From the NCBI GenBank assembly GCA_002395775.1, contig DGUV01000075.1:30677-94676 (forward strand): a stretch of DNA of 64,000 nucleotides. Reading direction: 5' to 3'. Origin of the DNA: Prevotellaceae bacterium UBA4301 (lineage in GTDB: Bacteria; Bacteroidota; Bacteroidia; Bacteroidales; Bacteroidaceae). This document shows, one piece after another, positions 1-64,000 of the stretch. The first letter of the stretch is position 1; every line of letters begins with the position of its first letter. Below the pieces are notes generated by a model, which was not told the DNA's origin, did not search any database, and saw only the letters and a list, made by a program, of their open reading frames with translations. Position numbers and translations under genes: made by a program.

Positions 1-14
1 GTGGCTGTCGTTTT

Positions 15-2024
15 TTACAGGCTTACTTCCAACATCGTGAAGGAATAGGGGGCGAGGTCCAGGCTTATGCGTTTCTTCATGCGGATGGTCTCTTTCTGGG
101 GGGCGATGGGCTGCTGGTCGAAGTTGTTCTCTTGGTCGGGCTGACCCGATAGGGTGGTCTTCGTGGCCGTGGCCTTCATGCCCTTGAAGCGGCTGAGGTC
201 GATTTCTGCCTTGCGGGCTTCGCCGGTGGCATTGCAGAGTTTCACGAAGAGGCGGCGCGTCTTCGCGTTCAGCACCACGCTCTGTCCCACACGCTCTGTG
301 CCCTCTGCCTTCTCTGTGCCCTCTGCGAATTTCACGCAGTCGCCATAGTAATACTGACCGGCGGACTGCCCGAACATCTGCTGCACATAGTAGCTGCAGG
401 TGAGGTAGGGACGTTCGTTGTCGAAGTAGATGAGGTCGGGGTTCCAGTTGGTGGCTCCCTTACGGGCAAAGAGGGGTGCATAGCTGGTCATGCACACCAC
501 GTCGCCATTGCGCTCCACGTGCAACAGGTAGAGCCCCTCGGCCAGGGCGTCGATGAGTTTCTTGTCCTTGGCGGCATACTCGCCCAGATAGACCTTGGTC
601 TTGCGGTCGCGGGGATACTGGTCATACTGCCTGCTCGTGAGGAAGTAGCGGTTGGGTTCGTAGTAGTGTTCGTCCAGGATGGGCAGTCCTATCTCCTCGG
701 CCAGTTTCCATCCGGCCTCAAAATCGCCGTTGCCGGGATGCGAACCTGGTCCGGCCGTGCCCACGATGACGATTTCGGGATGGGCCTTCGTCACGCGTTC
801 ATAGATGTACTTGAAACGTTCGATGAATTCGGGTGATATGCGTTCTTCGTTACCCAGGCCCAGATACTTGAGGCCGAAGGGGGCGGGATGGCCTTGTTCG
901 GCACGCAACCGAGCCCATTTGGAGGTAGCAGGGTCGCCGTTGGCCCACTCAATGAGGTCCAGGGCTTCGCTCACCCACTCGTCCATCTCCGACATGGGCA
1001 CTGCATCCTGCGCCTGACCTCTCATGCCCCAGCCGCCGTTCGTTCCCTGACACGACACGCCGCAGGGCAGAATGGGCAGGGCGTCCATGCCCAGGTCCTC
1101 GCACAACTGGAAGTATTCATAGTAGCCAAGTCCCATCGACTGGTGGTAGCCCCAGGTGTTCTTCAGGCTCTTGCGCTGCTCCTTGGGACCGATGGTCTGC
1201 TTCCAGCGATAGGTGTTCCACATGCCGTCGCCGCCGCCGTGCACCACGCATCCGCCGGGGAAGCGCATAAACTTCGGGTGCAGGTCGGCCAGGGCCTCCA
1301 CCAGGTCCTTGCGCAGTCCGTGTCCCTTGTAGGTGTCCTCGGGCATCAGGGAGAGGTGGTCGATGTCCAAGGCGCCCTTCGTGAGCACGAGCACCTGCAG
1401 CGAGGCATTGGCGGCGTCCTCCGAGGGGGTGAGCTGGGCTTCGCACTTCTGCCAGTCGGCATTGCGGGCTTCCAGGGTGGCCTCTGCCAACAGTTTGGGC
1501 GATTTACCCCAGCCTTGCGGCACCACCAGGGCCACGCGCACCTGCTTGGCTTCGCCTTCCACGTTGCGCAGGAAGCAGGAGAAGTCGTACTTGGCCCCGG
1601 CCTTCACCGAGATGCCGTCGAATCCGCGGTTCTCAAGTCCCACGCCTGTCCAGCCGTCGTAGTCATAATAGTGTCCCACGCGCTCCACGTGCAGGCGCAT
1701 GTAGGTGGGATTGTTGACGTGCAGGGGCTGGTCCATGCGGGGTTCCATGCGACCCAGCGAGTGCCCGGGGCGCAGGAAGTGCCAGGCCGTGGCCGGGCCC
1801 CAGCCGTCGCGCTCCGTGGGGTTGAACTCAAAGGAGCCGTTCTGCAGCAGCTCGGCATAGAGGCCGCCGTCGGCCGCAGAGGAGATGTCCTCAAAGAAGA
1901 TGCCGATGAGTTGGTCACTGATGGGTTTGCCCCCCTTGGGGCCGGTCATGGGTTTCTGGGCTTCCGTGCCCACGATTGCTGCCACAAACAGGGCAGCCAA
2001 CAGGGTTATTCGCTTCATAAACAT
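15..2024 (-). CDS. GH51-type alpha-L-arabinofuranosidase, secreted
   Basis: 669 aa ORF with an N-terminal signal peptide (MKRITLLAALFVAAIVG). It carries LYAELLQNGSFEF, RFPGGC..., and LGLGNEE (GNE acid/base motif), as in Bacteroidota GH51 enzymes. Confidence 0.8.
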   Translation of the reverse strand: MFMKRITLLAALFVAAIVGTEAQKPMTGPKGGKPISDQLIGIFFEDISSAADGGLYAELLQNGSFEFNPTERDGWGPATAWHFLRPGHSLGRMEPRMDQPLHVNNPTYMRLHVERVGHYYDYDGWTGVGLENRGFDGISVKAGAKYDFSCFLRNVEGEAKQVRVALVVPQGWGKSPKLLAEATLEARNADWQKCEAQLTPSEDAANASLQVLVLTKGALDIDHLSLMPEDTYKGHGLRKDLVEALADLHPKFMRFPGGCVVHGGGDGMWNTYRWKQTIGPKEQRKSLKNTWGYHQSMGLGYYEYFQLCEDLGMDALPILPCGVSCQGTNGGWGMRGQAQDAVPMSEMDEWVSEALDLIEWANGDPATSKWARLRAEQGHPAPFGLKYLGLGNEERISPEFIERFKYIYERVTKAHPEIVIVGTAGPGSHPGNGDFEAGWKLAEEIGLPILDEHYYEPNRYFLTSRQYDQYPRDRKTKVYLGEYAAKDKKLIDALAEGLYLLHVERNGDVVCMTSYAPLFARKGATNWNPDLIYFDNERPYLTCSYYVQQMFGQSAGQYYYGDCVKFAEGTEKAEGTERVGQSVVLNAKTRRLFVKLCNATGEARKAEIDLSRFKGMKATATKTTLSGQPDQENNFDQQPIAPQKETIRMKKRISLDLAPYSFTMLEVSL
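279..333. repeat. GGCACAGAG-type (GTE) short tandem repeat inside the GH51 ORF
   Basis: The reverse complement reads gcagagggcacagagaaggcagagggcacagag and encodes AEGTEKAEGTE. It is near-identical to 29032..29070 in an unrelated gene. Confidence 0.7.
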
Positions 2025-2048
2025 GGGTTTAAGATTGTCTTGCGCCTA

Positions 2049-2056
2049 CAAATATA
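2049..2056 (-). promoter_or_regulatory. Bacteroidota -7 promoter box (TATATTTG) for the GH51 gene
   Basis: The reverse complement of caaatata matches TAnnTTTG. It lies about 25 nt upstream of the ATG at 2024. Confidence 0.5.
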
Positions 2057-2120
2057 CGCAAAATCTTAAATTGTAACAACTTTGTAACAGGTTTTATTTG
2101 CCTGCCTGACAAGCTATCTC

Positions 2121-2128
2121 TACCTTTG
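2121..2128 (+). promoter_or_regulatory. -7 promoter box TACCTTTG
   Basis: TAnnTTTG match 29 nt upstream of the ATG at 2157. Confidence 0.55.
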
Positions 2129-2156
2129 CACCACTAAATTTAACGCACTCAAGCAA

Positions 2157-2861
2157 ATGGAAAAGAAGAAACAATCGGCAAGGATTCAGACCTCAGTGCT
2201 GAATCCCTATGAGAAAAAGCTCTTGTGTGCCATTGCACACAGGCTGCCCGCCTTCACCACCAGCGACCAACTGACGGGCCTCGGAGTCTTCGGCGCTATG
2301 CTCGTCACGCTGGGCTATGCGCTCACCTATCTGGGACCGGGATGGCTGTGGCTGGCCAATCTGGGCTTCTTTGTCAACTGGTTTGGCGATTCGCTCGACG
2401 GCACGCTGGCTCGCGAGCGCAATCAGCAGCGCCCCATCTATGGGTTCTACATCGACCACAATCTCGACTCCGTCTGCGCCTGCCTCATGGTCTTGGGTGC
2501 AGGTCTGTCGGCCTATATGAGCATGTGGTCGGCCCTGCTCATCATTGTCCCCTACCTGATGCTCGACGTGTTCGTGATGATCAATGCCCATCTCCGCAAC
2601 GAGTTCCAACTGACCTTTGCCAAACTGGGGCCCACCGAGCTGCGCCTCATCATCGTCCTGGTCAATGCGGTGTTCTTCTTCATTCCCGCCCTCCGCGAGT
2701 GGACTTGCACCTTCTCCTTCCTCGGACAAGAACAGTCGCTGACGGCACTCGACATTGCCGGACTCATCATCAGCCTGGGGCTCTTCGTCATCTATCTCTA
2801 CAGCATCTGGCGCGATGCCAAGTACTACGGCCGCATCGACCCGTTGGTGAAGAAAGGGTAA
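2157..2861 (+). CDS. CDP-alcohol phosphatidyltransferase family membrane protein
   Basis: 234 aa multi-pass hydrophobic ORF containing the DSLDGTLAR segment of the D(x)2DG(x)2AR...D signature. Confidence 0.75.
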   Translation: MEKKKQSARIQTSVLNPYEKKLLCAIAHRLPAFTTSDQLTGLGVFGAMLVTLGYALTYLGPGWLWLANLGFFVNWFGDSLDGTLARERNQQRPIYGFYIDHNLDSVCACLMVLGAGLSAYMSMWSALLIIVPYLMLDVFVMINAHLRNEFQLTFAKLGPTELRLIIVLVNAVFFFIPALREWTCTFSFLGQEQSLTALDIAGLIISLGLFVIYLYSIWRDAKYYGRIDPLVKKG

Positions 2862-2896
2862 AGCGCCCTCGCCCCATGCCCCTGAATTATCGGAAA

Positions 2897-2923
2897 GGGA
2901 ACCGACTTTCGGTTCCCTTTTCT
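2897..2923 (+). terminator. Rho-independent terminator
   Basis: Stem GGGAACCGA, loop ctt, stem TCGGTTCCC, followed by TTTTCTT. Confidence 0.7.
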
Positions 2924-2945
2924 TGTGGATGTCGGGAAAGTTATG

Positions 2946-2953
2946 TATCTTTG
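2946..2953 (+). promoter_or_regulatory. -7 promoter box TATCTTTG for radA
   Basis: TAnnTTTG match 20 nt upstream of the ATG at 2973. Confidence 0.55.
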
Positions 2954-2972
2954 ACCTCATAATCGCACAACT

Positions 2973-4409
2973 ATGGCTAAGGACAAAGTGATGTACGTCT
3001 GCTCGGAATGTGGACAGGAAGCAACGAAGTGGGTGGGCAAGTGCCCGGCCTGCGGACAGTGGAACACCATGAAGGAATTCAAAGTCGGTCCCTCTCCCCG
3101 CTCCTCTCGCGGGGGAGAGAGCCTCGCCCTACACTTGCAGGGCAGGGAGCGTCCACAGTTGTTACAGGACATTCGGGCCGACCAGGAAGTGCGCATCGAC
3201 ATGGGCGACCAAGAGCTCAACCGTGTCCTGGGCGGTGGACTGGTGCAGGGCAGCCTCGTCCTGCTTGGCGGCGAACCGGGCATCGGCAAGAGCACACTCA
3301 TCCTGCAAACCGTCCTCCGCCTTCGTGGCAAGAAGGTGCTCTACATCAGCGGGGAAGAAAGCGCCCGCCAAATCAAACTTCGCGCCGACCGTCTCTCTCC
3401 CTCACGGGGGGAGCAGGGAGAGGGGCTTCTCATCCTATGCGAAACCTCTCTCGAGGCCATCTACGAACACATCCAGGAGGAACAGCCCGACCTGGTGGTC
3501 ATCGACTCCATTCAGACCATCTCCACCGATTCCGTAGAATCCTCCCCGGGTAGCCTCAGCCAAATACGCGAATGCGCCGCCTCCTTGTTGAAGTTTGTCA
3601 AATCGTCAGGACAAGCCCTCCCCCCCACGGGCGAAGCGGGAAGAGGGACCGGACCAAGCTGTTCCATCATCCTCATCGGCCACATCACCAAGGAGGGCAC
3701 GCTGGCCGGGCCCAAGGTGCTGGAGCACATCGTCGATTGCGTCCTCCAGTTCGAGGGCGACCAGCACTACATGTACCGCATCCTGCGCAGTCAGAAGAAC
3801 CGCTTCGGCAGCACCTCCGAACTGGGCATCTATGAAATGTTGCAAGGCGGCCTGCGCCAAGTTTCCAACCCCAGCGAGCTCCTTCTCACCGAAGGCCGGG
3901 AGGGACTGAGCGGCATCGCCATCTGTTCGGCCATCGAGGGCGTGCGTCCGCTCCTCATCGAGACTCAGGCGCTGGTCTCCACCGCAGCCTACGGCACTCC
4001 GCAGCGCTCCGCCACGGGTTTCGACACGCGTCGCTTGGCCATGCTTCTGGCCGTACTGGAGAAGCGCGTGGGCTTCAAACTGGCGCAGAAGGATGTCTTC
4101 CTCAACATCGCCGGCGGACTGCGCGTCACCGACCCTGCCATGGACCTCAGCGTCATCGCGGCCGTCCTTTCCAGCAATGTGGACGCGGCCATCGAAGCCG
4201 ACACCTGCATGTGTGGCGAAGTGGGTCTCTCGGGTGAGATTCGTCCCGTGGCCCGCCTCGAACAGCGCATTGCCGAAGCCGAGAAACTGGGCTTCCGCCG
4301 CATGCTCGTCCCGGCACAAAGCTTCAAGGGCATCAATCAGGACCGACTCAACATAGAGATTGTTCCCGTCCGCCGCGTCGCCGAGGCCGTAAGGGCACTC
4401 TTCGGATAA
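2973..4409 (+). CDS. radA: DNA repair protein RadA
   Basis: It has an N-terminal zinc ribbon (CSECGQEATKWVGKCPACGQWNT), a Walker A motif (GGEPGIGKST), the KNRFG motif, and a Lon-like C-terminal domain. Confidence 0.95.
   Translation: MAKDKVMYVCSECGQEATKWVGKCPACGQWNTMKEFKVGPSPRSSRGGESLALHLQGRERPQLLQDIRADQEVRIDMGDQELNRVLGGGLVQGSLVLLGGEPGIGKSTLILQTVLRLRGKKVLYISGEESARQIKLRADRLSPSRGEQGEGLLILCETSLEAIYEHIQEEQPDLVVIDSIQTISTDSVESSPGSLSQIRECAASLLKFVKSSGQALPPTGEAGRGTGPSCSIILIGHITKEGTLAGPKVLEHIVDCVLQFEGDQHYMYRILRSQKNRFGSTSELGIYEMLQGGLRQVSNPSELLLTEGREGLSGIAICSAIEGVRPLLIETQALVSTAAYGTPQRSATGFDTRRLAMLLAVLEKRVGFKLAQKDVFLNIAGGLRVTDPAMDLSVIAAVLSSNVDAAIEADTCMCGEVGLSGEIRPVARLEQRIAEAEKLGFRRMLVPAQSFKGINQDRLNIEIVPVRRVAEAVRALFG
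3088..3150. repeat. Family A GC-rich palindromic arm(s), in-frame in radA
   Basis: cctctccccgctcctctcgcgggggagagag plus gccctacacttgcagggc. Encodes GPSPRSSRGGESLALHLQGRE in the linker after the zinc finger. Confidence 0.7.
3393..3427. repeat. Family A arm, in-frame in radA
   Basis: ctctctccctcacggggggagcagggagaggggct. Its reverse complement nearly equals the mnmA left arm. Encodes SPSRGEQGEG. Confidence 0.75.
3614..3650. repeat. Family A arm, in-frame in the radA ATPase domain
   Basis: agccctcccccccacgggcgaagcgggaagagggacc encodes ALPPTGEAGRGTG. Compare the mnmA right arm, which encodes [11 protein letters not shown]. Confidence 0.8.
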
Positions 4410-4453
4410 GTCAAATTTCCGGGTAAAGGTTTGGTGCATTTCCAAAATATGTT

Positions 4454-4461
4454 TATCTTTG
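4454..4461 (+). promoter_or_regulatory. -7 promoter box TATCTTTG
   Basis: TAnnTTTG match 31 nt upstream of the small ORF that starts at 4492. Confidence 0.5.
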
Positions 4462-4491
4462 TCCCATAATATAATATAAAGAAGAGAGAAT

Positions 4492-4668
4492 ATGCCTGCT
4501 ATTGGAGACCGCATGAGGGTTAGTCCTCAGCTTACTGCACAACCCGACTGGATAGACGGTGAAGTCATCGATGTCGAACAGAACCCCTTCTTGGGACTGG
4601 TCATATCCATTAAGGACAAACTTGGTCGCATCTTCTTTGGCCAAAGTCGATATTTCGTAGCCCTCTAA
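4492..4668 (+). CDS. Small hypothetical protein (58 aa) immediately upstream of vapD
   Basis: ATG..TAA ORF read by hand (MPAIGDRMRVSPQLTAQPDWIDGEVIDVEQNPFLGLVISIKDKLGRIFFGQSRYFVAL). Its stop lies 3 nt before the vapD ATG. It is absent from the supplied ORF list, which contains no ORF shorter than 60 aa. Confidence 0.45.
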   Translation: MPAIGDRMRVSPQLTAQPDWIDGEVIDVEQNPFLGLVISIKDKLGRIFFGQSRYFVAL

Positions 4669-4671
4669 GTC

Positions 4672-4953
4672 ATGTTTGCCATTGCGTTTGACATGGACAT
4701 CAAGGAACTCCGTAGCACCTATGGAGAGCCATATAATAACGCCTATTACGAAATCAAGATAATCCTGCGCAATTATGACTTCTATAATGCACAGGGCAGT
4801 GTCTATCTCACAGACAAAGACGATATGGCCAATCTCTTCGCTGCTATTCTTGCACTGAAGAACACACCATGGTTCAAAGCCGCCGTCCGTGACATCCGCG
4901 CCTTCAAGGTTGAAAACTGGTCGGATTTCACAAATCTTGTGAAGGACATCTGA
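4672..4953 (+). CDS. vapD: Virulence-associated protein D (VapD, Cas2-superfamily endoribonuclease)
   Basis: 93 aa with MFAIAFDMD...GSVYLT...DMANLF...VRDIRAFKVENWSDFT, matching the VapD family signature as I remember it. It sits in an AT-rich islet. Confidence 0.8.
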   Translation: MFAIAFDMDIKELRSTYGEPYNNAYYEIKIILRNYDFYNAQGSVYLTDKDDMANLFAAILALKNTPWFKAAVRDIRAFKVENWSDFTNLVKDI

Positions 4954-4973
4954 CCATCCGATTTCGTAGCAAC

Positions 4974-6629
4974 ATGACACGAGACCTACAACTGCGCATC
5001 ACGCCACGCGATGCCTACAACGAACAATCCATACGCCGATATGTGGCACGCGAACAGGGATGGGACGAACGCACCATCACCTGCGTACGCACACTGCGCC
5101 GGAGCATCGATGCCCGTCAGCGCGACATCTATGTCAACCTCTCCGTGCGCGTCTTCATCAACGAACAACCGCCCCAGGACGAGTTCCAGCCCGTGGAATA
5201 CCACGACGTGAGCGACCGCCCGCAGGTCATCGTCGTCGGTGCCGGACCGGGGGGACTCTTTGCTGCCCTCCGGCTCATCGAACTGGGCCTGCGCCCCATC
5301 GTGGTGGAGCGTGGAAAGAACGTGCGCGACCGCAAGAAGGACCTGGCCCGCATCCGACCCGAACAGCGCATCGACCCCGAGAGCAACTACTCCTTTGGCG
5401 AGGGCGGCGCAGGCGCATACTCCGACGGCAAACTCTACACCCGCAGCAAGAAGCGCGGCAACGGAGAAAAGATTCTCCGCGTCTTCTGTCAGCATGGCGC
5501 CAGCCCCAGCATTCTCTCCGATGCCCATCCCCACATCGGTACAGATAAACTGCCCCGCGTCATCGAGAACATGCGCGAAACCATCCTCCGCCATGGTGGC
5601 GAGGTGCACTTCGAGACGCGCATGAGCGCGCTTCTAATTCAAAATTCAACGCTCGGCCCAAAGGGACGCTTGCAGAGCGAAGCGGGGCAAGAATTCAAAA
5701 TTCAGCATGGGTCTGCACCTTATGTCGAAGGCATTGCCTGTGCCGACGGACGGGAGTTCCATGGCCCAGTCATCCTGGCCACGGGCCATTCCGCCCGCGA
5801 TGTCTATCGGTGGCTCTACGACAATGGCATAGAACTCGAAGCCAAGGGCCTGGCCGTGGGCGTCCGCCTCGAACATCCTGCCGAACTCATCGACCAGATA
5901 CAATACCATAATAAGCACGGACGCGGCAACTACCTGCCCGCTGCCGAGTACAGCCTGGTGCAACAGGTGGACGGACGTGGGGTCTATAGCTTCTGCATGT
6001 GTCCGGGTGGTTTCGTGGTTCCTGCCGCCAGCGGCCCCGAACAGATTGTGGTCAACGGCATGAGCCCCTCCAACCGCAACGGCCGATGGAGCAACAGCGG
6101 CATGGTGGTGGAACTGCGCCCCGAGGACGTAAAACAAATTCAAGATGAGGGAGAAGGCGACGTCCTAAAGATGATGCATTATCAAGAGGAACTGGAGCGC
6201 ACATGTTGGCAGCAAGGCAACATGCGCCAGACGGCACCCGCCCAGCGCATGGCCGACTTCGTCAACAACCGCCTCAGCTACGACCTCCCCGCATCGTCCT
6301 ATGCCCCCGGCCTCATCAGCAGCCCCCTCCACTTCTGGATGCCCGAACCCATTCGCCATCGACTGCAGCAGGCCTTCCAGACGTGGGGCCGACAGAAGCA
6401 CGGTTTCCTCACCAACGAGGCCACCGTCATCGGCGTGGAGACGCGCACCAGCAGTCCCGTACGCATCGTGCGCAATCCCGACGACCTCCAGCACATCCGT
6501 CTCCGCGGCCTCTTCCCCTGTGGCGAAGGCGCCGGCTACGCAGGCGGCATCGTCAGTGCCGGCGTCGATGGTGAGCGCTGCGCCGAAGCGGCATTGCAGT
6601 ACTTGGAGGAGGTAAGAGGTAGGAGGTAG
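4974..6629 (+). CDS. FAD-dependent oxidoreductase (COG2509-like)
   Basis: 551 aa with the dinucleotide-binding motif VVGAGPGGLFAAL, ATGHSARD, and a C-terminal GEGAGYAGGI. Confidence 0.75.
   Translation: MTRDLQLRITPRDAYNEQSIRRYVAREQGWDERTITCVRTLRRSIDARQRDIYVNLSVRVFINEQPPQDEFQPVEYHDVSDRPQVIVVGAGPGGLFAALRLIELGLRPIVVERGKNVRDRKKDLARIRPEQRIDPESNYSFGEGGAGAYSDGKLYTRSKKRGNGEKILRVFCQHGASPSILSDAHPHIGTDKLPRVIENMRETILRHGGEVHFETRMSALLIQNSTLGPKGRLQSEAGQEFKIQHGSAPYVEGIACADGREFHGPVILATGHSARDVYRWLYDNGIELEAKGLAVGVRLEHPAELIDQIQYHNKHGRGNYLPAAEYSLVQQVDGRGVYSFCMCPGGFVVPAASGPEQIVVNGMSPSNRNGRWSNSGMVVELRPEDVKQIQDEGEGDVLKMMHYQEELERTCWQQGNMRQTAPAQRMADFVNNRLSYDLPASSYAPGLISSPLHFWMPEPIRHRLQQAFQTWGRQKHGFLTNEATVIGVETRTSSPVRIVRNPDDLQHIRLRGLFPCGEGAGYAGGIVSAGVDGERCAEAALQYLEEVRGRR
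5636..5704. repeat. Family C element, in-frame in the oxidoreductase gene
   Basis: acgctcggcccaaagggacgcttgcagagcgaagcgggg is bracketed by two copies of aattcaaaattca. It is homologous to the reverse complement of 46077..46120. Confidence 0.7.
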
Positions 6630-6635
6630 GAGATT

Positions 6636-7721
6636 ATGGACAAAGACACTTACGAGAAGCAACGGGCATTTGCCGGCGAGAAGAAGCCTTCCATGAAGCG
6701 ACGCTGCGTGGGCCACGACTACACCGAGCGCCAAATGTACATGGTCACCATGACCGTCGAAGGCCGTCGCCCGCTGCTCGGCACGCTCGTAGGCAACAAC
6801 GAAACCGATGCCCAAGTCGAACTCACAGAACTCGGGAGGGCGGTGGAAGAAGAATGGTGGGCATGTACGCAACATCATCCAGAGATAGAAGTTATTGCCT
6901 TGCAAATCATGCCAGACCACATACATGGGATTTTATTTGTAAGGGAAAAAATGGAGAAGCCCTTAGGCATGGCTCTTCGAGGATTCAAACAAAGCTGTAA
7001 CAAGCACTTCCGCAGCATCATTCTAAAAAAAGAGGTCCCGTCTGTTGCGTCTGTTGCGCCAGTCCCGTCTGTTGCGTTGCCAACGCAACCTACAATACCC
7101 CAAACGCAACCAACAACACCCCAAACGCAACCAACAACCCCCCAGCGCCCAGCCTACGACCGCAACCACGGCCTCCTCTTTGCCCCCGGCTACAACGACA
7201 AGCTCCTCCTGCGCGCCGGCCAACTGGAAGTATGGAAAGCCTACCTGCGCGACAACCCACGGCGCCTTTTTGTCAAGCGCCAGCATCCCGAATTATTCCG
7301 CGTGCGCTTCGACCTCACCATCGGCAGCCAGACCTACTCGGCCCTGGGCAACCACTTCCTGCTCAGCCACCCCCTGCGCATAGCAGTGCAATGTTCGCGC
7401 CGCATGACCGAGACCCAGATAGAGCAACGGGTGGAGCAGGCCCTCGAAGCAGCCCGCCAAGGGGCAGTACACGTCTCCCCCGCCATTTCGCCCGGTGAGA
7501 AAGCCGTCATGCGCGCCCTCCTCAATGCCCACCGCCCCATCATCTTCATCGAGGAAAACGGCCTCACGCCCTACACCAAACCCGGAGGTGAGCTCTTCGA
7601 AGCCTGCAACCGAGGCCAACTGCTCATCCTCGCCCCATGGGAGCACCACAACGAGCGCATACTGATAACGCGAGACAAATGCCTCGCGCTAAACCAAATG
7701 GCAGCAGAAATCTGTAAGTAA
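6636..7721 (+). CDS. REP-associated tyrosine transposase (RAYT)/IS200-like Y1 HUH domain protein with a C-terminal extension
   Basis: GHDYTERQMYMVTMTVEGRRPLLG...IMPDHIHGILFV (HUH motif) ...GYNDKLL...AYLRDNPRR (Tyr motif region). It also has a proline-rich repeat insert and about 150 extra C-terminal residues. Confidence 0.7.
   Translation: MDKDTYEKQRAFAGEKKPSMKRRCVGHDYTERQMYMVTMTVEGRRPLLGTLVGNNETDAQVELTELGRAVEEEWWACTQHHPEIEVIALQIMPDHIHGILFVREKMEKPLGMALRGFKQSCNKHFRSIILKKEVPSVASVAPVPSVALPTQPTIPQTQPTTPQTQPTTPQRPAYDRNHGLLFAPGYNDKLLLRAGQLEVWKAYLRDNPRRLFVKRQHPELFRVRFDLTIGSQTYSALGNHFLLSHPLRIAVQCSRRMTETQIEQRVEQALEAARQGAVHVSPAISPGEKAVMRALLNAHRPIIFIEENGLTPYTKPGGELFEACNRGQLLILAPWEHHNERILITRDKCLALNQMAAEICK
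7035..7141. repeat. Palindromic tandem-repeat insert inside the RAYT-like ORF
   Basis: gtcccgtctgttgcg occurs twice. The central perfect palindrome is gttgcgttg-c-caacgcaac. ccccaaacgcaaccaacaaca then occurs twice. The region encodes PSVASVAPVPSVALPTQPTIPQTQPTTPQTQPTTPQ. Confidence 0.85.
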
Positions 7722-7739
7722 CCAACCCCTTACGGGCAA

Positions 7740-7880
7740 GATTCCCAATCATCGCCGAATCACTACCCAATCATCGCAAATTTACTTACCAATGATGAGC
7801 CGATGATTGGTAAGTGATTTCGTGATCATTGGTAATCTATTTTCTGATCATTGGGAATCTATTTCCTGATGATTGGGAAC
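7740..7880. repeat. Dyad-symmetric array of 22-bp-spaced CCAATSATS boxes
   Basis: Three cccaatcatcg-type boxes start at 7744, 7766 and 7788. Four inverted gatsattgg boxes have their attgg cores at 7806, 7828, 7850 and 7873. The symmetry centre is near 7800. Confidence 0.85.
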
Positions 7881-7883
7881 CAA

Positions 7884-7920
7884 ATCAAAAGAGCGCCCGC
7901 AACCCATCAGTTGCGAGCGC
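7884..7920 (-). terminator. Hairpin terminator for the convergent genes
   Basis: Stems gcgcccgcaac / gttgcgagcgc pair at 10 of 11 positions. On the minus strand the hairpin is followed by TCTTTTGATTTG. Confidence 0.5.
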
Positions 7921-7977
7921 CCATCTCAAAATCGTTAAACGTTAAACAGGGCAAAGCCCGATTAAACTGTTAAACTT

Positions 7978-9408
7978 TTATTGGGTTTTACCCAAAATTA
8001 TATTCACCAGTGCCGTCACGTCAGCGATAGACCTACTGCCATCGTTATTCACATCGGCTGCCTTCATATCATAGTTGTCAGACTCCGTTGCCTTACCCAG
8101 AATGATGTTCACGAGAGCCGTCACGTCAGCAATAGTCTGGGAACCATCCCTGTTTACATCGCCAGCCAGAGTCGTTTCAGCCTCAATGGGCAATACCAAT
8201 TCAGCTGTACCCGTGTATTCCAGCCACGCCTTATTCGCAGGCATCGCCGTTACCGTTTCATCGGGTTTCACGAATCCCAACTTCCCCGAGGCCGTGATGC
8301 CAAGGACGTACTTTTGGGGTTTACCCTTCTCATCAACATCTATTTTGTTGTTTGCATCGAAGGATGCTCCATTCGTTGTTGTAGTACCTTGGGTTCCAAC
8401 GGAAGCTCCTGTGTACTTGTCAAAATACATAGTCCCATCGGTATTGCAGAAGAAAGTGCCTTTCAGCAGATTTGCACCTGTATAAGAGGTAGATGGTGTT
8501 GCACTAGAAGCCACAACTGTTGGTGCACCTTCGGGTACGATATAGTTCCCTGTCTTACTGCTGCATTCGAGCAGGACTGGCGTACATGCAGGAACACTTC
8601 CTTCGATTGCCTCTATCTCAACAGTGCCGTCTTCACCGATGTTCGCAACAGCATAGGCGCTCTGTATATTTCCCCCGATTGTGTAAGGGAATGCAGTGTA
8701 ATATGTTGCGTACCATTTCCCTCCATAGGAGAATGATGGATTCACATTTAATGCAGTAACTGGCTCAATGTACCACTTGTGTTTGGCATTAGAAGAACTG
8801 TAGTTCTCGGTCATACCAAAACTTCCGCCCTCATCCAAGAAGTCTTCTGTACCGATTGTAATTGTCTTTGAAATATTATAAGATGGGACAGCCCCTGTTC
8901 CAGTTAGTTTTTCTGACACACGGTACATTGTTGAAGCCCCTGTTCCCGATACTTTTTTTACTGTAGCGAAAAGGTTGTTGAAGGTACAATTGATATTACT
9001 TGTTACATACTCTCCTGTTGTAAGTTGTACTAATCCCGTGGATTGCCCTTGGATGTCATAGTTGTCATCGGAATTCTGTTTTAGGTATATAATTGTAGAG
9101 GGTAGTTCACATGCCGAGTCATCCACCATGTGAATGTCTGTCTTCAGGTATGCACCGGCACAAGATAAGGCTGCAGGAACACCATAGTCATCTGCTATTT
9201 TCACAAATAACATGGTATAACTAAACATGTGCTTGGCCCCGTTTCCCGCAGTTGCAATAACAGTTGAATAATCGAACTTATTGTTCTCCAAACTGATGTA
9301 ATTGCCCGTACCGACATTCTTCACACGGTAATAGCCCGTTCCGTTTAACTGAGCATAAGCAGTAAGCGTTATCAATAGCAGGAACGAAATTACATAAATC
9401 TTTTTCAT
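7978..9408 (-). CDS. Secreted hypothetical protein with two C-terminal dockerin-type repeats
   Basis: It has a signal peptide (MKKIYVISFLLLITLTAYA). It ends with DVNRDGSQTIADVTALVNIILGK and DVNNDGSRSIADVTALVNIILGK. The body is paralogous to the C-terminal module of the neighbouring giant protein. Confidence 0.7.
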   Translation of the reverse strand: MKKIYVISFLLLITLTAYAQLNGTGYYRVKNVGTGNYISLENNKFDYSTVIATAGNGAKHMFSYTMLFVKIADDYGVPAALSCAGAYLKTDIHMVDDSACELPSTIIYLKQNSDDNYDIQGQSTGLVQLTTGEYVTSNINCTFNNLFATVKKVSGTGASTMYRVSEKLTGTGAVPSYNISKTITIGTEDFLDEGGSFGMTENYSSSNAKHKWYIEPVTALNVNPSFSYGGKWYATYYTAFPYTIGGNIQSAYAVANIGEDGTVEIEAIEGSVPACTPVLLECSSKTGNYIVPEGAPTVVASSATPSTSYTGANLLKGTFFCNTDGTMYFDKYTGASVGTQGTTTTNGASFDANNKIDVDEKGKPQKYVLGITASGKLGFVKPDETVTAMPANKAWLEYTGTAELVLPIEAETTLAGDVNRDGSQTIADVTALVNIILGKATESDNYDMKAADVNNDGSRSIADVTALVNIILGKTQ

Positions 9409-9483
9409 ATTCTATTTTTTTACATAGCACTCCCCCTTGCCTAGGTTTCTATTCCATCGACAAGGGGGAGGTCACTAAAGATG

Positions 9484-12400
9484 TTAGTTGTTAGGCTTAC
9501 CTAAGATAATGTTAACCAAAGCAGTCACGTCGGCAATCGTTCTCTTTGTGTCGCAATTCACATCAGCAGCCCCGAAGTCAAAGTTGTCAGGATTGTTCTC
9601 CTCCGTAACCTTACCCAGGATGATGTTCACGAGTGCCGTCACGTCGGCAATACTAATCTTACCATCGCGGTTTACATCACCAGCCTTCATTAGGCGAATT
9701 TCTGTATAAATGTCGCTGACAAGGAATGCCTTGTTGGCATTTATGTTTTCCTTATCACTTGCGAAAATAGTGCCGAATTCAGCAACATTTTCCAGAACAC
9801 ATACATTCACGTCAACTTCCTTACATTCATCCTTAGAGAGTCCGAAGAAGTACTTGTTGCCGACGGTACCGGCGTTCTTCAGCATCAGGTGCTCGTACTT
9901 CTTGAGGTAAGTCTCGTAAGCACTTTCGCCGAGGATGCTCTTGGCCATGTCGAAGAGACTTTCTACCTGAGGAGTCTTAATCTTATATTCGCTAATGAGA
10001 TAATCGGGACCCTTCAGCAGGTTGTCGGTTACGGCAGAACCAGTCTTGCTGAGCTCTAATGCCTTACTTCCTGCAGTCTCCGAGACAAGCAGAATGGGTG
10101 TTTGTTCGGCAATGCTTTGGGCATCGATTTCCTCTGTCTCAGCATAACCGTAGCAACCACTTTCCCCTATGCTTGTCACCTTCATTGCCTTCACGCCCTC
10201 GGGCAGAGTATAAGCGAAGTCGGTGTAGAGTGTGGTGTAATACTTATCACCTACCTTATTCGTCTCAGGAATTTCCACCTCGAACTTGCTGACGGGCTCC
10301 ATGGTCCAAGCCGTAGAGGCATCCTTGATAGCAACATTGCCTTCGCTGATGAAGTCAACGCCGGATGCGCTGGGCACGATGTAGTACTTGAAGTTGGGAC
10401 GGATGTTCTCCACCTTGTCGATGTACTTCGAGTAGTCGCCCAGCTTGTCCTGAATCTCGGCAAAGCGCGGATGATTCTTCAGGTTGCCCCAGTAGAGCAT
10501 AGCGGTCTGATAAGCAAAGTTCCAGACATTGGCCTCGCTTGAGAGCACTTCCTCGTAGAACTTAGCCTCGTCGTCGGCAGGATTGGTCAGCGTGCTGTCC
10601 ATGCGCTCCCAGATGGTCTGGAGGCTGAAGGGAACCAGGACACTGGCACCGCTGCCATTGGTCTTCTCCAGAACCTTCTGGATGGCCTTGTTGATGAACT
10701 CTTCCAGTTCGGGCAGCTTGGCATCCACGTTAGCCTTGTTCTCGGCATAGAAGTCAACCACGGGCTTCATGCTGGGCGTGCGGCCATAGATGCGATAAGC
10801 CTCACCGTCCTTCTTCAGATAGAGGTTATAGTCGAACGACTCGTTGAACTTGTCCATGATCTTGTCATAGCCTGTGGTACCCAGCAGTTCGCCAGCACCC
10901 TCGGCATGGAGCTTGTCAACGGCCAGCTGCACGATTTCGGGCACATAGTTCATGGCCTTCTTAGCGTAGCCGGGCAGGTCAACGCCCTGTGAGCGGAGAA
11001 CCTTGACGCCCTCGGCGTCGGCATTGACGCGGATGACGGTGCCGGCCTTGCCTTCGGCATTTTCAACCAAGGTCACGGTCTTGCGACCAGCCACGTTCAC
11101 GAACTTGCCGTCGTTGGTCTTGATGTTGTAGTAGCCGTCAGGCACCTCTGCGCCAGCCTGCTTAGCCACGATGGTGAAGGTCTTCTCCACCTCGTCGCTC
11201 TTCACGCCGTCCTTCTCGGCCCAAGCCTTCACGGTAGTGGTCTCGCTGATGGTGAAGGGAGCGGAGTAGGTCTGCTCAGCACCGCCGTTCAGCGTGTACT
11301 TCACGCCCTCGCCTGCGATGGCCACCGTCAGCTCACCCTCGTACTCACCACCATCGTGGAAGATGATGGGCTGAGCAAGCTCTGCAGTATAGCTGTAACC
11401 AGTTTCTGTTTTTGTCTCAACAATAACATAACCGGCCTCGGCAGCGCTGAAGATATTGGTCTGTTTATCGGTCTGAACAGTAACACCAGTGTTCAGTGCA
11501 ACACTGTGATCGTTCTTGTCTGCGGTGAAGTCACCAAGCAGGAAGTTGAACGAAGTGCCACTTGCCAACTGGCAGGTGATGTCCTCAGTCAGCGTGATGT
11601 TCTTCTGCAGGGCAATGAACTCACCATCGGCAAGCCAACCATTCTTGAAGGGGTCAGCAAAGCTGTAGTAGCCACCATCATATCCGCCTTCTACTGCCCA
11701 GTAGTAGTGAATCTCAGAAACATAGTTTACAGGATAGAGACCGGTTTCGTCAGCGGGATCAATAGTCTCTTGATGTGAACCGTCGAGGTATCCAGCAAAT
11801 GCGGCCTTCGTGGTGTCGTCAAGATACAGTTTGTTATTCATCAGGCTTCCCCAGTTGTGGGTAATAGCACCCCATGTCTTGTCGTTGGTCTCGTAGGTGG
11901 TCTCACCAAGGAGTTTCACGACATTGCCTTCGCCACCAAGGGTAATCAGTGACTGATAGGTGCCTTCCTTGGCACTTGAAGTAATCTTGGTATCCTTCAC
12001 CTCAATGGTGTTGTTTCCACCCTCAGTTACCAGAATAGAGAAGTTATTTGAATTGCCACTCAGACCCTGGCTCTTCATCTCGCTACCCTCAATCTTAACG
12101 GTCGAACCAGCTGCATCGGGCTTCAGATAAACATTGGCCCAGCCAATCAACTTCGAATCGGTAACTGTGATGTCGGCAGGATGACCTGCAATGATAGCAT
12201 AGTGAGCCGTACCAGCGTCGTTGGTCTTGATAACACTGCCGTTTGTGACATTCAGCGTCACGCGGCCTTCATTGCTAATCGAACCGATGGTCAACGGCTG
12301 GTTATAGCTCTTACCGTTTGTTCCATCCAGTACGGTATTGTCGAGTGTGCAAGTCAGGTTGCTGGCAATCCACAAGCAAGCCTCTGCCTTGTTGCTCTTG

Positions 12401-15400
12401 ATAGTCAAGTCCTTGATGGTTACATCCAGACCTTCGCCCTCCAATACGATGGCACGCTTGCCCTGGGCAGAGGTAATCACATGATTGTTACCATTGATGG
12501 TCACACTCTTGTTTACATTCACGTTATACTTATCGCTCGGACTGGTTGTGACAGTGGTCAGCGTGAAGTCATCCACAATGTCGATGGTCTGACCAGCCTC
12601 GGCAGCATCAACGGCAGCCTGCAGTTTGCGATAGAGCTTATCACCAACCTTGGCTACAGCGCCATCGATGGTGAGGACGTTATTCAGTTCTTCATAAACA
12701 TTATTTTCAAGAGTAGCACCGTCGTTGCGTCCAACGATGTAGTCATAAGTCGTTATTTCATAATCCTTGTAGGCATTGACATCGCTCTGGATGATGGTGG
12801 TGTTCTTAACAGTGTTGTTGGTAACAGCACCGGCAGAGTAGCCTGCAATACCACCCATGTCACGATACGCCTTGATGGTCAAACCGTCAACAGTACAATT
12901 GTTGATGGTAGAACCTGCGGTAGCATAACCAAAGATACCACCTACCTTATCGCCATTGTCGTACTCGTCACCAAGTTTCTCAGGTACAGAGGTGATGGTG
13001 CCGCCAATGACGCGGCAGTTTTCAATAGTGGGACCGTTAGAGGTGTATGCTACAATACCACCAGCATAGTGGGAACTCGTCAGGTTGACGTTTTCAACAG
13101 TCAGGTTCTTGATGGTGCCGTTAACGACGGAACCGAACAGACCAGCTACAGCGTGCTTAGGAGTCTGATCCACAACCGTCACATTCTTAATGGTGTGGCC
13201 ATTGCCGTCGAATACGCCATCGAACGACTGACCGGAATAAGCCACCAGATTGCCAATAGGCGTCCAGTTCTCCTCACCGCTCAGATCGAGGTCAGCAACC
13301 AGCAGAACATTCTTGCTCGTAACAGTTTTGTCAGCAGTATTCACTGCATCGCGGAAGGCCTTCAGTTCTTCTACATTTGAAATACGGATGGGAACATCAA
13401 CTGTTGTGCAGTAGCCACTATAGGTGGCAGGAGTACCGCCTTCCCATGTGATAGAAACTGACGAGAGATACAAAGCACCACTATTAGAACGAATACCAAC
13501 ATAAGCATAGTCGCCATCGAATGTTACAGTTCCGGTTTCAGTAAGTGAACCAATCTTTGTACCCTGATTGCTATTACCATCGGTAGCATACAAATCTGAT
13601 GCTACAGTGTAAGCGGTGTTAGAGCCATAAATGTCTATCGTATTTGAACCACTTTCAACAGCAATGGCTACACTCTTGACCTTACCACCTGAAGTCGTGC
13701 TTACAATACCGCTATTGCTATTCTTCGAACGCAACTGAATAGCACCAGTTGAATTTTTAGCTGAGTTTCCTGCATAAACAGCATTTGATGTCTTTTTGAC
13801 ATTTGAGAAATCAGTATATGTTGTTCCTGTTGCTACAAGGTCTGATGCGGTAATCTCGTCCGTTACTTCGGTTACACTACCCTCTGTATCCGCTGTTGCA
13901 AACACAGCATAATACTTCAGGTCACTGGTGGCCATGGTAGCGGAAGTAACGAAGGTGGGAGCCTCATCGATCTCGCCGTCAATGGCCTCTGCTACCCAAC
14001 CTACGAAGGTCTTACCTTCGATGGCTTCGGGAGCGGCAGGGAACTCAACGGCTGCATCCTCAAGGGCAGTGGTCATGGTCTCCTCGCCATTAACGCTCCA
14101 AACAACATTGTGTTCGGGAATCTTCTCGAAGTTGATTGTTACGGTGCAGTCGCTGGCAGGAGTTACAGTGAAGATATTGCCTTCCTGGGAAACAGTTGCT
14201 TCACCACTACTTACGGTGTACGCAGGATTGGCGAAGCGATAGCCTTCAGCTGGAGTAGCAGTGATAACTTTGCCATCAATACTTACCGTTCCGCCCTCTG
14301 AAGCCTGAGGCTCTACGGTCCAAACCGCATCAACAACGGTCAGGGTATAGCTGGCAGGTGTTGGGGTATGGTATGCAGAAGTACGTGCGCCACTGGCTGT
14401 GATGGTGGTTTCACCAAGACCCACGAGCGTAACAGTGCCGTCGCTGGCTACGGTTGCCACATTGGTGTTAGAGCTTTCGTAAACAACAGTTCCGTCATAT
14501 TCGCCCTTGATTAACTCAGGAGCCGTGAAGCCCTTGTTCAGCGCAACCTCAAATTCCGTTTCGTCGCCGAATGAGAAGGTCACGTCCTTATGGTCGTTAG
14601 AAATAAGTTTGTTGTTTGCATCCAACTCATAGGTTGAGTTGTATTTCTTTAAATCGCCATAAATAACAACCTGGTCTCCAACCTCAATGTTATTCTCTGA
14701 AGTGAATTTGTCTCCATTATAGCTCTTGCCACGATAGGCTTGCAACTGGTCAGCCGTGGTTGAGCCATCAACAGAAATATTGTAAGAGATGTTACCGTAT
14801 TGCGAACTATATGCAGTTACAATCTCAGAAACAATACCCTTCACATAAACACCTGTCAGCCCCGTTCCTGCATCAATAACTGCACGAGCCTCTGCAACAG
14901 TATAAGGCTTTTCGGCACTACCATCGTTTGCATTGGGGTCTCTTGCTACGTTAAGCGTATAACTTGCAGATGCGCTATTATATTCATCATTGCCTGCGAA
15001 GGTGGCGGTGATGACAGTGGTGCCAGCAGCAACGAGGGTCACTGCACCAGTCTCTGCATGTACAGTAGCAACACCTTCGTTGCTGCTTGAATACGTTATG
15101 CCTGTTACAGTAGGATCAGCAGTTGCCGCGGGTGCAGTGAATTCCGAACCCATTGTGGCTTCGTATGTAGTCTGAGGGAATGAGAGGGTAACGGGAGTCT
15201 TCATTGCAGTAGGTTCTGCAATAGAAATTGGGCCAACACCAACATTAGCTCCCTTTGTAAAGACTAACCGCACATATCTGTCGGCAGCATCAAAATCCTT
15301 AGAGGTCGCAAGCTCCATTGTTGAATTCTGGCTCCCGGTGATAGCTAATGTCTCTAACTCTGTAAATGTCTCCCCGTCAGAAGAATGTTGAACAGAAATA

Positions 15401-16179
15401 GAAGATTCAGTAGCACCGCCTATCATTTTAACACCAATAGTCACTTTGCCAGGCTGACCGTCAGTCTTGATTTGGATATAATCGCCGGTACCATCAAACT
15501 TTATATAATATGGAGCATTTGTTGCCGAATAATCGGAACCTAAACTATTAGTAGAAACACCTGTGAGAGCTTTAAAGCTAGCACTTGTACCGCCATCCCA
15601 TGTGAAAGGCAAAGTTGCATAATCTATTTGGGGCGTGTCACCTCCAGTAGATTCATAAGTATAAGATATATTAAATACACAGACTCCTTTCGATATATTA
15701 GTTACGGTTACTGTTAAAACCTTGCCCGTTGCATGTTGATTGGAAGTTACAGTAACATCATTCGTTCCATTTAAACTACCAGTGCCGACTGATGTCTCAC
15801 CAACCTTCAGTGTAACGCTACCAGCAGTTCCACTGAACCCCCCGAACTTAGCACTCATAGATGTAATATTAACATCCGAAGGCAAAGTTGTAGTAAATGT
15901 TATGCTTGTAGCAGGGCTTTTTGAAGAGCCCACCTGTGAATACTGTACCCCGCTTCCTGATACTTTCCCTTGAGTAAACGAAGTGGTACCTACTGTTGTA
16001 ATAGTCCAAGAGTTGTTTTTACTATCGCTACCAGTAACAGAGGCTGCATTAATTTTCACATTATCATTGCCAAACGTAATGGTGCCAGTTTCATCCGCCC
16101 AGAGATTTCCTCCAGCTCCTATAAGCATAAGCATCATGAGGAGCCATGATTTAAGATTTAAGTAAAATTTTGTTTTCAT
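9484..16179 (-). CDS. Giant secreted multi-domain protein with Big_2-like Ig domains, a GLUG/beta-helix region, a CHB_HEX_C-like domain and a C-terminal dockerin pair
   Basis: 2231 aa ORF with a signal peptide. It contains repeated Ig-like segments (ATVHAETGAVTLVAAGTTVITATFAG...) and GGIVAY/GGIFGY/GGIAGY GLUG-like motifs in a beta-helix-like stretch. It ends with DVNRDGKISIADVTALVNIILGK and DVNCDTKRTIADVTALVNIILGK. Confidence 0.8.
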   Translation of the reverse strand: MKTKFYLNLKSWLLMMLMLIGAGGNLWADETGTITFGNDNVKINAASVTGSDSKNNSWTITTVGTTSFTQGKVSGSGVQYSQVGSSKSPATSITFTTTLPSDVNITSMSAKFGGFSGTAGSVTLKVGETSVGTGSLNGTNDVTVTSNQHATGKVLTVTVTNISKGVCVFNISYTYESTGGDTPQIDYATLPFTWDGGTSASFKALTGVSTNSLGSDYSATNAPYYIKFDGTGDYIQIKTDGQPGKVTIGVKMIGGATESSISVQHSSDGETFTELETLAITGSQNSTMELATSKDFDAADRYVRLVFTKGANVGVGPISIAEPTAMKTPVTLSFPQTTYEATMGSEFTAPAATADPTVTGITYSSSNEGVATVHAETGAVTLVAAGTTVITATFAGNDEYNSASASYTLNVARDPNANDGSAEKPYTVAEARAVIDAGTGLTGVYVKGIVSEIVTAYSSQYGNISYNISVDGSTTADQLQAYRGKSYNGDKFTSENNIEVGDQVVIYGDLKKYNSTYELDANNKLISNDHKDVTFSFGDETEFEVALNKGFTAPELIKGEYDGTVVYESSNTNVATVASDGTVTLVGLGETTITASGARTSAYHTPTPASYTLTVVDAVWTVEPQASEGGTVSIDGKVITATPAEGYRFANPAYTVSSGEATVSQEGNIFTVTPASDCTVTINFEKIPEHNVVWSVNGEETMTTALEDAAVEFPAAPEAIEGKTFVGWVAEAIDGEIDEAPTFVTSATMATSDLKYYAVFATADTEGSVTEVTDEITASDLVATGTTYTDFSNVKKTSNAVYAGNSAKNSTGAIQLRSKNSNSGIVSTTSGGKVKSVAIAVESGSNTIDIYGSNTAYTVASDLYATDGNSNQGTKIGSLTETGTVTFDGDYAYVGIRSNSGALYLSSVSITWEGGTPATYSGYCTTVDVPIRISNVEELKAFRDAVNTADKTVTSKNVLLVADLDLSGEENWTPIGNLVAYSGQSFDGVFDGNGHTIKNVTVVDQTPKHAVAGLFGSVVNGTIKNLTVENVNLTSSHYAGGIVAYTSNGPTIENCRVIGGTITSVPEKLGDEYDNGDKVGGIFGYATAGSTINNCTVDGLTIKAYRDMGGIAGYSAGAVTNNTVKNTTIIQSDVNAYKDYEITTYDYIVGRNDGATLENNVYEELNNVLTIDGAVAKVGDKLYRKLQAAVDAAEAGQTIDIVDDFTLTTVTTSPSDKYNVNVNKSVTINGNNHVITSAQGKRAIVLEGEGLDVTIKDLTIKSNKAEACLWIASNLTCTLDNTVLDGTNGKSYNQPLTIGSISNEGRVTLNVTNGSVIKTNDAGTAHYAIIAGHPADITVTDSKLIGWANVYLKPDAAGSTVKIEGSEMKSQGLSGNSNNFSILVTEGGNNTIEVKDTKITSSAKEGTYQSLITLGGEGNVVKLLGETTYETNDKTWGAITHNWGSLMNNKLYLDDTTKAAFAGYLDGSHQETIDPADETGLYPVNYVSEIHYYWAVEGGYDGGYYSFADPFKNGWLADGEFIALQKNITLTEDITCQLASGTSFNFLLGDFTADKNDHSVALNTGVTVQTDKQTNIFSAAEAGYVIVETKTETGYSYTAELAQPIIFHDGGEYEGELTVAIAGEGVKYTLNGGAEQTYSAPFTISETTTVKAWAEKDGVKSDEVEKTFTIVAKQAGAEVPDGYYNIKTNDGKFVNVAGRKTVTLVENAEGKAGTVIRVNADAEGVKVLRSQGVDLPGYAKKAMNYVPEIVQLAVDKLHAEGAGELLGTTGYDKIMDKFNESFDYNLYLKKDGEAYRIYGRTPSMKPVVDFYAENKANVDAKLPELEEFINKAIQKVLEKTNGSGASVLVPFSLQTIWERMDSTLTNPADDEAKFYEEVLSSEANVWNFAYQTAMLYWGNLKNHPRFAEIQDKLGDYSKYIDKVENIRPNFKYYIVPSASGVDFISEGNVAIKDASTAWTMEPVSKFEVEIPETNKVGDKYYTTLYTDFAYTLPEGVKAMKVTSIGESGCYGYAETEEIDAQSIAEQTPILLVSETAGSKALELSKTGSAVTDNLLKGPDYLISEYKIKTPQVESLFDMAKSILGESAYETYLKKYEHLMLKNAGTVGNKYFFGLSKDECKEVDVNVCVLENVAEFGTIFASDKENINANKAFLVSDIYTEIRLMKAGDVNRDGKISIADVTALVNIILGKVTEENNPDNFDFGAADVNCDTKRTIADVTALVNIILGKPNN

Positions 16180-16233
16180 CTTTATATGTATTTAAGTTGT
16201 TAATTTAATTTCTTATAGGTTATGAGGGAGTTC

Positions 16234-16349
16234 TTGCTCCTCTTCGTTACACAAGCGTAGGCTTTGCCTCCGATTACTTGCTCCTCTTCGTTACGCAAGC
16301 GTCACTGCTTTGCAGATGCCGAGCGAAAGGGGAGTTAAAAGGGAGTTAG
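16234..16349. repeat. Upstream repeat cluster: direct repeat, diverged family C copy and family D boxes
   Basis: cttgctcctcttcgttacRcaagcgt occurs twice (16234 and 16277). It is followed by gcgtcactgctttgcagatgccgagcg, which resembles family C, and by ggagttaaaagggagtta, which is family D. Confidence 0.6.
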
Positions 16350-16374
16350 CTCCGTTTCACTCGCGTATTACTAT

Positions 16375-16650
16375 TTATTTGTCATCGTAGTGACCATAGG
16401 CCATGAGGACTAAGACTATTACTTCCGTATCCTTAATGCGGTAGACCAAACGATGTTTCTTCGTTATCTGACGGCTCCACCGACCTCCGGGTTCTCCCTT
16501 CAATGGTTCAGGGTGCCCTGTGCCAGTCTTGGGATGCATCTTCAGTTCTTCAATGAAACGAAGTGCCTTCTGAAACGCTTTAGGTTCGGACTTAGCCAAG
16601 CGAACGAGGTCTTCTTCAGCCTGCTCCGTAATCTCAATGCTATATATCAT
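16375..16650 (-). CDS. yoeB: Type II toxin, Txe/YoeB family
   Basis: MIYSIEITEQAEEDL...KHRLVYRI...VIVLVLMAYGHY matches the YoeB/Txe signature. The ATG at 16650 overlaps the upstream antitoxin ORF by 11 nt. Confidence 0.85.
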   Translation of the reverse strand: MIYSIEITEQAEEDLVRLAKSEPKAFQKALRFIEELKMHPKTGTGHPEPLKGEPGGRWSRQITKKHRLVYRIKDTEVIVLVLMAYGHYDDK

Positions 16651-16885
16651 AACCACGACGCTTCAAATAATCAGCCACATTCTCCTCGTGCAACATTGCA
16701 TGGGATTCCCCTTGCTCCGCCTCATCGAGACGGGCGAAATACTGGGCCTTTGTCATCAGGGTGGGGTCTGCCTCCTTCTCTTCCTCAAAAGAGACGAGCC
16801 GCTCTGCCAACCACTTGCGGTTACGACGCGAGAGGGATAGGCTCTTCAGGAACTCCCACAGATTGTTCATTGCTTTGGTTGTCAT
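16640..16885 (-). CDS. Putative cognate antitoxin
   Basis: 81 aa ORF (MTTKAMNNLWEFLKSL...) overlapping the toxin start. The first in-frame ATG was chosen as the start. The family is not recognised. Confidence 0.6.
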   Translation of the reverse strand: MTTKAMNNLWEFLKSLSLSRRNRKWLAERLVSFEEEKEADPTLMTKAQYFARLDEAEQGESHAMLHEENVADYLKRRGYDI

Positions 16886-16948
16886 GATATAGGTATTTTC
16901 GGTATTACACAACGCAGTTACGCGCGCACAATGTGCACGCATGGAAAG

Positions 16949-16956
16949 CAAAGGTA
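16949..16956 (-). promoter_or_regulatory. -7 promoter box TACCTTTG for the toxin-antitoxin (TA) operon
   Basis: The reverse complement of caaaggta matches TAnnTTTG. A palindrome, gcacattgtgc, lies between the box and the ATG and could be an operator. Confidence 0.45.
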
Positions 16957-17093
16957 AGAATTATTCCCGAAACGAAACAATTTTTCTTAAGGAAAATACA
17001 CCAAAAGGGGCAAAAAAGGCCAAAATGAGTGGAAAATACGGTATTTCCTCCCTATAAATTTGGTAAAACCACTATTTTCCACTGCCTCAATGG

Positions 17094-17300
17094 GGACATT
17101 GAACAAAAACCAAGAAAACACTTTGACGGAGCCTCGATTTAACAAAAACATAGAAAACACTTTGATGAAGTGGGAGGACTTCCAGTCCTCTGACCTAAGC
17201 CTCGTATAAGCTATCATGAGCAAGCTCACATAGCCTATACAACACTTCGGTCACACATTCGTGTTCCCACTTCTTCAAAGAAAAACCAAGAAAAATTATT
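17094..17300 (+). repeat. Left copy of a 207-bp direct repeat
   Basis: About 97 percent identical to 18003..18208, at an offset of 909 bp. It contains an internal 32-bp tandem unit (aacaaaaacNaagaaaacactttgaNg) and a hairpin (gaggacttccagtcctc). Confidence 0.9.
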
Positions 17301-17558
17301 ATTGTGTCATATATTTGTTTTTTATGTTTTTCTTTCCTCTCCTACATGTTCACGGAGTGAAGATTGGGGGATGAAGGAGTGAAGCCAAACTCGTTTGACT
17401 CTCACGACATCATCATGCAATCAACAAGCAAAAGCTTTGCAGCAGAGAAAAGGGTTTTCCTGGTTTTGGTTAAAAAGAATACAATAGGGCTTATTGGTTT
17501 TTGTCAACGAACTGCACAATAAAGAGGGGATGGCCTGCGTTCTCATAAAAAAGTTGCC

Positions 17559-17996
17559 ATGGAACTCAATATCAAGAAACTGACGGACACCGATAGGGTG
17601 GCGAAACTGAAGCAGTATGTTTATGACATCGTAGGATGTTGTCAGCATGTGCATGCAGAAATGGGACCATGGCTCAACGAATACATCTATCAGGAAGCAC
17701 TGCAGATTGCACTGGAACAGGCTGGCATCGCATCTGAACGAGAATACTGTTTCACAGTGTGCTACATGGGCAAAACACTTTCGAAGAAGCATTTTGTGGA
17801 TTTCCGATGCAAGGGCAATGTCTTTGTAGAGTGTAAGGCCATACAGTCGCTGGGCAATGAGCAGCGTCAGCAGTTGTGGAACTACATGAGGCTGACAAAC
17901 ACTCCCATTGGAATCCTTTTCAACTTTGCACCCGCTAAGGACCAATGTGAGAAATACTTCTACGATGCCGCCTCAAAGTCTATCTCCGCATTCTGA
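17559..17996 (+). CDS. GxxExxY family protein (PD-(D/E)XK-like, 23S IVS-associated family)
   Basis: 145 aa containing GPWLNEYIYQEAL (the G-x-x-E-x-x-Y motif), VDFRCKGNVFVECK and GILFNF. Confidence 0.8.
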   Translation: MELNIKKLTDTDRVAKLKQYVYDIVGCCQHVHAEMGPWLNEYIYQEALQIALEQAGIASEREYCFTVCYMGKTLSKKHFVDFRCKGNVFVECKAIQSLGNEQRQQLWNYMRLTNTPIGILFNFAPAKDQCEKYFYDAASKSISAF

Positions 17997-18002
17997 ACGG
18001 GA

Positions 18003-18208
18003 GGACATTGAACAAAAACCAAGAAAACACTTTGACGGAGCCTCGATTTAACAAAAACATAGAAAACACTTTGATGAAGTGGGAGGACTTCCAGTCCTCT
18101 GACCTAAGCCTCGTATAAGCTATCATGAGCAAGCTCACATAGCCTATACAATACTTCGGTCACACATTCGTGTACCCACTTCTTCAAAGAAAAACAAGAA
18201 AAAACTAT
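18003..18208 (+). repeat. Right copy of the 207-bp direct repeat
   Basis: Starts 7 nt after the GxxExxY stop codon. Weaker homology continues for another 200 bp or so on both copies. Confidence 0.9.
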
Positions 18209-18531
18209 TTCCTTGTTATGCCCTGCGGTATCAATATATGGTTTTCAAGGTTTTCATTGATGAAGCGCCTAGAACGAAGTGAAGCTATTGGGCCGTGAAT
18301 GGTGGTGGGAACTTGTTCACAAATACCATACACGGAACAAGAGAGGAAGGGCCGACAGGACATCTTGCGCTTCAACAATAGGTTTTATTGGTTTTCTTTG
18401 ATGAATCAACATGCCCTCACGCGCGTACGCGCATACATTAAATAATATTATATATGGGGGGGGTATATGGCTACGGCCTATAGGCTGCGGCACACGAAGA
18501 ACAATTGCACATTAAGCCATAAACGGGATGT

Positions 18532-19296
18532 TTATGGCTTTGTGTCTCCCTCTATGTAGTTCTCGAGATAGAGGTGCTGACCATCGAAGACGGCATAGGT
18601 GAACTGGCTGATCCAGTCGCCGAGGATGAGCATGCGACAGGTGTGGGAGAGCATGAGGTCGAGCTCGATGTGGCGATGACCGAAGATGAAGTAGTTGATG
18701 TCGGGATGGGAGGCCAGGTATTGCTTGGCATAGAGGACGAGATGTTCGCGGTCCTCACCGAGATAAGGAGGATCGCCTCCGTCGCCATGGCTGATGCGGC
18801 TGTGGCGTGCCCAGGAGAGGCCGAAGCGCATACCGAGGTCGGGATGGAGCCAACGGAAGAGCCACTGGCAAAGGGGGCTGTGGAAGATGGAGCGTATGAC
18901 GCGGAACTTGGGGTCGGGGTCGCCGAGTCCGTCGCCGTGACCGAGGTAGAAGGTCTGGTCGGCCAGGGAGAGCGTCATGGGTTGGCGGTGGAGAATGACG
19001 CCGCACTCCTCGGTGAGATAGTCCCATGTCCAGATGTCGTGGTTGCCCGTGAAGTAGTGGACTTCGACACCGAGGTCGGTGAGTTCGGATATCTTACCCA
19101 GGAAACGGGTGAAGCCGCGGGGTACGACGGTTCGGTATTCGAACCAGAAGTCGAACATGTCTCCGAGGAGATAGACGGCTTCGGCCTTGTCCTTGATTTC
19201 GTCGAGGAAACGCACGAGGCGGCGCTCCTGCTGCCTTGTGTGTTTCAAGGCTTTACTGCCCAAGTGGGCGTCAGAGAGAAAGTAGATATTCTTCAT
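18532..19296 (-). CDS. lpxH: UDP-2,3-diacylglucosamine diphosphatase
   Basis: MKNIYFLSDAHLG...GDMFDFWFEY...GNHD...GHRH are calcineurin-like metallophosphoesterase motifs typical of LpxH. Confidence 0.85.
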   Translation of the reverse strand: MKNIYFLSDAHLGSKALKHTRQQERRLVRFLDEIKDKAEAVYLLGDMFDFWFEYRTVVPRGFTRFLGKISELTDLGVEVHYFTGNHDIWTWDYLTEECGVILHRQPMTLSLADQTFYLGHGDGLGDPDPKFRVIRSIFHSPLCQWLFRWLHPDLGMRFGLSWARHSRISHGDGGDPPYLGEDREHLVLYAKQYLASHPDINYFIFGHRHIELDLMLSHTCRMLILGDWISQFTYAVFDGQHLYLENYIEGDTKP

Positions 19297-19303
19297 TTCT
19301 TAA

Positions 19304-19332
19304 GGAGTTAACGACCTGCGGTCGAGGAGTTA
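19304..19332. repeat. Family D module (GGAGTTAA-hairpin-GGAGTTA), inverted relative to 19835..19948
   Basis: ggagttaa cgacc tgc ggtcg a ggagtta. Confidence 0.8.
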
Positions 19333-19441
19333 TATTGGGAGTTATGTGGGGAGTTATATTGGGAGTTATATTGGGAGTTATGTGGGGAGTTATGTGGGGA
19401 GTTATGTGGGGAGTTATTGTTCACTGGAGTTATGTTGAGAC
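19326..19441. repeat. 12-bp tandem repeat (GGAGTTATRTKG), 7 units plus 2 degenerate units
   Basis: Units start at 19326, 338, 350, 362, 374, 386 and 398. Degenerate units start at 19410 and 19426. The array overlaps the last codons of the four-helix-bundle ORF. Confidence 0.9.
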
Positions 19442-19812
19442 TTGGCGGTAGAGGCCGAGGATTTCTCTCTTATTCCCTTGCAATAGGCATTAAGGTATAC
19501 GCTAGCACCTTCAAGAGAGTGATTGAGTTCTTCATGTTCTTCAGAACTAATGTAATCCAGATCGCGAGAAAGCATAATATAAAAACGACATTCTTCCAAA
19601 CTGCCTTGGGCAATGTTAAGGAAACGAAGTTTATCAGCTATGCTGAGCTTTTTATATCCTTCGGCAATATTAGCCGTTATTGATACGGCAGCTCTTTGGA
19701 ATTGTGACGCAAGACCATAACGCTCATAATCTGGGAATTTACGAGTTACTTTGTAAGTCATTAGCACAAACTCATAAGCCTTCTGCCATGCAATTATATC
19801 CTTGAATGTCAT
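19414..19812 (-). CDS. Four-helix-bundle protein (23S rRNA intervening-sequence protein / Avd-like family)
   Basis: 132 aa with WQKAYEFVLMTYKVTRKFP...RAAVSITANIAEGY...LNIAQGSLEE, the family signature. Confidence 0.85.
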   Translation of the reverse strand: MTFKDIIAWQKAYEFVLMTYKVTRKFPDYERYGLASQFQRAAVSITANIAEGYKKLSIADKLRFLNIAQGSLEECRFYIMLSRDLDYISSEEHEELNHSLEGASVYLNAYCKGIREKSSASTAKSQHNSSEQ

Positions 19813-19834
19813 GTATTCTTTTTTTATTACCTTT

Positions 19835-19948
19835 TAACTCCTCGACCAAAGGTCGTTAACTCCTTTTATTACCTTTTAACTCCTCAACTATGGTTGTTAA
19901 CTCCTTGCTCAAGGAGCATTAACTCCTCGACCAAAGGTCGTTAACTCC
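19835..19948. repeat. Four chained family D modules (TAACTCC-hairpin-TTAACTCC)
   Basis: Modules lie at 19835-63, 19877-904, 19898-926 and 19920-48. Their stems are cgacc/ggtcg, caac/gttg, tgctc/gagca and cgacc/ggtcg. Confidence 0.85.
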
Positions 19949-19953
19949 TTTTA

Positions 19954-20268
19954 TTACATCATCCCCAGTTCCAACTTCGCTTCTTCGGACATCATGTCCT
20001 TGTCCCACTCGGGTTCGAAGACCAGATTGACATCGACGTGGCGGAGGCCATCGATGGTCTCGAGCTTCTGGCGCACGTCCTCCATGATGAAGTCGGCGGC
20101 AGGGCAGTTGGGGGCGGTGAGCGTCATATCGACCTGAAGCTCGGTGGCATCGTCGGAGAGTTCGATGCGATAGATGAGTCCGAGGTCATAGATGTTGACG
20201 GGGATTTCGGGGTCATAGACGGTCTTGAGGAGGTCGATGACTTTTTCTTGTATCTCTATTTGGTCCAT
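19954..20268 (-). CDS. DUF59/MIP18-family Fe-S cluster assembly protein (SufT/PaaD-like)
   Basis: VYDPEIPVNIYDLGLIY...MTLTAPNCPAA. The start was set at the ATG at 20268 to avoid overlap with radC. Confidence 0.75.
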   Translation of the reverse strand: MDQIEIQEKVIDLLKTVYDPEIPVNIYDLGLIYRIELSDDATELQVDMTLTAPNCPAADFIMEDVRQKLETIDGLRHVDVNLVFEPEWDKDMMSEEAKLELGMM

Positions 20269-20305
20269 TATCAATTTCCAATTATCAATTTTCAATTTTC
20301 CATTT

Positions 20306-21070
20306 TCATATCTTCCCTTGTTCGCGATAGCTGTAGTAGCCTGTGTCGGCAACGATGATGTGGTCGGTGAACTGGATGTTCATGGTCTCACAGGCCGACT
20401 GTACGGAGCGGGTGAGGCGGTCGTCCTCGCGACTGGGGCGGAGATTGCCGCTGGGATGGTTGTGGCAAAGGATGAGGGCGGTGGCCCGTTGGAGCAGGGC
20501 CTGGCGCATGACCTCGCGCACATCGACGGCGGTGCCTGCGATGCCTCCGCGACTGATGAGGGCAGAGGAGATGATGCTGTGGTTTTGGCGCAGGAAGAGC
20601 ACGCGGCACTCCTCGAGCGGAAGGTCGCGCATGTCGGCAAAGTATTCGTAGGCCTGACTGCTGTCGGTGATGCAGCGGCGCGACACCACTTCCTCGCGAC
20701 GCCGACGGCTGCCCAGTTCGCAGGCTGCGAGCAGGGTGATGGCCTTGGCCTCGCCGATGCCCTTGTAGCGACTGGTGAGGTCGTTGATGGAGAGGCGTCC
20801 CAGGGCATTGAGACTGTTGTCGCAGTCGTGCAGGACGCGTTGCATGAGTCCGACGGCTGTCTCCTCGGCATTGCCGCTGCCGATGAGTATGGCCAGCAGC
20901 TCGGCATCGGAGAGGGCTGCGGACCCGTGGGCCATCATCTTCTCACGAGGGCGTGCGTCAAGGGGGAGGGATTTTATTGTTAATGATTTTCTTCCAATAG
21001 AAGGCTCACCCCCTTGCCCCTCCCTATTAAGGAGGGGGAATGTTACGTCTAATGTCCCGGTCTTTTTCAT
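20306..21070 (-). CDS. radC: RadC-family JAB/MPN domain protein
   Basis: SLPLDARPREKM, AELLAILIGSG and the JAMM motif HNHPSGNLRPSREDDRLT. The first ATG is at 21070 and the longer ORF begins with TTG. Confidence 0.85.
   Translation of the reverse strand: MKKTGTLDVTFPLLNREGQGGEPSIGRKSLTIKSLPLDARPREKMMAHGSAALSDAELLAILIGSGNAEETAVGLMQRVLHDCDNSLNALGRLSINDLTSRYKGIGEAKAITLLAACELGSRRRREEVVSRRCITDSSQAYEYFADMRDLPLEECRVLFLRQNHSIISSALISRGGIAGTAVDVREVMRQALLQRATALILCHNHPSGNLRPSREDDRLTRSVQSACETMNIQFTDHIIVADTGYYSYREQGKI
21003..21042. repeat. Family A arm inside the radC 5' coding end
   Basis: ggctcacccccttgcccctccctattaaggagggggaatg. On the minus strand it encodes TFPLLNREGQGGEPS, ahead of the conserved RadC N-terminal motif. 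Confidence 0.65.
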
Positions 21071-21082
21071 TACAACAATTTT

Positions 21083-21122
21083 TAACTCCTGCGCCAAAGG
21101 CGCTTAACTCCCCTTTAACTCC
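21083..21122. repeat. Family D module plus an extra TAACTCC box
   Basis: taactcc tgcgcc aaa ggcgc ttaactcc cctt taactcc. The stem differs from other copies but stays complementary. Confidence 0.8.
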
Positions 21123-21128
21123 CCTTTT

Positions 21129-22223
21129 CTATTTATAGAAAGTTTTCTCGAAGGCTTGGAGTTCCTCGTTGCGGCCAAGGACGCAGCGGAGCCACCAGGC
21201 ACGGAGGAAGCCAGAGCCGTAGCCCAGGAGCTGGATGAACGAGGCCGGGATGCTGAGCAGGCCTACGCGCAGACTGCGGTTCTGCAGGGAAGAGTCGATG
21301 AGGATGACGAGCGCATAGAGCAAGAGCGGCAGGAGGGCCAAGCCCATGAGGGCAGCTCCGAAATAGGAGACGACGAGTCCCATGTTGCATCCCGTGGGTC
21401 CGCAATAGGCTGAGCAAAGGTCGAGAATCAGGAACACGAGGCCCGTGAGGAAGACGGCGGACAGGGTGGCGACGCCTACAGTGAAGACGGCGGGCAGGAG
21501 GTGGACCAACTTGAGGCTGTCGGGATGGCGCTTATAGAGATTGATGCGCGCGATGCCGCTATTGTGGACCTGACGGAAGAACTTGCGGAAGTCTGTCCTG
21601 CGCTTGTGCCATACCCAAGCCTCGGGGAAGAGGCGACAACGGGCGCCCGACTTGAAGATGCGAATGCTGAAGTCGATGTCCTCGCCGAATCGCATGCGGG
21701 AGAAACCGCCAAGGCGGTCGTAGAGCGACTTCTGGATGCCCATGTTGAAGGAGCGGGGATAGAACTTATCGAGAGCCCCTTTCTTTTTCCCTCCGCGGAT
21801 GCCGCCGGTGGTGAAGAACGAGGTCATGGAATAGTTGATGGCCTTCTGGACAGGCGTGAAGCTCTCGTGGGCACGGTCGGGACCACCGAAGGCCTCGCAG
21901 GGGCGGTCGGTGAGTTCCTTGTCAACCTCCGAGAGATAGCCTTCGGGAAGCACCACATCGCTGTCCAGGACGATGAGATACTGGCCCCGGGCACGCTCAG
22001 CACCATAGTTGCGGCTTTGGCCTGGTCCGGAGTTGGGCTTCTCGAAATAGCGAACATCCAGCTGCTGGGCATAGCGACCGACAACATCTTCACAACGGAC
22101 TTGGGAACCATCCTCGACTATCAGGACCTCGAAATCGCGGAGAGTCTGATGCGTCAGGCTCTGCAGGAGTTCGTCCACCTCGTCGGGGCGGTTGAAAACG
22201 GGAACAATGATGCTGTATTTCAT
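21129..22223 (-). CDS. Family 2 glycosyltransferase with C-terminal transmembrane segments
   Basis: MKYSIIVPVFNRPDEVDELLQSL...VEDGS...DSD, followed by a hydrophobic C-terminus. Confidence 0.8.
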   Translation of the reverse strand: MKYSIIVPVFNRPDEVDELLQSLTHQTLRDFEVLIVEDGSQVRCEDVVGRYAQQLDVRYFEKPNSGPGQSRNYGAERARGQYLIVLDSDVVLPEGYLSEVDKELTDRPCEAFGGPDRAHESFTPVQKAINYSMTSFFTTGGIRGGKKKGALDKFYPRSFNMGIQKSLYDRLGGFSRMRFGEDIDFSIRIFKSGARCRLFPEAWVWHKRRTDFRKFFRQVHNSGIARINLYKRHPDSLKLVHLLPAVFTVGVATLSAVFLTGLVFLILDLCSAYCGPTGCNMGLVVSYFGAALMGLALLPLLLYALVILIDSSLQNRSLRVGLLSIPASFIQLLGYGSGFLRAWWLRCVLGRNEELQAFEKTFYK

Positions 22224-22246
22224 GATTATATTCGCAATTATAAGGC

Positions 22247-22295
22247 CAAAGGTACGAATAAGCCATCAAAATACCAAACATGTTTGGGCATTTTC
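22247..22295 (-). repeat. Family B promoter-like module, including -7 box TACCTTTG at 22247-22254
   Basis: caaaggtacgaataagccatcaaaataccaaacatgtttgggcatttt resembles the copies at 45876.. and 31040... Confidence 0.65.
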
Positions 22296-22308
22296 ACAGA
22301 AGAATTCG

Positions 22309-22316
22309 TATATTTG
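22309..22316 (+). promoter_or_regulatory. -7 promoter box TATATTTG for dcp
   Basis: TAnnTTTG match 30 nt upstream of the ATG at 22346. Confidence 0.5.
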
Positions 22317-22345
22317 CGGTGTCAACACCTAACAACTAACCCGCT

Positions 22346-24475
22346 ATGAAAAAGAGACTCATGACCCTGGGACTGTCGGCTGCAGTGATGTCGGCAGGCA
22401 TCGTGCCCCTGACTTCCTGTCAGCAGACCAACACAGACAACCCTCTGCTGACGGAGAGCACACTGCCCTTCGGCGCTCCCGACTTCAGCAAGATTGAAGA
22501 GAGCGACTACATGCCCGCCTTTGAGGTGGCCATCAAGGAGAAGCGCGACGAAATCAGCCAAATCGTGAAGAACGAGGAAGAGCCGACGTTCGAGAACACT
22601 ATCCTGGCCCTGGAGGAAAGCGGAAAGACGCTGGACCGCGTGAGCCGCATCTTCTTTGCCCTGGTGGAGGCCGACAAGACTCCGGGCATGGGCGAGATAG
22701 AGAAAAAGGTGACGCCCATGCTGACTGACCTGGAGAACGAGATAGCCTTCAATAAAGATTTGTTTGGACGCATCAAAACGGTGTATGACCGCGACCACGA
22801 TGCCCTGGAAGGCGAGGAACAGAAACTGCTGGAAGAAACATACAAGGACTTCGTGCGCAAGGGCGCCCTGCTCTCCGACGAGGATATGGCAAGGATGAAG
22901 GAGATAAACCTGCGCATATCGGACCTGCAGACCCAATGGGGCGAGGCTCTGCCCAAGGCCACGAACGACGCCGTGGTGTGGGTGGAGAAGAAGGAAGACC
23001 TGGCCGGACTGTCGGAGGCCGACATTGCCCAATGCAAGAAGGACGCCGAGAACCTGGGCGGAAAGGCTCCCTATGCCATCGTCATCATCAACACCACGCA
23101 GCAGCCCTTGCTGACCAGCCTGGACAATCGCGACCTGCGGCGCAAGGTGTTTGAGGCCTCGCTGCACCGGGCCGACGGCACCAACACGCACAACACCTAC
23201 CCCATCGTGGTGGAGATTGCCAAACTGCGTGCTGAACAGGCCAAGCTGATGGGATATGAGAACTATGCCTCCTACTCGCTGGAGAAGACCATGGCCGGCA
23301 CGCCCGAAAGCGTGTATGCCTTCCTGAAACAACTGATTGCCGCATACACCCCGAAGGCCGAGGCCGAGACAAAGGCCATCGAAGCCTATGCCCAACGGAT
23401 CGAGGGAGCAGACTTCCGACTGGAACCTTACGACCGTTTCTACTACTCGGCCAAGATGAAGAAAGAGATGCTGGACATCTCGGACGAAGAGGTGAAGCCC
23501 TACTTCAACGTCGATAGCGTGCTGGAGAACGGCGTGTTCTATGCGGCCAACCGCGCGTATGGCCTCAGCTTCAAGCAGCGCACCGACATCCCGACTTATC
23601 ACCCCGACATGAAGGTGTTTGAGGTGCTGGACAAGGACGGAAGCCAGCTGGCTCTGTTCTATTGCGACTACTTCCGTAGGCCCACGAAGCGCGGCGGAGC
23701 CTGGATGGACGGCTTTGCCAAGCAGAGCCACCAGAGGCAGCAGAAACCTATTATCTTCAATGTATGTAACTTTGCTAAGGCACCAGAGGGTCAGCCCTCG
23801 CTGCTGACGTGGGACGAGGTGACGACACTGTTCCACGAGTTTGGCCATGCCCTGCACGGAATCCTTTCTGACTGTCGGTACAATCGATTGAGCGGAACAT
23901 CTGTCGCACGCGACTTTGTGGAGATGCCCTCGCAGTTCAACGAGTCGTTTGCCTCCATCCCCGAGGTGTTTGACCACTATGCGCGCCACTGCGAAACGGG
24001 CGAGCCCATGCCTGCCGACCTGAAGGAGAGAATGCTGAAGTCCATCAACTTCCAGACGGCCTACGCACTGGGCGAGAACCTGGCTGCCACATGCGTGGAC
24101 ATGGCCTGGCACATGTTGCCAGCCGACCAGATTCCCACGGCCGAGGAGGCTGCCAACTTTGAGAGCGAGGCACTGAAGGCAGTGGGACTGCTGAACACAC
24201 AGATTCCGCCCCGCTACAGCACCAGTTACTTCAACCACGTTTGGGGCAGCGGCTATGCTGCTGGCTATTACAGCTATCTGTGGACCGAGGTGCTGGCCGT
24301 GAACATCGCCGATGTCTTTGCCCAACGCGGTGCCTTGGCTCCGGAAACGGGACAGGACTTCCGCGACAAGGTGCTGAGCCGCGGTAACACGGGCGACCTG
24401 ATGGAGATGTTCTCGAACTTTACGGGAATGGAGAGCCCCGATGCTTCGGGACTGCTGAAAGCAAGAGGAATGTAG
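22346..24475 (+). CDS. dcp: M3-family peptidyl-dipeptidase (Dcp-like) lipoprotein
   Basis: 709 aa with a lipobox (LTSCQ), the zinc motif HEFGHALH, and overall M3 family length. Confidence 0.85.
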   Translation: MKKRLMTLGLSAAVMSAGIVPLTSCQQTNTDNPLLTESTLPFGAPDFSKIEESDYMPAFEVAIKEKRDEISQIVKNEEEPTFENTILALEESGKTLDRVSRIFFALVEADKTPGMGEIEKKVTPMLTDLENEIAFNKDLFGRIKTVYDRDHDALEGEEQKLLEETYKDFVRKGALLSDEDMARMKEINLRISDLQTQWGEALPKATNDAVVWVEKKEDLAGLSEADIAQCKKDAENLGGKAPYAIVIINTTQQPLLTSLDNRDLRRKVFEASLHRADGTNTHNTYPIVVEIAKLRAEQAKLMGYENYASYSLEKTMAGTPESVYAFLKQLIAAYTPKAEAETKAIEAYAQRIEGADFRLEPYDRFYYSAKMKKEMLDISDEEVKPYFNVDSVLENGVFYAANRAYGLSFKQRTDIPTYHPDMKVFEVLDKDGSQLALFYCDYFRRPTKRGGAWMDGFAKQSHQRQQKPIIFNVCNFAKAPEGQPSLLTWDEVTTLFHEFGHALHGILSDCRYNRLSGTSVARDFVEMPSQFNESFASIPEVFDHYARHCETGEPMPADLKERMLKSINFQTAYALGENLAATCVDMAWHMLPADQIPTAEEAANFESEALKAVGLLNTQIPPRYSTSYFNHVWGSGYAAGYYSYLWTEVLAVNIADVFAQRGALAPETGQDFRDKVLSRGNTGDLMEMFSNFTGMESPDASGLLKARGM

Positions 24476-24541
24476 AATAATTAAATTAAAAATTAAAAGA
24501 TAAAAGTTAAGATAAAAGATATACGATATAAGATAAAAAAC

Positions 24542-24574
24542 AGCGAAGGGGCACCTTGTGGGTGTCCCTTCGCT
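24542..24574. terminator. Bidirectional hairpin between dcp and efp
   Basis: Stems agcgaaggg and cccttcgct (9 bp) lie between the convergent stop codons. Confidence 0.6.
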
Positions 24575-24595
24575 ATTTGGTGAGTCAATAAGATA

Positions 24596-25162
24596 TTAAG
24601 CCTTGACGCGACCGAGGTAAGAACCATCGCGCGTGTCAACCTCGACAATCTCGCCCTCGTTGATGAAGAGGGGAACGCGAATCTCGGCACCCGTCTCAAC
24701 CTTGGCAGGCTTGAGGGTGTTGGTGGCGGTGTCACCCTTGAGGCCGGGCTCGGTCCAAGTGATTTCGAGGTGAACCTTTGCAGGCAGTTCGGCATAGAGG
24801 ACGGTCTCAGTGCTGGCATCGGCAACGACCTCAACATTCTGACCCTCCTTCATGAACTTCACACCAGTAACCTGGTCGGCAGGAATGGTGATCTGCTCGA
24901 AGGTCTCGTTGTTCATGAAGATGTAGTCCTCGCCTTCCTTGTAGAGATACTGATAGGGACGACGCTCTACGCGTACGTCCTCCAGCTTCTCGCCGATGTT
25001 GAAGCGACGCTCCAGTACGTTGCCGCTGACAACGTCCTTGAGGGTGACGTTCATGATGGTGTTACCCTTTCCTGGCTTGCGGTGCAGGAAGTCGATGCAG
25101 AAGTAGAGCTTGCCATCCATACGGATGCAGGTGCCCTTCTTGATGTCTTGTGAATTGATCAT
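24596..25162 (-). CDS. efp: Elongation factor P
   Basis: 188 aa with MINSQDIKKGTCIRMDGKLY...KPGKGNT... Confidence 0.9.
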   Translation of the reverse strand: MINSQDIKKGTCIRMDGKLYFCIDFLHRKPGKGNTIMNVTLKDVVSGNVLERRFNIGEKLEDVRVERRPYQYLYKEGEDYIFMNNETFEQITIPADQVTGVKFMKEGQNVEVVADASTETVLYAELPAKVHLEITWTEPGLKGDTATNTLKPAKVETGAEIRVPLFINEGEIVEVDTRDGSYLGRVKA

Positions 25163-25313
25163 ATATATAAAAGTTTAACGGGTTAACGGGTTAACGGGGT
25201 AACGGGGGGAATTTTTATGCGTTTTATGTGGGTTATTGGGGTAACTTGCAGGGGTTATATGATTTTTCGGGTGCAAAAGTAGTAAAAAATTTGCACGTAT
25301 CAAAAAAAGTCTG

Positions 25314-25321
25314 TAATTTTG
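25314..25321 (+). promoter_or_regulatory. -7 promoter box TAATTTTG for rpmH
   Basis: TAnnTTTG match 35 nt upstream of the ATG at 25356. Confidence 0.5.
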
Positions 25322-25355
25322 CAGGCCGAAAATAATAAAAACGATATAAAATAAG

Positions 25356-25511
25356 ATGAAGAGAACATTCCAACCCCACAATCGCCGTCGCAACAACAAG
25401 CACGGTTTCCGTCAGAGAATGGCTACCGCCAACGGTCGCCGAGTATTGGCTGCGCGCCGCGCTAAGGGCCGCAAGAAGTTGACCGTAGCTGACGAGCATC
25501 ACGGAAAGTGA
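25356..25511 (+). CDS. rpmH: 50S ribosomal protein L34
   Basis: Hand-translated 51 aa ORF: [51 protein letters not shown]. It is absent from the supplied ORF list, which contains no ORF shorter than 60 aa. Confidence 0.9.
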
Positions 25512-25534
25512 TTGCACGCAAAAAAGGACTAAGA

Positions 25535-25558
25535 GAGCAGGTTTCCCTGCTCTTTTTT
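25535..25558 (+). terminator. Rho-independent terminator after rpmH
   Basis: Stem GAGCAGG, loop tttc, stem CCTGCTC, followed by TTTTTT. Confidence 0.8.
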
Positions 25559-25614
25559 GTTTTATAGGAAAAGATTTTGTAATTTTACCCCCTAAATAAA
25601 AGAAGATTACGCGC

Positions 25615-26250
25615 ATGAGCCTGAAAAAGAAACTCCTGAGCCCCATCATCTGGGGCAATCTGCTGGTGATGGCACTGGCCGTGGTGGCATTGAGCATAGG
25701 CCTGTGGGTGGGACTGGACAAGTACACCCATCACGGTGAGGAAATCATGGTGCCCGATGTGGAAGGCAAACTCATCGGCGATGCCGAATACACACTGGAG
25801 ATGCTCGACCTGGTGGCCGTGGTCGTGGATTCGACCTACAACAGGCAATTGCCCTCGGGAGCCGTCATGCTGCAGCAGCCCAAAGGCGGCAGCAAGGTGA
25901 AGTCGGGGAGAGAAATCTACCTGACCATCAACTCACGCGAATCGCCCACGGTGGGCCTGCCCGACATTGCCGACAACTGCTCGATGCGCGAAGCAGAGGA
26001 CCGACTGCGCTCGCTGGGCTTCAGACTGGGGCCCGTGGAAATGGTGGCAGGCGACAAAGACTGGGTGTATGGGGTGAAATGCAAGGGCCGCACCGTGATG
26101 ACGGGCGAGCGCATCCCCACCGATGCCGTGCTGACCCTGATGGTGGGCAACGGCGTGCAAGAGGAAGAATGGTTTGACTACGACGACGAGGAACCCGACA
26201 GTCTGGGGACCGACGTTGAAGCAGAACCCGAAACTGACGTGGATGAATAG
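25615..26250 (+). CDS. PASTA domain-containing membrane protein
   Basis: It has an N-terminal transmembrane helix followed by repeated segments of about 65 aa (VPDVEGK...G..V..Q.P..G..V..G..I.L) typical of PASTA repeats. Confidence 0.7.
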   Translation: MSLKKKLLSPIIWGNLLVMALAVVALSIGLWVGLDKYTHHGEEIMVPDVEGKLIGDAEYTLEMLDLVAVVVDSTYNRQLPSGAVMLQQPKGGSKVKSGREIYLTINSRESPTVGLPDIADNCSMREAEDRLRSLGFRLGPVEMVAGDKDWVYGVKCKGRTVMTGERIPTDAVLTLMVGNGVQEEEWFDYDDEEPDSLGTDVEAEPETDVDE

Positions 26251-27304
26251 CGAAGAAGAAATTCTTGACGACGACCTGCTGATTGACGACCTCCCCCTGG
26301 AGGAGGCGACAGAGGAGACGTTGTATGAGCACCGACGCGTGGTGGCCGACAAAGGGCAGAGCCCGATGCGCGTCGATAAATTCCTGATGGACCACCTGGG
26401 CGACACCAGCCGCAACCGCATACAAAAGGCTGCCGAGGCGGGATTCATACAGGTGAACGGGAAACCCGTGAAGAGCAACTATAAGGTGAAGGCCAACGAC
26501 GTGGTCACCCTGATGCTCGACCGCCCGAAGCGCGACTGGGAAATCATTCCCGAAGACATTCCCCTGGATGTGACTTACGAAGACGAGGACTTGCTGGTTG
26601 TGAACAAACCGGCCGGACTGGTGGTGCACCCGGGGTGCGGAAACTTCTCCGGGACATTGGTCAATGCACTGGCCTGGCATCTGAAAGACGACAAGCGATT
26701 CGACCCCAACGACCCCACCGTGGGACTGGTGCACCGCATCGACAAGGATACAAGCGGACTGCTGGTCATCGCCAAGACCCCCGAGGCAAAGACCGACCTG
26801 TGCGGACAATTCTTTGTCCATTCGACACGTCGCCTCTACAATGCCCTTGTGTGGGGACCCTTTGCCGAGGACGAGGGAACGATAAGAGGAAACATAGGGC
26901 GCAACCCGAAGGACCGCCTGCAAATGGCCATCCTGCCCGACGACAACCCCAACGGCAAACCGGCAGTGACACACTACCGCGTGCTGGAACGCCTGGGACA
27001 CGTCACTCTGGTGGAATGTCGGTTGGAGACGGGACGGACGCATCAGATACGCGTACACATGAAAAGCCTGGGACATACGCTTTTCAACGACGAACGCTAC
27101 GGCGGACAGGAAATCCTGAGAGGCGAAAGGAGCAGTTCGTACAAGGCCTTCATCCACAACTGCTTTGAGGTGTGTCCGCGACAAGCACTGCACGCCCGCA
27201 CACTGGGATTCCGACATCCGCGGACGGGCAAAGAAATGGACTTTACGAGTGAATTACCACAAGATATGACCCAATTACTGGAAAAATGGAGAAAAAAACA
27301 ATAG
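26243..27304 (+). CDS. rluD: RluA-family 23S rRNA pseudouridine synthase (RluD-like)
   Basis: It has an S4-like N-terminus (RVDKFL...SRNRIQKA) and the catalytic HRIDKDTSGLLV motif. The start was set at the ATG at 26243, which overlaps the PASTA gene stop as ATGA. Confidence 0.85.
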   Translation: MNSEEEILDDDLLIDDLPLEEATEETLYEHRRVVADKGQSPMRVDKFLMDHLGDTSRNRIQKAAEAGFIQVNGKPVKSNYKVKANDVVTLMLDRPKRDWEIIPEDIPLDVTYEDEDLLVVNKPAGLVVHPGCGNFSGTLVNALAWHLKDDKRFDPNDPTVGLVHRIDKDTSGLLVIAKTPEAKTDLCGQFFVHSTRRLYNALVWGPFAEDEGTIRGNIGRNPKDRLQMAILPDDNPNGKPAVTHYRVLERLGHVTLVECRLETGRTHQIRVHMKSLGHTLFNDERYGGQEILRGERSSSYKAFIHNCFEVCPRQALHARTLGFRHPRTGKEMDFTSELPQDMTQLLEKWRKKQ

Positions 27305-28266
27305 CCATCATCTGCGGAGGGGACTCTGCAGAACATGATGTCAGCATGCGCAGTGCAGCCGGCATCGAATCGTTCCTCGACAAGGAGCGCTACACGGTTT
27401 ACAAAGTAGAGATACACGCCCGTCACTGGGAAGCCATACTTGGTGACGGAAGCCGGAGCAAGGTGGACCGCAACGACTTCACCTTCCTGGACAACGGGAA
27501 ACAGGTGAAGCCCGACTACGCCTATATCACCATCCACGGTGCCCCGGGCGAGAATGGTGTCCTGCAGGGCTACTTCGACCTGATAGGTATGCCCTACTCC
27601 ACCTGCAACGTACTCGTCGAGGCCATGACCTACGACAAGTTTGTGCTGAACACCTACATGCGTGGCCTGGGCGTGAGCGTAGCCGACAGTCTGACCGTGA
27701 AGATTGGTCACGACAAGGAAGTGAGCGACGAGGACATCATCTCGCGCATCGGCCTGCCCTGCTTCGTGAAGCCCGCACGCGGCGGAAGCAGTTTCGGTAC
27801 CACAAAGGTGAAGACGCCCGAGCAGTTGCGCCCGGCCATCGAGGTGGCCCTGAAGGAGGGCGAGGACGTGATGGTGGAAGCCTTCATGCAAGGCACGGAA
27901 CTCACCTGCGGCTGCTACAAGACACGGACGGGCGGCCACGTGTTCCCCATCACGGAAGTGGTCTCGAAGAACGAATTCTTCGACTATGCCGCCAAATACA
28001 ACAACGAAAGCGACGAAATCACTCCGGCCCGCATCTCCGACCGTCTCACTGAACGCGTGCAGCAACTGACCTCGATGATCTATGACATCCTGGGCTGCCA
28101 CGGCATCATCCGCATCGACTACATCATCACCGAGGGCGAAAAGATTAATCTCTTGGAAATCAACACCACGCCGGGCATGACGGCCACCAGCTTCATTCCC
28201 CAGCAGGTGCGTGCCGCCGGGCTGGACATCAAGGATGTGCTGACGGAGATTATTGAGGATAAATAG
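27286..28266 (+). CDS. ddl: D-alanine--D-alanine ligase
   Basis: MEKKTIAIICGGDSAEHDVS...HGAPGENG..QG... with an ATP-grasp C-terminal half. Confidence 0.9.
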   Translation: MEKKTIAIICGGDSAEHDVSMRSAAGIESFLDKERYTVYKVEIHARHWEAILGDGSRSKVDRNDFTFLDNGKQVKPDYAYITIHGAPGENGVLQGYFDLIGMPYSTCNVLVEAMTYDKFVLNTYMRGLGVSVADSLTVKIGHDKEVSDEDIISRIGLPCFVKPARGGSSFGTTKVKTPEQLRPAIEVALKEGEDVMVEAFMQGTELTCGCYKTRTGGHVFPITEVVSKNEFFDYAAKYNNESDEITPARISDRLTERVQQLTSMIYDILGCHGIIRIDYIITEGEKINLLEINTTPGMTATSFIPQQVRAAGLDIKDVLTEIIEDK

Positions 28267-28404
28267 GCCCCTACCCCCAATCCCCTCCCGAGGGAGGGGC
28301 GTGAACACAGGCATAAAGATAAGTTACAATATATGAATATCGGGAAAAACATAATTAGCAATAATGCCCACTCCTCCCCCTCGGAGGAGGTCGGAAGAGG
28401 GGCC
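28266..28404. repeat. Family A inverted doublet (REPIN/MITE-like) spanning the ddl-acyltransferase junction
   Basis: Left arm: ggcccctacccccaatcccctcccgagggaggggcg. Right arm: gcccactcctccccctcggaggaggtcggaagaggggcc. The reverse complement of the right arm resembles the left arm. A 64-bp AT-rich core between them contains the ATG at 28333. Confidence 0.7.
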
Positions 28405-29589
28405 ATTGGGAGTTCGGAATTCGACCAAATCCGCCCTTACAACGATGACGAGGTGAAGGAGGCCATCGAGAGTTTGCTTCAGGACCGACAGTTTTCGCGC
28501 ATTCTCAAGCGAATCCTTCCTCTCTTGCCCTTGGGCATGAGTCGCGGCGTGCTGAAACTGGCCACGCTGGGCATACACTCGACGCTCGACTTCCAGCTGC
28601 GATTCATGAAGCCTGTGGTAAACTACATCCTGCGGAAGTGCTCGACGGGCCACACCTTCCGGCACGACGGCATTACGCCTGGTCCGGACCGCTACACCTT
28701 CATCAGCAACCATCGCGACATTGTGCTCGACAGTGCCATCCTGGACGTGATGCTCCACGATGCCAAGTTCCCAACCACCTGTGAGATAGCCATCGGCGAC
28801 AATCTCCTGATATATCCCTGGATTCGCACACTGGTGCGACTGAACAAGGCCTTCATCGTGCGGCGCAACATCTCGCGTCGCGAACTCTTCGAGAGCAGTC
28901 TGCTCATGAGCCGATACATGCACCATGTCATTCAGGAGAAGCGGGAGAACATCTGGATAGCCCAGCGCGAAGGCCGGGCCAAGGATTCGAGCGACCACAC
29001 ACAGGAGGCGCTGCTGAAGATGCTGACCCTCGCAGGCACAGAGGGCACAGAGAAGACCGAGGGCACGGAGTCTTTGCAGGAAAGCATCCGGCAGTTGAAC
29101 ATCGTTCCGCTATCGATAAGCTACGAATACGACCCTTGCGACTATCTGAAGGCTAAGGAGTTCCAGCAGAAGCGCGACGATGCCTCGTGGAAGAAATCGA
29201 AACAGGACGACCTCACGAACATGAAGACGGGCATCTTCGGAAAGAAAGGCCATGTGCACTACCAGACCGGGCGACCCGTGAACGAGTGGATAGACGAACT
29301 GAAGGACCTTGACAAGAGCGAGTTCTATGCCGAACTGGCCCGTCGCATCGACATTGAGATCTATCGCAACTACCGTCTGTTCCCAGGCAACTATGTGGCC
29401 GCCGACCTGCTTGCCAATCGACCCTCCCATGCCAGTCAGTACACCCACAAGGACAAGGTAACCTTTGAAAAATACATAAAGGAACGCATGGCCTTGGTGG
29501 ACTTGTCCAACCGAGACGAGGACTTCCTGCGCGAACGTCTGCTCACCATGTATGCCAATCCCGTACTGAACTATGAAAAGACGATATAA
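28333..29589 (+). CDS. Glycerol/lysophospholipid acyltransferase family protein
   Basis: 418 aa with the HX4D motif SNHRDIVLDSA. The first 24 or so codons lie inside the family A doublet. Confidence 0.7.
   Translation: MNIGKNIISNNAHSSPSEEVGRGAIGSSEFDQIRPYNDDEVKEAIESLLQDRQFSRILKRILPLLPLGMSRGVLKLATLGIHSTLDFQLRFMKPVVNYILRKCSTGHTFRHDGITPGPDRYTFISNHRDIVLDSAILDVMLHDAKFPTTCEIAIGDNLLIYPWIRTLVRLNKAFIVRRNISRRELFESSLLMSRYMHHVIQEKRENIWIAQREGRAKDSSDHTQEALLKMLTLAGTEGTEKTEGTESLQESIRQLNIVPLSISYEYDPCDYLKAKEFQQKRDDASWKKSKQDDLTNMKTGIFGKKGHVHYQTGRPVNEWIDELKDLDKSEFYAELARRIDIEIYRNYRLFPGNYVAADLLANRPSHASQYTHKDKVTFEKYIKERMALVDLSNRDEDFLRERLLTMYANPVLNYEKTI
29032..29070. repeat. GGCACAGAG (GTE) short tandem repeat, in-frame
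   Basis: gcaggcacagagggcacagagaagaccgagggcacggag encodes AGTEGTEKTEGTE. It shares a 17-nt identical core with the reverse complement of 294..326. Confidence 0.75.
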
Positions 29590-30289
29590 AGGAGTTAAAA
29601 GGGAGTTAAAGGGGAGTTATACTCGCTTTGCTCGTGGAGTTAAAGGGACAATTCGCCTACCAATCAAATACATTCGTCCCTTTACCTTCTTCTTAACGCC
29701 CCTTCTATTACTTTTAACTTTCTTTTCATTGTCGTCATGTCGTGACGACAATGATGATGCCCCCTACCCCAGCATCATCACCGAAATGGCCGACTGCCCC
29801 ACCAACAGCGACGGCACCATGGTGAAGATTGTGCTTGACGATGATACCGAACTGCCGCTCAGCAACCCACAAACGGGGTTGAAAGCCGATGTCATCTATC
29901 GCTGCCTGGCCGGCTACACCTTAGACAAAGGGCAAGCCACCCTCTATAGCCTGAAGTCTGCTGCCCTGCTGCGCGACTCCACGTCGGTGGCCCAGTGCGA
30001 CCCTGTGAATGTCGTAAGCCTGTGGCAGACACGCCGCTACATCAACCTCCATCTCATGCCCAAGACACAAGACCAAGGGACGCACTCGTGGGGATTCATC
30101 ACCGACAGCATCCGAGGCCGCCATGCCTACCTGCGGCTACACCACCGACAGGGCTCCGACCCAACGGCCTACAGCACCGACGTCTATGCCTCACTGCCCC
30201 TCCACCTCGTAGCGGCCGATACCATCACCCTGCGCATCCGCACCTTCTCTGGCACGAATGAGCAGACGTTTCCCTTAGAAAGCAAGTAA
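29573..30289 (+). CDS. Hypothetical lipoprotein, tentatively NigD-like
   Basis: It has the lipobox FFSLSSC. Its N-terminal 25 codons run through the family D GGAGTTA boxes. The family assignment is from memory only. Confidence 0.45.
   Translation: MKRRYKGVKRELKGSYTRFARGVKGTIRLPIKYIRPFTFFLTPLLLLLTFFSLSSCRDDNDDAPYPSIITEMADCPTNSDGTMVKIVLDDDTELPLSNPQTGLKADVIYRCLAGYTLDKGQATLYSLKSAALLRDSTSVAQCDPVNVVSLWQTRRYINLHLMPKTQDQGTHSWGFITDSIRGRHAYLRLHHRQGSDPTAYSTDVYASLPLHLVAADTITLRIRTFSGTNEQTFPLESK
29590..29641. repeat. Family D GGAGTTA boxes, 4 copies
   Basis: ggagtta occurs at 29590, 29601, 29612 and 29635. Confidence 0.75.
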
Positions 30290-30295
30290 AGCAGA

Positions 30296-30976
30296 CTACT
30301 GCTGACGTGCCTTCTCCACCAGACGGCGGCCCAGCTCGAAGGCATTCTGCAGGTCGATGGGGAAATGTTCGTCACGATAGCGGCGCTTGTCCTCCTCGGA
30401 GAAGAGGTTGAAGTCGTAGCGCGAATAGTCGTTGAACTGATAGGTGTTGCAGGCATAGAGCATCTCGCTATAGCCATAGATGTCGGCCATCACCTTCGTG
30501 TTCTCCTCCAGTATGGGGGGATAGCCTATCTGGCGCATGTAATCCTGAGGACAATTCATGGTGAAAATCATTGCGGTGGGAATGACCTTGTCCCGCAAAG
30601 TGATGTGTTTGCCATTCTCATACAGATACGTACCGATGGGGAACAGCAGACGCTCCATGAAGGAACGCAGTTCGCCTGTGGGATAGCTGTAATAGACGGG
30701 CGAACCCAACACGACGACATCGGCCTGGCGCATGCGTTCCAGCACGGGGCGCAAGTCGTCCTTGATGACACAAACGCCGTTGCACTTCGAGTTCTTCAGC
30801 TTGCAGGCGAAGCAACTCTTACAGCCCTTAAAGTCAATGTCATAGAGATGAATCATCTCGCACTCGGCCCCAGCCTCCTGGGCACCCTTCATGGCACTAT
30901 CCAGCATCAGGAATGTGTTCTTGGTCTTGCGTGGACTGCCGTTCACGAAGAATGCTTGCAGTTTCTTTTCTTCCAT
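30296..30976 (-). CDS. Flavodoxin-like fold / NADPH-dependent FMN reductase family iron-sulfur flavoprotein
   Basis: [17 protein letters not shown]... with a cysteine cluster (CKSCFACK...C) and VLGSPVYY. Confidence 0.7.
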
Positions 30977-31039
30977 ACAAAATAGTTTTAGTGTACGCAA
31001 AGATACGATTTTTTCCTGGCACGGCCGCATTTCAAAAGT

Positions 31040-31170
31040 CAGAAAACGGCAAAGTTCTTTGTTTTTTCGCTCGCTTAATCGTACCTTTAACCTGCGGTTT
31101 TAGGTACTACCGCTCGGAAAAAACAAAAGTTCTTTGTTTTTTCGCTCGCTTAATCGTACCTTTGTGCCCA
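31040..31170 (+). repeat. Family B: duplicated promoter-like module with a hairpin, upstream of mnmA
   Basis: agttctttgttttttcgctcgcttaatcgtaccttt occurs twice. The first copy runs into the palindrome gtacctttaacc tgc ggttttaggtac. The second copy ends in the -7 box TACCTTTG (31157-31164). Confidence 0.8.
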
Positions 31171-31182
31171 AATAGCAAGGGC

Positions 31183-32430
31183 ATGAAGAATATAGCTGTA
31201 CTGATATCGGGCGGCGTGGACAGCGCCGTAGTGGTTCACCAATTGTGTGAACACGGTTACAAACCCGACCTTCATTATATTAAGATAGGTATGGAAGGCG
31301 AGGACTCGTCTTGCTCGGCCGAGGAGGATATTGAACTCTCGCAGGCCACGGCAAGGAAGTATGGTCTGAAGCTGGAAGTCACCGACCTGCAGAAAGAATA
31401 CTGGGAAAAGGTGGTGGGCTATGCCATAGAGCGCGTGAAGGAAGGACTGACGCCGAACCCCGACGTAATGTGCAACCGACTCATCAAGTTCGGAGCCTTC
31501 GAGGAACGCATCGGCAAGGATTACGACCTCGTGGCAACGGGGCACTATGCAACACGCAAGGCCCCTCTCCCTGCTCCCCCCGTGGGGGGGAGAGTCTTGC
31601 CTTTCCTGTTGAATGATGTTGAACTAAAGACAGAAACGCTGGAGGACATTGCCCTCGAAGGAGAAGCCCTCCCCCCCACGGGGGGAGCGGGGAGAGGGGC
31701 CATTTTTCTGGGCACCGCCAAGGACCCCGTGAAGGACCAGACGGACTTCCTTGCCCAACTCACCTACGAACAACTCCAGCATACCATCTTCCCCATTGGT
31801 CACCTAATGAAGGAAGAGGTGCGGGACATTGCCATCCGGGCAGGATTGCCCAGTGCGCGCCGTAAGGACAGTCAGGGCATCTGCTTCCTGGGCAAGATAA
31901 ACTACAACGACTTCCTGCGCCGTTTTCTGGGCGAACAGGAAGGCCGCATCATCGACATTGAGACGGGTAAGGTGGTGGGTAGGCACCGGGGATTCTGGTT
32001 CCACACCATCGGGCAGCGCAAGGGATTGGGACTGAGCGGCGGCCCCTGGTTCGTGGTGAAGAAGAACGTCAAGAAGAACATTGTCTTCGTGGCCCGCGGC
32101 TGGGACACGCAGTTGCAGTATGGTCACGACTTCCGCCTGGCCGACATGCACTTCATCACAAGCAATCCTTGGGAAGAAGAGACGAATGAAGAGGGGAACG
32201 TGAAGCGCGGAGAATCAGAATTAATCAAGAAGGGCTTGCCCATTTCGTTCAAGATTCGGCACGTCGATCACTTCATGCCCGGCATCATCACACTGGACGA
32301 CGAAGGCTATCACATCCACTCCGACGAACCCATTCAGGGCATTGCCCCCGGCCAGTTCGGATGCATCTACGACGCCGAACACCGCATCTGCTACGGCAGT
32401 GGCGAGATAGCCATATACAAAGACCGATAA
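31183..32430 (+). CDS. mnmA: tRNA 2-thiouridine(34) synthase MnmA
   Basis: It has the PP-loop [29 protein letters not shown] and [10 protein letters not shown]. The start was set at the ATG at 31183. The upstream ORF extension is translated repeat sequence. Confidence 0.9.
31561..31700. repeat. Family A inverted doublet inserted in-frame in mnmA
   Basis: Left arm: gcccctctccctgctccccccgtgggggggagag. The reverse complement of the right arm is gcccctctccccgctccccccgtgggggggagggc. The core is about 70 bp. The region encodes [47 protein letters not shown]. Confidence 0.85.
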
Positions 32431-32442
32431 AACGGAGCGAGA

Positions 32443-34137
32443 CTAATCCGTCATTTTGGACTCGAGGCGGGCCTGGACAACATTCACCACATAGCCGCCC
32501 AGTTTGCCACACTCATTGACAATGTCCATGAAGATTGTGCCAACGGCATAGGAGTATTCCTGTTCGTTGATGGCATTCACGTTATCATTCTTCAGCCACT
32601 GACACATCTGTCTGATTTCATCCTCGATGTGAAGGGTTGCCGCAATGTCGTGATTGACTTTCCGCCCCTCCATGGCCACATTCATTTGCGTCAGAGCCTC
32701 ATTCGCCAGGTCCATGATGCTCCGCACCTGCCGATACTGAGATGGAGTGAAATTATGTATGGACTCACGGAGTCGGACAAGGGTTCGGGACATGTTGCGA
32801 CAAGAGTCGCCAATGCTCTCCAACTCACAGATTTCACGCATCAGCCTGCGCACCTTGGACTTGGTCATGTCACTCAGGTGGTTTTCACTCACCTGTTCCA
32901 GGTAATTGGCAATGCTTATCTCCATCTTGTCCGTGCTGTCCTCGTCGTGCTCAACCTCGGCAGAGAGGTTTTCGAAGTCCTTGTCCGATGAAGTGTCGAG
33001 CATGGTCCTCACCTTACCGAACATCTGCTGCACAAACTGAGCAAAACGCTGAGTCTCGCGCTGTGCCTGCAGGACAGCAATTTCCGGTGTCTGCACCAGG
33101 TTGGACTCGATGTAGCGCAAACGAAATTCCTCCTGCTCGGGTTTCTTCTCTTCCGGAAGGATGAAACAAACCAGACGTTCCAACTGAGGCACAAAGCCGA
33201 TGAGCAGGAAGGTGTTGACGACATTGAAACAAGTGTGGAAGGTGGCCAACACGACGGGGAGCCGCTCGGCCTGTCCGCCTGCAGAGAGGTCGTAGCCCGA
33301 CAGGTGGCACACGACCCTTACCAACGGGAAGAACACCACCAGCACCCACATTACACCAAAGACATTGAACACAAGATGAGCCAAAGCAGCCCGACGGGCC
33401 GGAACACCTGCGCCCAAGGCCACCAGATTGGCCGTTGCCGTGGTGCCGATGTTCTCACCCATCACCAGAGCGATGCCCAGATGGATGGGCAGGACGCCTG
33501 TGGAACAAAGCAGAATGGTGAGCGCCATGACGGCGGCCGACGACTGCACAATGCAGGTGATGAGCGTTCCCAGACCGAGGAATGAAAGGATGGTGAGGTA
33601 GCTGCCCGTGTCAAACGAAGCAAAGAACTGGACTACCGACTCGTTGTGAGCAAGGTCGAGCTCGCGGCCGGCAGTACTCAACATCACCAAAGAAAGGAAC
33701 ATGAAGGCTATACCAAACAGGAAGTCGCCCACAAGCCGACGACGCTTCTTGAACATCAGCACCATGCCCAGGAAGAAGGCCGGGAACACGATGTTGGTCA
33801 AATCGACATTATAGCCAAGAGACATAATCCATGCCGTGAGCGTGGTGCCGATGTTGGCGCCCATGATGACGGATATGGCCTGAGCCAATGTAAGCAGTCC
33901 TGCCGAAACGAAAGAAACTGCCATGACCGTGGTTGCCGAGGAAGACTGCACCAGACAGGTGACCAGCATGCCCGTGAGCATGCCCGTGAACCGATTTGTG
34001 GTCATGGTACCCAGTGTGTGACGCAGTTGCGGACCTGCCAGTTTCTGCAGGGCGTCACTCATCATGCGCATACCATAGATTAGCAATCCCAGTGCGCCCA
34101 GCAGTTTCATTGCTGACATGAAATAATCTTGTGCCAT
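32443..34137 (-). CDS. Na/Pi cotransporter family protein with a PhoU-like C-terminal domain
   Basis: 564 aa with duplicated QSSSATT/QSSAAV motifs in the transmembrane half and a soluble helical C-terminus. Confidence 0.8.
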   Translation of the reverse strand: MAQDYFMSAMKLLGALGLLIYGMRMMSDALQKLAGPQLRHTLGTMTTNRFTGMLTGMLVTCLVQSSSATTVMAVSFVSAGLLTLAQAISVIMGANIGTTLTAWIMSLGYNVDLTNIVFPAFFLGMVLMFKKRRRLVGDFLFGIAFMFLSLVMLSTAGRELDLAHNESVVQFFASFDTGSYLTILSFLGLGTLITCIVQSSAAVMALTILLCSTGVLPIHLGIALVMGENIGTTATANLVALGAGVPARRAALAHLVFNVFGVMWVLVVFFPLVRVVCHLSGYDLSAGGQAERLPVVLATFHTCFNVVNTFLLIGFVPQLERLVCFILPEEKKPEQEEFRLRYIESNLVQTPEIAVLQAQRETQRFAQFVQQMFGKVRTMLDTSSDKDFENLSAEVEHDEDSTDKMEISIANYLEQVSENHLSDMTKSKVRRLMREICELESIGDSCRNMSRTLVRLRESIHNFTPSQYRQVRSIMDLANEALTQMNVAMEGRKVNHDIAATLHIEDEIRQMCQWLKNDNVNAINEQEYSYAVGTIFMDIVNECGKLGGYVVNVVQARLESKMTD

Positions 34138-34209
34138 AATCGTTCGTTTTAATCAGAATTTATGGCACAAAGATAAGAGGTGTTTTTCACAATTCAACTA
34201 TAAAAGGTA

Positions 34210-34845
34210 TTACAATCTGGTTACGTTTGGTCTTGTAATCATATTGTAATGAGTCATCAGCCTGCGCCATTTGAAGTAACCAAAGACTGCAATAATGACG
34301 TAGAGGCCGTAGAGCGAGGCCTTGAAGGGAATGTCCTTGTAGAAATAAAGCACACAGGTGACCACATCGACGGCTATCCAAATGAACCACTGTTCCAGAT
34401 ATTTGTGTGCCAATGCCCAGATGCCCAGGATGCTGAGGGCCGTCGTGAAGGAGTCGGCAAGGGGCACGTTGGAATTGGTGAACGTAACGAGCAGCCAATA
34501 AATGGTGGCCCACACCGCAGCCGTGAGCAACAGCCACGGCAAGACAAGGCGACGCGGGAAATGGCATATGGGCCTCTCCCCACCCCCTCCCTCAAGGGAA
34601 GGGGCTTCCACTCCCCCAACGGCTTTGACAGGGCGGAGCCAACGCCACCAACCGTAGATGGTCATCAACAGATAGTAGAACTCCATGCCGCAGTCGGCAT
34701 AGAGTCCTTTCTGATAGTAAAGCACGATGCCCAGGCTCTGCATGAGGAATCCTACGAACCACATCCAGATGCTGGCCTTGAACTCCAGCAGAATGTAGGC
34801 CAAGCCGAGCAGGGTGGTGACGATGTCAAGCCAATTCACAGACAT
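34210..34845 (-). CDS. PnuC-family transporter, probably the thiamine-type PnuT given the operon riboswitch
   Basis: 211 aa multi-pass protein with YGWWRW and a WxxxxNxxLA-like segment. It lies downstream of the TonB receptor, under a TPP riboswitch. Confidence 0.75.
   Translation of the reverse strand: MSVNWLDIVTTLLGLAYILLEFKASIWMWFVGFLMQSLGIVLYYQKGLYADCGMEFYYLLMTIYGWWRWLRPVKAVGGVEAPSLEGGGGERPICHFPRRLVLPWLLLTAAVWATIYWLLVTFTNSNVPLADSFTTALSILGIWALAHKYLEQWFIWIAVDVVTCVLYFYKDIPFKASLYGLYVIIAVFGYFKWRRLMTHYNMITRPNVTRL
34570..34616. repeat. Family A arm, in-frame in the PnuC-family gene
   Basis: ggcctctccccaccccctccctcaagggaaggggcttccactccccc. On the minus strand it encodes GGVEAPSLEGGGGERP, in the loop after YGWWRW. 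Confidence 0.7.
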
Positions 34846-34848
34846 AGC

Positions 34849-34973
34849 GGCCCCCTCCCCTTACCCTCCCCGAGGGGAGGGAGTTGATACTTACATATAG
34901 AATTATCTTCTGCCATATTTTCCTCTTATTTGTAACCACTCCCCTCCCCTCGGGAGGGGTAAGGGGGTGGGGC
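34849..34973. repeat. Family A inverted doublet, between the TonB receptor and PnuC-family cistrons
   Basis: Left arm: ggccccctccccttaccctccccgaggggagggag. The reverse complement of the right arm is gccccacccccttacccctcccgaggggaggggagtgg. The AT-rich core is 52 bp. Confidence 0.85.
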
Positions 34974-34978
34974 TTCGA

Positions 34979-37435
34979 TTAGAACTTGAGCGTCACGCTG
35001 CCCATTGCCGTGAAGCCAGCCATGGGAACATAGCCAATCTGATAATAACGGTTCTGCTCGGGATAGTCACTGCCGACGATGGCCGAGTACACCCAGCCCG
35101 ACGAAGCATAGCGACGATTGAAGATGTTGCGCAAATCGACACCGAAGACGATGTGCTTCAGACCTTTTCTCATTTTCTCATTTCCTCCACCTCTCATTTT
35201 CAGGTCATATCCCAGGTGGATGTTGGTCTGCGTGTACTTGGGCAGCGACCGATCCTTGTTGCAGGTGTTGTCGAGATACTGTCGCGAGACGAAGTTGGTG
35301 TGCCACGTAGCCTCGAAGCCCTTGACGTGGAAGTCGGCAAAACCATTCAGTATGGCCGCAGGCGAGAAGGCGAGCGTGGAATTGTCGTAGTGGACGGTGG
35401 TGGCCGGAAGGTCGTTCCAGTCGGCATCGTAGGTCTCTACGACCTCGTCGAAGTCACGAATCGTATTCTTGCTGATGGCGGCATTGGCTTCCAGAGAGAA
35501 CCACTTCGTCACATCTACTCCGGCCGACAGCTCCATGCCCAGCCTGTAGCTGCGATGGATGTTGGTGGTCAGTTTCTCACCGATGTCACTGTAGAGGCCC
35601 GTCTGCACGAACTGGTTGTCGTAGTACATCGAGTAGAGCCCGATGCCGGCGTGCCAGCGACTGCCTTGATAGTTGTAACCCAGTTCCACGTCGTGCAGGC
35701 TCTCTGCCTTAGGGGCAGGATAGTTGCCGTTGTCGGTGAAGTTGTTGCGCTCCGGTTCACGATGGCTGAGGGCATACGACACATAGGCCGAATGGCCATT
35801 CTGGTGGAACGAGATGCCCACCTTGGGGTTCAGGAAGTCGTACTGTTTCTTGATGTCGAGGAGATGGGCCTTGTAGGTGCCGTCCGCCTGCTTCACGAAA
35901 CTGTCGTGCGTGCCGCTGGTTATATATCCCACATGGCGATACTGCACGTCGGCAAAGGCATCCCAGGCCTTCGTGATGTGGAACATGCCCTTGAGGAAGA
36001 TTTGTCCGTCGGTCTTCGTGGCATCGTTGTCGTAGTAGTGATACCAGCCATGCTTGTCGCTGAAGAGGTCGGCCTGCAACTGGTCGTTGCTGGTGTAGGT
36101 AAGGTAACCATAGTGGTTGGCCTCGAAGTTCTGCAGCGAGACTCCGCCGATGACATCCCAACGGTTGTCCTGATAGTTGACGTTCCACACCATTCCGTAG
36201 CCGTCCTGCTTCATGCCCTTGCGGCGCACGTAGTCGGCCTTGCCCAGCGATGAGCCGTCGGAGAGCACCTCGGGCAGACCAAACTTCTTGGGCTTATTCT
36301 GGAGACGGAAACTCTGGTAGTAGCCGTGTCCGTGGGTGTAATGGAGCGTTCCGCTGGTGGTCCAGTGGTCGCTGATGTGCCACGAGAGGTTCAGCAAGTT
36401 GTGATTCTGCCAGAAGTTGTCGGTGGCACCGGGATAGAAACTTCCGTCTTTCATCTGATAGCGGCCGACAGTCCATCCGCCGTTCCAGTCGGGCGTAAAG
36501 GCTTCGTAGAGTTCGTTGTAGCGTCCGAGCCCCATCTTGTAGAGGTCCTTGTAGGTCTTCACCCCGTCGTAGGAGTTCAGACTATACTCATTGTCGCCCG
36601 GGCATACGCCGTTCCAGGCCTGTCCCGTCCGCTCGTAGTTACCGATATTCTTGTAACTCAGCTTCAGCGTCCCATCATTATTAATATAGGTAAGGCCGCC
36701 ATAGTAACTGCCGCTCCGTCCGTCGGTGCCATGGATGAATCCGTCGGTGCGCGTTCCGTGGTAGGCGCCGTCGATGATGACACCTCCCCCGGCCCCTCCC
36801 AAGGAGGGGTGATTGTCCTTGCCCTTTTTCCTCTGCAGCAGCCCTGTGGAGAACGAGCCGCCGAAGTTCCAGGTGTTGTAGGAACCGCCCGAGGCCGAAA
36901 GTTCGAGCGAGGGGAAGGGGTTCGGGGCCTTCGTTTGCAGGGCCACCGTACCGCCAAAGGCTCCGTCACCATTGGTAGATGTACCCACACCGCGCTGTAT
37001 CTGGACGTTGGAGAGCAAAGCTGAGTAGGAGTTCATGTTGGCCCAGAAGACACACTGGTCCTCGGGCGAATTAAGTGACACGCCGTCCAGTGTCACGTTG
37101 ATGCGCGAGTCGCCAGCCCCACGGATGCGCATGTAGGTCGTTCCCGTGCCCAGTCCGTTCTCGCTCCAGGCCATCACGCCCGGGGTGCGGGCAAAGAGGA
37201 AGGGCAGTTCCTGTCCCGTCCGGGAGAAGGTCTCCAGTTGCTTGCGGTCGATCTTCGTCACGGCAAAGGGAGCATTCGCAGGAGCCTTTACGGCCTTCAC
37301 AACTACTTCGTTCAGAGCCTCCATCTTCATTGAGTCGGAGACCTCATTCACTTGGGCAAATCCCACCTGTGTCATACTCATCATGAGCACGACAGCTACT
37401 AATTTCTGCATAGTATTCTTATTTATAATGTTCAT
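34979..37435 (-). CDS. TonB-dependent outer-membrane receptor, probably for thiamine uptake
   Basis: 818 aa with a signal peptide, a plug domain, beta-barrel repeats and a terminal aromatic residue (TLKF). It lies directly downstream of a TPP riboswitch. Confidence 0.85.
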   Translation of the reverse strand: MNIINKNTMQKLVAVVLMMSMTQVGFAQVNEVSDSMKMEALNEVVVKAVKAPANAPFAVTKIDRKQLETFSRTGQELPFLFARTPGVMAWSENGLGTGTTYMRIRGAGDSRINVTLDGVSLNSPEDQCVFWANMNSYSALLSNVQIQRGVGTSTNGDGAFGGTVALQTKAPNPFPSLELSASGGSYNTWNFGGSFSTGLLQRKKGKDNHPSLGGAGGGVIIDGAYHGTRTDGFIHGTDGRSGSYYGGLTYINNDGTLKLSYKNIGNYERTGQAWNGVCPGDNEYSLNSYDGVKTYKDLYKMGLGRYNELYEAFTPDWNGGWTVGRYQMKDGSFYPGATDNFWQNHNLLNLSWHISDHWTTSGTLHYTHGHGYYQSFRLQNKPKKFGLPEVLSDGSSLGKADYVRRKGMKQDGYGMVWNVNYQDNRWDVIGGVSLQNFEANHYGYLTYTSNDQLQADLFSDKHGWYHYYDNDATKTDGQIFLKGMFHITKAWDAFADVQYRHVGYITSGTHDSFVKQADGTYKAHLLDIKKQYDFLNPKVGISFHQNGHSAYVSYALSHREPERNNFTDNGNYPAPKAESLHDVELGYNYQGSRWHAGIGLYSMYYDNQFVQTGLYSDIGEKLTTNIHRSYRLGMELSAGVDVTKWFSLEANAAISKNTIRDFDEVVETYDADWNDLPATTVHYDNSTLAFSPAAILNGFADFHVKGFEATWHTNFVSRQYLDNTCNKDRSLPKYTQTNIHLGYDLKMRGGGNEKMRKGLKHIVFGVDLRNIFNRRYASSGWVYSAIVGSDYPEQNRYYQIGYVPMAGFTAMGSVTLKF
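36781..36811. repeat. Family A arm, in-frame in the TonB receptor gene
   Basis: cacctcccccggcccctcccaaggaggggtg. On the minus strand it encodes HPSLGGAGGGV. Confidence 0.7.
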
Positions 37436-37437
37436 AC

Positions 37438-37514
37438 TCTCTACGCCAGCATTACCTGGTTCAGATTCTTAGGGTCTGTTCTCAGCCACGCCAAAAGACG
37501 AGGCACCCCTGATT
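37438..37514 (-). promoter_or_regulatory. TPP (THI-box) riboswitch
   Basis: The minus strand reads caggggtgcctcgtcttttggcgtggctgagaacagaccctaagaatctgaaccaggtaatgctggcgtagagag. The GGGGUGC, CUGAGA, ACCC and GAACC..GGUAAUGC..GCG elements appear in the canonical order. The element ends 2 nt before the ATG. Confidence 0.85.
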
Positions 37515-37522
37515 AACGACTG

Positions 37523-37530
37523 CAAAGGTA
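37523..37530 (-). promoter_or_regulatory. -7 promoter box TACCTTTG upstream of the riboswitch
   Basis: The reverse complement of caaaggta, within ttattcgtacctttgcag. Confidence 0.55.
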
Positions 37531-37903
37531 CGAATAATTCGCCGACCCTGCAATAGTCTGCGTACTTTTTATATAAAATCATGATAACGTGCGCTTAGGA
37601 GCAGCGTCCAAAACATATAGAAGCATAGGCCCATACACATAATAGCATAGGCGTATGCTCATAGGAGCATTCCTTGTTCCTTGCCGAAGAACGAATATTC
37701 GCCGTCGAGGAACATAAATTCCCCGTCGGCGAACATTCGTTCTCTGACGGGGAACATATTTTACAGACAGCCCTTTCGAGGGCCCATTCCTAACTGCAAA
37801 GATAAGAAAAAAACAGGAGCAAAAGCAAATAAATGTGCCTATTATTTGCCGGGAAAGTCCAGTCCCCTCTCGTAGAGTGTCGAGAAGATGACCTGCGCTC
37901 CCC

Positions 37904-38455
37904 CTATCCCAACATCTCCAGGATGTCCTGCTCCATCTTCTCGGGCTCCGTGGTGGGGGCATAACGTTTTATGGTCTGCCCGTCGCGCGAGATGAGGAAC
38001 TTGGTGAAGTTCCACTTGATGTCGCAGTCCTTCTCCACGCTCTTGCTGATCTTCTTAAACAGGGCCTTCATGCCTTTGGCCTTCAGTCCGTTGTACTCTT
38101 CCGTGGGGACCTGAGCCTTCAGGTACTCGAAGATGGGTGTAGCCTCGGGGCCGTTGACGTCCACCTTCTTCATGATTTGGAACGTGACGCCATAGTTCAG
38201 TTGGCAGAAACCCTCAATCTCGCTGTCAGAGCCCGGGTCCTGCTTCAGGAACTGGTTGCAGGGGAAGCCCACAATGCAAAGGCCGCGGTCCTTATACTTC
38301 TGATAGAGCGCCTCCAGCCCAGCAAACTGCGGGGTAAAGCCACACTTGCTGGCGGTGTTCACTACGATAAGTACCTTTCCCTCAAACTGGGCAAAGTCCA
38401 GCTCCTTGCCTCGGCTGGTCAGGGCCTTGAAATCATAAATCTTTTCCATAATCAT
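37904..38455 (-). CDS. Glutathione peroxidase
   Basis: [15 protein letters not shown]...GFPCNQF...WNFTKFL are GPx family motifs. Confidence 0.9.
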
Positions 38456-38585
38456 TATATTCTAAACAGTTTTCGTTGCAAAGATACACAAAAGAGAAAG
38501 AACAATGCTAACAATTTGAGAACTATTCGTTGACCTATTGATTTTTTTCTTAAATTTGTGCAAGATATCAATAACAACAAGGAGT

Positions 38586-39524
38586 ATGAAAACAAAGAAT
38601 CTTGCGATGATTTTGCTCGCTGCCACGATGCTGACAGCATGTACGAACAAGGAAGAACAACTGCGCCAACGCGCCACGGAGCTGTGCCAATACATCCCTG
38701 GCCAAGAGCTGAAGAAAGAGGCCCGAGGCTTCATGACCGCAGACTTCTACAATGTGCTGGACACCCTGTTCAACCACCTGCCTAAGCATGAGGCCATGGA
38801 CCACGAATGGCTTCATTACTTCGTGACTGGCAACGGAGGAACGATTGCCGACTACGAAGTCGTGGGTGTGGAACAGACCGATGCGACACATGCCATAGCA
38901 ACCATAAACGTGCGTCAAAAGTGGGAGGACGGTTCATTTGATGAGACAAGCGACGTCGAAGAACACCACCTCTACATGGAGAAAGTGGACGGCAAATGGC
39001 TAATGTCTGACTTCGACGAACATAAGCAGGACTGCATCCGCCACATCGAAATCAACCACAGGAAACAGGCTCTGCGCGATGCCATGAGCGACTACTTGGT
39101 GAAGGAAGTAGGCGAACATTACCTAAAAGGTGATATGTGCATTCCCTCGCTGATGGTGGTAGCTTCGGAGAAGACCAACCCAACGGAAACTCGCGTGTGG
39201 TGCGACTGCTGGGTATGGTGGTATGAACTGTCGGGCGACACACTGAAGACCATATCGGGTGGCAATCATTCGGGTTGCATGACCATTGAGGCGAAAGGCG
39301 GCAAACCTGTCGTTACTGCCTTCGAACAGACCACCGATGGTGCCAGTTTCACACCCAGTGCCAAGCGCATCTTCGGTAAGCACTACGACATGTTACAGCT
39401 GATGCACGCCAACCACGACGTTGCCGAGGCTGTACGCAAAGAGCAGCTGGGCGAATACGTCCGTCGCCACAATATCCCCGTCCGCTACTATCAGGACTAT
39501 GGTTGGGATGCCGTGGAACTGTGA
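38586..39524 (+). CDS. Hypothetical lipoprotein
   Basis: It has a signal peptide and lipobox (MKTKNLAMILLAATMLTAC). The family is not recognised. The start was set at the ATG at 38586. Confidence 0.55.
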   Translation: MKTKNLAMILLAATMLTACTNKEEQLRQRATELCQYIPGQELKKEARGFMTADFYNVLDTLFNHLPKHEAMDHEWLHYFVTGNGGTIADYEVVGVEQTDATHAIATINVRQKWEDGSFDETSDVEEHHLYMEKVDGKWLMSDFDEHKQDCIRHIEINHRKQALRDAMSDYLVKEVGEHYLKGDMCIPSLMVVASEKTNPTETRVWCDCWVWWYELSGDTLKTISGGNHSGCMTIEAKGGKPVVTAFEQTTDGASFTPSAKRIFGKHYDMLQLMHANHDVAEAVRKEQLGEYVRRHNIPVRYYQDYGWDAVEL

Positions 39525-39533
39525 TTGTTCGCC

Positions 39534-40469
39534 TTATTGATTTGTATCGCTACGGGAATAGATGCGAGCAACAAGCGCCCCGCTGATGTTGTGCCATACG
39601 CTGAAGATGGCGCCAGGAATCGTGGCCATGGGATAAGCGGCGAAGTGGAGGGTGGCCAACGAAGAGGCCAGACCTGAATTCTGCATCCCAACCTCGATGG
39701 AGATGGCTCTGCGCTTGGCACTCGGAAGGTCGAGCACCCGCCCTATGGTGTAGCCTGCTGCCAGCCCTATCACATTGTGGAGCATGACCACAAGCACGAC
39801 CAGCATGCCGCCCGTGAGCAGGCGGTCGGCCGTATGCGACACGACCAAAGCCACCGCGAAGGCTATCACCAACGTGGAGAAAGCGGGAAGATAGGTCACG
39901 ATGCGCTGTGTGAAACGAGGGAAAAAGTGTTGCACCAAAAAGCCTACGGCAATGGGGGCAACAACCACATAGAGGATGGAGAGCAACATACCCACGGTAT
40001 CAACATCGACCATTGTCCCTGCCATCAACCACACCAGCAGAGGAGTAAGCACAGGAGCCACGAGGGTGCTCATGGCTGTCATCCCGACCGAGAGAGCAAG
40101 ATCGCCACGGGCCAGAAACGTGATGACGTTCGACGCCGTGCCACCCGGACAACAACCCACGAGGATGACGCCCAACGCCAGTTCGTCGGGCAAAGCGAAC
40201 AGCTTCACCAAGAGCCAGGCAATGAGAGGCATAGCCGTGAATTGGGCCAGGCAACCGATGAGCACATCCTTGGGATGCTGAAAGACGACACGGAAGTCCT
40301 GTGGCTTCAGGGTCAGTCCCATGCCAAACATGATTACTCCCAACAAGGGATTTATCATCCACATATCCAAGGGCAGAAACACCTCTGGCACTAACACGGC
40401 CACAATGCCCGACAGCAGCACCACGGCACCCATCCACCGGGCTATGAAGTTACAAACGGCCTGTATCAT
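39534..40469 (-). CDS. Bile acid:sodium symporter (BASS) family transporter
   Basis: 311 aa multi-pass protein with CCPGGTASNVITFLARGDLALSV. Confidence 0.8.
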   Translation of the reverse strand: MIQAVCNFIARWMGAVVLLSGIVAVLVPEVFLPLDMWMINPLLGVIMFGMGLTLKPQDFRVVFQHPKDVLIGCLAQFTAMPLIAWLLVKLFALPDELALGVILVGCCPGGTASNVITFLARGDLALSVGMTAMSTLVAPVLTPLLVWLMAGTMVDVDTVGMLLSILYVVVAPIAVGFLVQHFFPRFTQRIVTYLPAFSTLVIAFAVALVVSHTADRLLTGGMLVVLVVMLHNVIGLAAGYTIGRVLDLPSAKRRAISIEVGMQNSGLASSLATLHFAAYPMATIPGAIFSVWHNISGALVARIYSRSDTNQ

Positions 40470-40511
40470 CTATTCCATTCGTAATATTATGAGAAGGAAC
40501 TAAAGTACAAA

Positions 40512-41966
40512 TTATTTCTTCTTATCCATTCGCTTGGCCAATCCGATGGCCCCCACCGGACAAACTAAGCGACAGAGGTGACAGCCTACGCACTTTTGGC
40601 CGACAATACGAGGTCGGCGCGTATCGAGGTCAAAGACTATAGCCTGATGGCCACCATCCTGACAGGAAATCTGACAACGGCCACAGCCTACACACCGCTC
40701 GCGGTCAATCTTAGGAAAGACCATGGTGTCACGGTCAAGGTCGGAAGGCAAGACAAATGAGTCAAGTCGTTCGCCCACGATATCATCCAGACTCTTGACT
40801 CCTCGCTCCTGCATGTAGGTCTGCAAACCCAGGACGAGGTCATCGATGATGCGATAGCCATATTCCATGACGGCCGTGCATACCTGCACGTTGCGGCAGG
40901 ACAATTGGATGAACTCCAACGCATCACGCCATGTCTCTATTCCACCAATGCCGCTAAACTGAATATTCTTCATGAGCGGATTCTTTGCCATTTCGAGGAT
41001 ATGACGCAGGGCGATGGGCTTGACGGCACGACCCGAGTAGCCCGACACGGTATGCTTCTCACTGACCTCGGCCGAGGTTGACATGGTTACACTCTTAATC
41101 GTATTGATGGCCGATATGGCATCGGCTCCAGCAAAGTAGGCCCCCATTGCCGGATTGTTGATTTGCGTGATGTTGGGAGTCATCTTGGGAATGACGGGAA
41201 TCTTCACTGCACGCTTAACGTAAACCGTATAGAAAGTAACGAGCTCGGGGTTCTGCCCGACATCGCTTCCCATACCTGCCAGTCGCATCTGCGGACACGA
41301 GAAATTCAGCTCCACGGCATCGCAACCTGCAGCCTCAGCCATCTTGGCCAGTTCAATCCATTCCTCTTCGACCTGTCCCATGATGGAAGCCACGACCACC
41401 TTCGAAGGATAGTTCTGCTTCAAGCGGCGCAGGATGTCGAAATCAACCTCATACGGATTCTCCGACAATTGTTCCATATTGCGGAAGCCGGCGAATGAGG
41501 TTCCCTGCTTGACGGCATCAAAACGAGGTGACACCTCACGAATCTCCTGCTTGCAGATGGTCTTGTAAAAGACACCAGCCCACCCCATATCAAATGCCCG
41601 GGCCACCATCTCATAGTTCGTGCATACGGCAGATGATGCCAAGAAAAAGGGATTCTCACAGTGTATGCCACAGAAGTCGATGGCCAGGCTGGGCAATGAA
41701 GTGCCTGGGTTAGAAGCACATTTGACCGAACGAAGCATTTCGCGAATACGAATTGGGCGGTCATAATGAATACAAGCCTGTTCTGCCTTTTCAAGGTCAG
41801 CATCCGTACAGTCTGCTACCCATCGCCAGACATTCTTCTCGTTGGCGAAGCGAATAGCGCGTATGGCTCGCGCAGGGTCGCCGCTCTCACATACTTTCGT
41901 ACATGGTGCATCTTGGCACAGCAGACATCGGGCGGCCTCTTCTTGGATGTTCATTTTGTGTGTCAT
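40512..41966 (-). CDS. Dihydroorotate/dihydropyrimidine dehydrogenase-family flavoprotein with C-terminal 2x[4Fe-4S] (PreA-like)
   Basis: It has a TIM-barrel DHOD-like core (ELNFSCPQ, GGI). The C-terminus has CVGCGRCQISC and CVGCHLCRLVCP. An extra N-terminal cysteine motif is CLLCQDAPCTKVC. Confidence 0.7.
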   Translation of the reverse strand: MTHKMNIQEEAARCLLCQDAPCTKVCESGDPARAIRAIRFANEKNVWRWVADCTDADLEKAEQACIHYDRPIRIREMLRSVKCASNPGTSLPSLAIDFCGIHCENPFFLASSAVCTNYEMVARAFDMGWAGVFYKTICKQEIREVSPRFDAVKQGTSFAGFRNMEQLSENPYEVDFDILRRLKQNYPSKVVVASIMGQVEEEWIELAKMAEAAGCDAVELNFSCPQMRLAGMGSDVGQNPELVTFYTVYVKRAVKIPVIPKMTPNITQINNPAMGAYFAGADAISAINTIKSVTMSTSAEVSEKHTVSGYSGRAVKPIALRHILEMAKNPLMKNIQFSGIGGIETWRDALEFIQLSCRNVQVCTAVMEYGYRIIDDLVLGLQTYMQERGVKSLDDIVGERLDSFVLPSDLDRDTMVFPKIDRERCVGCGRCQISCQDGGHQAIVFDLDTRRPRIVGQKCVGCHLCRLVCPVGAIGLAKRMDKKK

Positions 41967-42008
41967 ATCCCTTTAAGTATTAATGAAGAACTATGGTTTC
42001 AAGACAAT

Positions 42009-42043
42009 AACAGGCACACCTGCATGATACGGGTGTGCCTGTT
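42009..42043 (-). terminator. Hairpin after the acyl-CoA dehydrogenase gene
   Basis: aacaggcacacc ... ggtgtgcctgtt forms a 12-bp perfect stem 10 nt downstream of the stop codon. Confidence 0.6.
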
Positions 42044-42052
42044 GATATAGGT

Positions 42053-43792
42053 TTACGCCTGACGGTAGTTGTCGATGCTTTCGCTGGTCATGCGGCAAAC
42101 GAGGGAGGCATGCTTCTCCACTTCAGCCTCAGCCAGGTTGACATACACCTGCAGGCTCTTGGCAAAGAGCTCGGGGCAACTAACGGCGTTCTGCAGGAGC
42201 AGGAGCGACATGATGACATCAGCAGCCATCTCATAGAGGTGACGGGCACAGAGGTCGTGGACCACGTTCTTGTCCTCGCCTGCAGCCTCGGCACGCTCCT
42301 GGGCTTCCTTCACCTGAGCGATGGCTGCGTTGAACTTGTCAGCCATAGCGCGCAGACGGGCAACGTAAGTCTGGCACTCAGCAGGAACTTCCTGAGCCAG
42401 CATTTCCTCAATGACCTGACTGTACAGGCCCGTAGTGACATAGCGGATGGCAGCCACGGTCTGCAACTGTGTGGTACCCTCGTAGATGCTGGTAATGCGG
42501 GCATCGCGATAGATGCGCTGGCAGGCATATTCGAGCATGAAGCCTGAACCGCCGTGCACCTGAATGCAGTCGTAGCCGTTCTGGTTGGCATACTCCGAAT
42601 TCATACCCTTGGCCAGGGGCGTGAAGGCATCGGCCAGGCGGCTGTACTTCTTCAGTTCCTGACGCTCTTCGGGCTCCAGTTTGCGGTCGCGGGCAATGTC
42701 CTCCAGGGCCTTGTAGATATCGACGTAGCGAGCGGTCTGGTACAGCAGGGCACGACCGGCATCCAGACGGGCCTTGATGTTGCTAATCATCTCTGCCACA
42801 GCGGGGAACTCGATGATGGCCTTGCCGAACTGCTTGCGGTCGCGCGCATAGGCCAGGGCTTCGTTGTAGGCAGCCTGAGAGAGGCCTACCGACTGGGCAG
42901 CGATACCCAGACGTGCACCGTTCATCAGCGACATGACGTACTTGATCAGTCCCAGCTTGCGGTCACCGCAGAGTTCGCACTTGGCATTCTTATAGACCAG
43001 TTCGCAGGTTGGCGACCCGTGGATACCAAGTTTGTTCTCGATGCGGCGCACGTTCACGCCTCCGTCGCGCTTGTCGTAGATGAACATCGACAGGCCACGA
43101 CCGTCGCGCGTGCCAGCCTCGGAGCGAGCCAGTACGAGATGGATGTCCGAGTCGCCGTTGGTGATGAAGCGCTTCGAGCCATTCAAGCGCCAGCATTGGT
43201 TTTCCTCGTCGTAGGTGGCCTTGAGCATAACGCTCTGCAGGTCGGAACCGGCATCGGGCTCAGTGAGGTCCATGGACATGGTCTCGCCGGCACAAACACG
43301 GGGGATATACTTCTGACGCTGTTCTTCGTTACCGAAGCAATAGAGTGTCTCGATGCAGTCCTGCAGAGACCAGATGTTCTCGAATCCGGCATCACCGGCG
43401 CTGACGATTTCATTGGCAGCAGTATAGACCGTGACGGGCAGGTTCAGGCCACCGTAGCGGCGGGGCATGGTCATGCCGTTCAGGCCAGCCTGGCGCATAG
43501 CATCCAGGTTCTCGTAGGTCTTCTCGGCATAGCGCACACGACCGTTCTCGCAGTGGGGGCCTTCGGCATCCACTGCCTCAGCGTTGGGTGCCACGATATT
43601 ACCAACAATGTCGCCCACAACGTCCAGCACCTTGTCATATGAGTCCATGGCATCTGCCACGTCCTGCGGTGCTTCGTCATACTGGTCCTTGTCGGCGAAA
43701 TTGCGTTCTTTCAGCTCCACGATGCGCTGCATCAGCGGACTGTTCTCCAGTTCGAACTTTATCTCTGGAATATCAGTATAGTAATTACTCAT
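42053..43792 (-). CDS. Acyl-CoA dehydrogenase (long form)
   Basis: 579 aa with EPDAGSD, GSKRFITNG, QVHGGSGF and IYEGT motifs. It lies downstream of etfB-etfA. Confidence 0.85.
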   Translation of the reverse strand: MSNYYTDIPEIKFELENSPLMQRIVELKERNFADKDQYDEAPQDVADAMDSYDKVLDVVGDIVGNIVAPNAEAVDAEGPHCENGRVRYAEKTYENLDAMRQAGLNGMTMPRRYGGLNLPVTVYTAANEIVSAGDAGFENIWSLQDCIETLYCFGNEEQRQKYIPRVCAGETMSMDLTEPDAGSDLQSVMLKATYDEENQCWRLNGSKRFITNGDSDIHLVLARSEAGTRDGRGLSMFIYDKRDGGVNVRRIENKLGIHGSPTCELVYKNAKCELCGDRKLGLIKYVMSLMNGARLGIAAQSVGLSQAAYNEALAYARDRKQFGKAIIEFPAVAEMISNIKARLDAGRALLYQTARYVDIYKALEDIARDRKLEPEERQELKKYSRLADAFTPLAKGMNSEYANQNGYDCIQVHGGSGFMLEYACQRIYRDARITSIYEGTTQLQTVAAIRYVTTGLYSQVIEEMLAQEVPAECQTYVARLRAMADKFNAAIAQVKEAQERAEAAGEDKNVVHDLCARHLYEMAADVIMSLLLLQNAVSCPELFAKSLQVYVNLAEAEVEKHASLVCRMTSESIDNYRQA

Positions 43793-43797
43793 AATCA

Positions 43798-43927
43798 GAC
43801 CCCCTCCCCGCTCCCCCTTGTTGGGGGAGAGTAGAATGATTTGTGGGAGGGTATTCTACTTCAAAAATATAATAATAATGAAATGTAACCGCTCCCCGCC
43901 CTACAAGGGAGGGGCCGGGGGCGGGTC
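43798..43927. repeat. Family A inverted doublet between etfA and the acyl-CoA dehydrogenase gene
   Basis: Left arm: gaccccctccccgctcccccttgttgggggagag. The reverse complement of the right arm is gacccgcccccggcccctcccttgtagggcggggagcgg. The core is AT-rich. Confidence 0.8.
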
Positions 43928-43928
43928 T

Positions 43929-44951
43929 TTACTTGCTATTCTGCTTATAGTATTTAATCAGTTTCGGAACCACCTCCTCGACGGTGCCCGTGATGACGTA
44001 GTCGGCAATCTGGTTGATGGGGGCATTCTCGTCGCTGTTGATAGAGATGATGATGCCCGACTCCTTCATGCCGGCCACATGCTGGATGGCACCACTGATG
44101 CCGCAGGCGATGTAGACCTTCGGACGGACGGTGACACCCGTCTGACCAATCTGCAGGTCGTGGTCGGCGAAACCGGCATCGACAGCAGCACGCGAGGCAC
44201 CGACTTCGGCGTGGAGCACCTTGGCCAGTTCGTAGAGTTGGCCGAAGCCTTCCTTAGAACCTACGCCATAGCCACCGGCCACGATGATGCTGGCACCCTT
44301 CAGGTTGTTCTTGGCGGCCTGCACATGACGGTCCAAGACCTTGGTGACATACTCGGTCTCGGGTACGAACTTGGCCACGTCCTCGATGATGACCTCACCG
44401 GGATAGTTGGGGTCGAGTACCTCGGCCTTCATCACACCAGAACGCACAGTGGCCATCTGGGGACGGTTTTCGGGATTGACGATGGTGGCCACGATATTAC
44501 CACCGAAGGCGGGACGAATCTGATAGAGCAGATTATCGTAGTGCTTGCCCAGTTTCTTGTCGTCATGGGGACCTATCTCCAAAGCCGTGCAGTCGGCGGT
44601 CAGCCCGCTATGCAGGGCACTGCTGACACGGGGACCCAGGTCGCGACCCACCACGTCGGCACCCATCAGGCAAATCTGTGGTTGTTCCTGCTTGAACAGG
44701 TTCACCAGCACGGCCGTATGGGGCTTCGAGGTGTAGGGAGCGAGGCCCTCGGCATCGAAGATGTGCAACTTATCCACGCCATAGGGGAGAATCTGACTCT
44801 CCACCTTGCCCGTGATGCCGCTACCGACAGCCACGGCCTCCAACTGCACACCCAGCGTGTTGGCCAACTTACGGCCCTTGGTGAGCAGTTCCTGACTTAC
44901 TTCGGCAACCTTTGTGCCTTCAAGTTCACAATATACGAATACGTTGTTCAT
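43929..44951 (-). CDS. etfA: Electron transfer flavoprotein subunit alpha
   Basis: 340 aa with ...IVAGGYGVGS...RAAVDAG...QIGQTG..V.P..YIACGISGAIQH. Confidence 0.9.
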   Translation of the reverse strand: MNNVFVYCELEGTKVAEVSQELLTKGRKLANTLGVQLEAVAVGSGITGKVESQILPYGVDKLHIFDAEGLAPYTSKPHTAVLVNLFKQEQPQICLMGADVVGRDLGPRVSSALHSGLTADCTALEIGPHDDKKLGKHYDNLLYQIRPAFGGNIVATIVNPENRPQMATVRSGVMKAEVLDPNYPGEVIIEDVAKFVPETEYVTKVLDRHVQAAKNNLKGASIIVAGGYGVGSKEGFGQLYELAKVLHAEVGASRAAVDAGFADHDLQIGQTGVTVRPKVYIACGISGAIQHVAGMKESGIIISINSDENAPINQIADYVITGTVEEVVPKLIKYYKQNSK

Positions 44952-45838
44952 TATCCTATCGTATGACTTGCCAATAACTCCTTGACCAGTCCGTTGATGT
45001 CCTCGTCGGAACCAGTCAGTTGCTTACTCTCTTTGGCCTTGAAGACGATGTTCTCCACAGCCTTCACCTTCGTGGGCGAACCGGCCAGCCCGCACTGCTG
45101 CAGGTCGGCATTCACGTCGGCCGTAGTCAGTTGCTGAATACGCAGGTATTGCTTCTTGCCATACTGGTCGGCATAGGGCATATCCTCATAGGTCTGTCCC
45201 TGCGGCAACTCCAGGGGAGCCAGCGCACGCTTGAACTTCATCACACGCTTCACGTTGCGAGGGCGACAGGGAGCAGCCGATCCGTTCACAGTCAGCACGC
45301 AGGGCAGTGGGCTCTCCACCGTTTCCACGCCGCCGTCGATGTGGCGGGTTACAGTTATTTTACCATCTTTCAAGGAAAGGATTTCCTCCGTGTAAGTAAT
45401 CTGGTTCAGTCCCAACTTCTCAGCCACCTGAGGCCCCACCTGGGCGGTATCGCCGTCGATGGCCTGACGACCACCTATGATGAGGTCCACATTGGGGCAA
45501 ACATGCTTGATGGCTGTAGCCAGAGCATAACTGGTGGCCAGCGTGTCGGCGCCGGCAAATGCACGGTCGGTGAGCAGATAGCCGCCATCGGCCCCACGAT
45601 ACATAGCCTCACGAATAACTTCAGCGGCACGTCCGGGGCCCATAGTCAGAATCTGAACTGTGGTGCCAGGAAATTGATCTTTCAGTCTGAGAGCCTGCTC
45701 CAAGGCATTCAAATCCTCCGGATTGAAAATAGCAGGCAGTGCGCTGCGGTTCACTGTGCCTTCGGGTGTCATGGCATCGGGACCCACATTGCGCGTGTCA
45801 GGCACTTGCTTAGCAAGTACTACAATCTTTAAACTCAT
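44951..45838 (-). CDS. etfB: Electron transfer flavoprotein subunit beta
   Basis: 295 aa with MSLKIVVLAKQVPDT...NP.D..ALE.AL...GRQAIDGDT.QVGP. Confidence 0.9.
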   Translation of the reverse strand: MSLKIVVLAKQVPDTRNVGPDAMTPEGTVNRSALPAIFNPEDLNALEQALRLKDQFPGTTVQILTMGPGRAAEVIREAMYRGADGGYLLTDRAFAGADTLATSYALATAIKHVCPNVDLIIGGRQAIDGDTAQVGPQVAEKLGLNQITYTEEILSLKDGKITVTRHIDGGVETVESPLPCVLTVNGSAAPCRPRNVKRVMKFKRALAPLELPQGQTYEDMPYADQYGKKQYLRIQQLTTADVNADLQQCGLAGSPTKVKAVENIVFKAKESKQLTGSDEDINGLVKELLASHTIG

Positions 45839-45872
45839 ACGCTATTATATTAATATATAATGTATAAAATCG

Positions 45873-46183
45873 GCACAAAGGTACGAATAAGTGAGTAAAA
45901 TGCCAAACTTGTTTGAGCATTTTCGAACGGAAGTACCTAAAACCACAGGTTAGAGGTACGAATAAGTGAGTAAAATGCCAAATTTTGGAGCAACGAATGC
46001 AAAGATTTGCTTGCATAGTCTTTGCTGAGTCGCGACAAAATAAGGCCAAAGGCCAAACTTGTTTGAGCATTTCTTTCCCCGCTTCGCTCTGAAAGCGTCA
46101 CCCTTCGGGATGCCGAGCGTCGAACGGAAGTACCTAAAACCGCAAGTTAAAGGCACGAATAAGTGAGTAAAATGCCATGTTTC
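45873..46183. repeat. Family B: three promoter-like modules with hairpins in the etfB / lipoprotein divergent region
   Basis: aggtacgaataagtgagtaaaatgcca occurs at about 45879 and 45954, and as aggcacgaataagtgagtaaaatgcca at about 46151. Hairpins are gtacctaaaacc aca ggttagaggtac (45932-58) and its relative at about 46130. The real -7 box for etfB lies at 45876-45883. Confidence 0.8.
46077..46120. repeat. Family C element nested in a family B copy (filled site)
   Basis: ccccgcttcgctctgaaagcgtcacccttcgggatgccgagcgt interrupts gagcattt..cgaacggaagtacc. That flanking sequence is uninterrupted at 45914-45937, which is the empty site. Confidence 0.8.
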
Positions 46184-46262
46184 AAGGAGAATCCCGACAA
46201 TGTATAGGAAAATTCCCAAACAAGAATAGGGGAACACCCTTGCACAGTCGAGAATAATGCCT

Positions 46263-46270
46263 TATCTTTG
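46263..46270 (+). promoter_or_regulatory. -7 promoter box TATCTTTG
   Basis: TAnnTTTG match 30 nt upstream of the ATG at 46300. Confidence 0.5.
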
Positions 46271-46299
46271 CACTATCAAACCTTATAACAGACACAATT

Positions 46300-46878
46300 A
46301 TGAAAAAGATGAACAAGTACTTCTGGATGCTGATAGCCCTGATGGGACTGTCACTGACCCTGACCAGCTGCTACGACGAGGACGATAATATTGGCAGCTA
46401 TGTCAGCGGGCACTGGTTCGGCGACATGGATATGTGGATTGACGGTGAAAAGGCACGCGGCTCGGAAATCGAGTTCACGCCCACCGGCTGGGGCTACACC
46501 TCAGGCTATGGCTACGAAATCGACTACTACCGCTTTGGAAGTATGACTCACCGTTTCAACTGGCAAGTGCGCAACGAGGTCATCTACCTGACATTTGACG
46601 ACCCCGCCCTCGACTGCGCCATCGTGGACTATCGCCTGAGTTACTACAAATTCACGGGTTACATTGCCGACTATTACACGCTGGAGAACCTTACCTACTT
46701 CTCGCTACGCAACTATGACCGCGAATGGGACACCTACGGCTATGGCGGCTACTACTACGACCCCTACTATGTAAAGGGTAAGAAGGAGGCAACTAACGAC
46801 TCCATCATCACCGAGACAACGGAGAGAAGCGAACCCAAGTGCGTGCGCGGTGTGAACAGACGAAAAGCAACGAACTGA
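46300..46878 (+). CDS. Hypothetical Tyr-rich lipoprotein
   Basis: It has a signal peptide and lipobox (LSLTLTSC). The family is not recognised. Confidence 0.55.
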   Translation: MKKMNKYFWMLIALMGLSLTLTSCYDEDDNIGSYVSGHWFGDMDMWIDGEKARGSEIEFTPTGWGYTSGYGYEIDYYRFGSMTHRFNWQVRNEVIYLTFDDPALDCAIVDYRLSYYKFTGYIADYYTLENLTYFSLRNYDREWDTYGYGGYYYDPYYVKGKKEATNDSIITETTERSEPKCVRGVNRRKATN

Positions 46879-46883
46879 GGATT

Positions 46884-47573
46884 ATGAGAATCATAATCGG
46901 CGAAGACATCAGACAGCGGTGCCCCGAAATGACGGGTGCCGCTGTCTTGGCATCTGTCAGGAACACAGAGACGAACGAGGCCTTATGGACAGAAATTGAC
47001 CATTTTATCGAAGATTATCGTCTTCGCTACACTCCCGACAGCATCAAACTCATGCCCTCGATTGAAGCCACGCGCGAAGCCTACAAACGATGCGGCAAGG
47101 ACCCCAGCCGCTATCGTCCCAGCGGCGAGGCCCTGGTGCGGCGGACACTGAAGGGACATGACCTCTATCATGTGTCCACACTGGTGGACCTCATCAATCT
47201 GGCCTCCATCCGCTACGGATACAGCATCGGCGGTTTCGATGCCGACAAGATACATGGCGAATGCCTCACGTTGGGCATCGGGCGTGAAGGTGAGCCTTAC
47301 GAGGGCATTGGTCGCGGACCGCTTAACATTCAGGGACTACCAGTTTACAGGGATGAGGAAGGCGGAATCGGCACACCCACCAGCGATCACGAGCGCACGA
47401 AACTGTCGCTCCAAACCACTCGCCTTTTGGCCATTGTCAACGGTTATGACGGGAATCGTGCTGAGACGCTGGCCTGTGCACAATTCATACAGGAACTGCT
47501 GTCCCGATATGCCGAAAGCGACGGGGGCGAGATTATCCTTTTCTCCGCTAATGATAGTACCTTGGTTCCATGA
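46884..47573 (+). CDS. B3/B4 domain protein (PheT beta-subunit related)
   Basis: MRIIIGEDIRQRCPEM...YRPSGEAL.RR...LINLASIRYGYSIGGFD resembles stand-alone B3/4 domain proteins. The start was set at the ATG at 46884. Confidence 0.6.
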   Translation: MRIIIGEDIRQRCPEMTGAAVLASVRNTETNEALWTEIDHFIEDYRLRYTPDSIKLMPSIEATREAYKRCGKDPSRYRPSGEALVRRTLKGHDLYHVSTLVDLINLASIRYGYSIGGFDADKIHGECLTLGIGREGEPYEGIGRGPLNIQGLPVYRDEEGGIGTPTSDHERTKLSLQTTRLLAIVNGYDGNRAETLACAQFIQELLSRYAESDGGEIILFSANDSTLVP

Positions 47574-47634
47574 CGAGGAAGATGAAGATTACAAATTGTA
47601 GGCTGAAAGAAGGTTGTGGTCAGATAATTTTTCG

Positions 47635-47642
47635 TACCTTTG
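47635..47642 (+). promoter_or_regulatory. -7 promoter box TACCTTTG, only 4 nt before the GH115 ATG
   Basis: ttcgtacctttgtggtATG. This spacing implies a leaderless or near-leaderless mRNA if the box is used. Confidence 0.4.
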
Positions 47643-47646
47643 TGGT

Positions 47647-49860
47647 ATGAAACCACTGGCAACCATCGTTCTGCTGACCCTGAGCCTGCAAGTTGCAGCC
47701 TTCGAGTTACATCGCGGCGACACCCTGCGGATGGCATGTGACACAACCCAATTCGCCCCCATCGTGTCACAAGCCATCCGCATGCTGCAAGACGACGTCA
47801 AGCGAGTGCTTGGCAGTGAGATTATTCTCGATGAAATGGGCGATTTCATCGTCTGCCTGGACTCAAAAACATTCGGTGGACAGAAGGAAGCTTTCAGACT
47901 GGAGGTACAAGCAAATCGGCTCATCGTCACGGGAAGCGACAGCCATGGTGTGGCATACGGATTGTTGGAAATCTCCCGTCTCATAGGCGTATCACCCTGG
48001 GAATGGTGGGCCGATGCCAGTCCGAAGAAATTAGCATCGTTCAGTTTACCTCACGGATTCAGAAGCGAGCAAGCTCCCGATGTGGAATTCCGTGGCATCT
48101 TCATCAATGACGAAGACTGGGGCATGCTGCCATGGGCCACCACCCACGAACCCACCAATGTAAAAGGACGCATAGGGCCACGCACCCACGAACGCATCTT
48201 CCAGTTGCTCCTGCGACTTCGGGCCAACACGTTCTGGCCTGCCATGCACGAATGCAGCGAACCTTTCTTCCTCTGCAACGAGAACCGGCAGATGGCATCA
48301 CGCTATGGCATCTACATAGGTACCAGTCATTGCGAACCCATGGCTTGCAATGTGAATGGCGAATGGAAAGTGCGCGGACAGGGCGATTATGACTACACCA
48401 CCAACAGCAACCAGGTGAAGCCTTTTTGGGAAGAGCGCGTCAGGAATGTAGCCGGGCAACCCATCATCTACACGCTGGGAATGAGAGGAGTACATGACGG
48501 GGCCATGCAGGGTGCCCGAACCACCGAGGAACAGCGAAATGTGCTGCAACAGGTCATCCACGACCAGCGAGAGATGCTTAAAAGGCATGTTAATGCCGAC
48601 CTTTCGCACGTTCCCCAAGTTTTCATCCCCTACAAGGAAGTGCTTGATGTTTACAACTCCGGCCTCTCCGTTCCCGATGACGTCTGCTTGATGTGGTGCG
48701 ATGACAACTACGGGTACATACGCCACTTCCCGAACAAGGAGGAACGTCGTCGCAAGGGAGGCAACGGGCTATACTACCACATTTCCTATTGGGGGCGGCC
48801 ACACGACTATCTTTGGCTTGGCACCTTCTCCCCCGGCCTCCTCTTCCAGCAAATGACTACCGCCTTTGAGCGCGGTATCCAACGGATGTGGATATTGAAT
48901 GTGGGTGACCTGAAACCAGCCGAATACCAGATTGAACTGTTCATGGACATGGCTTGGGACATCGCCCGAGTAAAGCAGACTGGGGTTGAAGGCCACCTGA
49001 AACAATTCCTCTCCCGAGAATTTGGTTCCAAACTGGGAGCCCCACTCACCGCATTGCTGACCGAACACTACCAATTGGCCTTCGAACGGAAGCCCGAGTT
49101 CTTGGCCAACACACGAACAGAAGAACGCGACCCCATGTGGCGTACGGCTAAGGACCTGCCATGGAGCATGAGAGAAATCGACCAGCGCATGGCTCGTTAC
49201 CAACTCATTGAGGACCAAGTGGAAATGATGTGGAAGGAGGTCCCCGAAGCGCGTCGTGATGCCTTCTTCCATTTGGTGAAATACCCCTTGCAGGCAGCGG
49301 CCGAGATGAACAAGAAATGGCTGTTTGCCCAGAAAGCCCGTCACCATCTGGCCGACTGGAGCGAAAGCCACATGGCACACGACAGCATCGAAGCACTCAC
49401 CCGCATCTACAACCGAGGGAAATGGAAAGGAATAATGAGCTGCTGCCCTCGCCAACTGACCGTTTTCAGGAAAGCCGAAGAGGCAACAGGCCGGGAGCAC
49501 AACGAGGTCAGCGAATTCCGGGTCATCAAGGCCTTCAAGCCATTCCAACCGACGAAGCACTTCAGCGTCAGCCTCGACAAGTGCAAGGAAGATTCCGTAG
49601 AGGTTGAAATCCGATTGCTGCCCACCCATGCCGTCGAAGGGGATTCCCTGCGATTCCAACTTCGCATGGGACGATGGAAAAGCCCCGTCACCAACTTTGA
49701 AACCTACGGCCGCAGTAAAGAATGGAAGGAAAATGTGCTGCGCAACTATGCCATGCGCCGTTTTGTTGTGCCCATCCGTAAAAACAAGGAAAACACACTG
49801 CATTTCATGGCACTTGACGAGGGAGTTGTGGTGGATAAAGTGTTAATAAAGCAAAAATAA
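47647..49860 (+). CDS. GH115-family glycoside hydrolase (alpha-glucuronidase type)
   Basis: It has a signal peptide, FRGIFINDEDWG, LLLRLRANTFWPAMH and a length typical of GH115. Confidence 0.75.
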   Translation: MKPLATIVLLTLSLQVAAFELHRGDTLRMACDTTQFAPIVSQAIRMLQDDVKRVLGSEIILDEMGDFIVCLDSKTFGGQKEAFRLEVQANRLIVTGSDSHGVAYGLLEISRLIGVSPWEWWADASPKKLASFSLPHGFRSEQAPDVEFRGIFINDEDWGMLPWATTHEPTNVKGRIGPRTHERIFQLLLRLRANTFWPAMHECSEPFFLCNENRQMASRYGIYIGTSHCEPMACNVNGEWKVRGQGDYDYTTNSNQVKPFWEERVRNVAGQPIIYTLGMRGVHDGAMQGARTTEEQRNVLQQVIHDQREMLKRHVNADLSHVPQVFIPYKEVLDVYNSGLSVPDDVCLMWCDDNYGYIRHFPNKEERRRKGGNGLYYHISYWGRPHDYLWLGTFSPGLLFQQMTTAFERGIQRMWILNVGDLKPAEYQIELFMDMAWDIARVKQTGVEGHLKQFLSREFGSKLGAPLTALLTEHYQLAFERKPEFLANTRTEERDPMWRTAKDLPWSMREIDQRMARYQLIEDQVEMMWKEVPEARRDAFFHLVKYPLQAAAEMNKKWLFAQKARHHLADWSESHMAHDSIEALTRIYNRGKWKGIMSCCPRQLTVFRKAEEATGREHNEVSEFRVIKAFKPFQPTKHFSVSLDKCKEDSVEVEIRLLPTHAVEGDSLRFQLRMGRWKSPVTNFETYGRSKEWKENVLRNYAMRRFVVPIRKNKENTLHFMALDEGVVVDKVLIKQK

Positions 49861-49893
49861 ACAAGTTTATTTTCGTTTTCAAAGGCTTTGTTG

Positions 49894-49901
49894 TATATTT
49901 G
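49894..49901 (+). promoter_or_regulatory. -7 promoter box TATATTTG
   Basis: TAnnTTTG match 25 nt upstream of the ATG at 49926. Confidence 0.5.
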
Positions 49902-49925
49902 TGGCCGATAAAATGAAATGCGACC

Positions 49926-51557
49926 ATGAAAAAGATATTTTTCAGTCTGATTCTGCTCTGCTGCTCAGCAGCAATCTGTTCACAAGAACGTTTCCGCCCC
50001 ATGGAGGACGTAAACAAAGTCGTTGACCTCACACTTGATTCTCTCGAGAAAGCCCAAACGGCTCGTCCCGTTGCCGGGAGCAGCCGCAAGGGCAATAATC
50101 CGGTGCTTTTTCTCGTGGGCAACAGCACCATGCGCACAGGTACACTGGGCAATGGCGACAATGGTCAGTGGGGCTGGGGATATTTTGCTCATGAATACTT
50201 CGACGAGAATTGCATCACGGTGGAGAACCAGGCACTGGGAGGAACATCGAGTCGCACCTTCTATCGCAGGCTTTGGCCCGATGTGAAGAAGGGCATCCGT
50301 CCGGGCGACTATGTCATCATCGAACTCGGTCACAACGACAACGGCCCCTTTGATTCAGGCCGTGCCCGTGCCACCATTCGCGGCATCTCTGCCACCGACT
50401 CACTGGTTGTCACCATAAAGGAAACAGGAGTTCGCGAGACCGTCTATTCCTATGGCGAATACATGCGGCGCTTCGTTCGCGAGACGCGTGCACTGGGAGC
50501 TCATCCCATACTGATGAGCCTCACCCCCCGCAATGCCTACGACAGCCCGGGCCATGTCGGTCGGGTTGACAAGACGTTTGGTCTCTGGGCCCGGCAGATT
50601 GCCGAAGAACTGAACTGTCCCTTTGTAGATCTCAATGAAATCTCGGCACAGAAATACGAAAAGATGTCGGAATGGAAGTTCAACTATCACTTCTATCTCG
50701 ACCACATCCACACCTCGGCCTTCGGCGCACGGCTGAATGCCCGCTCGGCTGCCGACGGACTGATGCAATGCGAGCATCCCGAGGTACAGCCCCTGAAACA
50801 AATGATGAAGACCGACCTTCCCACCACCGGCATCCGTCGTGAACCTGGCAAGCCTGCCGTGTTCATCACTGGCGACTCCACCGTGAAGAACACCGACCGT
50901 GACGAGGATGGCATGTGGGGCTGGGGCAGTCAGGCAACCGAAATATTCGACACCACACGCATCACCGTCATGAATGCCGCCATGGCAGGTCGTTCATGCC
51001 GTTCCTACCTGCGCGAAGGCCGTTGGGACAAAGTCATCAACGACGTACAGCCAGGCGATTTCGTGCTCATACAGTTTGGCCACAACGACGCCGGCAAGGA
51101 ACTGGACTCGGGCAAGGCGCGTAACGACATCATGGGCACCGCCGACTCGAGCCACGTCTATCGGGTACGCACCGACAAGGAAGTCCGCAACGAAGTGGTT
51201 TACACCTTCGGCTGGTATCTCAGAAAGATGATTGACGACGTGAAGGAAAAGGGTGCAACCCCCATACTTGTCAGTCTCACACCCCGCAACGAATGGACCG
51301 ACGGCCGCATCGAGCGCCGCAACGACTCGTTTGGCCGCTGGTATCGCGATGTGGTGGAACTGACGGGAGTGCAGTTCATCGACCTTCACAACATCACTGC
51401 CGATGCCCTCGACCGCATCGGTCAGGCTGAAGCCCAATACTTCTACAAGAAGGACCACACGCACACCAGCCGCATGGGAGCCTTGCTCAACGCAATGGGC
51501 ATCGCCGAGGGACTGAAAGAGTGCAACAGCGAACTGGCAAAATACCTACTGAAATAA
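49926..51557 (+). CDS. Tandem SGNH/GDSL hydrolase (CE12 rhamnogalacturonan acetylesterase-like, two domains)
   Basis: There are two repeats, each with a block I motif (VGNSTM / TGDSTV), a GHND motif, and D..H(T) near its end. Confidence 0.75.
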   Translation: MKKIFFSLILLCCSAAICSQERFRPMEDVNKVVDLTLDSLEKAQTARPVAGSSRKGNNPVLFLVGNSTMRTGTLGNGDNGQWGWGYFAHEYFDENCITVENQALGGTSSRTFYRRLWPDVKKGIRPGDYVIIELGHNDNGPFDSGRARATIRGISATDSLVVTIKETGVRETVYSYGEYMRRFVRETRALGAHPILMSLTPRNAYDSPGHVGRVDKTFGLWARQIAEELNCPFVDLNEISAQKYEKMSEWKFNYHFYLDHIHTSAFGARLNARSAADGLMQCEHPEVQPLKQMMKTDLPTTGIRREPGKPAVFITGDSTVKNTDRDEDGMWGWGSQATEIFDTTRITVMNAAMAGRSCRSYLREGRWDKVINDVQPGDFVLIQFGHNDAGKELDSGKARNDIMGTADSSHVYRVRTDKEVRNEVVYTFGWYLRKMIDDVKEKGATPILVSLTPRNEWTDGRIERRNDSFGRWYRDVVELTGVQFIDLHNITADALDRIGQAEAQYFYKKDHTHTSRMGALLNAMGIAEGLKECNSELAKYLLK

Positions 51558-51593
51558 AACAACACAACAATACCAACATTTGAAGAGAACGAG

Positions 51594-54500
51594 ATGAAGA
51601 AGACTTTCATATTTTTCATGCTGCTCAGTGCGGCCACGACCGCGCTGAACGCCATCAGCTGGAAGGCCCCTGTGCTGAAAACCACAACCGACATCGATGA
51701 AAGCAAGAGTTTCTACCTTTACCATGTCGGCCAGAAGCAGATGCTGACCTACGGAGGTACATGGGGCACACATGCCGTGCTCGACAGCACCGGAGTGAAT
51801 GCCCTACCCTACACTTTCACCATGACGTTCAACGGCTACACGCTCTACAGCCCCCAAGCCGGGAGCATGGGCTACCTGTTCCGCGAGCACACAGGAACTG
51901 GCGTATATACCGACTTCAACAACAACGGCAACTCTTCACGCTATTGGGACTTCGCCCTGAACAACAATGGCACCTTCACCATCACCACTTCAGCCAGCGA
52001 CTACATCTGGGGACAGTCGGGCACCATGGTGACAAATGACGAATATGCCTATCAGCTGGGATGGGACCCCGATGCCCAGGACCTCGACAACAACGGAAAT
52101 GCCATGGGGAGCAATCAAGCCGTGTATATGCTCAAACCGAATGTCGCAGGCTACGAAACCCAATGGGCACTGATCGAAACCACCGAATACGACCTCTATC
52201 AAGCTCGTCTCCGACTCTACAACACTGCCTTGATAGCCGAAACCATCGGCATCGACTACTCGCCATACACAACAGCCTACAACGGCACCGACATTTCGGC
52301 CATCAATGCTGCCATCGATAAACTGAAGGCACAGATTGACGGAACTCCCGGTGAGGAAGAGGACACAGAGATGGGCGAAGCCATCTTCGTCACGCTCACC
52401 GACAGCAGCAGCATGATCTTCCCGAAGAAATACATCGAGAAACAGGAAGAAGACAAGGACGCACTCTTCTTTACACTTGTCGGCGACACCATCGTTGGTA
52501 TAGCCAAATCACACATCGTAAGCATCGACGAACAGTTCCAAGGCGAACTTCCACGGTTCCTGAGCTATAAGTTCAACAACAAGTTCAACGACCAACTCTT
52601 CACCGATGCCATTGGCGAGATTGACAGCATCAACAACCACATCACCGTCCAGGTGGGCTGCATCGGCAAGCGCCTGACACCTTCTTTCCAACTGCCCGAG
52701 GGGGCCAGTGCCTACGTCAACGGTGTACGCCAGCATAGCAAAGAGACACGCCTGCGTTTCGACGCTCCCGTACGTTACACGGTGGCCTATCCCCGCCAGT
52801 ATGTGTACAAGGTGATAAAGACCAAGGAAGCCATCTGGAGCAATCCGGAGACCTCAGACGAACAATGGCTCTCCAGCAAGGTGGAACTGACCGAAAGCAT
52901 GCTCTCGACCAATGCGCCCACTAACCACGGCGACCATCTGGCCAACATCCTCGACGGCGACCACAATACGATTTTCCATTCCACCTGGGGCTCAGGCGCC
53001 TACACCCCGCTCACCTGGTACGATGGCGCCACCTATGGCGACGGCACCAGCGAGTGGCCTTATGTACAGATTTCCCTGCCCGAACCCCTCTATCGCCTGA
53101 AGTTTGAATACACCACCCGAAACTCTGGCACCTACGCCCCACTGGGCCTCATCCTGCAAGGCAGCAATGACGGACAGACGTGGGACGACATACAGTCCTT
53201 CACCGTCAGCAAAGACAATCTGCCCACCAACAACGACGAGACCTACGTGAGCCCCGTCATCAATCTGGGTGGGTCATACAGCCAACTGCGCCTGCAACTA
53301 ACCGAGAGTCAGCGCAAGAACTATCTCGTGTTCAGCGAACTGGCCATCTACAAGGTGGAAGAGAATCCCGACTATCAGCAGCAGGAGCCCACCCTCATCT
53401 CCCCTGCCGAGTACCAGAAGGGCTTTGTTCCCTTTGGCTGTGACTACACTGTCGATGTCGATTTCCTCACCGACCATCCCACCAGCCAGTACAATGTTCC
53501 GCGCATCGACATCACCTTCGGCGACGGCGTTTCGTGGGACAATTCGACATGGATTAGCACCAAGGACACCTATTTCGATGCCACCATCAAGATTGACGGT
53601 GCCGGTGTCTTCCCCGACATGGTTGAGACGCCCGTGCAAATCAAGGGTCGCGGCAACAGCAGTTGGAGCGGTTCGCCCAACAGCAAGAATCCTTATCGCC
53701 TGAAGTTCGCCGAAAAGCAAAAGCCCTTTGGCATGACAAAGGGAAAGTCGTGGGTGCTGCTGGCCAACAAGATTGGCAACTCCATGACCACCAATGCCAT
53801 AGCCATGAAGGTTGCCGACATGGTGCAGTCCGACGGATGCAACCACATCGTTCCCTGCGAACTATACATCAATGGCCACTATCGTGGTTCCTACAACTTC
53901 ACCGAGAAGACCGGATTCTCCAACAACAGCATCGACCTCGTTGACGAGTCCTATGCCACCATGCTTGAACTCGACTCCTATTACGACGAGACCTACAAGT
54001 TCCACGATTCCTTCTACAACTTGCCCGTCAATGTCAAGGAACCCGATTTCTCCGACCCCGAGAACACCAGCCTCATCACCTTTGCCGATGTGAAGCAGGC
54101 CTTCAACAACTTCACCAACGACGTGAAGAACTCCACCGAATACGCCCTCTTCGACGTGCAGAGCTTTGCCCGCGCCCTCTTTGTCAACGACTTCGTGCGC
54201 AACGAGGAATGTAAGCATCCCAAGAGCTGGTTCATTTACAATGCCGACATCCTTGCCGACTCCCTCTGGCACCTCGGTCCCGTGTGGGACTTCGACTGGT
54301 CGTTTGGCTACGAAGGCACCAGCACCTACTTCGTGCGCAACGCCGAGGTTGACCTTTTCTCAAACATGGGCTCGGGCAACACGGGTTATCCCTTCTTCCG
54401 CCAGCTGCTGCGCGGCAGTGAGAAGGTAAAGAAAGCCTACTTCCTCCTCTGGCACGACTTCATCACCAGCGGAAAGCTGGACGAACTCATCGAGTACTGC

Positions 54501-54866
54501 GACGACTATTTCCAGTATGTCGAACCCTCGTTCCAACACAACAGCACGGGCGACGACTACTACCTCTGGGGCGACGGCACGCAATATGCCACCATCACAG
54601 CCAATGCCAAGAACTGGCTCACCAAACGTGCCAATTACATCTACAACAACCTCGACAAGTACGACCTGCCTGGCGAGGACATCGACCCCGCCGACGACTA
54701 TGGCCAGCCCGACCGCGTCAGCCTGTCCGAAGTTGCCAACAAGCCTGTCGATGTCTATACGATTCACGGCATTCTCATCCGCAGCCAGGTTCCCTATGGC
54801 GACTTCCACAAGGGTCTCATGCCAGGCATCTACATTGTTAACGGCAAGAAGATTGCCATCCGATGA
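51594..54866 (+). CDS. Secreted CotH-family protein with an F5/8 type C (discoidin) domain and a T9SS C-terminal sorting domain
   Basis: 1090 aa. The discoidin-like segment contains NILDGDHNTIFHSTW. The CotH core is IKGRGNSSW...NPYRLKF...KSWVLLAN...ELYINGHYRGSYNFTE. The C-terminal beta-sandwich tail is VDVYTIHGILIR...GIYIVNGKKIAIR. Confidence 0.7.
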   Translation: MKKTFIFFMLLSAATTALNAISWKAPVLKTTTDIDESKSFYLYHVGQKQMLTYGGTWGTHAVLDSTGVNALPYTFTMTFNGYTLYSPQAGSMGYLFREHTGTGVYTDFNNNGNSSRYWDFALNNNGTFTITTSASDYIWGQSGTMVTNDEYAYQLGWDPDAQDLDNNGNAMGSNQAVYMLKPNVAGYETQWALIETTEYDLYQARLRLYNTALIAETIGIDYSPYTTAYNGTDISAINAAIDKLKAQIDGTPGEEEDTEMGEAIFVTLTDSSSMIFPKKYIEKQEEDKDALFFTLVGDTIVGIAKSHIVSIDEQFQGELPRFLSYKFNNKFNDQLFTDAIGEIDSINNHITVQVGCIGKRLTPSFQLPEGASAYVNGVRQHSKETRLRFDAPVRYTVAYPRQYVYKVIKTKEAIWSNPETSDEQWLSSKVELTESMLSTNAPTNHGDHLANILDGDHNTIFHSTWGSGAYTPLTWYDGATYGDGTSEWPYVQISLPEPLYRLKFEYTTRNSGTYAPLGLILQGSNDGQTWDDIQSFTVSKDNLPTNNDETYVSPVINLGGSYSQLRLQLTESQRKNYLVFSELAIYKVEENPDYQQQEPTLISPAEYQKGFVPFGCDYTVDVDFLTDHPTSQYNVPRIDITFGDGVSWDNSTWISTKDTYFDATIKIDGAGVFPDMVETPVQIKGRGNSSWSGSPNSKNPYRLKFAEKQKPFGMTKGKSWVLLANKIGNSMTTNAIAMKVADMVQSDGCNHIVPCELYINGHYRGSYNFTEKTGFSNNSIDLVDESYATMLELDSYYDETYKFHDSFYNLPVNVKEPDFSDPENTSLITFADVKQAFNNFTNDVKNSTEYALFDVQSFARALFVNDFVRNEECKHPKSWFIYNADILADSLWHLGPVWDFDWSFGYEGTSTYFVRNAEVDLFSNMGSGNTGYPFFRQLLRGSEKVKKAYFLLWHDFITSGKLDELIEYCDDYFQYVEPSFQHNSTGDDYYLWGDGTQYATITANAKNWLTKRANYIYNNLDKYDLPGEDIDPADDYGQPDRVSLSEVANKPVDVYTIHGILIRSQVPYGDFHKGLMPGIYIVNGKKIAIR

Positions 54867-54905
54867 GGTCGCAATTAGTCACATCATGAATCATGGATTG
54901 ATATT

Positions 54906-55694
54906 ATGAAGTTCATAAGTTGGAACGTCAACGGCCTTCGCGCCGTCATGGGCAAGGGCTTCAGTGAAAGTCTGGAAGCCTTGGATGCCGACTTCGTCTG
55001 TCTGCAGGAAACCAAACTTCAGGAAGCCAACCTCAAGGAGTTGGGACTTGCGGCCACGTCCGACGAAGCCCTAATCCCTAATCTCAAATACGCATACTGG
55101 AACTATGCTGAGAAGAAGGGTTACTCGGGCACAGCCATCTTCACCAAGCACCAGCCACTCTCGGTAAGATATGGCATGGGCATAGAGGAGCACGACCACG
55201 AAGGCCGACTCATCACTCTCGAGTATCCTCAGTTCTTCCTTGTATGTTGCTACACGCCCAATAGCCAGGACGGACTGCGCCGTCTCGACTACCGCATGCA
55301 GTGGGAAGAGGATTTCCGCCAGTATATGCACTCTCTGGATGCCCAGAAGCCCGTCATTCTCTGCGGAGACCTCAATGTGGCCCATGAGGAGATTGACCTG
55401 AAGAATCCCAAGACCAACCGCATGAACGCAGGTTTCACCGACCAAGAACGAGAGAAAATGACCACGCTTCTTGGCAGTGGGTTTACCGACACCTTCCGCC
55501 ACTTCTACCCTACCCTGACCGATGCCTATTCGTGGTGGAGCTATCGTTTCCGTGCCCGTGAGAAGAATGCAGGGTGGCGCATCGACTACTTCATCGTCTC
55601 CAGCCGACTGGTGCCTAACCTGCAGTCAGCCAGCATCCACAACGAAATCTTTGGCAGCGACCACTGTCCCGTGGAGGTGGTCATCGACCTTTAG
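54906..55694 (+). CDS. xth: Exodeoxyribonuclease III
   Basis: MKFISWNVNGLRA...CLQETK...GDLNVAH...WWSYR...GSDHCPV. Confidence 0.9.
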   Translation: MKFISWNVNGLRAVMGKGFSESLEALDADFVCLQETKLQEANLKELGLAATSDEALIPNLKYAYWNYAEKKGYSGTAIFTKHQPLSVRYGMGIEEHDHEGRLITLEYPQFFLVCCYTPNSQDGLRRLDYRMQWEEDFRQYMHSLDAQKPVILCGDLNVAHEEIDLKNPKTNRMNAGFTDQEREKMTTLLGSGFTDTFRHFYPTLTDAYSWWSYRFRAREKNAGWRIDYFIVSSRLVPNLQSASIHNEIFGSDHCPVEVVIDL

Positions 55695-55722
55695 CCGATT
55701 GCCAATAAACCAGAGAAAACAT

Positions 55723-55762
55723 AATCCCTCGCCTCCCAGCCTCGGGAAGCGAGGGATTTGTT
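55723..55762 (+). terminator. Hairpin terminator after xth, at the left edge of the AT-rich island
   Basis: aatccctcgc ... gcgagggatt forms a 10-bp stem followed by tgtt. Confidence 0.6.
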
Positions 55763-55764
55763 AT

Positions 55765-55937
55765 AAGGAACTTGTACGGCTAAAGTTCAGGCTCGGTGTT
55801 CACGTCACCAAAGAGACCACCATATGGATAGTAATGCGTCACCTGCTCTATCTCTCCGTCCTCGCTGACCACGACGCGATTATCGCCGAGATGGTCACGA
55901 CAATAGTAGTGGAAGTGGGATGTGTATGGGATATATG
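55765..55937 (-). repeat. Rhs/YD-repeat fragment, copy 1 (truncated by TAG)
   Basis: Encodes YIPYTSHFHYYCRDHLGDNRVVVSEDGEIEQVTHYYPYGGLFGDVNTEPEL then a stop. Copy 3 has CAG where this copy has TAG. Confidence 0.85.
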
Positions 55938-56427
55938 CATTATTGTTCACATGGTTAATTGTGAAAGTAACATATCCTACATCAAGATTGCTAGATGCCG
56001 CATACGAAAGTGGTATACATAATAAAAGTTGTATAAGAAATAGGAATTTTTTATCCTTTCGGAGACATTTATTTAAAAAAGTATATAGAAGAAATAAAAG
56101 GTTGGGGATAACAACCGGTAAGCAGCAAGCAAAACCGAATATTGTCACAAATAATATTAGTATCACAATTGCGAACAACACCCACGAAAATTGCAGTACA
56201 ACAAACGCTCTTCCACGAATCTCAAAGCGTTCTTTCAAGCCTGATGCCGTCCACATGAGTGGGACAAATATTTTTGCAAAACAATATATTAGATGAAGCG
56301 TTATATAAAAATAACATATTATTCCGTCTATAAGAAAATCACTATCATATGCTACATGCCAGTTTAAAGCAATGTATACTAAAGATAGGAGTAATTCAAG
56401 AATGGCTATAAGGATAAATAAAATCAT
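55780..56427 (-). pseudogene. Multi-pass membrane ORF fused in-frame to the Rhs fragment (probable chimeric remnant)
   Basis: About 160 hydrophobic AT-rich codons (MILFILIAILELLL...) run directly into GC-rich Rhs fragment copy 1. The longer ORF, which starts at 56583, overlaps the upstream gene. Confidence 0.5.
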
Positions 56428-56440
56428 TTCGGTAAAAGAT

Positions 56441-56833
56441 TTATAATGAAGGGATATTCTTATTCTTTGAGCAAAACAATACAAATTGTATGGAGTCCAT
56501 TGGGCCATATACTGTATCACATTTCTTATCAACAACCCAATAATAGTATTTGTCATCGCCGTCAAAGCTCCGTCCTGCGACATTGAACCACGTGGTATCT
56601 AACATTCCCAAATGCAGATATTGCTTAGCTACTATATATCTTCTATTATGAGCGTGAGCCACTACTTCATGCGGAATATCAATTTGCTGCAACTTATTTC
56701 CATATATTGCACGTGTATTATCATCATATGTATACCCTCCCCCCAGTCTTTCTCCTGGAAAGAAATAATTTACAATAAAGGTTATCAGCACTAAAGATAC
56801 TATTACAATAAAGGTTGTCCTTATTTTTGCCAT
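56441..56833 (-). CDS. Hypothetical membrane-anchored protein (candidate immunity-type ORF)
   Basis: 130 aa with an N-terminal transmembrane helix, in the AT-rich island. Confidence 0.5.
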   Translation of the reverse strand: MAKIRTTFIVIVSLVLITFIVNYFFPGERLGGGYTYDDNTRAIYGNKLQQIDIPHEVVAHAHNRRYIVAKQYLHLGMLDTTWFNVAGRSFDGDDKYYYWVVDKKCDTVYGPMDSIQFVLFCSKNKNIPSL

Positions 56834-56874
56834 GGGAAGAGTGTTTTAAGTTTTTATTTTCATAGAGTATTATT

Positions 56875-57573
56875 TCATATGGAGTACCTTTTCCCGCATA
56901 TGCTATTCTTTTTATATTTTCGTTTTGACACATCCGCCTTATAGTAACGCAAAGATTCTTCTCCTTTTTTCATAACCATAAAATAGAAAAAATGGTCTTC
57001 CCCAAAGAAATAACTATTATCCATAATAGGTGTATAATAGTCATATGAAGATTTAATCTCGGCACATTGTTTTACAGTATCTTTATTTAGTTGATAGAAA
57101 CGATACCAAACGTATTCGTCACAGTCAAAACCTTCATGGGACACATATAGATTCTCATCCACAAGACCATAGCCAAAAATCCCTTCGCTAATGCGTTTCC
57201 CATCCGTCCTATAAACGTATGCGCGGTCCTTTATTGGGTAATATACATTTACAATATATAGGCTATCGTCATCTATCATAACTTTTTCAACATTCACCAA
57301 TTTATTTCCAAACATATCTGTACTTTCCCAATGAAAAGGTTCGCCAAAGACTTCTTTTATTGAATCTGCAAATTCATTCATAAATGATTGCATTATTAAG
57401 ACTTTTTCATCGCATCTATTAAGTTGATTGACTTTATTCTTGCTCGCCTGATTATATTCTTCAATCCCAATCTCCACAAAGTCTATACCTCTTGTATGTA
57501 TTGGCTGGCAAGATGAAAAGAAGAGCAAACTGCTGACAAAAAAGCTTACAAGTACTTTTATTTTTGTTTTCAT
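56875..57573 (-). CDS. Hypothetical lipoprotein (candidate immunity-type ORF)
   Basis: 232 aa with the lipobox LLFFSSCQ. AT-rich. Confidence 0.55.
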   Translation of the reverse strand: MKTKIKVLVSFFVSSLLFFSSCQPIHTRGIDFVEIGIEEYNQASKNKVNQLNRCDEKVLIMQSFMNEFADSIKEVFGEPFHWESTDMFGNKLVNVEKVMIDDDSLYIVNVYYPIKDRAYVYRTDGKRISEGIFGYGLVDENLYVSHEGFDCDEYVWYRFYQLNKDTVKQCAEIKSSYDYYTPIMDNSYFFGEDHFFYFMVMKKGEESLRYYKADVSKRKYKKNSICGKRYSI

Positions 57574-57644
57574 TATACTTATGTTACTATTTTAGTATTA
57601 GTGAGAACCTCCTCCCATTAACTCATCAAAATGCCGTGAAGCCT

Positions 57645-57938
57645 TTATTGATTCTGATGGAATGTATTTGCAACAGCACCTCCTACTCCAGGTTTCCGCC
57701 ATTCTGCTCCATCATTAGGGGAGATGATGGGATATGTCCCTTCGGGGAGACCACCATAGGGATAGTAATGCGTCACCTGCTCTATCTCACCATCCTCGCT
57801 GACCACGACGCGATTATCGCCGAAATGGTCACGGCAGTAGTAGTGGAAATGGGATGTGTAGGGGATATATGTAAGCACCTTTACAAATCCACCACTGGCA
57901 GAAAGAATTAATGATATTACAAATAAAGCACGAATCAT
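57645..57938 (-). pseudogene. Rhs/YD-repeat fragment, copy 2, with a short divergent tail
   Basis: MIRALFVISLILSASGGFVKVLT + YIPYTSHFHYYCRDHFGDNRVVVSEDGEIEQVTHYYPYGGL + a 33-aa unique tail. The conserved DNA spans 57746..57871. Confidence 0.7.
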
Positions 57939-57949
57939 ACTATGTAATA

Positions 57950-58411
57950 TTACTCATCTTCATAGATAGAGTTAATCTGTCCTCCATTTGTTATTGGTTC
58001 TGGAGTTGTTACAACCCTAAAACTATCACATTTGATGCGAATAAAACCTTTGGGCTCATGGCAGAAGTTTAATTGAACGATGTATTCATCATCTATCTTT
58101 TTGTATATAAAGCCATGGATTTCAAGGTTGAAACACTTTTTTATTTTACATGTATCCTTCAACACTGAATTCTCTCTTAGTTCAATTTTAATATCCTTAC
58201 AATTTTGAAATTCCATGACAATAGGGTCTCCTTCCGACCAATCTATTGTAAGAGATAAAATGATGGGATACTGGGAAAAATTTACTTCCATAATTGAACT
58301 TTCATAGAAGTTTACCTTTTCAACATCTTCATTAATAAAGTATTTTCTCTGCGATTCCATATTTGTAACGATTGGCGATGCAAAGTTCCACGTTTCTAAT
58401 ATATCTTGCAA
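57950..58411 (-). CDS. Hypothetical cytoplasmic protein (candidate immunity-type ORF)
   Basis: 153 aa ORF. Its first codon is TTG and the first ATG is at 58360. AT-rich and acidic. Confidence 0.5.
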   Translation of the reverse strand: MQDILETWNFASPIVTNMESQRKYFINEDVEKVNFYESSIMEVNFSQYPIILSLTIDWSEGDPIVMEFQNCKDIKIELRENSVLKDTCKIKKCFNLEIHGFIYKKIDDEYIVQLNFCHEPKGFIRIKCDSFRVVTTPEPITNGGQINSIYEDE

Positions 58412-58560
58412 ATATTTCGTGTTTCAATGTGTTTCACAAGGGCAAATTGCCCTAGCATAAAAGTAAACTAAATATATATTTAACCTCATGATTTCATAAT
58501 GTCTTGCATCATTCCAGCAAAATTACTCATTTCTCCTAATCCAACAAATACTATTTGCTG

Positions 58561-59166
58561 CTATGCTTCATCATGTGGGATTTTTCGTACAAAGGTAAAG
58601 GATTCTGTAATTCCCATATCTATCTTTTCAAAATCTATGCCCATCCGCTTCAAATATTCAATAAGAATCTTACTGTTCAATCTGTCACGGACAAGACGAC
58701 TTTTATACAAGTTCAAATCTTCAAAATCCAAGGGATCTCCCTCTTCATAAAAAACCCAACGTGGGTCTTTATACGCAAGCACATCCCTTTCTCTACCATC
58801 AGCGCCTCCATAATGAAAACTATAGCCTTGGCTATCCCTCTCATTAGAGAATAGACATTGTACAAAACCACAATGCAATCGTCGATGCAATACATTGCAT
58901 AAAGTATACCACCCGTCTATTATAGAGGCTGTAAAGAAAATCTTATTAGGGTATGATTCGGTTTTCCAAAAACATGCTACTTCTTCAATATGATAATCAT
59001 ATGTCGGGGCGTAAAATTTACTAATATCAAAATCATTCTCTGTCAGGGAAGCACTTCCTGACAAAAAATCCGTCTCGAATAAATCTTTTATTACCTCCTT
59101 TACGTTTAGGATTTCACTATAGTCAAATACTGTAAGAGAAAACCTAAGGATATCACTCTCTTTCAT
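58561..59166 (-). CDS. Hypothetical protein (candidate immunity-type ORF)
   Basis: 201 aa, AT-rich, with no signal peptide. It lies directly downstream of Rhs fragment copy 3. Confidence 0.55.
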   Translation of the reverse strand: MKESDILRFSLTVFDYSEILNVKEVIKDLFETDFLSGSASLTENDFDISKFYAPTYDYHIEEVACFWKTESYPNKIFFTASIIDGWYTLCNVLHRRLHCGFVQCLFSNERDSQGYSFHYGGADGRERDVLAYKDPRWVFYEEGDPLDFEDLNLYKSRLVRDRLNSKILIEYLKRMGIDFEKIDMGITESFTFVRKIPHDEA

Positions 59167-59261
59167 AGATTAATTTATTAAATTTAACAAGGTCCTTTTC
59201 ATGGTAAGTCCCTATTATATTGCTTTATCACATCATCTGCCACAAAATTAAGGATAATCCC

Positions 59262-59717
59262 TCATCGGGGCAAAGGATTAACAATATTTAAATGACCATC
59301 TGGCCTACTTTGCGTCTGTTCTGTCTTTAGGTACTCCTTCATCTGTGCCTTTTCGCTGTTGCCATCCTTATCCAGGAAGTCATCGACGAAACATCCGTCC
59401 CGTTCCTTCACGAGCACCAACGCCACAGGCTGCGTTGCTGTGCAATTAGACTCCTTTCCACCATATTTATATGGCTGAAGTCCCGGTTCTGTGTTCACGT
59501 CACCAAAGAGACCACCATAGGGATAGTAATGTGTAACCTGCTCTATCTCACCATCCTCGCTGACCACGACGCGGTTGTTGCCGAGATGGTCACGGCAGTA
59601 GTCGTGGAAATGGGATGTGTAGGGGATATATGTATGTGCCCCTATAGGCAAAATCAGAGCACAGGTACATATTGCCACCCATATACTCTTCAGTTTATCT
59701 ATATTTGAGCTTTTCAT
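59262..59717 (-). pseudogene. Rhs/YD-repeat fragment, copy 3, with an 80-aa divergent tail
   Basis: ...HTYIPYTSHFHDYCRDHLGNNRVVVSEDGEIEQVTHYYPYGGLFGDVNTEPGLQPYKYGGKE... followed by unique sequence. The conserved DNA spans 59452..59632. The start overlaps the upstream ORF stop. Confidence 0.7.
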
Positions 59718-60295
59718 TGGTACTCCTCTACACTTATTCCATTGCCCTTAACATCCCATAAATAGAAACCTCCCGAAGTATCATTTACATCAAACCTGTA
59801 ACTTGGTTGCTTTATAAAGGTGGAGTCTGTGTAATAAAAGAAACACGGGAATTCATAAGGTCTTTCATCATTAGTATATTCAATGACGAAAGAATCCTTT
59901 CTAACATATTTCACTTCTTTTATGTCAAAATAATCTTCTTCAATCTTAAGAAAATCTTTAGTGATATCCGCCGTATCATATACGTTCACTACAGCATACA
60001 GATTTGTAGGAGGAATATAATATACGGTAAGGTCGCACCAATCAGCATGATTGGCAAATTCAATAAAGTCACCCTTACACTGCCTGTCTTTACTAAAACT
60101 AATTCTTTCATTTCTTTCTCCATGAAAGGGTCTATGCTCCATTTTGACATATAAATTCAAATCTGGTATGTAAAACTTTCTATGTCTTGGCCATGCCATT
60201 AGAAGTACAAAAGCCAGGAATAGCAGCACTAACAATATTACGATGGGCAGTAAGCACCCATTTATGCAAGCTTTTCTATTCTGTTCTATTCCCAT
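59714..60295 (-). CDS. Hypothetical membrane-anchored protein
   Basis: 193 aa with an N-terminal transmembrane helix (LLPIVILLVLLFLAFVLLMAW). AT-rich. Confidence 0.55.
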   Translation of the reverse strand: MGIEQNRKACINGCLLPIVILLVLLFLAFVLLMAWPRHRKFYIPDLNLYVKMEHRPFHGERNERISFSKDRQCKGDFIEFANHADWCDLTVYYIPPTNLYAVVNVYDTADITKDFLKIEEDYFDIKEVKYVRKDSFVIEYTNDERPYEFPCFFYYTDSTFIKQPSYRFDVNDTSGGFYLWDVKGNGISVEEYQ

Positions 60296-60310
60296 ATCGT
60301 TACATATTTA

Positions 60311-60565
60311 TTATTTAAATAGGGTATTCCACAAAGACTTAAATAAGCTGCGGAATGAAGATGATATATTGTTGACATTTTGTATTGTGTCAGTATTTCG
60401 ATATCCCATTTTCCAACCATAATACTCTGCATTTCCTGTGGATTTATCTTCTATGGTAAATTCTTCATTTATCTTAGACTCGTAAGCATCAAATGCCATT
60501 CTTGAAGACATCCAACTCATCCCATTAATAGCAGCAACAAAGCACAAGTACATATTGCCACCCAT
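60311..60565 (-). CDS. Hypothetical small protein
   Basis: The first ATG is at 60565 and the ORF list entry starts with TTG at 60586. Its 5' end contains the 28-nt motif shared with 59657..59684. Confidence 0.4.
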   Translation of the reverse strand: MGGNMYLCFVAAINGMSWMSSRMAFDAYESKINEEFTIEDKSTGNAEYYGWKMGYRNTDTIQNVNNISSSFRSLFKSLWNTLFK

Positions 60566-60601
60566 ATGAAATTGAGCGTTTTCCAATTCATCTTTTCTAT
60601 T

Positions 60602-61390
60602 TCATTTCCTTTTTACCCTACGGACTTTACCATTTAAGAATTCTTTTCGATTGGGAAATGCGGCATCAAAAGAGTCCATATTTGCTTTTATATACTCCTC
60701 TATTGTAAGTTCTTCTGCATCAACGGACATCCCAGAGCTGTCATCGCCACACAGATAATAGACAACTTTATAATATAGATTCTTGTTGTCATTATAGTCG
60801 AAGTGTGGATAGGGTGCGTCCATAGCAGCATGATTATAATTAAACCAAAAGACATTAATGAGTCCCAATAGAAACCTCGCTCTTTTTGCCTTGAATTTTA
60901 CAACATACATGGTGTCATTTCCCAATGCTCTTTTATCTACCAACTCGTCGAGGAAATCCTCATTCCATTCAAAATATGCATAATCATCATCTGGTTTATC
61001 TCTAAAACGGTCTCTACCATCCATATCATCAAAATAGTCTTTAGAAAATAGGTAGATGTCAGTTCGTTTAAAGAAATTATTGAAATCATATGAGACCGAA
61101 TTTACATACTTCCACACATACTGAGGTACGACGTATTCAAATCCATTATAATAGACATATAATGGCGAATTTATTGTGAGCGTGTCCACTACATACATGA
61201 GTTTATAGTAAGGATTGAGAACTCTTTCCGTACCGACATACCCAATGAGTTGGGCTTCAGCCTCCTCTTCAGGAGTCAACTTCTTCATATATGTCTTATA
61301 CTTAGAAATTCTTTTGTATCTTAATGAACCACATGAACCTAAAGTCATGAGCAATAGCCCACAAATGAGGGGGAATAAAATCTTTTTCAT
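60602..61390 (-). CDS. Hypothetical lipoprotein
   Basis: 262 aa with the lipobox LMTLGSC. AT-rich. Confidence 0.55.
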   Translation of the reverse strand: MKKILFPLICGLLLMTLGSCGSLRYKRISKYKTYMKKLTPEEEAEAQLIGYVGTERVLNPYYKLMYVVDTLTINSPLYVYYNGFEYVVPQYVWKYVNSVSYDFNNFFKRTDIYLFSKDYFDDMDGRDRFRDKPDDDYAYFEWNEDFLDELVDKRALGNDTMYVVKFKAKRARFLLGLINVFWFNYNHAAMDAPYPHFDYNDNKNLYYKVVYYLCGDDSSGMSVDAEELTIEEYIKANMDSFDAAFPNRKEFLNGKVRRVKRK

Positions 61391-61522
61391 TTTTGATGTA
61401 CTTGTCCGTTTAGAAATAATTTTTGTTTATATCTTCAAGGATGTTCCACATAATCGTCAATCCAAATCTGGATTCTCTTAATCAATTTTCCAGCCATTTT
61501 CTTGTAAATACTCTTTTGGTTT

Positions 61523-62017
61523 TTAAGGATTCCTCATCCTGACCAGTTCAATGGCCTCCTTGCCAGTCATGTGCTCAATATCCATACGGATTATCACCAT
61601 ATGGTTGAAACCTTTGGCAAGTTCCTTCTGAAGCGCATCATCATGGTTTGGGTTGTAGTGGTTGCCCAGACAAAGGGCGGCCTCTCTCTTTTCCCCTTCG
61701 TCCTCTATGAGACGTATGTGTCCAAAGGCTATCACGCTACGGAAATATGTGGTGTACTCCTCGCCATGCACGTCGTCCTTATCGATGATGCAGAAGGATG
61801 CCTTGTCGTAGTTTCTGATGGCATCTATCTTATGGCCTGACAAGGCACTGTGGAAGTACAACTTTCCGTCCCTATAGACATAACTGATGGGCACGGCGTA
61901 TGGATAGCCCCCGTCGCCAAGAAGGGCGAGGGTGCCGGCCGTGGACGTTTCCAAGATTCTTATACACTCCTCGTCTGTAAGTTGCTGACGCTTGCGTCGC
62001 ATTTCCCTAAACTCCAT
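61523..62017 (-). CDS. Pyridoxamine 5'-phosphate oxidase-family protein, Nim (5-nitroimidazole reductase)-like
   Basis: 164 aa with MEFREMRRKRQQL...GYPYAVP.SYVY..GK.YFHSA..GHKIDAI...YTTYFRSVI.FG...HMTGKEAIELV. This is the N-terminal and C-terminal signature I associate with Nim proteins. Confidence 0.7.
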   Translation of the reverse strand: MEFREMRRKRQQLTDEECIRILETSTAGTLALLGDGGYPYAVPISYVYRDGKLYFHSALSGHKIDAIRNYDKASFCIIDKDDVHGEEYTTYFRSVIAFGHIRLIEDEGEKREAALCLGNHYNPNHDDALQKELAKGFNHMVIIRMDIEHMTGKEAIELVRMRNP

Positions 62018-62018
62018 C

Positions 62019-62342
62019 TTAGCCTACAAGTTTTAGTCCGACAATAGACACTATGAGTGTTGTGATGAAGAACAGCCGCCAGAATGTGGCCGGCTCATGA
62101 AAGACGAAGATGCCCATCAGCACTGTGCCGACAGCCCCGATGCCTGTCCACACCGGATAGGCAATGCTCAGTGGCAACGTCTGTATGGCTTTTGCCAGAA
62201 GCACCATGCTGAGAATGTAGATGAGCACAAATCCGCCCATCCACATCCACCATTCCATACCCGCGAGTCCCTTGGCACGGCCAAGGCAATAAGTGAAACC
62301 GACCTCGCAACACCCTGCGAGAATCAAGACAATCCAATTCAT
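62019..62342 (-). CDS. sugE: SMR-family small multidrug/guanidinium exporter (SugE/Gdx-like)
   Basis: 107 aa with four transmembrane helices, the conserved CEV (Glu in TM1) and AYPVWTGIGAVGT. Confidence 0.8.
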   Translation of the reverse strand: MNWIVLILAGCCEVGFTYCLGRAKGLAGMEWWMWMGGFVLIYILSMVLLAKAIQTLPLSIAYPVWTGIGAVGTVLMGIFVFHEPATFWRLFFITTLIVSIVGLKLVG

Positions 62343-62377
62343 GTGAATCTTACATGTTACCTGTCTGGGTAGTTCTT

Positions 62378-64000
62378 CTATTTTATCACCACCTTCCGAC
62401 CGTCTATGATGTAGAGGCCGGGCTTCAGGTTACCATTTCCAAGGCGCCGTCCGCTGAGGTCGTAGCATTTTCCATCCATCCATCTTCCATTCAATGACTC
62501 GCTGGGAGCAGACACAGCCTCTATGCCATCGATGATGACGTCGTCCTGTTTCTGACCGAAGTTCAGGCAGAAGACACCCTTCGAGAGGTCCCATGCATCG
62601 CCGTCGGGGCCGAAGCCCGAGCGCAGACCCGTATTGCCGTTGGAGGTGATGTCCTGAACGTCGCCGCCCGTCTGGTTGAAGGGGTAGTAGAGCAGGAGGT
62701 AGTAGTTGACATGGCTGCCGGAGATGTATTCCTCATAGTCCTCAAGCGGCTGGTTGCAGAAGCCCTGGATGAGTGTCTGCGTGAGGGTGCAGCGCCAAAC
62801 GCGGAACTCGTCGATGCTGCCCGTCATCTGGGCCGACGAGGTGCCGATGCTGAAGGACGAGGGCCTTGACAGGGTGGAGCCTGCGCCTGTGACGGAGGTC
62901 ACCTGCTTGCCGTCGCGATAGAACTTGACCGTGCCCTTGTTATAGACCACGGCATAGTGGTGCCACTGGCCGGCGATGACGAATCCCGAGGCACTCTTCA
63001 CCGAACGGTTGGCATTGTGGAAGTACATGACTCCGTCGGCATCGGTGCGCAACATGAAGGTGCTGGTGGTCTGGCCTATGCCCAGGCAGTAGCTGCTCAG
63101 TTTGCTGGGATTCATCCACCAGTCGAGGGTGAGCACCGTGGTGGATTCCTCCTCAAAGAGGGGTTTCGAAAGGGTGACCTGCGCGGCACTCTGACTGAAG
63201 GAGAGCCCGTTGTGGGAGTCGGCATTGGTGACGATGAGGGCTCTTTCCTGGGTCTTGGAGTTCGTGCCTCGGGCATTGGTAGCCTTGAGGGTGATGTCGT
63301 AGATGCCGGGTTCCTCGGGCGTGAAACGGAAGGTCTCACCGCCCTGCACGATGGTCTTCTGCACGGTGCCGGCAAGGGTCCATTCCAGGCTGGTGGGATT
63401 GTGGCGCGACCTGTTGCTGAGATTCACCGACTCGCCCTTCAGTATGACAGGTTCCGAAACTGCGAAGTCGGCCTCCGGGGCCACCTCCGTCACCTCCACG
63501 GTCTTGCTCTGCCGGGCAGTCTGTCCCGAGGGCGTGGTCACCACAAGTGTCACCTCGTAGGTGCCTGCCCGCTGATAGGAGGCTCCGGCGGTGAGGGTGC
63601 TGGCCGTCTCAACCTCGGCACCCGGCATCTGCCACTGATAGGCATAGCCGCTGACGGGATGGAGCACCGAGAAACTGATGCGGTCGCCGCTGGCCACGCT
63701 GGTGGCAGTGGCCGAGAACTGGGCATCGGGCTTGGGCGAGGAGCCCACGGTGATGGTGCGCGTGGCCGTGATTTCGCGGGCCACGCCTTCGGTGCCGTCG
63801 GCCTCGTAGTCGTAGCCGGTCACGCTCACTTCATACTCCCCTGGCTTGTCAAAAGTCAGCGAGGGGGAGGTTATCTTCCAGCCGCTGATGTCGAGGGCCG
63901 GAACGTTCCAGACGAGGGTGCGTATGCCATCGCCGCGCGTGGTGGTGAGGGTGACGGGAATGCCTGCGCACACTTCCTCTGTGGGTTCGTTGATGGAGAG
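62378..64000 (-). CDS. Secreted PKD-repeat / LamG-like protein with a T9SS C-terminal sorting domain (5' end outside the window)
   Basis: The ORF is open to the window edge. It has repeated PKD-like modules (YEVTLVVTT, YDITLKATN), a concanavalin/LamG-like region (WHHYAVVYNKGTVKFYRDG) and a CTD ending in GLYIIDGRKVVIK. Confidence 0.7.
   Translation of the reverse strand, partial: LSINEPTEEVCAGIPVTLTTTRGDGIRTLVWNVPALDISGWKITSPSLTFDKPGEYEVSVTGYDYEADGTEGVAREITATRTITVGSSPKPDAQFSATATSVASGDRISFSVLHPVSGYAYQWQMPGAEVETASTLTAGASYQRAGTYEVTLVVTTPSGQTARQSKTVEVTEVAPEADFAVSEPVILKGESVNLSNRSRHNPTSLEWTLAGTVQKTIVQGGETFRFTPEEPGIYDITLKATNARGTNSKTQERALIVTNADSHNGLSFSQSAAQVTLSKPLFEEESTTVLTLDWWMNPSKLSSYCLGIGQTTSTFMLRTDADGVMYFHNANRSVKSASGFVIAGQWHHYAVVYNKGTVKFYRDGKQVTSVTGAGSTLSRPSSFSIGTSSAQMTGSIDEFRVWRCTLTQTLIQGFCNQPLEDYEEYISGSHVNYYLLLYYPFNQTGGDVQDITSNGNTGLRSGFGPDGDAWDLSKGVFCLNFGQKQDDVIIDGIEAVSAPSESLNGRWMDGKCYDLSGRRLGNGNLKPGLYIIDGRKVVIK

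Follow-up and report, generated by a model that had tools for sequence, protein, structure and literature searches.

A detached AT-rich island in a rumen Bacteroidales genome looks like a decayed array of Rhs toxin/immunity cassettes with putative orphan immunity genes

What kind of locus is an AT-rich island of ten small ORFs lying between the xth terminator and a PNPOx/nim-like gene in the 64,000-nt stretch of DNA analysed here (the window)? The island covers positions 55775-61522 on the minus strand (5748 nt), as delimited by composition and by alignment to sister-strain loci whose flanks are 98-99% identical, and is limited by the stop codon of the PNPOx/nim-like gene (61523) on one side and by the flank CAAGTTCC preceding the xth terminator on the other. 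Its GC content is 0.360 versus 0.536 in the remaining window, falling from about 0.54 to 0.32-0.37 at about 55.8 kb and going back up at about 61.5 kb, and all ten ORFs run on the minus strand with inter-ORF gaps of -4 to 206 nt; both the composition step and the common orientation had been reported in an earlier, sequence-only reading. That reading had also proposed displaced Rhs C-terminal/immunity cassettes with toxin remnants, a view that homology and gene context in related loci support. We give a probability of roughly three in four to the island being an array of Rhs C-terminal toxin/immunity cassettes that has become detached and decayed, with all of its toxins lost and putative orphan immunity genes retained.

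The Rhs origin is recorded in three direct repeats (55772-55940, 57706-57874 and 59467-59635), with a 126-nt common core at 55813-55938 (copy 1), 57747-57872 (copy 2) and 59508-59633 (copy 3). As first noticed from the sequence, these segments are near-identical and GC-rich (7-14 differing positions, 89-94% identity, GC 0.51), a similarity that cannot be chance, and a further stretch of about 55 nt is common to copies 1 and 3 (..FGDVNTEP.L.PYK). The repeats are one conserved Rhs shell block of about 42 codons (YxPYTSHFHYYCRDHLGNNRVVVSEDGEIEQVTHYYPYGGL), hereafter the handle, located immediately before the RHS repeat-associated core domain (TIGR03696), which starts at ..YYPYGG. The handle protein is 86-92% identical to a segment of the long Rhs proteins of the comparison loci L090/L091 (at least 1222 aa) and L093 (2075 aa), which pass Pfam RHS_repeat (35.7 bits, cutoff 22), NCBIfam TIGR03696 (59-64 bits, cutoff 32.5) and YD_repeat_2x, and this bears out the proposed YD/Rhs coding content. 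Full-length rhs genes with a matching handle, whose absence would have spoken against the cassette view, are thus carried by related rumen assemblies, and in the sister strain GCA_017847705.1 the main rhs array lies about 42 kb from the island site on one 87-kb contig. No rhs gene is present in the window itself; a 2231-aa ORF (9484-16179) considered for this role is a dockerin-repeat surface protein.

Nearly all differences among the handle copies are synonymous (pS 0.15-0.41, pN 0.02-0.03); the copies thus diverged within functional rhs genes and were acquired separately. One decayed rhs gene broken by unrelated insertions, the alternative raised in the sequence-only reading, would fit with fragments that are co-linear on one strand, but the alignment of the three copies refutes it: they represent the same 42 Rhs codons rather than successive parts, their differing positions are mostly synonymous, and each is joined to a different toxin/immunity remnant with an intact counterpart elsewhere, which leaves this explanation with a negligible probability.

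Comparison with related loci shows how such cassettes move. L090 and L091, alleles of a single rhs gene with 99.84% identity across 1853 nt, part abruptly after ..TATCCCTATGGTGGT, their C-terminal modules switching at the 3' end of the handle, and the homology of copy 2 ends 3 nt beyond this divergence point. In L004 the copy 2 handle is followed by the copy 1 tail, without ORFs H-I-J; the exact run common to copies 1 and 2 at this switch is only 12 nt, too short for a k-mer assembly jump. Since high DNA identity between diverged rhs genes ends with the handle, this block serves as a crossover for homologous recombination: full-length rhs genes exchange core-end, toxin and immunity modules at it, and arrays gain, lose and reshuffle cassettes. 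Comparing strains, as had been suggested, revealed this turnover, with six island variants at one site in near-identical strains (flanks 98-99% identical). The L112 variant still has an intact toxin and L109 a GH-E toxin with a frameshift and, behind it, an Ank-repeat gene, and the cassette genes are kept at 89-99% identity across several independent islets.

The left island edge holds what is left of a toxin, its last 14 codons (KPKEYLQENGWKID and stop; 61481-61522, minus strand), which match the C-terminus of the L010 orphan Rhs-CT at 93% identity. A 5' remnant of about 19-28 codons (MAGKLIKRIQIWIDDYVEH; 61441-61497, minus strand) belongs to the gene following this toxin, which is intact in L112 (148 aa, same site) and L010 (170-aa ORF). 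ORF A (60602-61390), a candidate immunity gene, encodes a 262-aa lipoprotein (lipobox LGSC; dN/dS 0.24) for which no toxin partner was found among the contexts compared; an allelic variant in sister strains, A', is 40% identical to it, with only the first 44 nt in common. ORF B (60311-60586) was rejected as an immunity gene since it is the C-terminal third of a toxin: positions 60314-60559 correspond to the last 82 toxin-domain residues of a P0020-type orphan Rhs-CT (P0020 residues 240-321, 91% identical), and its N-terminus is the product of a junction. ORF C (59714-60295; 193 aa, N-terminal transmembrane anchor) occupies the immunity position after the P0020-type toxin, and its copy P0026 is found with the intact toxin module P0020 on one 2.1-kb contig. 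Direct repeats of 27-37 nt bracket B-C (left copy 60531-60567, right copy 59648-59684), and the sister strains L106-L110 have a single copy of this repeat, without B-C.

ORF D (59262-59717) is a junction chimera. Its hydrophobic N-terminus (59634-59717) leads into handle copy 3 (59508-59633) and then into the Rhs extension FGDVNTEPGLQPYKYGGKE (59451-59507), and the part mistaken earlier for an 80-aa unique tail is the 3' end of a DUF3828-like gene (59265-59450). ORF E (58561-59166; 201 aa, cytoplasmic) is the best-supported candidate orphan immunity gene in the island, its homologs being found directly after one toxin type in three places: 4 nt past the main Rhs stop in L093 (61% identical), with a start overlapping the stop of the toxin ORF in L026 (34% identical), and adjoining a 36-aa remnant of that toxin in L113, in an array that includes Imm-NTF2-2. 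Its family is widespread (573 representatives; dN/dS 0.20-0.32) and absent from Pfam and PDB, and its predicted structure (pLDDT 93.7) has no PDB neighbour. ORF F (57950-58354; 134 aa, longest reading to 58411) is an orphan immunity-position gene, a homolog of which (89% identical) overlaps the stop codon of the L090 full-length Rhs toxin.

ORF G (57645-57938; 57601-57938 on the minus strand with the sequence that follows) joins a hydrophobic N-terminus and handle copy 2 (57747-57872) to what remains of a YkuD-like toxin domain, a sub-threshold similarity (E 0.0096). Residues 172-198 (57669-57749) and 234-256 (57601-57672) are left and the stretch with the putative catalytic His/Cys motif is missing; the supposed 33-aa unique tail of copy 2 is in fact an internal piece of this domain. 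ORF H (56875-57573), a 232-aa lipoprotein (lipobox FSSC; dN/dS 0.19-0.28), is in the immunity position after the YkuD-like toxin, and its homologs lie 14 nt past the intact toxin in L093 (62% identical) and L112 (50%). ORF I (56441-56833; 130 aa, transmembrane anchor), which comes after H in all contexts seen, matches DUF3997 right at the Pfam cutoff (25.5 bits vs 25) and is an exception to the earlier statement that the small ORFs belong to no recognisable family. ORF J (55780-56427) fuses J', a multi-pass membrane protein with a native form of 150 aa (..SYAAS-IYGDG and stop), to Rhs sequence that replaces its last 5 codons; the Rhs part (55775-55989) holds handle copy 1 (55813-55938) and a real CAG-to-TAG change (55780-55782), as had been read from the sequence. 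The fusion may represent damage to the J' gene.

The island thus holds five toxin-side remnants, and a six-frame search of it gave no intact toxin-coding segment, the toxin-coding parts having all been removed or truncated by deletions, some at microhomologies. On the other side, homologs of C, E, F and H lie in other loci immediately behind intact Rhs toxin domains, and about six to seven ORFs out of ten are candidate immunity genes by gene position only, namely A, C, E, F, H, I and the J' portion of J. The others are remnants or junction chimeras (B, D, G) or, in the case of J as a whole, a fusion. The idea that the ten ORFs include undescribed immunity families fits at least the ORF E family, with six to seven candidates rather than ten. 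The island could also be a silent reservoir, storing alternative toxin tips to re-arm the main rhs as Salmonella orphan rhs modules do, given that full-length rhs genes recombine at the handle, that same-site variants have an intact (L112) or nearly intact (L109) toxin and that the main rhs of the sister strain is on the same replicon. In the window, however, no toxin domain survives, and all three copies have lost the YkuD-like catalytic-motif segment and the core-end/cleavage region, so that nothing is left for re-arming; direct-orientation recombination with an rhs gene 42 kb off would also delete the intervening genes. We consider such a reservoir very improbable.

The chimeric frames of B, D, G and J show ongoing decay, and the whole array could be neutral wreckage, without present function and with ORFs that are unexpressed or dispensable. 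The immunity side is truncated too (the 5' remnant of the left-edge toxin's partner, the DUF3828-like 3' remnant, and H, which has an internal deletion in L111), gene content varies freely across strains, and the promoter search gave nothing convincing: the Bacteroides-type -33/-7 pattern has two matches, both within the array rather than upstream of ORF A, and sigma-70-type matches are at shuffle level. Yet five of five toxin parts are destroyed while six to seven ORFs of 130-262 aa are open, which counts against wreckage because stop codons arise easily in AT-rich DNA, and the cassette genes recur at the high identities given above in independent islets. The cassette gene families are under purifying selection (dN/dS 0.14-0.32 where divergence suffices, with E, H, I and A all well under 1), which reflects the history of each family rather than selection in the present orphan state; values of 0.51 for F and 1.19 for one I comparison both come from very few substitutions. 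Orphan immunity arrays of gut Bacteroidales are, moreover, experimentally protective (10.1101/471110). Neutral wreckage is on the whole unlikely, if far from negligible.

A deletion that joined two '(A/T)CAAGTTC' microhomologies accounts for the right island edge. No tRNA was found in the window, no integrase among tested integrase-sized ORFs or in annotated flanks, and no XerD-like or other recombinase adjoining the island, in its 10-kb conserved flanks or among those ORFs, in agreement with the earlier remark that neither a full-length rhs nor a recombinase is visible; no secretion-system gene was seen in the short flanks of the rhs genes examined. This bears on a recombinase-driven, integron-like origin, with the island as a rAID-1 member and its repeats as site-specific recombination sites. 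Co-directional genes and a GC of 0.36 agree with two of the three rAID-1 search criteria, the inter-cassette repeats resemble the repeated intergenic sequences of rAID-1, several junctions fall within about 70 nt, and copy 1 and L010_b, from different chromosomal sites, have Rhs-side junctions at nearly one Rhs position. Nevertheless, the island is not rAID-1 since none of the places named above holds a recombinase; its repeats are in-frame Rhs coding sequence differing at synonymous sites, their 3' boundaries differ between copies, and homology or microhomology explains the junctions, so we see little chance for this origin.

Under the preferred reading of a decayed Rhs array, handle-mediated homologous recombination has moved, added and dropped cassettes between Rhs arrays, and deletions have stripped the toxin parts while C, E, F, H, plus I, J' and probably A, stay intact. 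The retained genes could be expressed as immunity proteins against Rhs toxins from neighbouring rumen Bacteroidales, possibly including strains with matching full-length rhs genes. The AT-rich composition may come from low-GC donors (the rhs-bearing contig L090 has a GC of about 0.38), and the remaining handles may let the island recombine with other Rhs arrays. If the immunity role is true, this would be an orphan 'polyimmunity' island without any weapon.

Among known systems, contact-dependent inhibition loci carry orphan cdiA-CT/cdiI modules, displaced toxin-tip/immunity pairs that retain a short conserved upstream stretch allowing homologous recombination. The island shares this organisation, but the cdi scaffold is the CdiA filament rather than the Rhs shell, and cdi orphan modules usually retain the toxin domain. 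In Enterobacteria, orphan rhs-CT/immunity modules (displaced C-terminal tips) reportedly lie downstream of rhs, in work attributed to Jackson et al. 2009, Poole et al. 2011 and Koskiniemi et al. 2014. The unit is the same here (a conserved Rhs core fragment, then toxin, then immunity gene), the core fragment offers homology for recombination with the full-length gene, and arrays vary by strain; the classic layout of main rhs then orphans is found in the relatives L091, L093, L033, L044, L078 and others. Unlike those modules, the island is detached from any rhs, its toxin parts are all deleted and the core end with the cleavage motif is gone, its host is a rumen Bacteroidales, and many orphan modules of its lineage start from an ATG of their own, with an N-terminus that is hydrophobic and signal-like. 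Polyimmunity loci, read as pre-emptive defence, are by definition 'never interrupted by toxin genes or toxin cassettes' (Zhang et al. 2012, PMC3482391). The island resembles them in its co-oriented, tightly spaced immunity-position genes of unrelated families and strain-variable content, and the ORF E family member beside Imm-NTF2-2 sits in such an array; however, vestigial Rhs and toxin fragments separate the island genes, none of which is in a named Imm family, and no XerC/D gene is adjacent. rAID-1 arrays of orphan immunity genes in gut Bacteroidales have a 5' XerD-like recombinase as defining feature (Ross et al. 2019, 10.1101/471110). The resemblance to such arrays noted earlier holds for the low GC, co-directional, horizontally acquired orphan immunity-type genes with repeats between them, and fails for that recombinase; in addition, the repeats of the island are remnants of Rhs coding sequence and not intergenic motifs, and its genes are without established homology to known T6SS immunity genes. 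The island, with its predicted immunity function and expression, is best read as a decayed, detached Rhs orphan array that has come to resemble a polyimmunity island, a known type of defence locus on its way from weapon array to pure immunity array and now about halfway there.

The composition profile falls from a GC of about 0.54 to 0.32-0.37 at about 55.8 kb and rises again at about 61.5 kb. With limits set from sister-strain alignments, the island spans 55775-61522 (5748 nt), with a GC of 0.360 vs 0.536 in the remaining window. Its ten ORFs (A to J, from the PNPOx side towards xth) all lie on the minus strand, spaced by -4 to 206 nt. The repeat search returned one 169-nt family in three copies, and their alignment gave a core of 126 nt, hereafter the handle (copies 1 to 3: 55813-55938, 57747-57872 and 59508-59633), with a GC of 0.51 and 7-14 differences between copies. 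Copies 1 and 3 have a further ~55 nt in common beyond the core, and copy 1 reads TAG where copies 2 and 3 read CAG. The GC profile and the alignment of the copies thus confirm the AT-rich island with three GC-rich repeats and the CAG-to-TAG change in copy 1 that the sequence-only reading had described. That reading had also seen no full-length rhs gene, and indeed neither an rhs gene nor a tRNA was found in the 64-kb window; a 2231-aa ORF tried as an rhs gene was rejected, being a dockerin-repeat surface protein. Sigma-70-type promoters in the island were at the shuffle level (24 found vs 26.4 expected), and a scan for Bacteroides-type -33/-7 promoters gave two matches inside the array (59274-59243 and 58548-58518) and was judged uninformative.

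Elsewhere in the window, the 2231-aa protein lies with a 476-aa surface protein in a lower-GC stretch (7978-16179, 0.43-0.53), and both end in two dockerin-like repeats (GDVNRDG..IADVTALVNIILGK). A 361-aa ORF at 6636-7721 carries a ..IMPDHIHGILFV.. motif recalling IS200/REP-associated Y1 transposases along with a proline-rich TPQTQPT repeat, and has no Pfam match at E <= 0.001. Also, a lower-GC patch at 16-20 kb (16375-16951 and 19414-19812) contains a putative toxin-antitoxin-like pair (RelE/ParE-type C-terminus ..HRLVYRIKDTEVIVLVLMAYGHYDDK, with an upstream partner) and a probable four-helix-bundle-type ORF.

In regards to the origin of the handle, its description as a YD/Rhs repeat stretch was borne out by full-length Rhs proteins carrying the same block. 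The handle-bearing ORFs D, G and J gave no Pfam or NCBIfam match at E <= 1, since the fragments are short and lie just upstream of TIGR03696; across the ten island ORFs, Pfam and NCBIfam recognised only DUF3997, in ORF I. The homologs of ORF D, all of them short, put the repeat inside the end of a Bacteroidota Rhs shell (..YHYYLKDHLGNNRVV..EQ.NHYYPFGG..QPYKYNGKELD..YDYGARxYD..DPLAEKY..NP..IDPDG..). With the 60-aa handle as query, 78 loci were matched in species-representative genomes. At the distant ones a handle-like segment lies 780-1370 aa into long ORFs with about 300 aa after it, and further short copies often follow, which is the classic layout of an rhs gene with orphans. In the closest of the 78 (L010, 88%), a small AT-rich islet at another chromosomal site contains two copies, and one of these belongs to a complete orphan module, having a core end, a toxin domain and a small ORF downstream. 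The handle DNA pattern matched three metagenome contigs, of which two (L090 and L091) contain the same long rhs gene (at least 1222 aa, DUF6443, Pfam RHS_repeat at 35.7 bits), with 89% nucleotide and 91.5% amino acid identity to the window handle; in a second lineage (L092-L097) the handle occurs in an Rhs of 2075 aa. The full-length gene with a matching handle, which the sequence-only reading had proposed to look for, was therefore found in L090, L091 and L093. The Rhs proteins of this group (1222-2075 aa, 86-92% identical to the handle) pass Pfam RHS_repeat, NCBIfam YD_repeat_2x and TIGR03696 (RHS repeat-associated core domain), the last with 59-64 bits on intact relatives vs a cutoff of 32.5. 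Because the TIGR03696 match starts at ..YYPYGG, and because the handle falls at about positions 1150-1190 of 1261 in the E. coli RHS core model NF041261, these profile alignments place the handle as the conserved block directly upstream of the TIGR03696 domain. All loci compared are metagenome assemblies.

Tandem repeats were seen in some of these relatives. At L109 10960-11130 (also in P0082 and P0083), a 36-nt unit encoding DFLLHEVTQARD is repeated in the Rhs core end, between GLDLYDF and ARQYDP, in 2, 3 or 4 copies depending on the assembly, and breaks up the TIGR03696 domain. At L026 8378-8776, tandem units of about 13 codons (PIPDRKLDVSNRV-like), open in several frames, lie just upstream of a small Rhs islet.

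The handle is also where related sequences part. L090 and L091 are 99.84% identical over 1853 nt and then diverge abruptly after ..TATCCCTATGGTGGT (..THYYPYGG), past which the core end, the toxin and the downstream gene all differ, and copy 2 in the window loses homology 3 nt beyond this same point. The contig L004, which comes from a different sample, is 100% identical to window 60700-57747 and picks up again from 55937 downward, its handle having every diagnostic base of copy 2 followed by the tail of copy 1. The same pattern could be read as a k-mer assembly jump through the repeat; we rejected this reading since the longest exact run common to copies 1 and 2 at the switch is only 12 nt. 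Judging from the alignment, L004 either lacks H-I-J or never acquired this cassette, and its crossover falls where the handle ends on the 3′ side. Nearly all differences between the three window handles are synonymous in the Rhs frame (for copies 1 and 3, 11 synonymous vs 3 non-synonymous changes; pS 0.41, pN 0.03), which argues that they diverged inside functional rhs genes and were acquired separately, without in-place duplication.

The flanks of the island (SMR-PNPOx and xth-CotH) are 98-99% identical across several assemblies and the content of the site differs between them, so that the cassette turnover between strains, suggested earlier as a check, was observed as six variants at one site. 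The first is the window, with the A-J island and its toxin remnants, and the second (L004) has the window content without H-I-J. The third (L106-L110) has A together with a D-type ORF that includes handle and core end, a GH-E toxin broken by a frameshift, and a gene with Ank repeats. The fourth (L102-L104) has A' (an allelic variant of ORF A) with part of a DUF3828 gene, E, what remains of a GH-E toxin, and an Ank gene cut short. The fifth (L111) carries A, a handle with a toxin remnant, H with an internal deletion, I, J' (the native form of the membrane protein in ORF J) and E. Finally, the sixth (L112) combines an unbroken 148-aa gene with a 662-aa Rhs fragment whose toxin is intact, an H homolog (H'), I and J'. 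In GCA_017847705.1, variant 3 and the main rhs array are on one 87-kb contig, about 42 kb apart, the array lying on the flank of which the window covers 2.5 kb. The H cassette (99.7% nucleotide identity) is also present in a 2-kb AT-rich islet near Bro-N/ANT genes, where the initial 22 Ank-gene codons are joined to it. ORF A (60602-61390) and A' (L102 3496-4107) have the upstream region and the first ~44 nt in common and then only 40% protein identity, which suggests a recombination breakpoint within the signal-peptide coding region.

At the left edge of the site, the spacer of 132 nt between the PNPOx stop and the first ORF encodes the C-terminus of the L010 toxin (KPKEYLQENGWKID*). Overlapping it is MAGKLIKR.., with which the next gene after that toxin begins; L112 has this gene intact. 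The same flank base ends all site variants. The right edge reads ..CTAAT|CAAGTTCC.. in variants 3 and 4 vs ..GCCGTA|CAAGTTCC.. in the window, and intact Rhs has CAGCCATACAAGTTCGG; from the comparison of these edges, the best explanation for the window junction is that two (A/T)CAAGTTC microhomologies recombined and that the deletion between them took out core end, GH-E toxin and Ank gene. Site-specific recombination was considered as well, an idea that arose from two islands ending within a few nucleotides of one Rhs position. It was rejected as the main explanation, since the L109-type right end shows a 7-8-nt microhomology that accounts for the window junction. The two Rhs-side junctions behind that idea (L010 11970-11990 and window 55775-55790; ..CAGCCGT| and ..TAGCCGTA|) belong to different chromosomal sites in different species, and the microhomology deletion covers that of the window only. 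Also, the B-C segment is flanked by a 27-37-nt direct repeat that is single copy in variant 3 (L106-L110).

A six-frame search of the island found truncated toxin pieces only and no intact toxin, and five toxin-side remnants were counted. P0020 is a complete orphan Rhs module, and ORF B encodes the final 82 residues of its toxin domain; the tail of ORF G with the 70 nt after it corresponds to two pieces of a YkuD-like toxin (residues 172-198 and 234-256), the stretch between residues 198 and 234 that bears the H..(S/T)xGC motif being missing. All three window copies end 0-19 codons after ..YYPYGGL and the core end with the ..DPxG.. cleavage region is gone, where intact relatives continue to ..NPVNAVDPDGR and then the toxin. 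In ORF D, a hydrophobic N-terminus leads into handle copy 3, which runs on in Rhs sequence up to QPYKYGGKE and then into the 3′ part of a DUF3828-like gene, so that the 80-aa tail of copy 3, taken as unique in the sequence-only reading, is not; nor is the 33-aa tail of copy 2 in ORF G, a piece of the toxin that is intact in L093 and L112. In ORF J, Rhs sequence has replaced the final five codons of the J' membrane protein. At least five independent orphan Rhs modules (L010 9872-10876, L093 9142-9987, L112 688-2676, P0020, and window ORFs D, 59634-59717, and G, 57873-57938) start with their own ATG and a hydrophobic, signal-peptide-like N-terminus, fused at different core positions; these could be leftovers of immunity-lipoprotein signal peptides or could let shell-less Rhs tips be expressed and exported by themselves.

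The retained genes recur next to toxins in the relatives. In L093, a gene 61% identical to ORF E (58561-59166) starts 4 nt after the stop of the main Rhs. In L026, a 115-aa ORF is a relative of the toxin tip in L093, and a 34% homolog of E starts on its stop codon; in L113 an E-family gene adjoins what is left of this toxin type, namely its final 36 residues (E = 8e-7), within a 13-gene array that contains Imm-NTF2-2. A homolog of ORF F (89%) overlaps the L090 Rhs stop codon. Neither the L093/L026 nor the L090 C-terminal domains matched a Pfam family. The Rhs modules of L093 and L112 end in a domain with the H..(S/T)xGC motif and sub-threshold YkuD similarity (E 0.0096), followed 14 nt later by an H homolog and then by I (DUF3997), and in L112 by a 150-aa J-type membrane protein after I; this toxin upstream of H had only sub-threshold matches, to YkuD and DUF5675, and no PDB sequence match. 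Finally, a copy of ORF C (P0026) comes after P0020 on one contig. ORFs C, E, F and H are therefore found directly downstream of a toxin domain elsewhere, a position that points to a putative immunity role. Of the ten ORFs, among which the sequence-only reading had suspected undescribed immunity families, six or seven (A, C, E, F, H, I and the J' part of the fusion J) are candidate immunity genes, four of them with this direct positional evidence; B, a toxin end, and the fusions D and G are not.

Between contexts, dN/dS was 0.20-0.32 for ORF E, 0.19-0.28 for H, 0.14 for I and 0.24 for A, and 0.51 for F, which had few substitutions. The A and H families are very narrow (4 and 2 clusters, respectively). 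For the E family, 573 cluster representatives were found at E <= 1e-3, almost all of them 190-210 aa long; no consistent Pfam match was found among 56 sampled members, nor any PDB sequence relative by profile search. The AlphaFold model of ORF E is confident (pLDDT 93.7, pTM 0.90), with no Foldseek neighbour in PDB (best E 0.04, TM 0.27). ORF E would thus represent a widespread immunity-type family of about 200 aa with a confident predicted fold, outside Pfam families and PDB neighbours.

We file the island as a decayed, detached Rhs orphan array that would work like an orphan immunity array. At the sequence level, the comparisons establish the repeat origin, the crossover point, the toxin deletions, the gene-position relations and the strain polymorphism. 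The retained genes would be expressed and would neutralise matching Rhs toxins of co-resident rumen Bacteroidales, and the AT-rich composition fits donors such as L090 (GC ~0.38). The positional data also yield four candidate toxin/immunity pairs, in which E would counter the C-terminal domain of L093, F that of L090, H the YkuD-like domain and C the P0020 toxin. The handle remnants may even have been kept as landing pads of an integrase-free, RecA-dependent capture platform, a tentative idea that we consider rather unlikely. Incoming DNA with the conserved Rhs block, from lysed competitors or from the own rhs array, would then integrate at a handle, as could a circle of a cassette with one handle, each event adding one new immunity gene, and repeated capture with subsequent toxin loss would turn toxin cassette arrays into polyimmunity islands. 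Near-identical strains have three states at this one site, namely a toxin module still intact in L112, a toxin with a frameshift in L109 and remnants only in the window, which would mark out the path at one site if capture did occur.

The island can be set against several known systems. The rAID-1 islands are defined by a XerD-like recombinase with at least two co-directional downstream genes of GC <= 41% (Ross et al. 2019, 10.1101/471110). The resemblance to AID arrays suggested in the sequence-only reading stands for the co-directional, low-GC orphan immunity-type genes (ten ORFs, GC 0.360) but not for the defining XerD-like recombinase, so that the island falls outside rAID-1; none of ten integrase-sized window ORFs tested matched an integrase family, and the neighbours are the same in all strains (PNPOx, SMR transporter and Laminin_G protein on the 5′ side, xth and CotH on the 3′ side). 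Polyimmunity loci are tandem, co-oriented and close-set immunity genes that vary by strain and are never interrupted by toxin genes or cassettes (Zhang et al. 2012, PMC3482391). The island resembles them in its gaps of -4 to 206 nt and its six variants, the immunity role being a matter of position, and has no intact toxin; it would depart from their definition in that five vestigial toxin or Rhs fragments lie between its genes, and the L112 variant has an intact toxin module. T6SS, PAAR or VgrG linkage was also considered: no T6SS gene occurs in the annotated parts of the window, the L093 Rhs shows only RHS, YD, TIGR03696 and DUF6443, and the genes in the visible 2.2 kb upstream of it belong to no family. 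Unlike functional Rhs C-terminal modules, the island copies are without the core end with its cleavage region and the toxin domain. Neither is it a classic rhs locus with orphans, since no rhs gene adjoins it (the main array is about 42 kb off in GCA_017847705.1), although C-terminal modules are exchanged at the shared core as in such loci (the L090/L091 switch, and L004 within the handle). The junctions trace how the states at the site interconvert, through homologous recombination at the conserved Rhs block and microhomology deletions, and orphan-immunity biology would be carried from human gut Bacteroides to rumen Bacteroidales. Our data suggest a locus that bridges polymorphic-toxin cassette arrays and toxin-free polyimmunity/AID-type islands, which the literature has kept separate.
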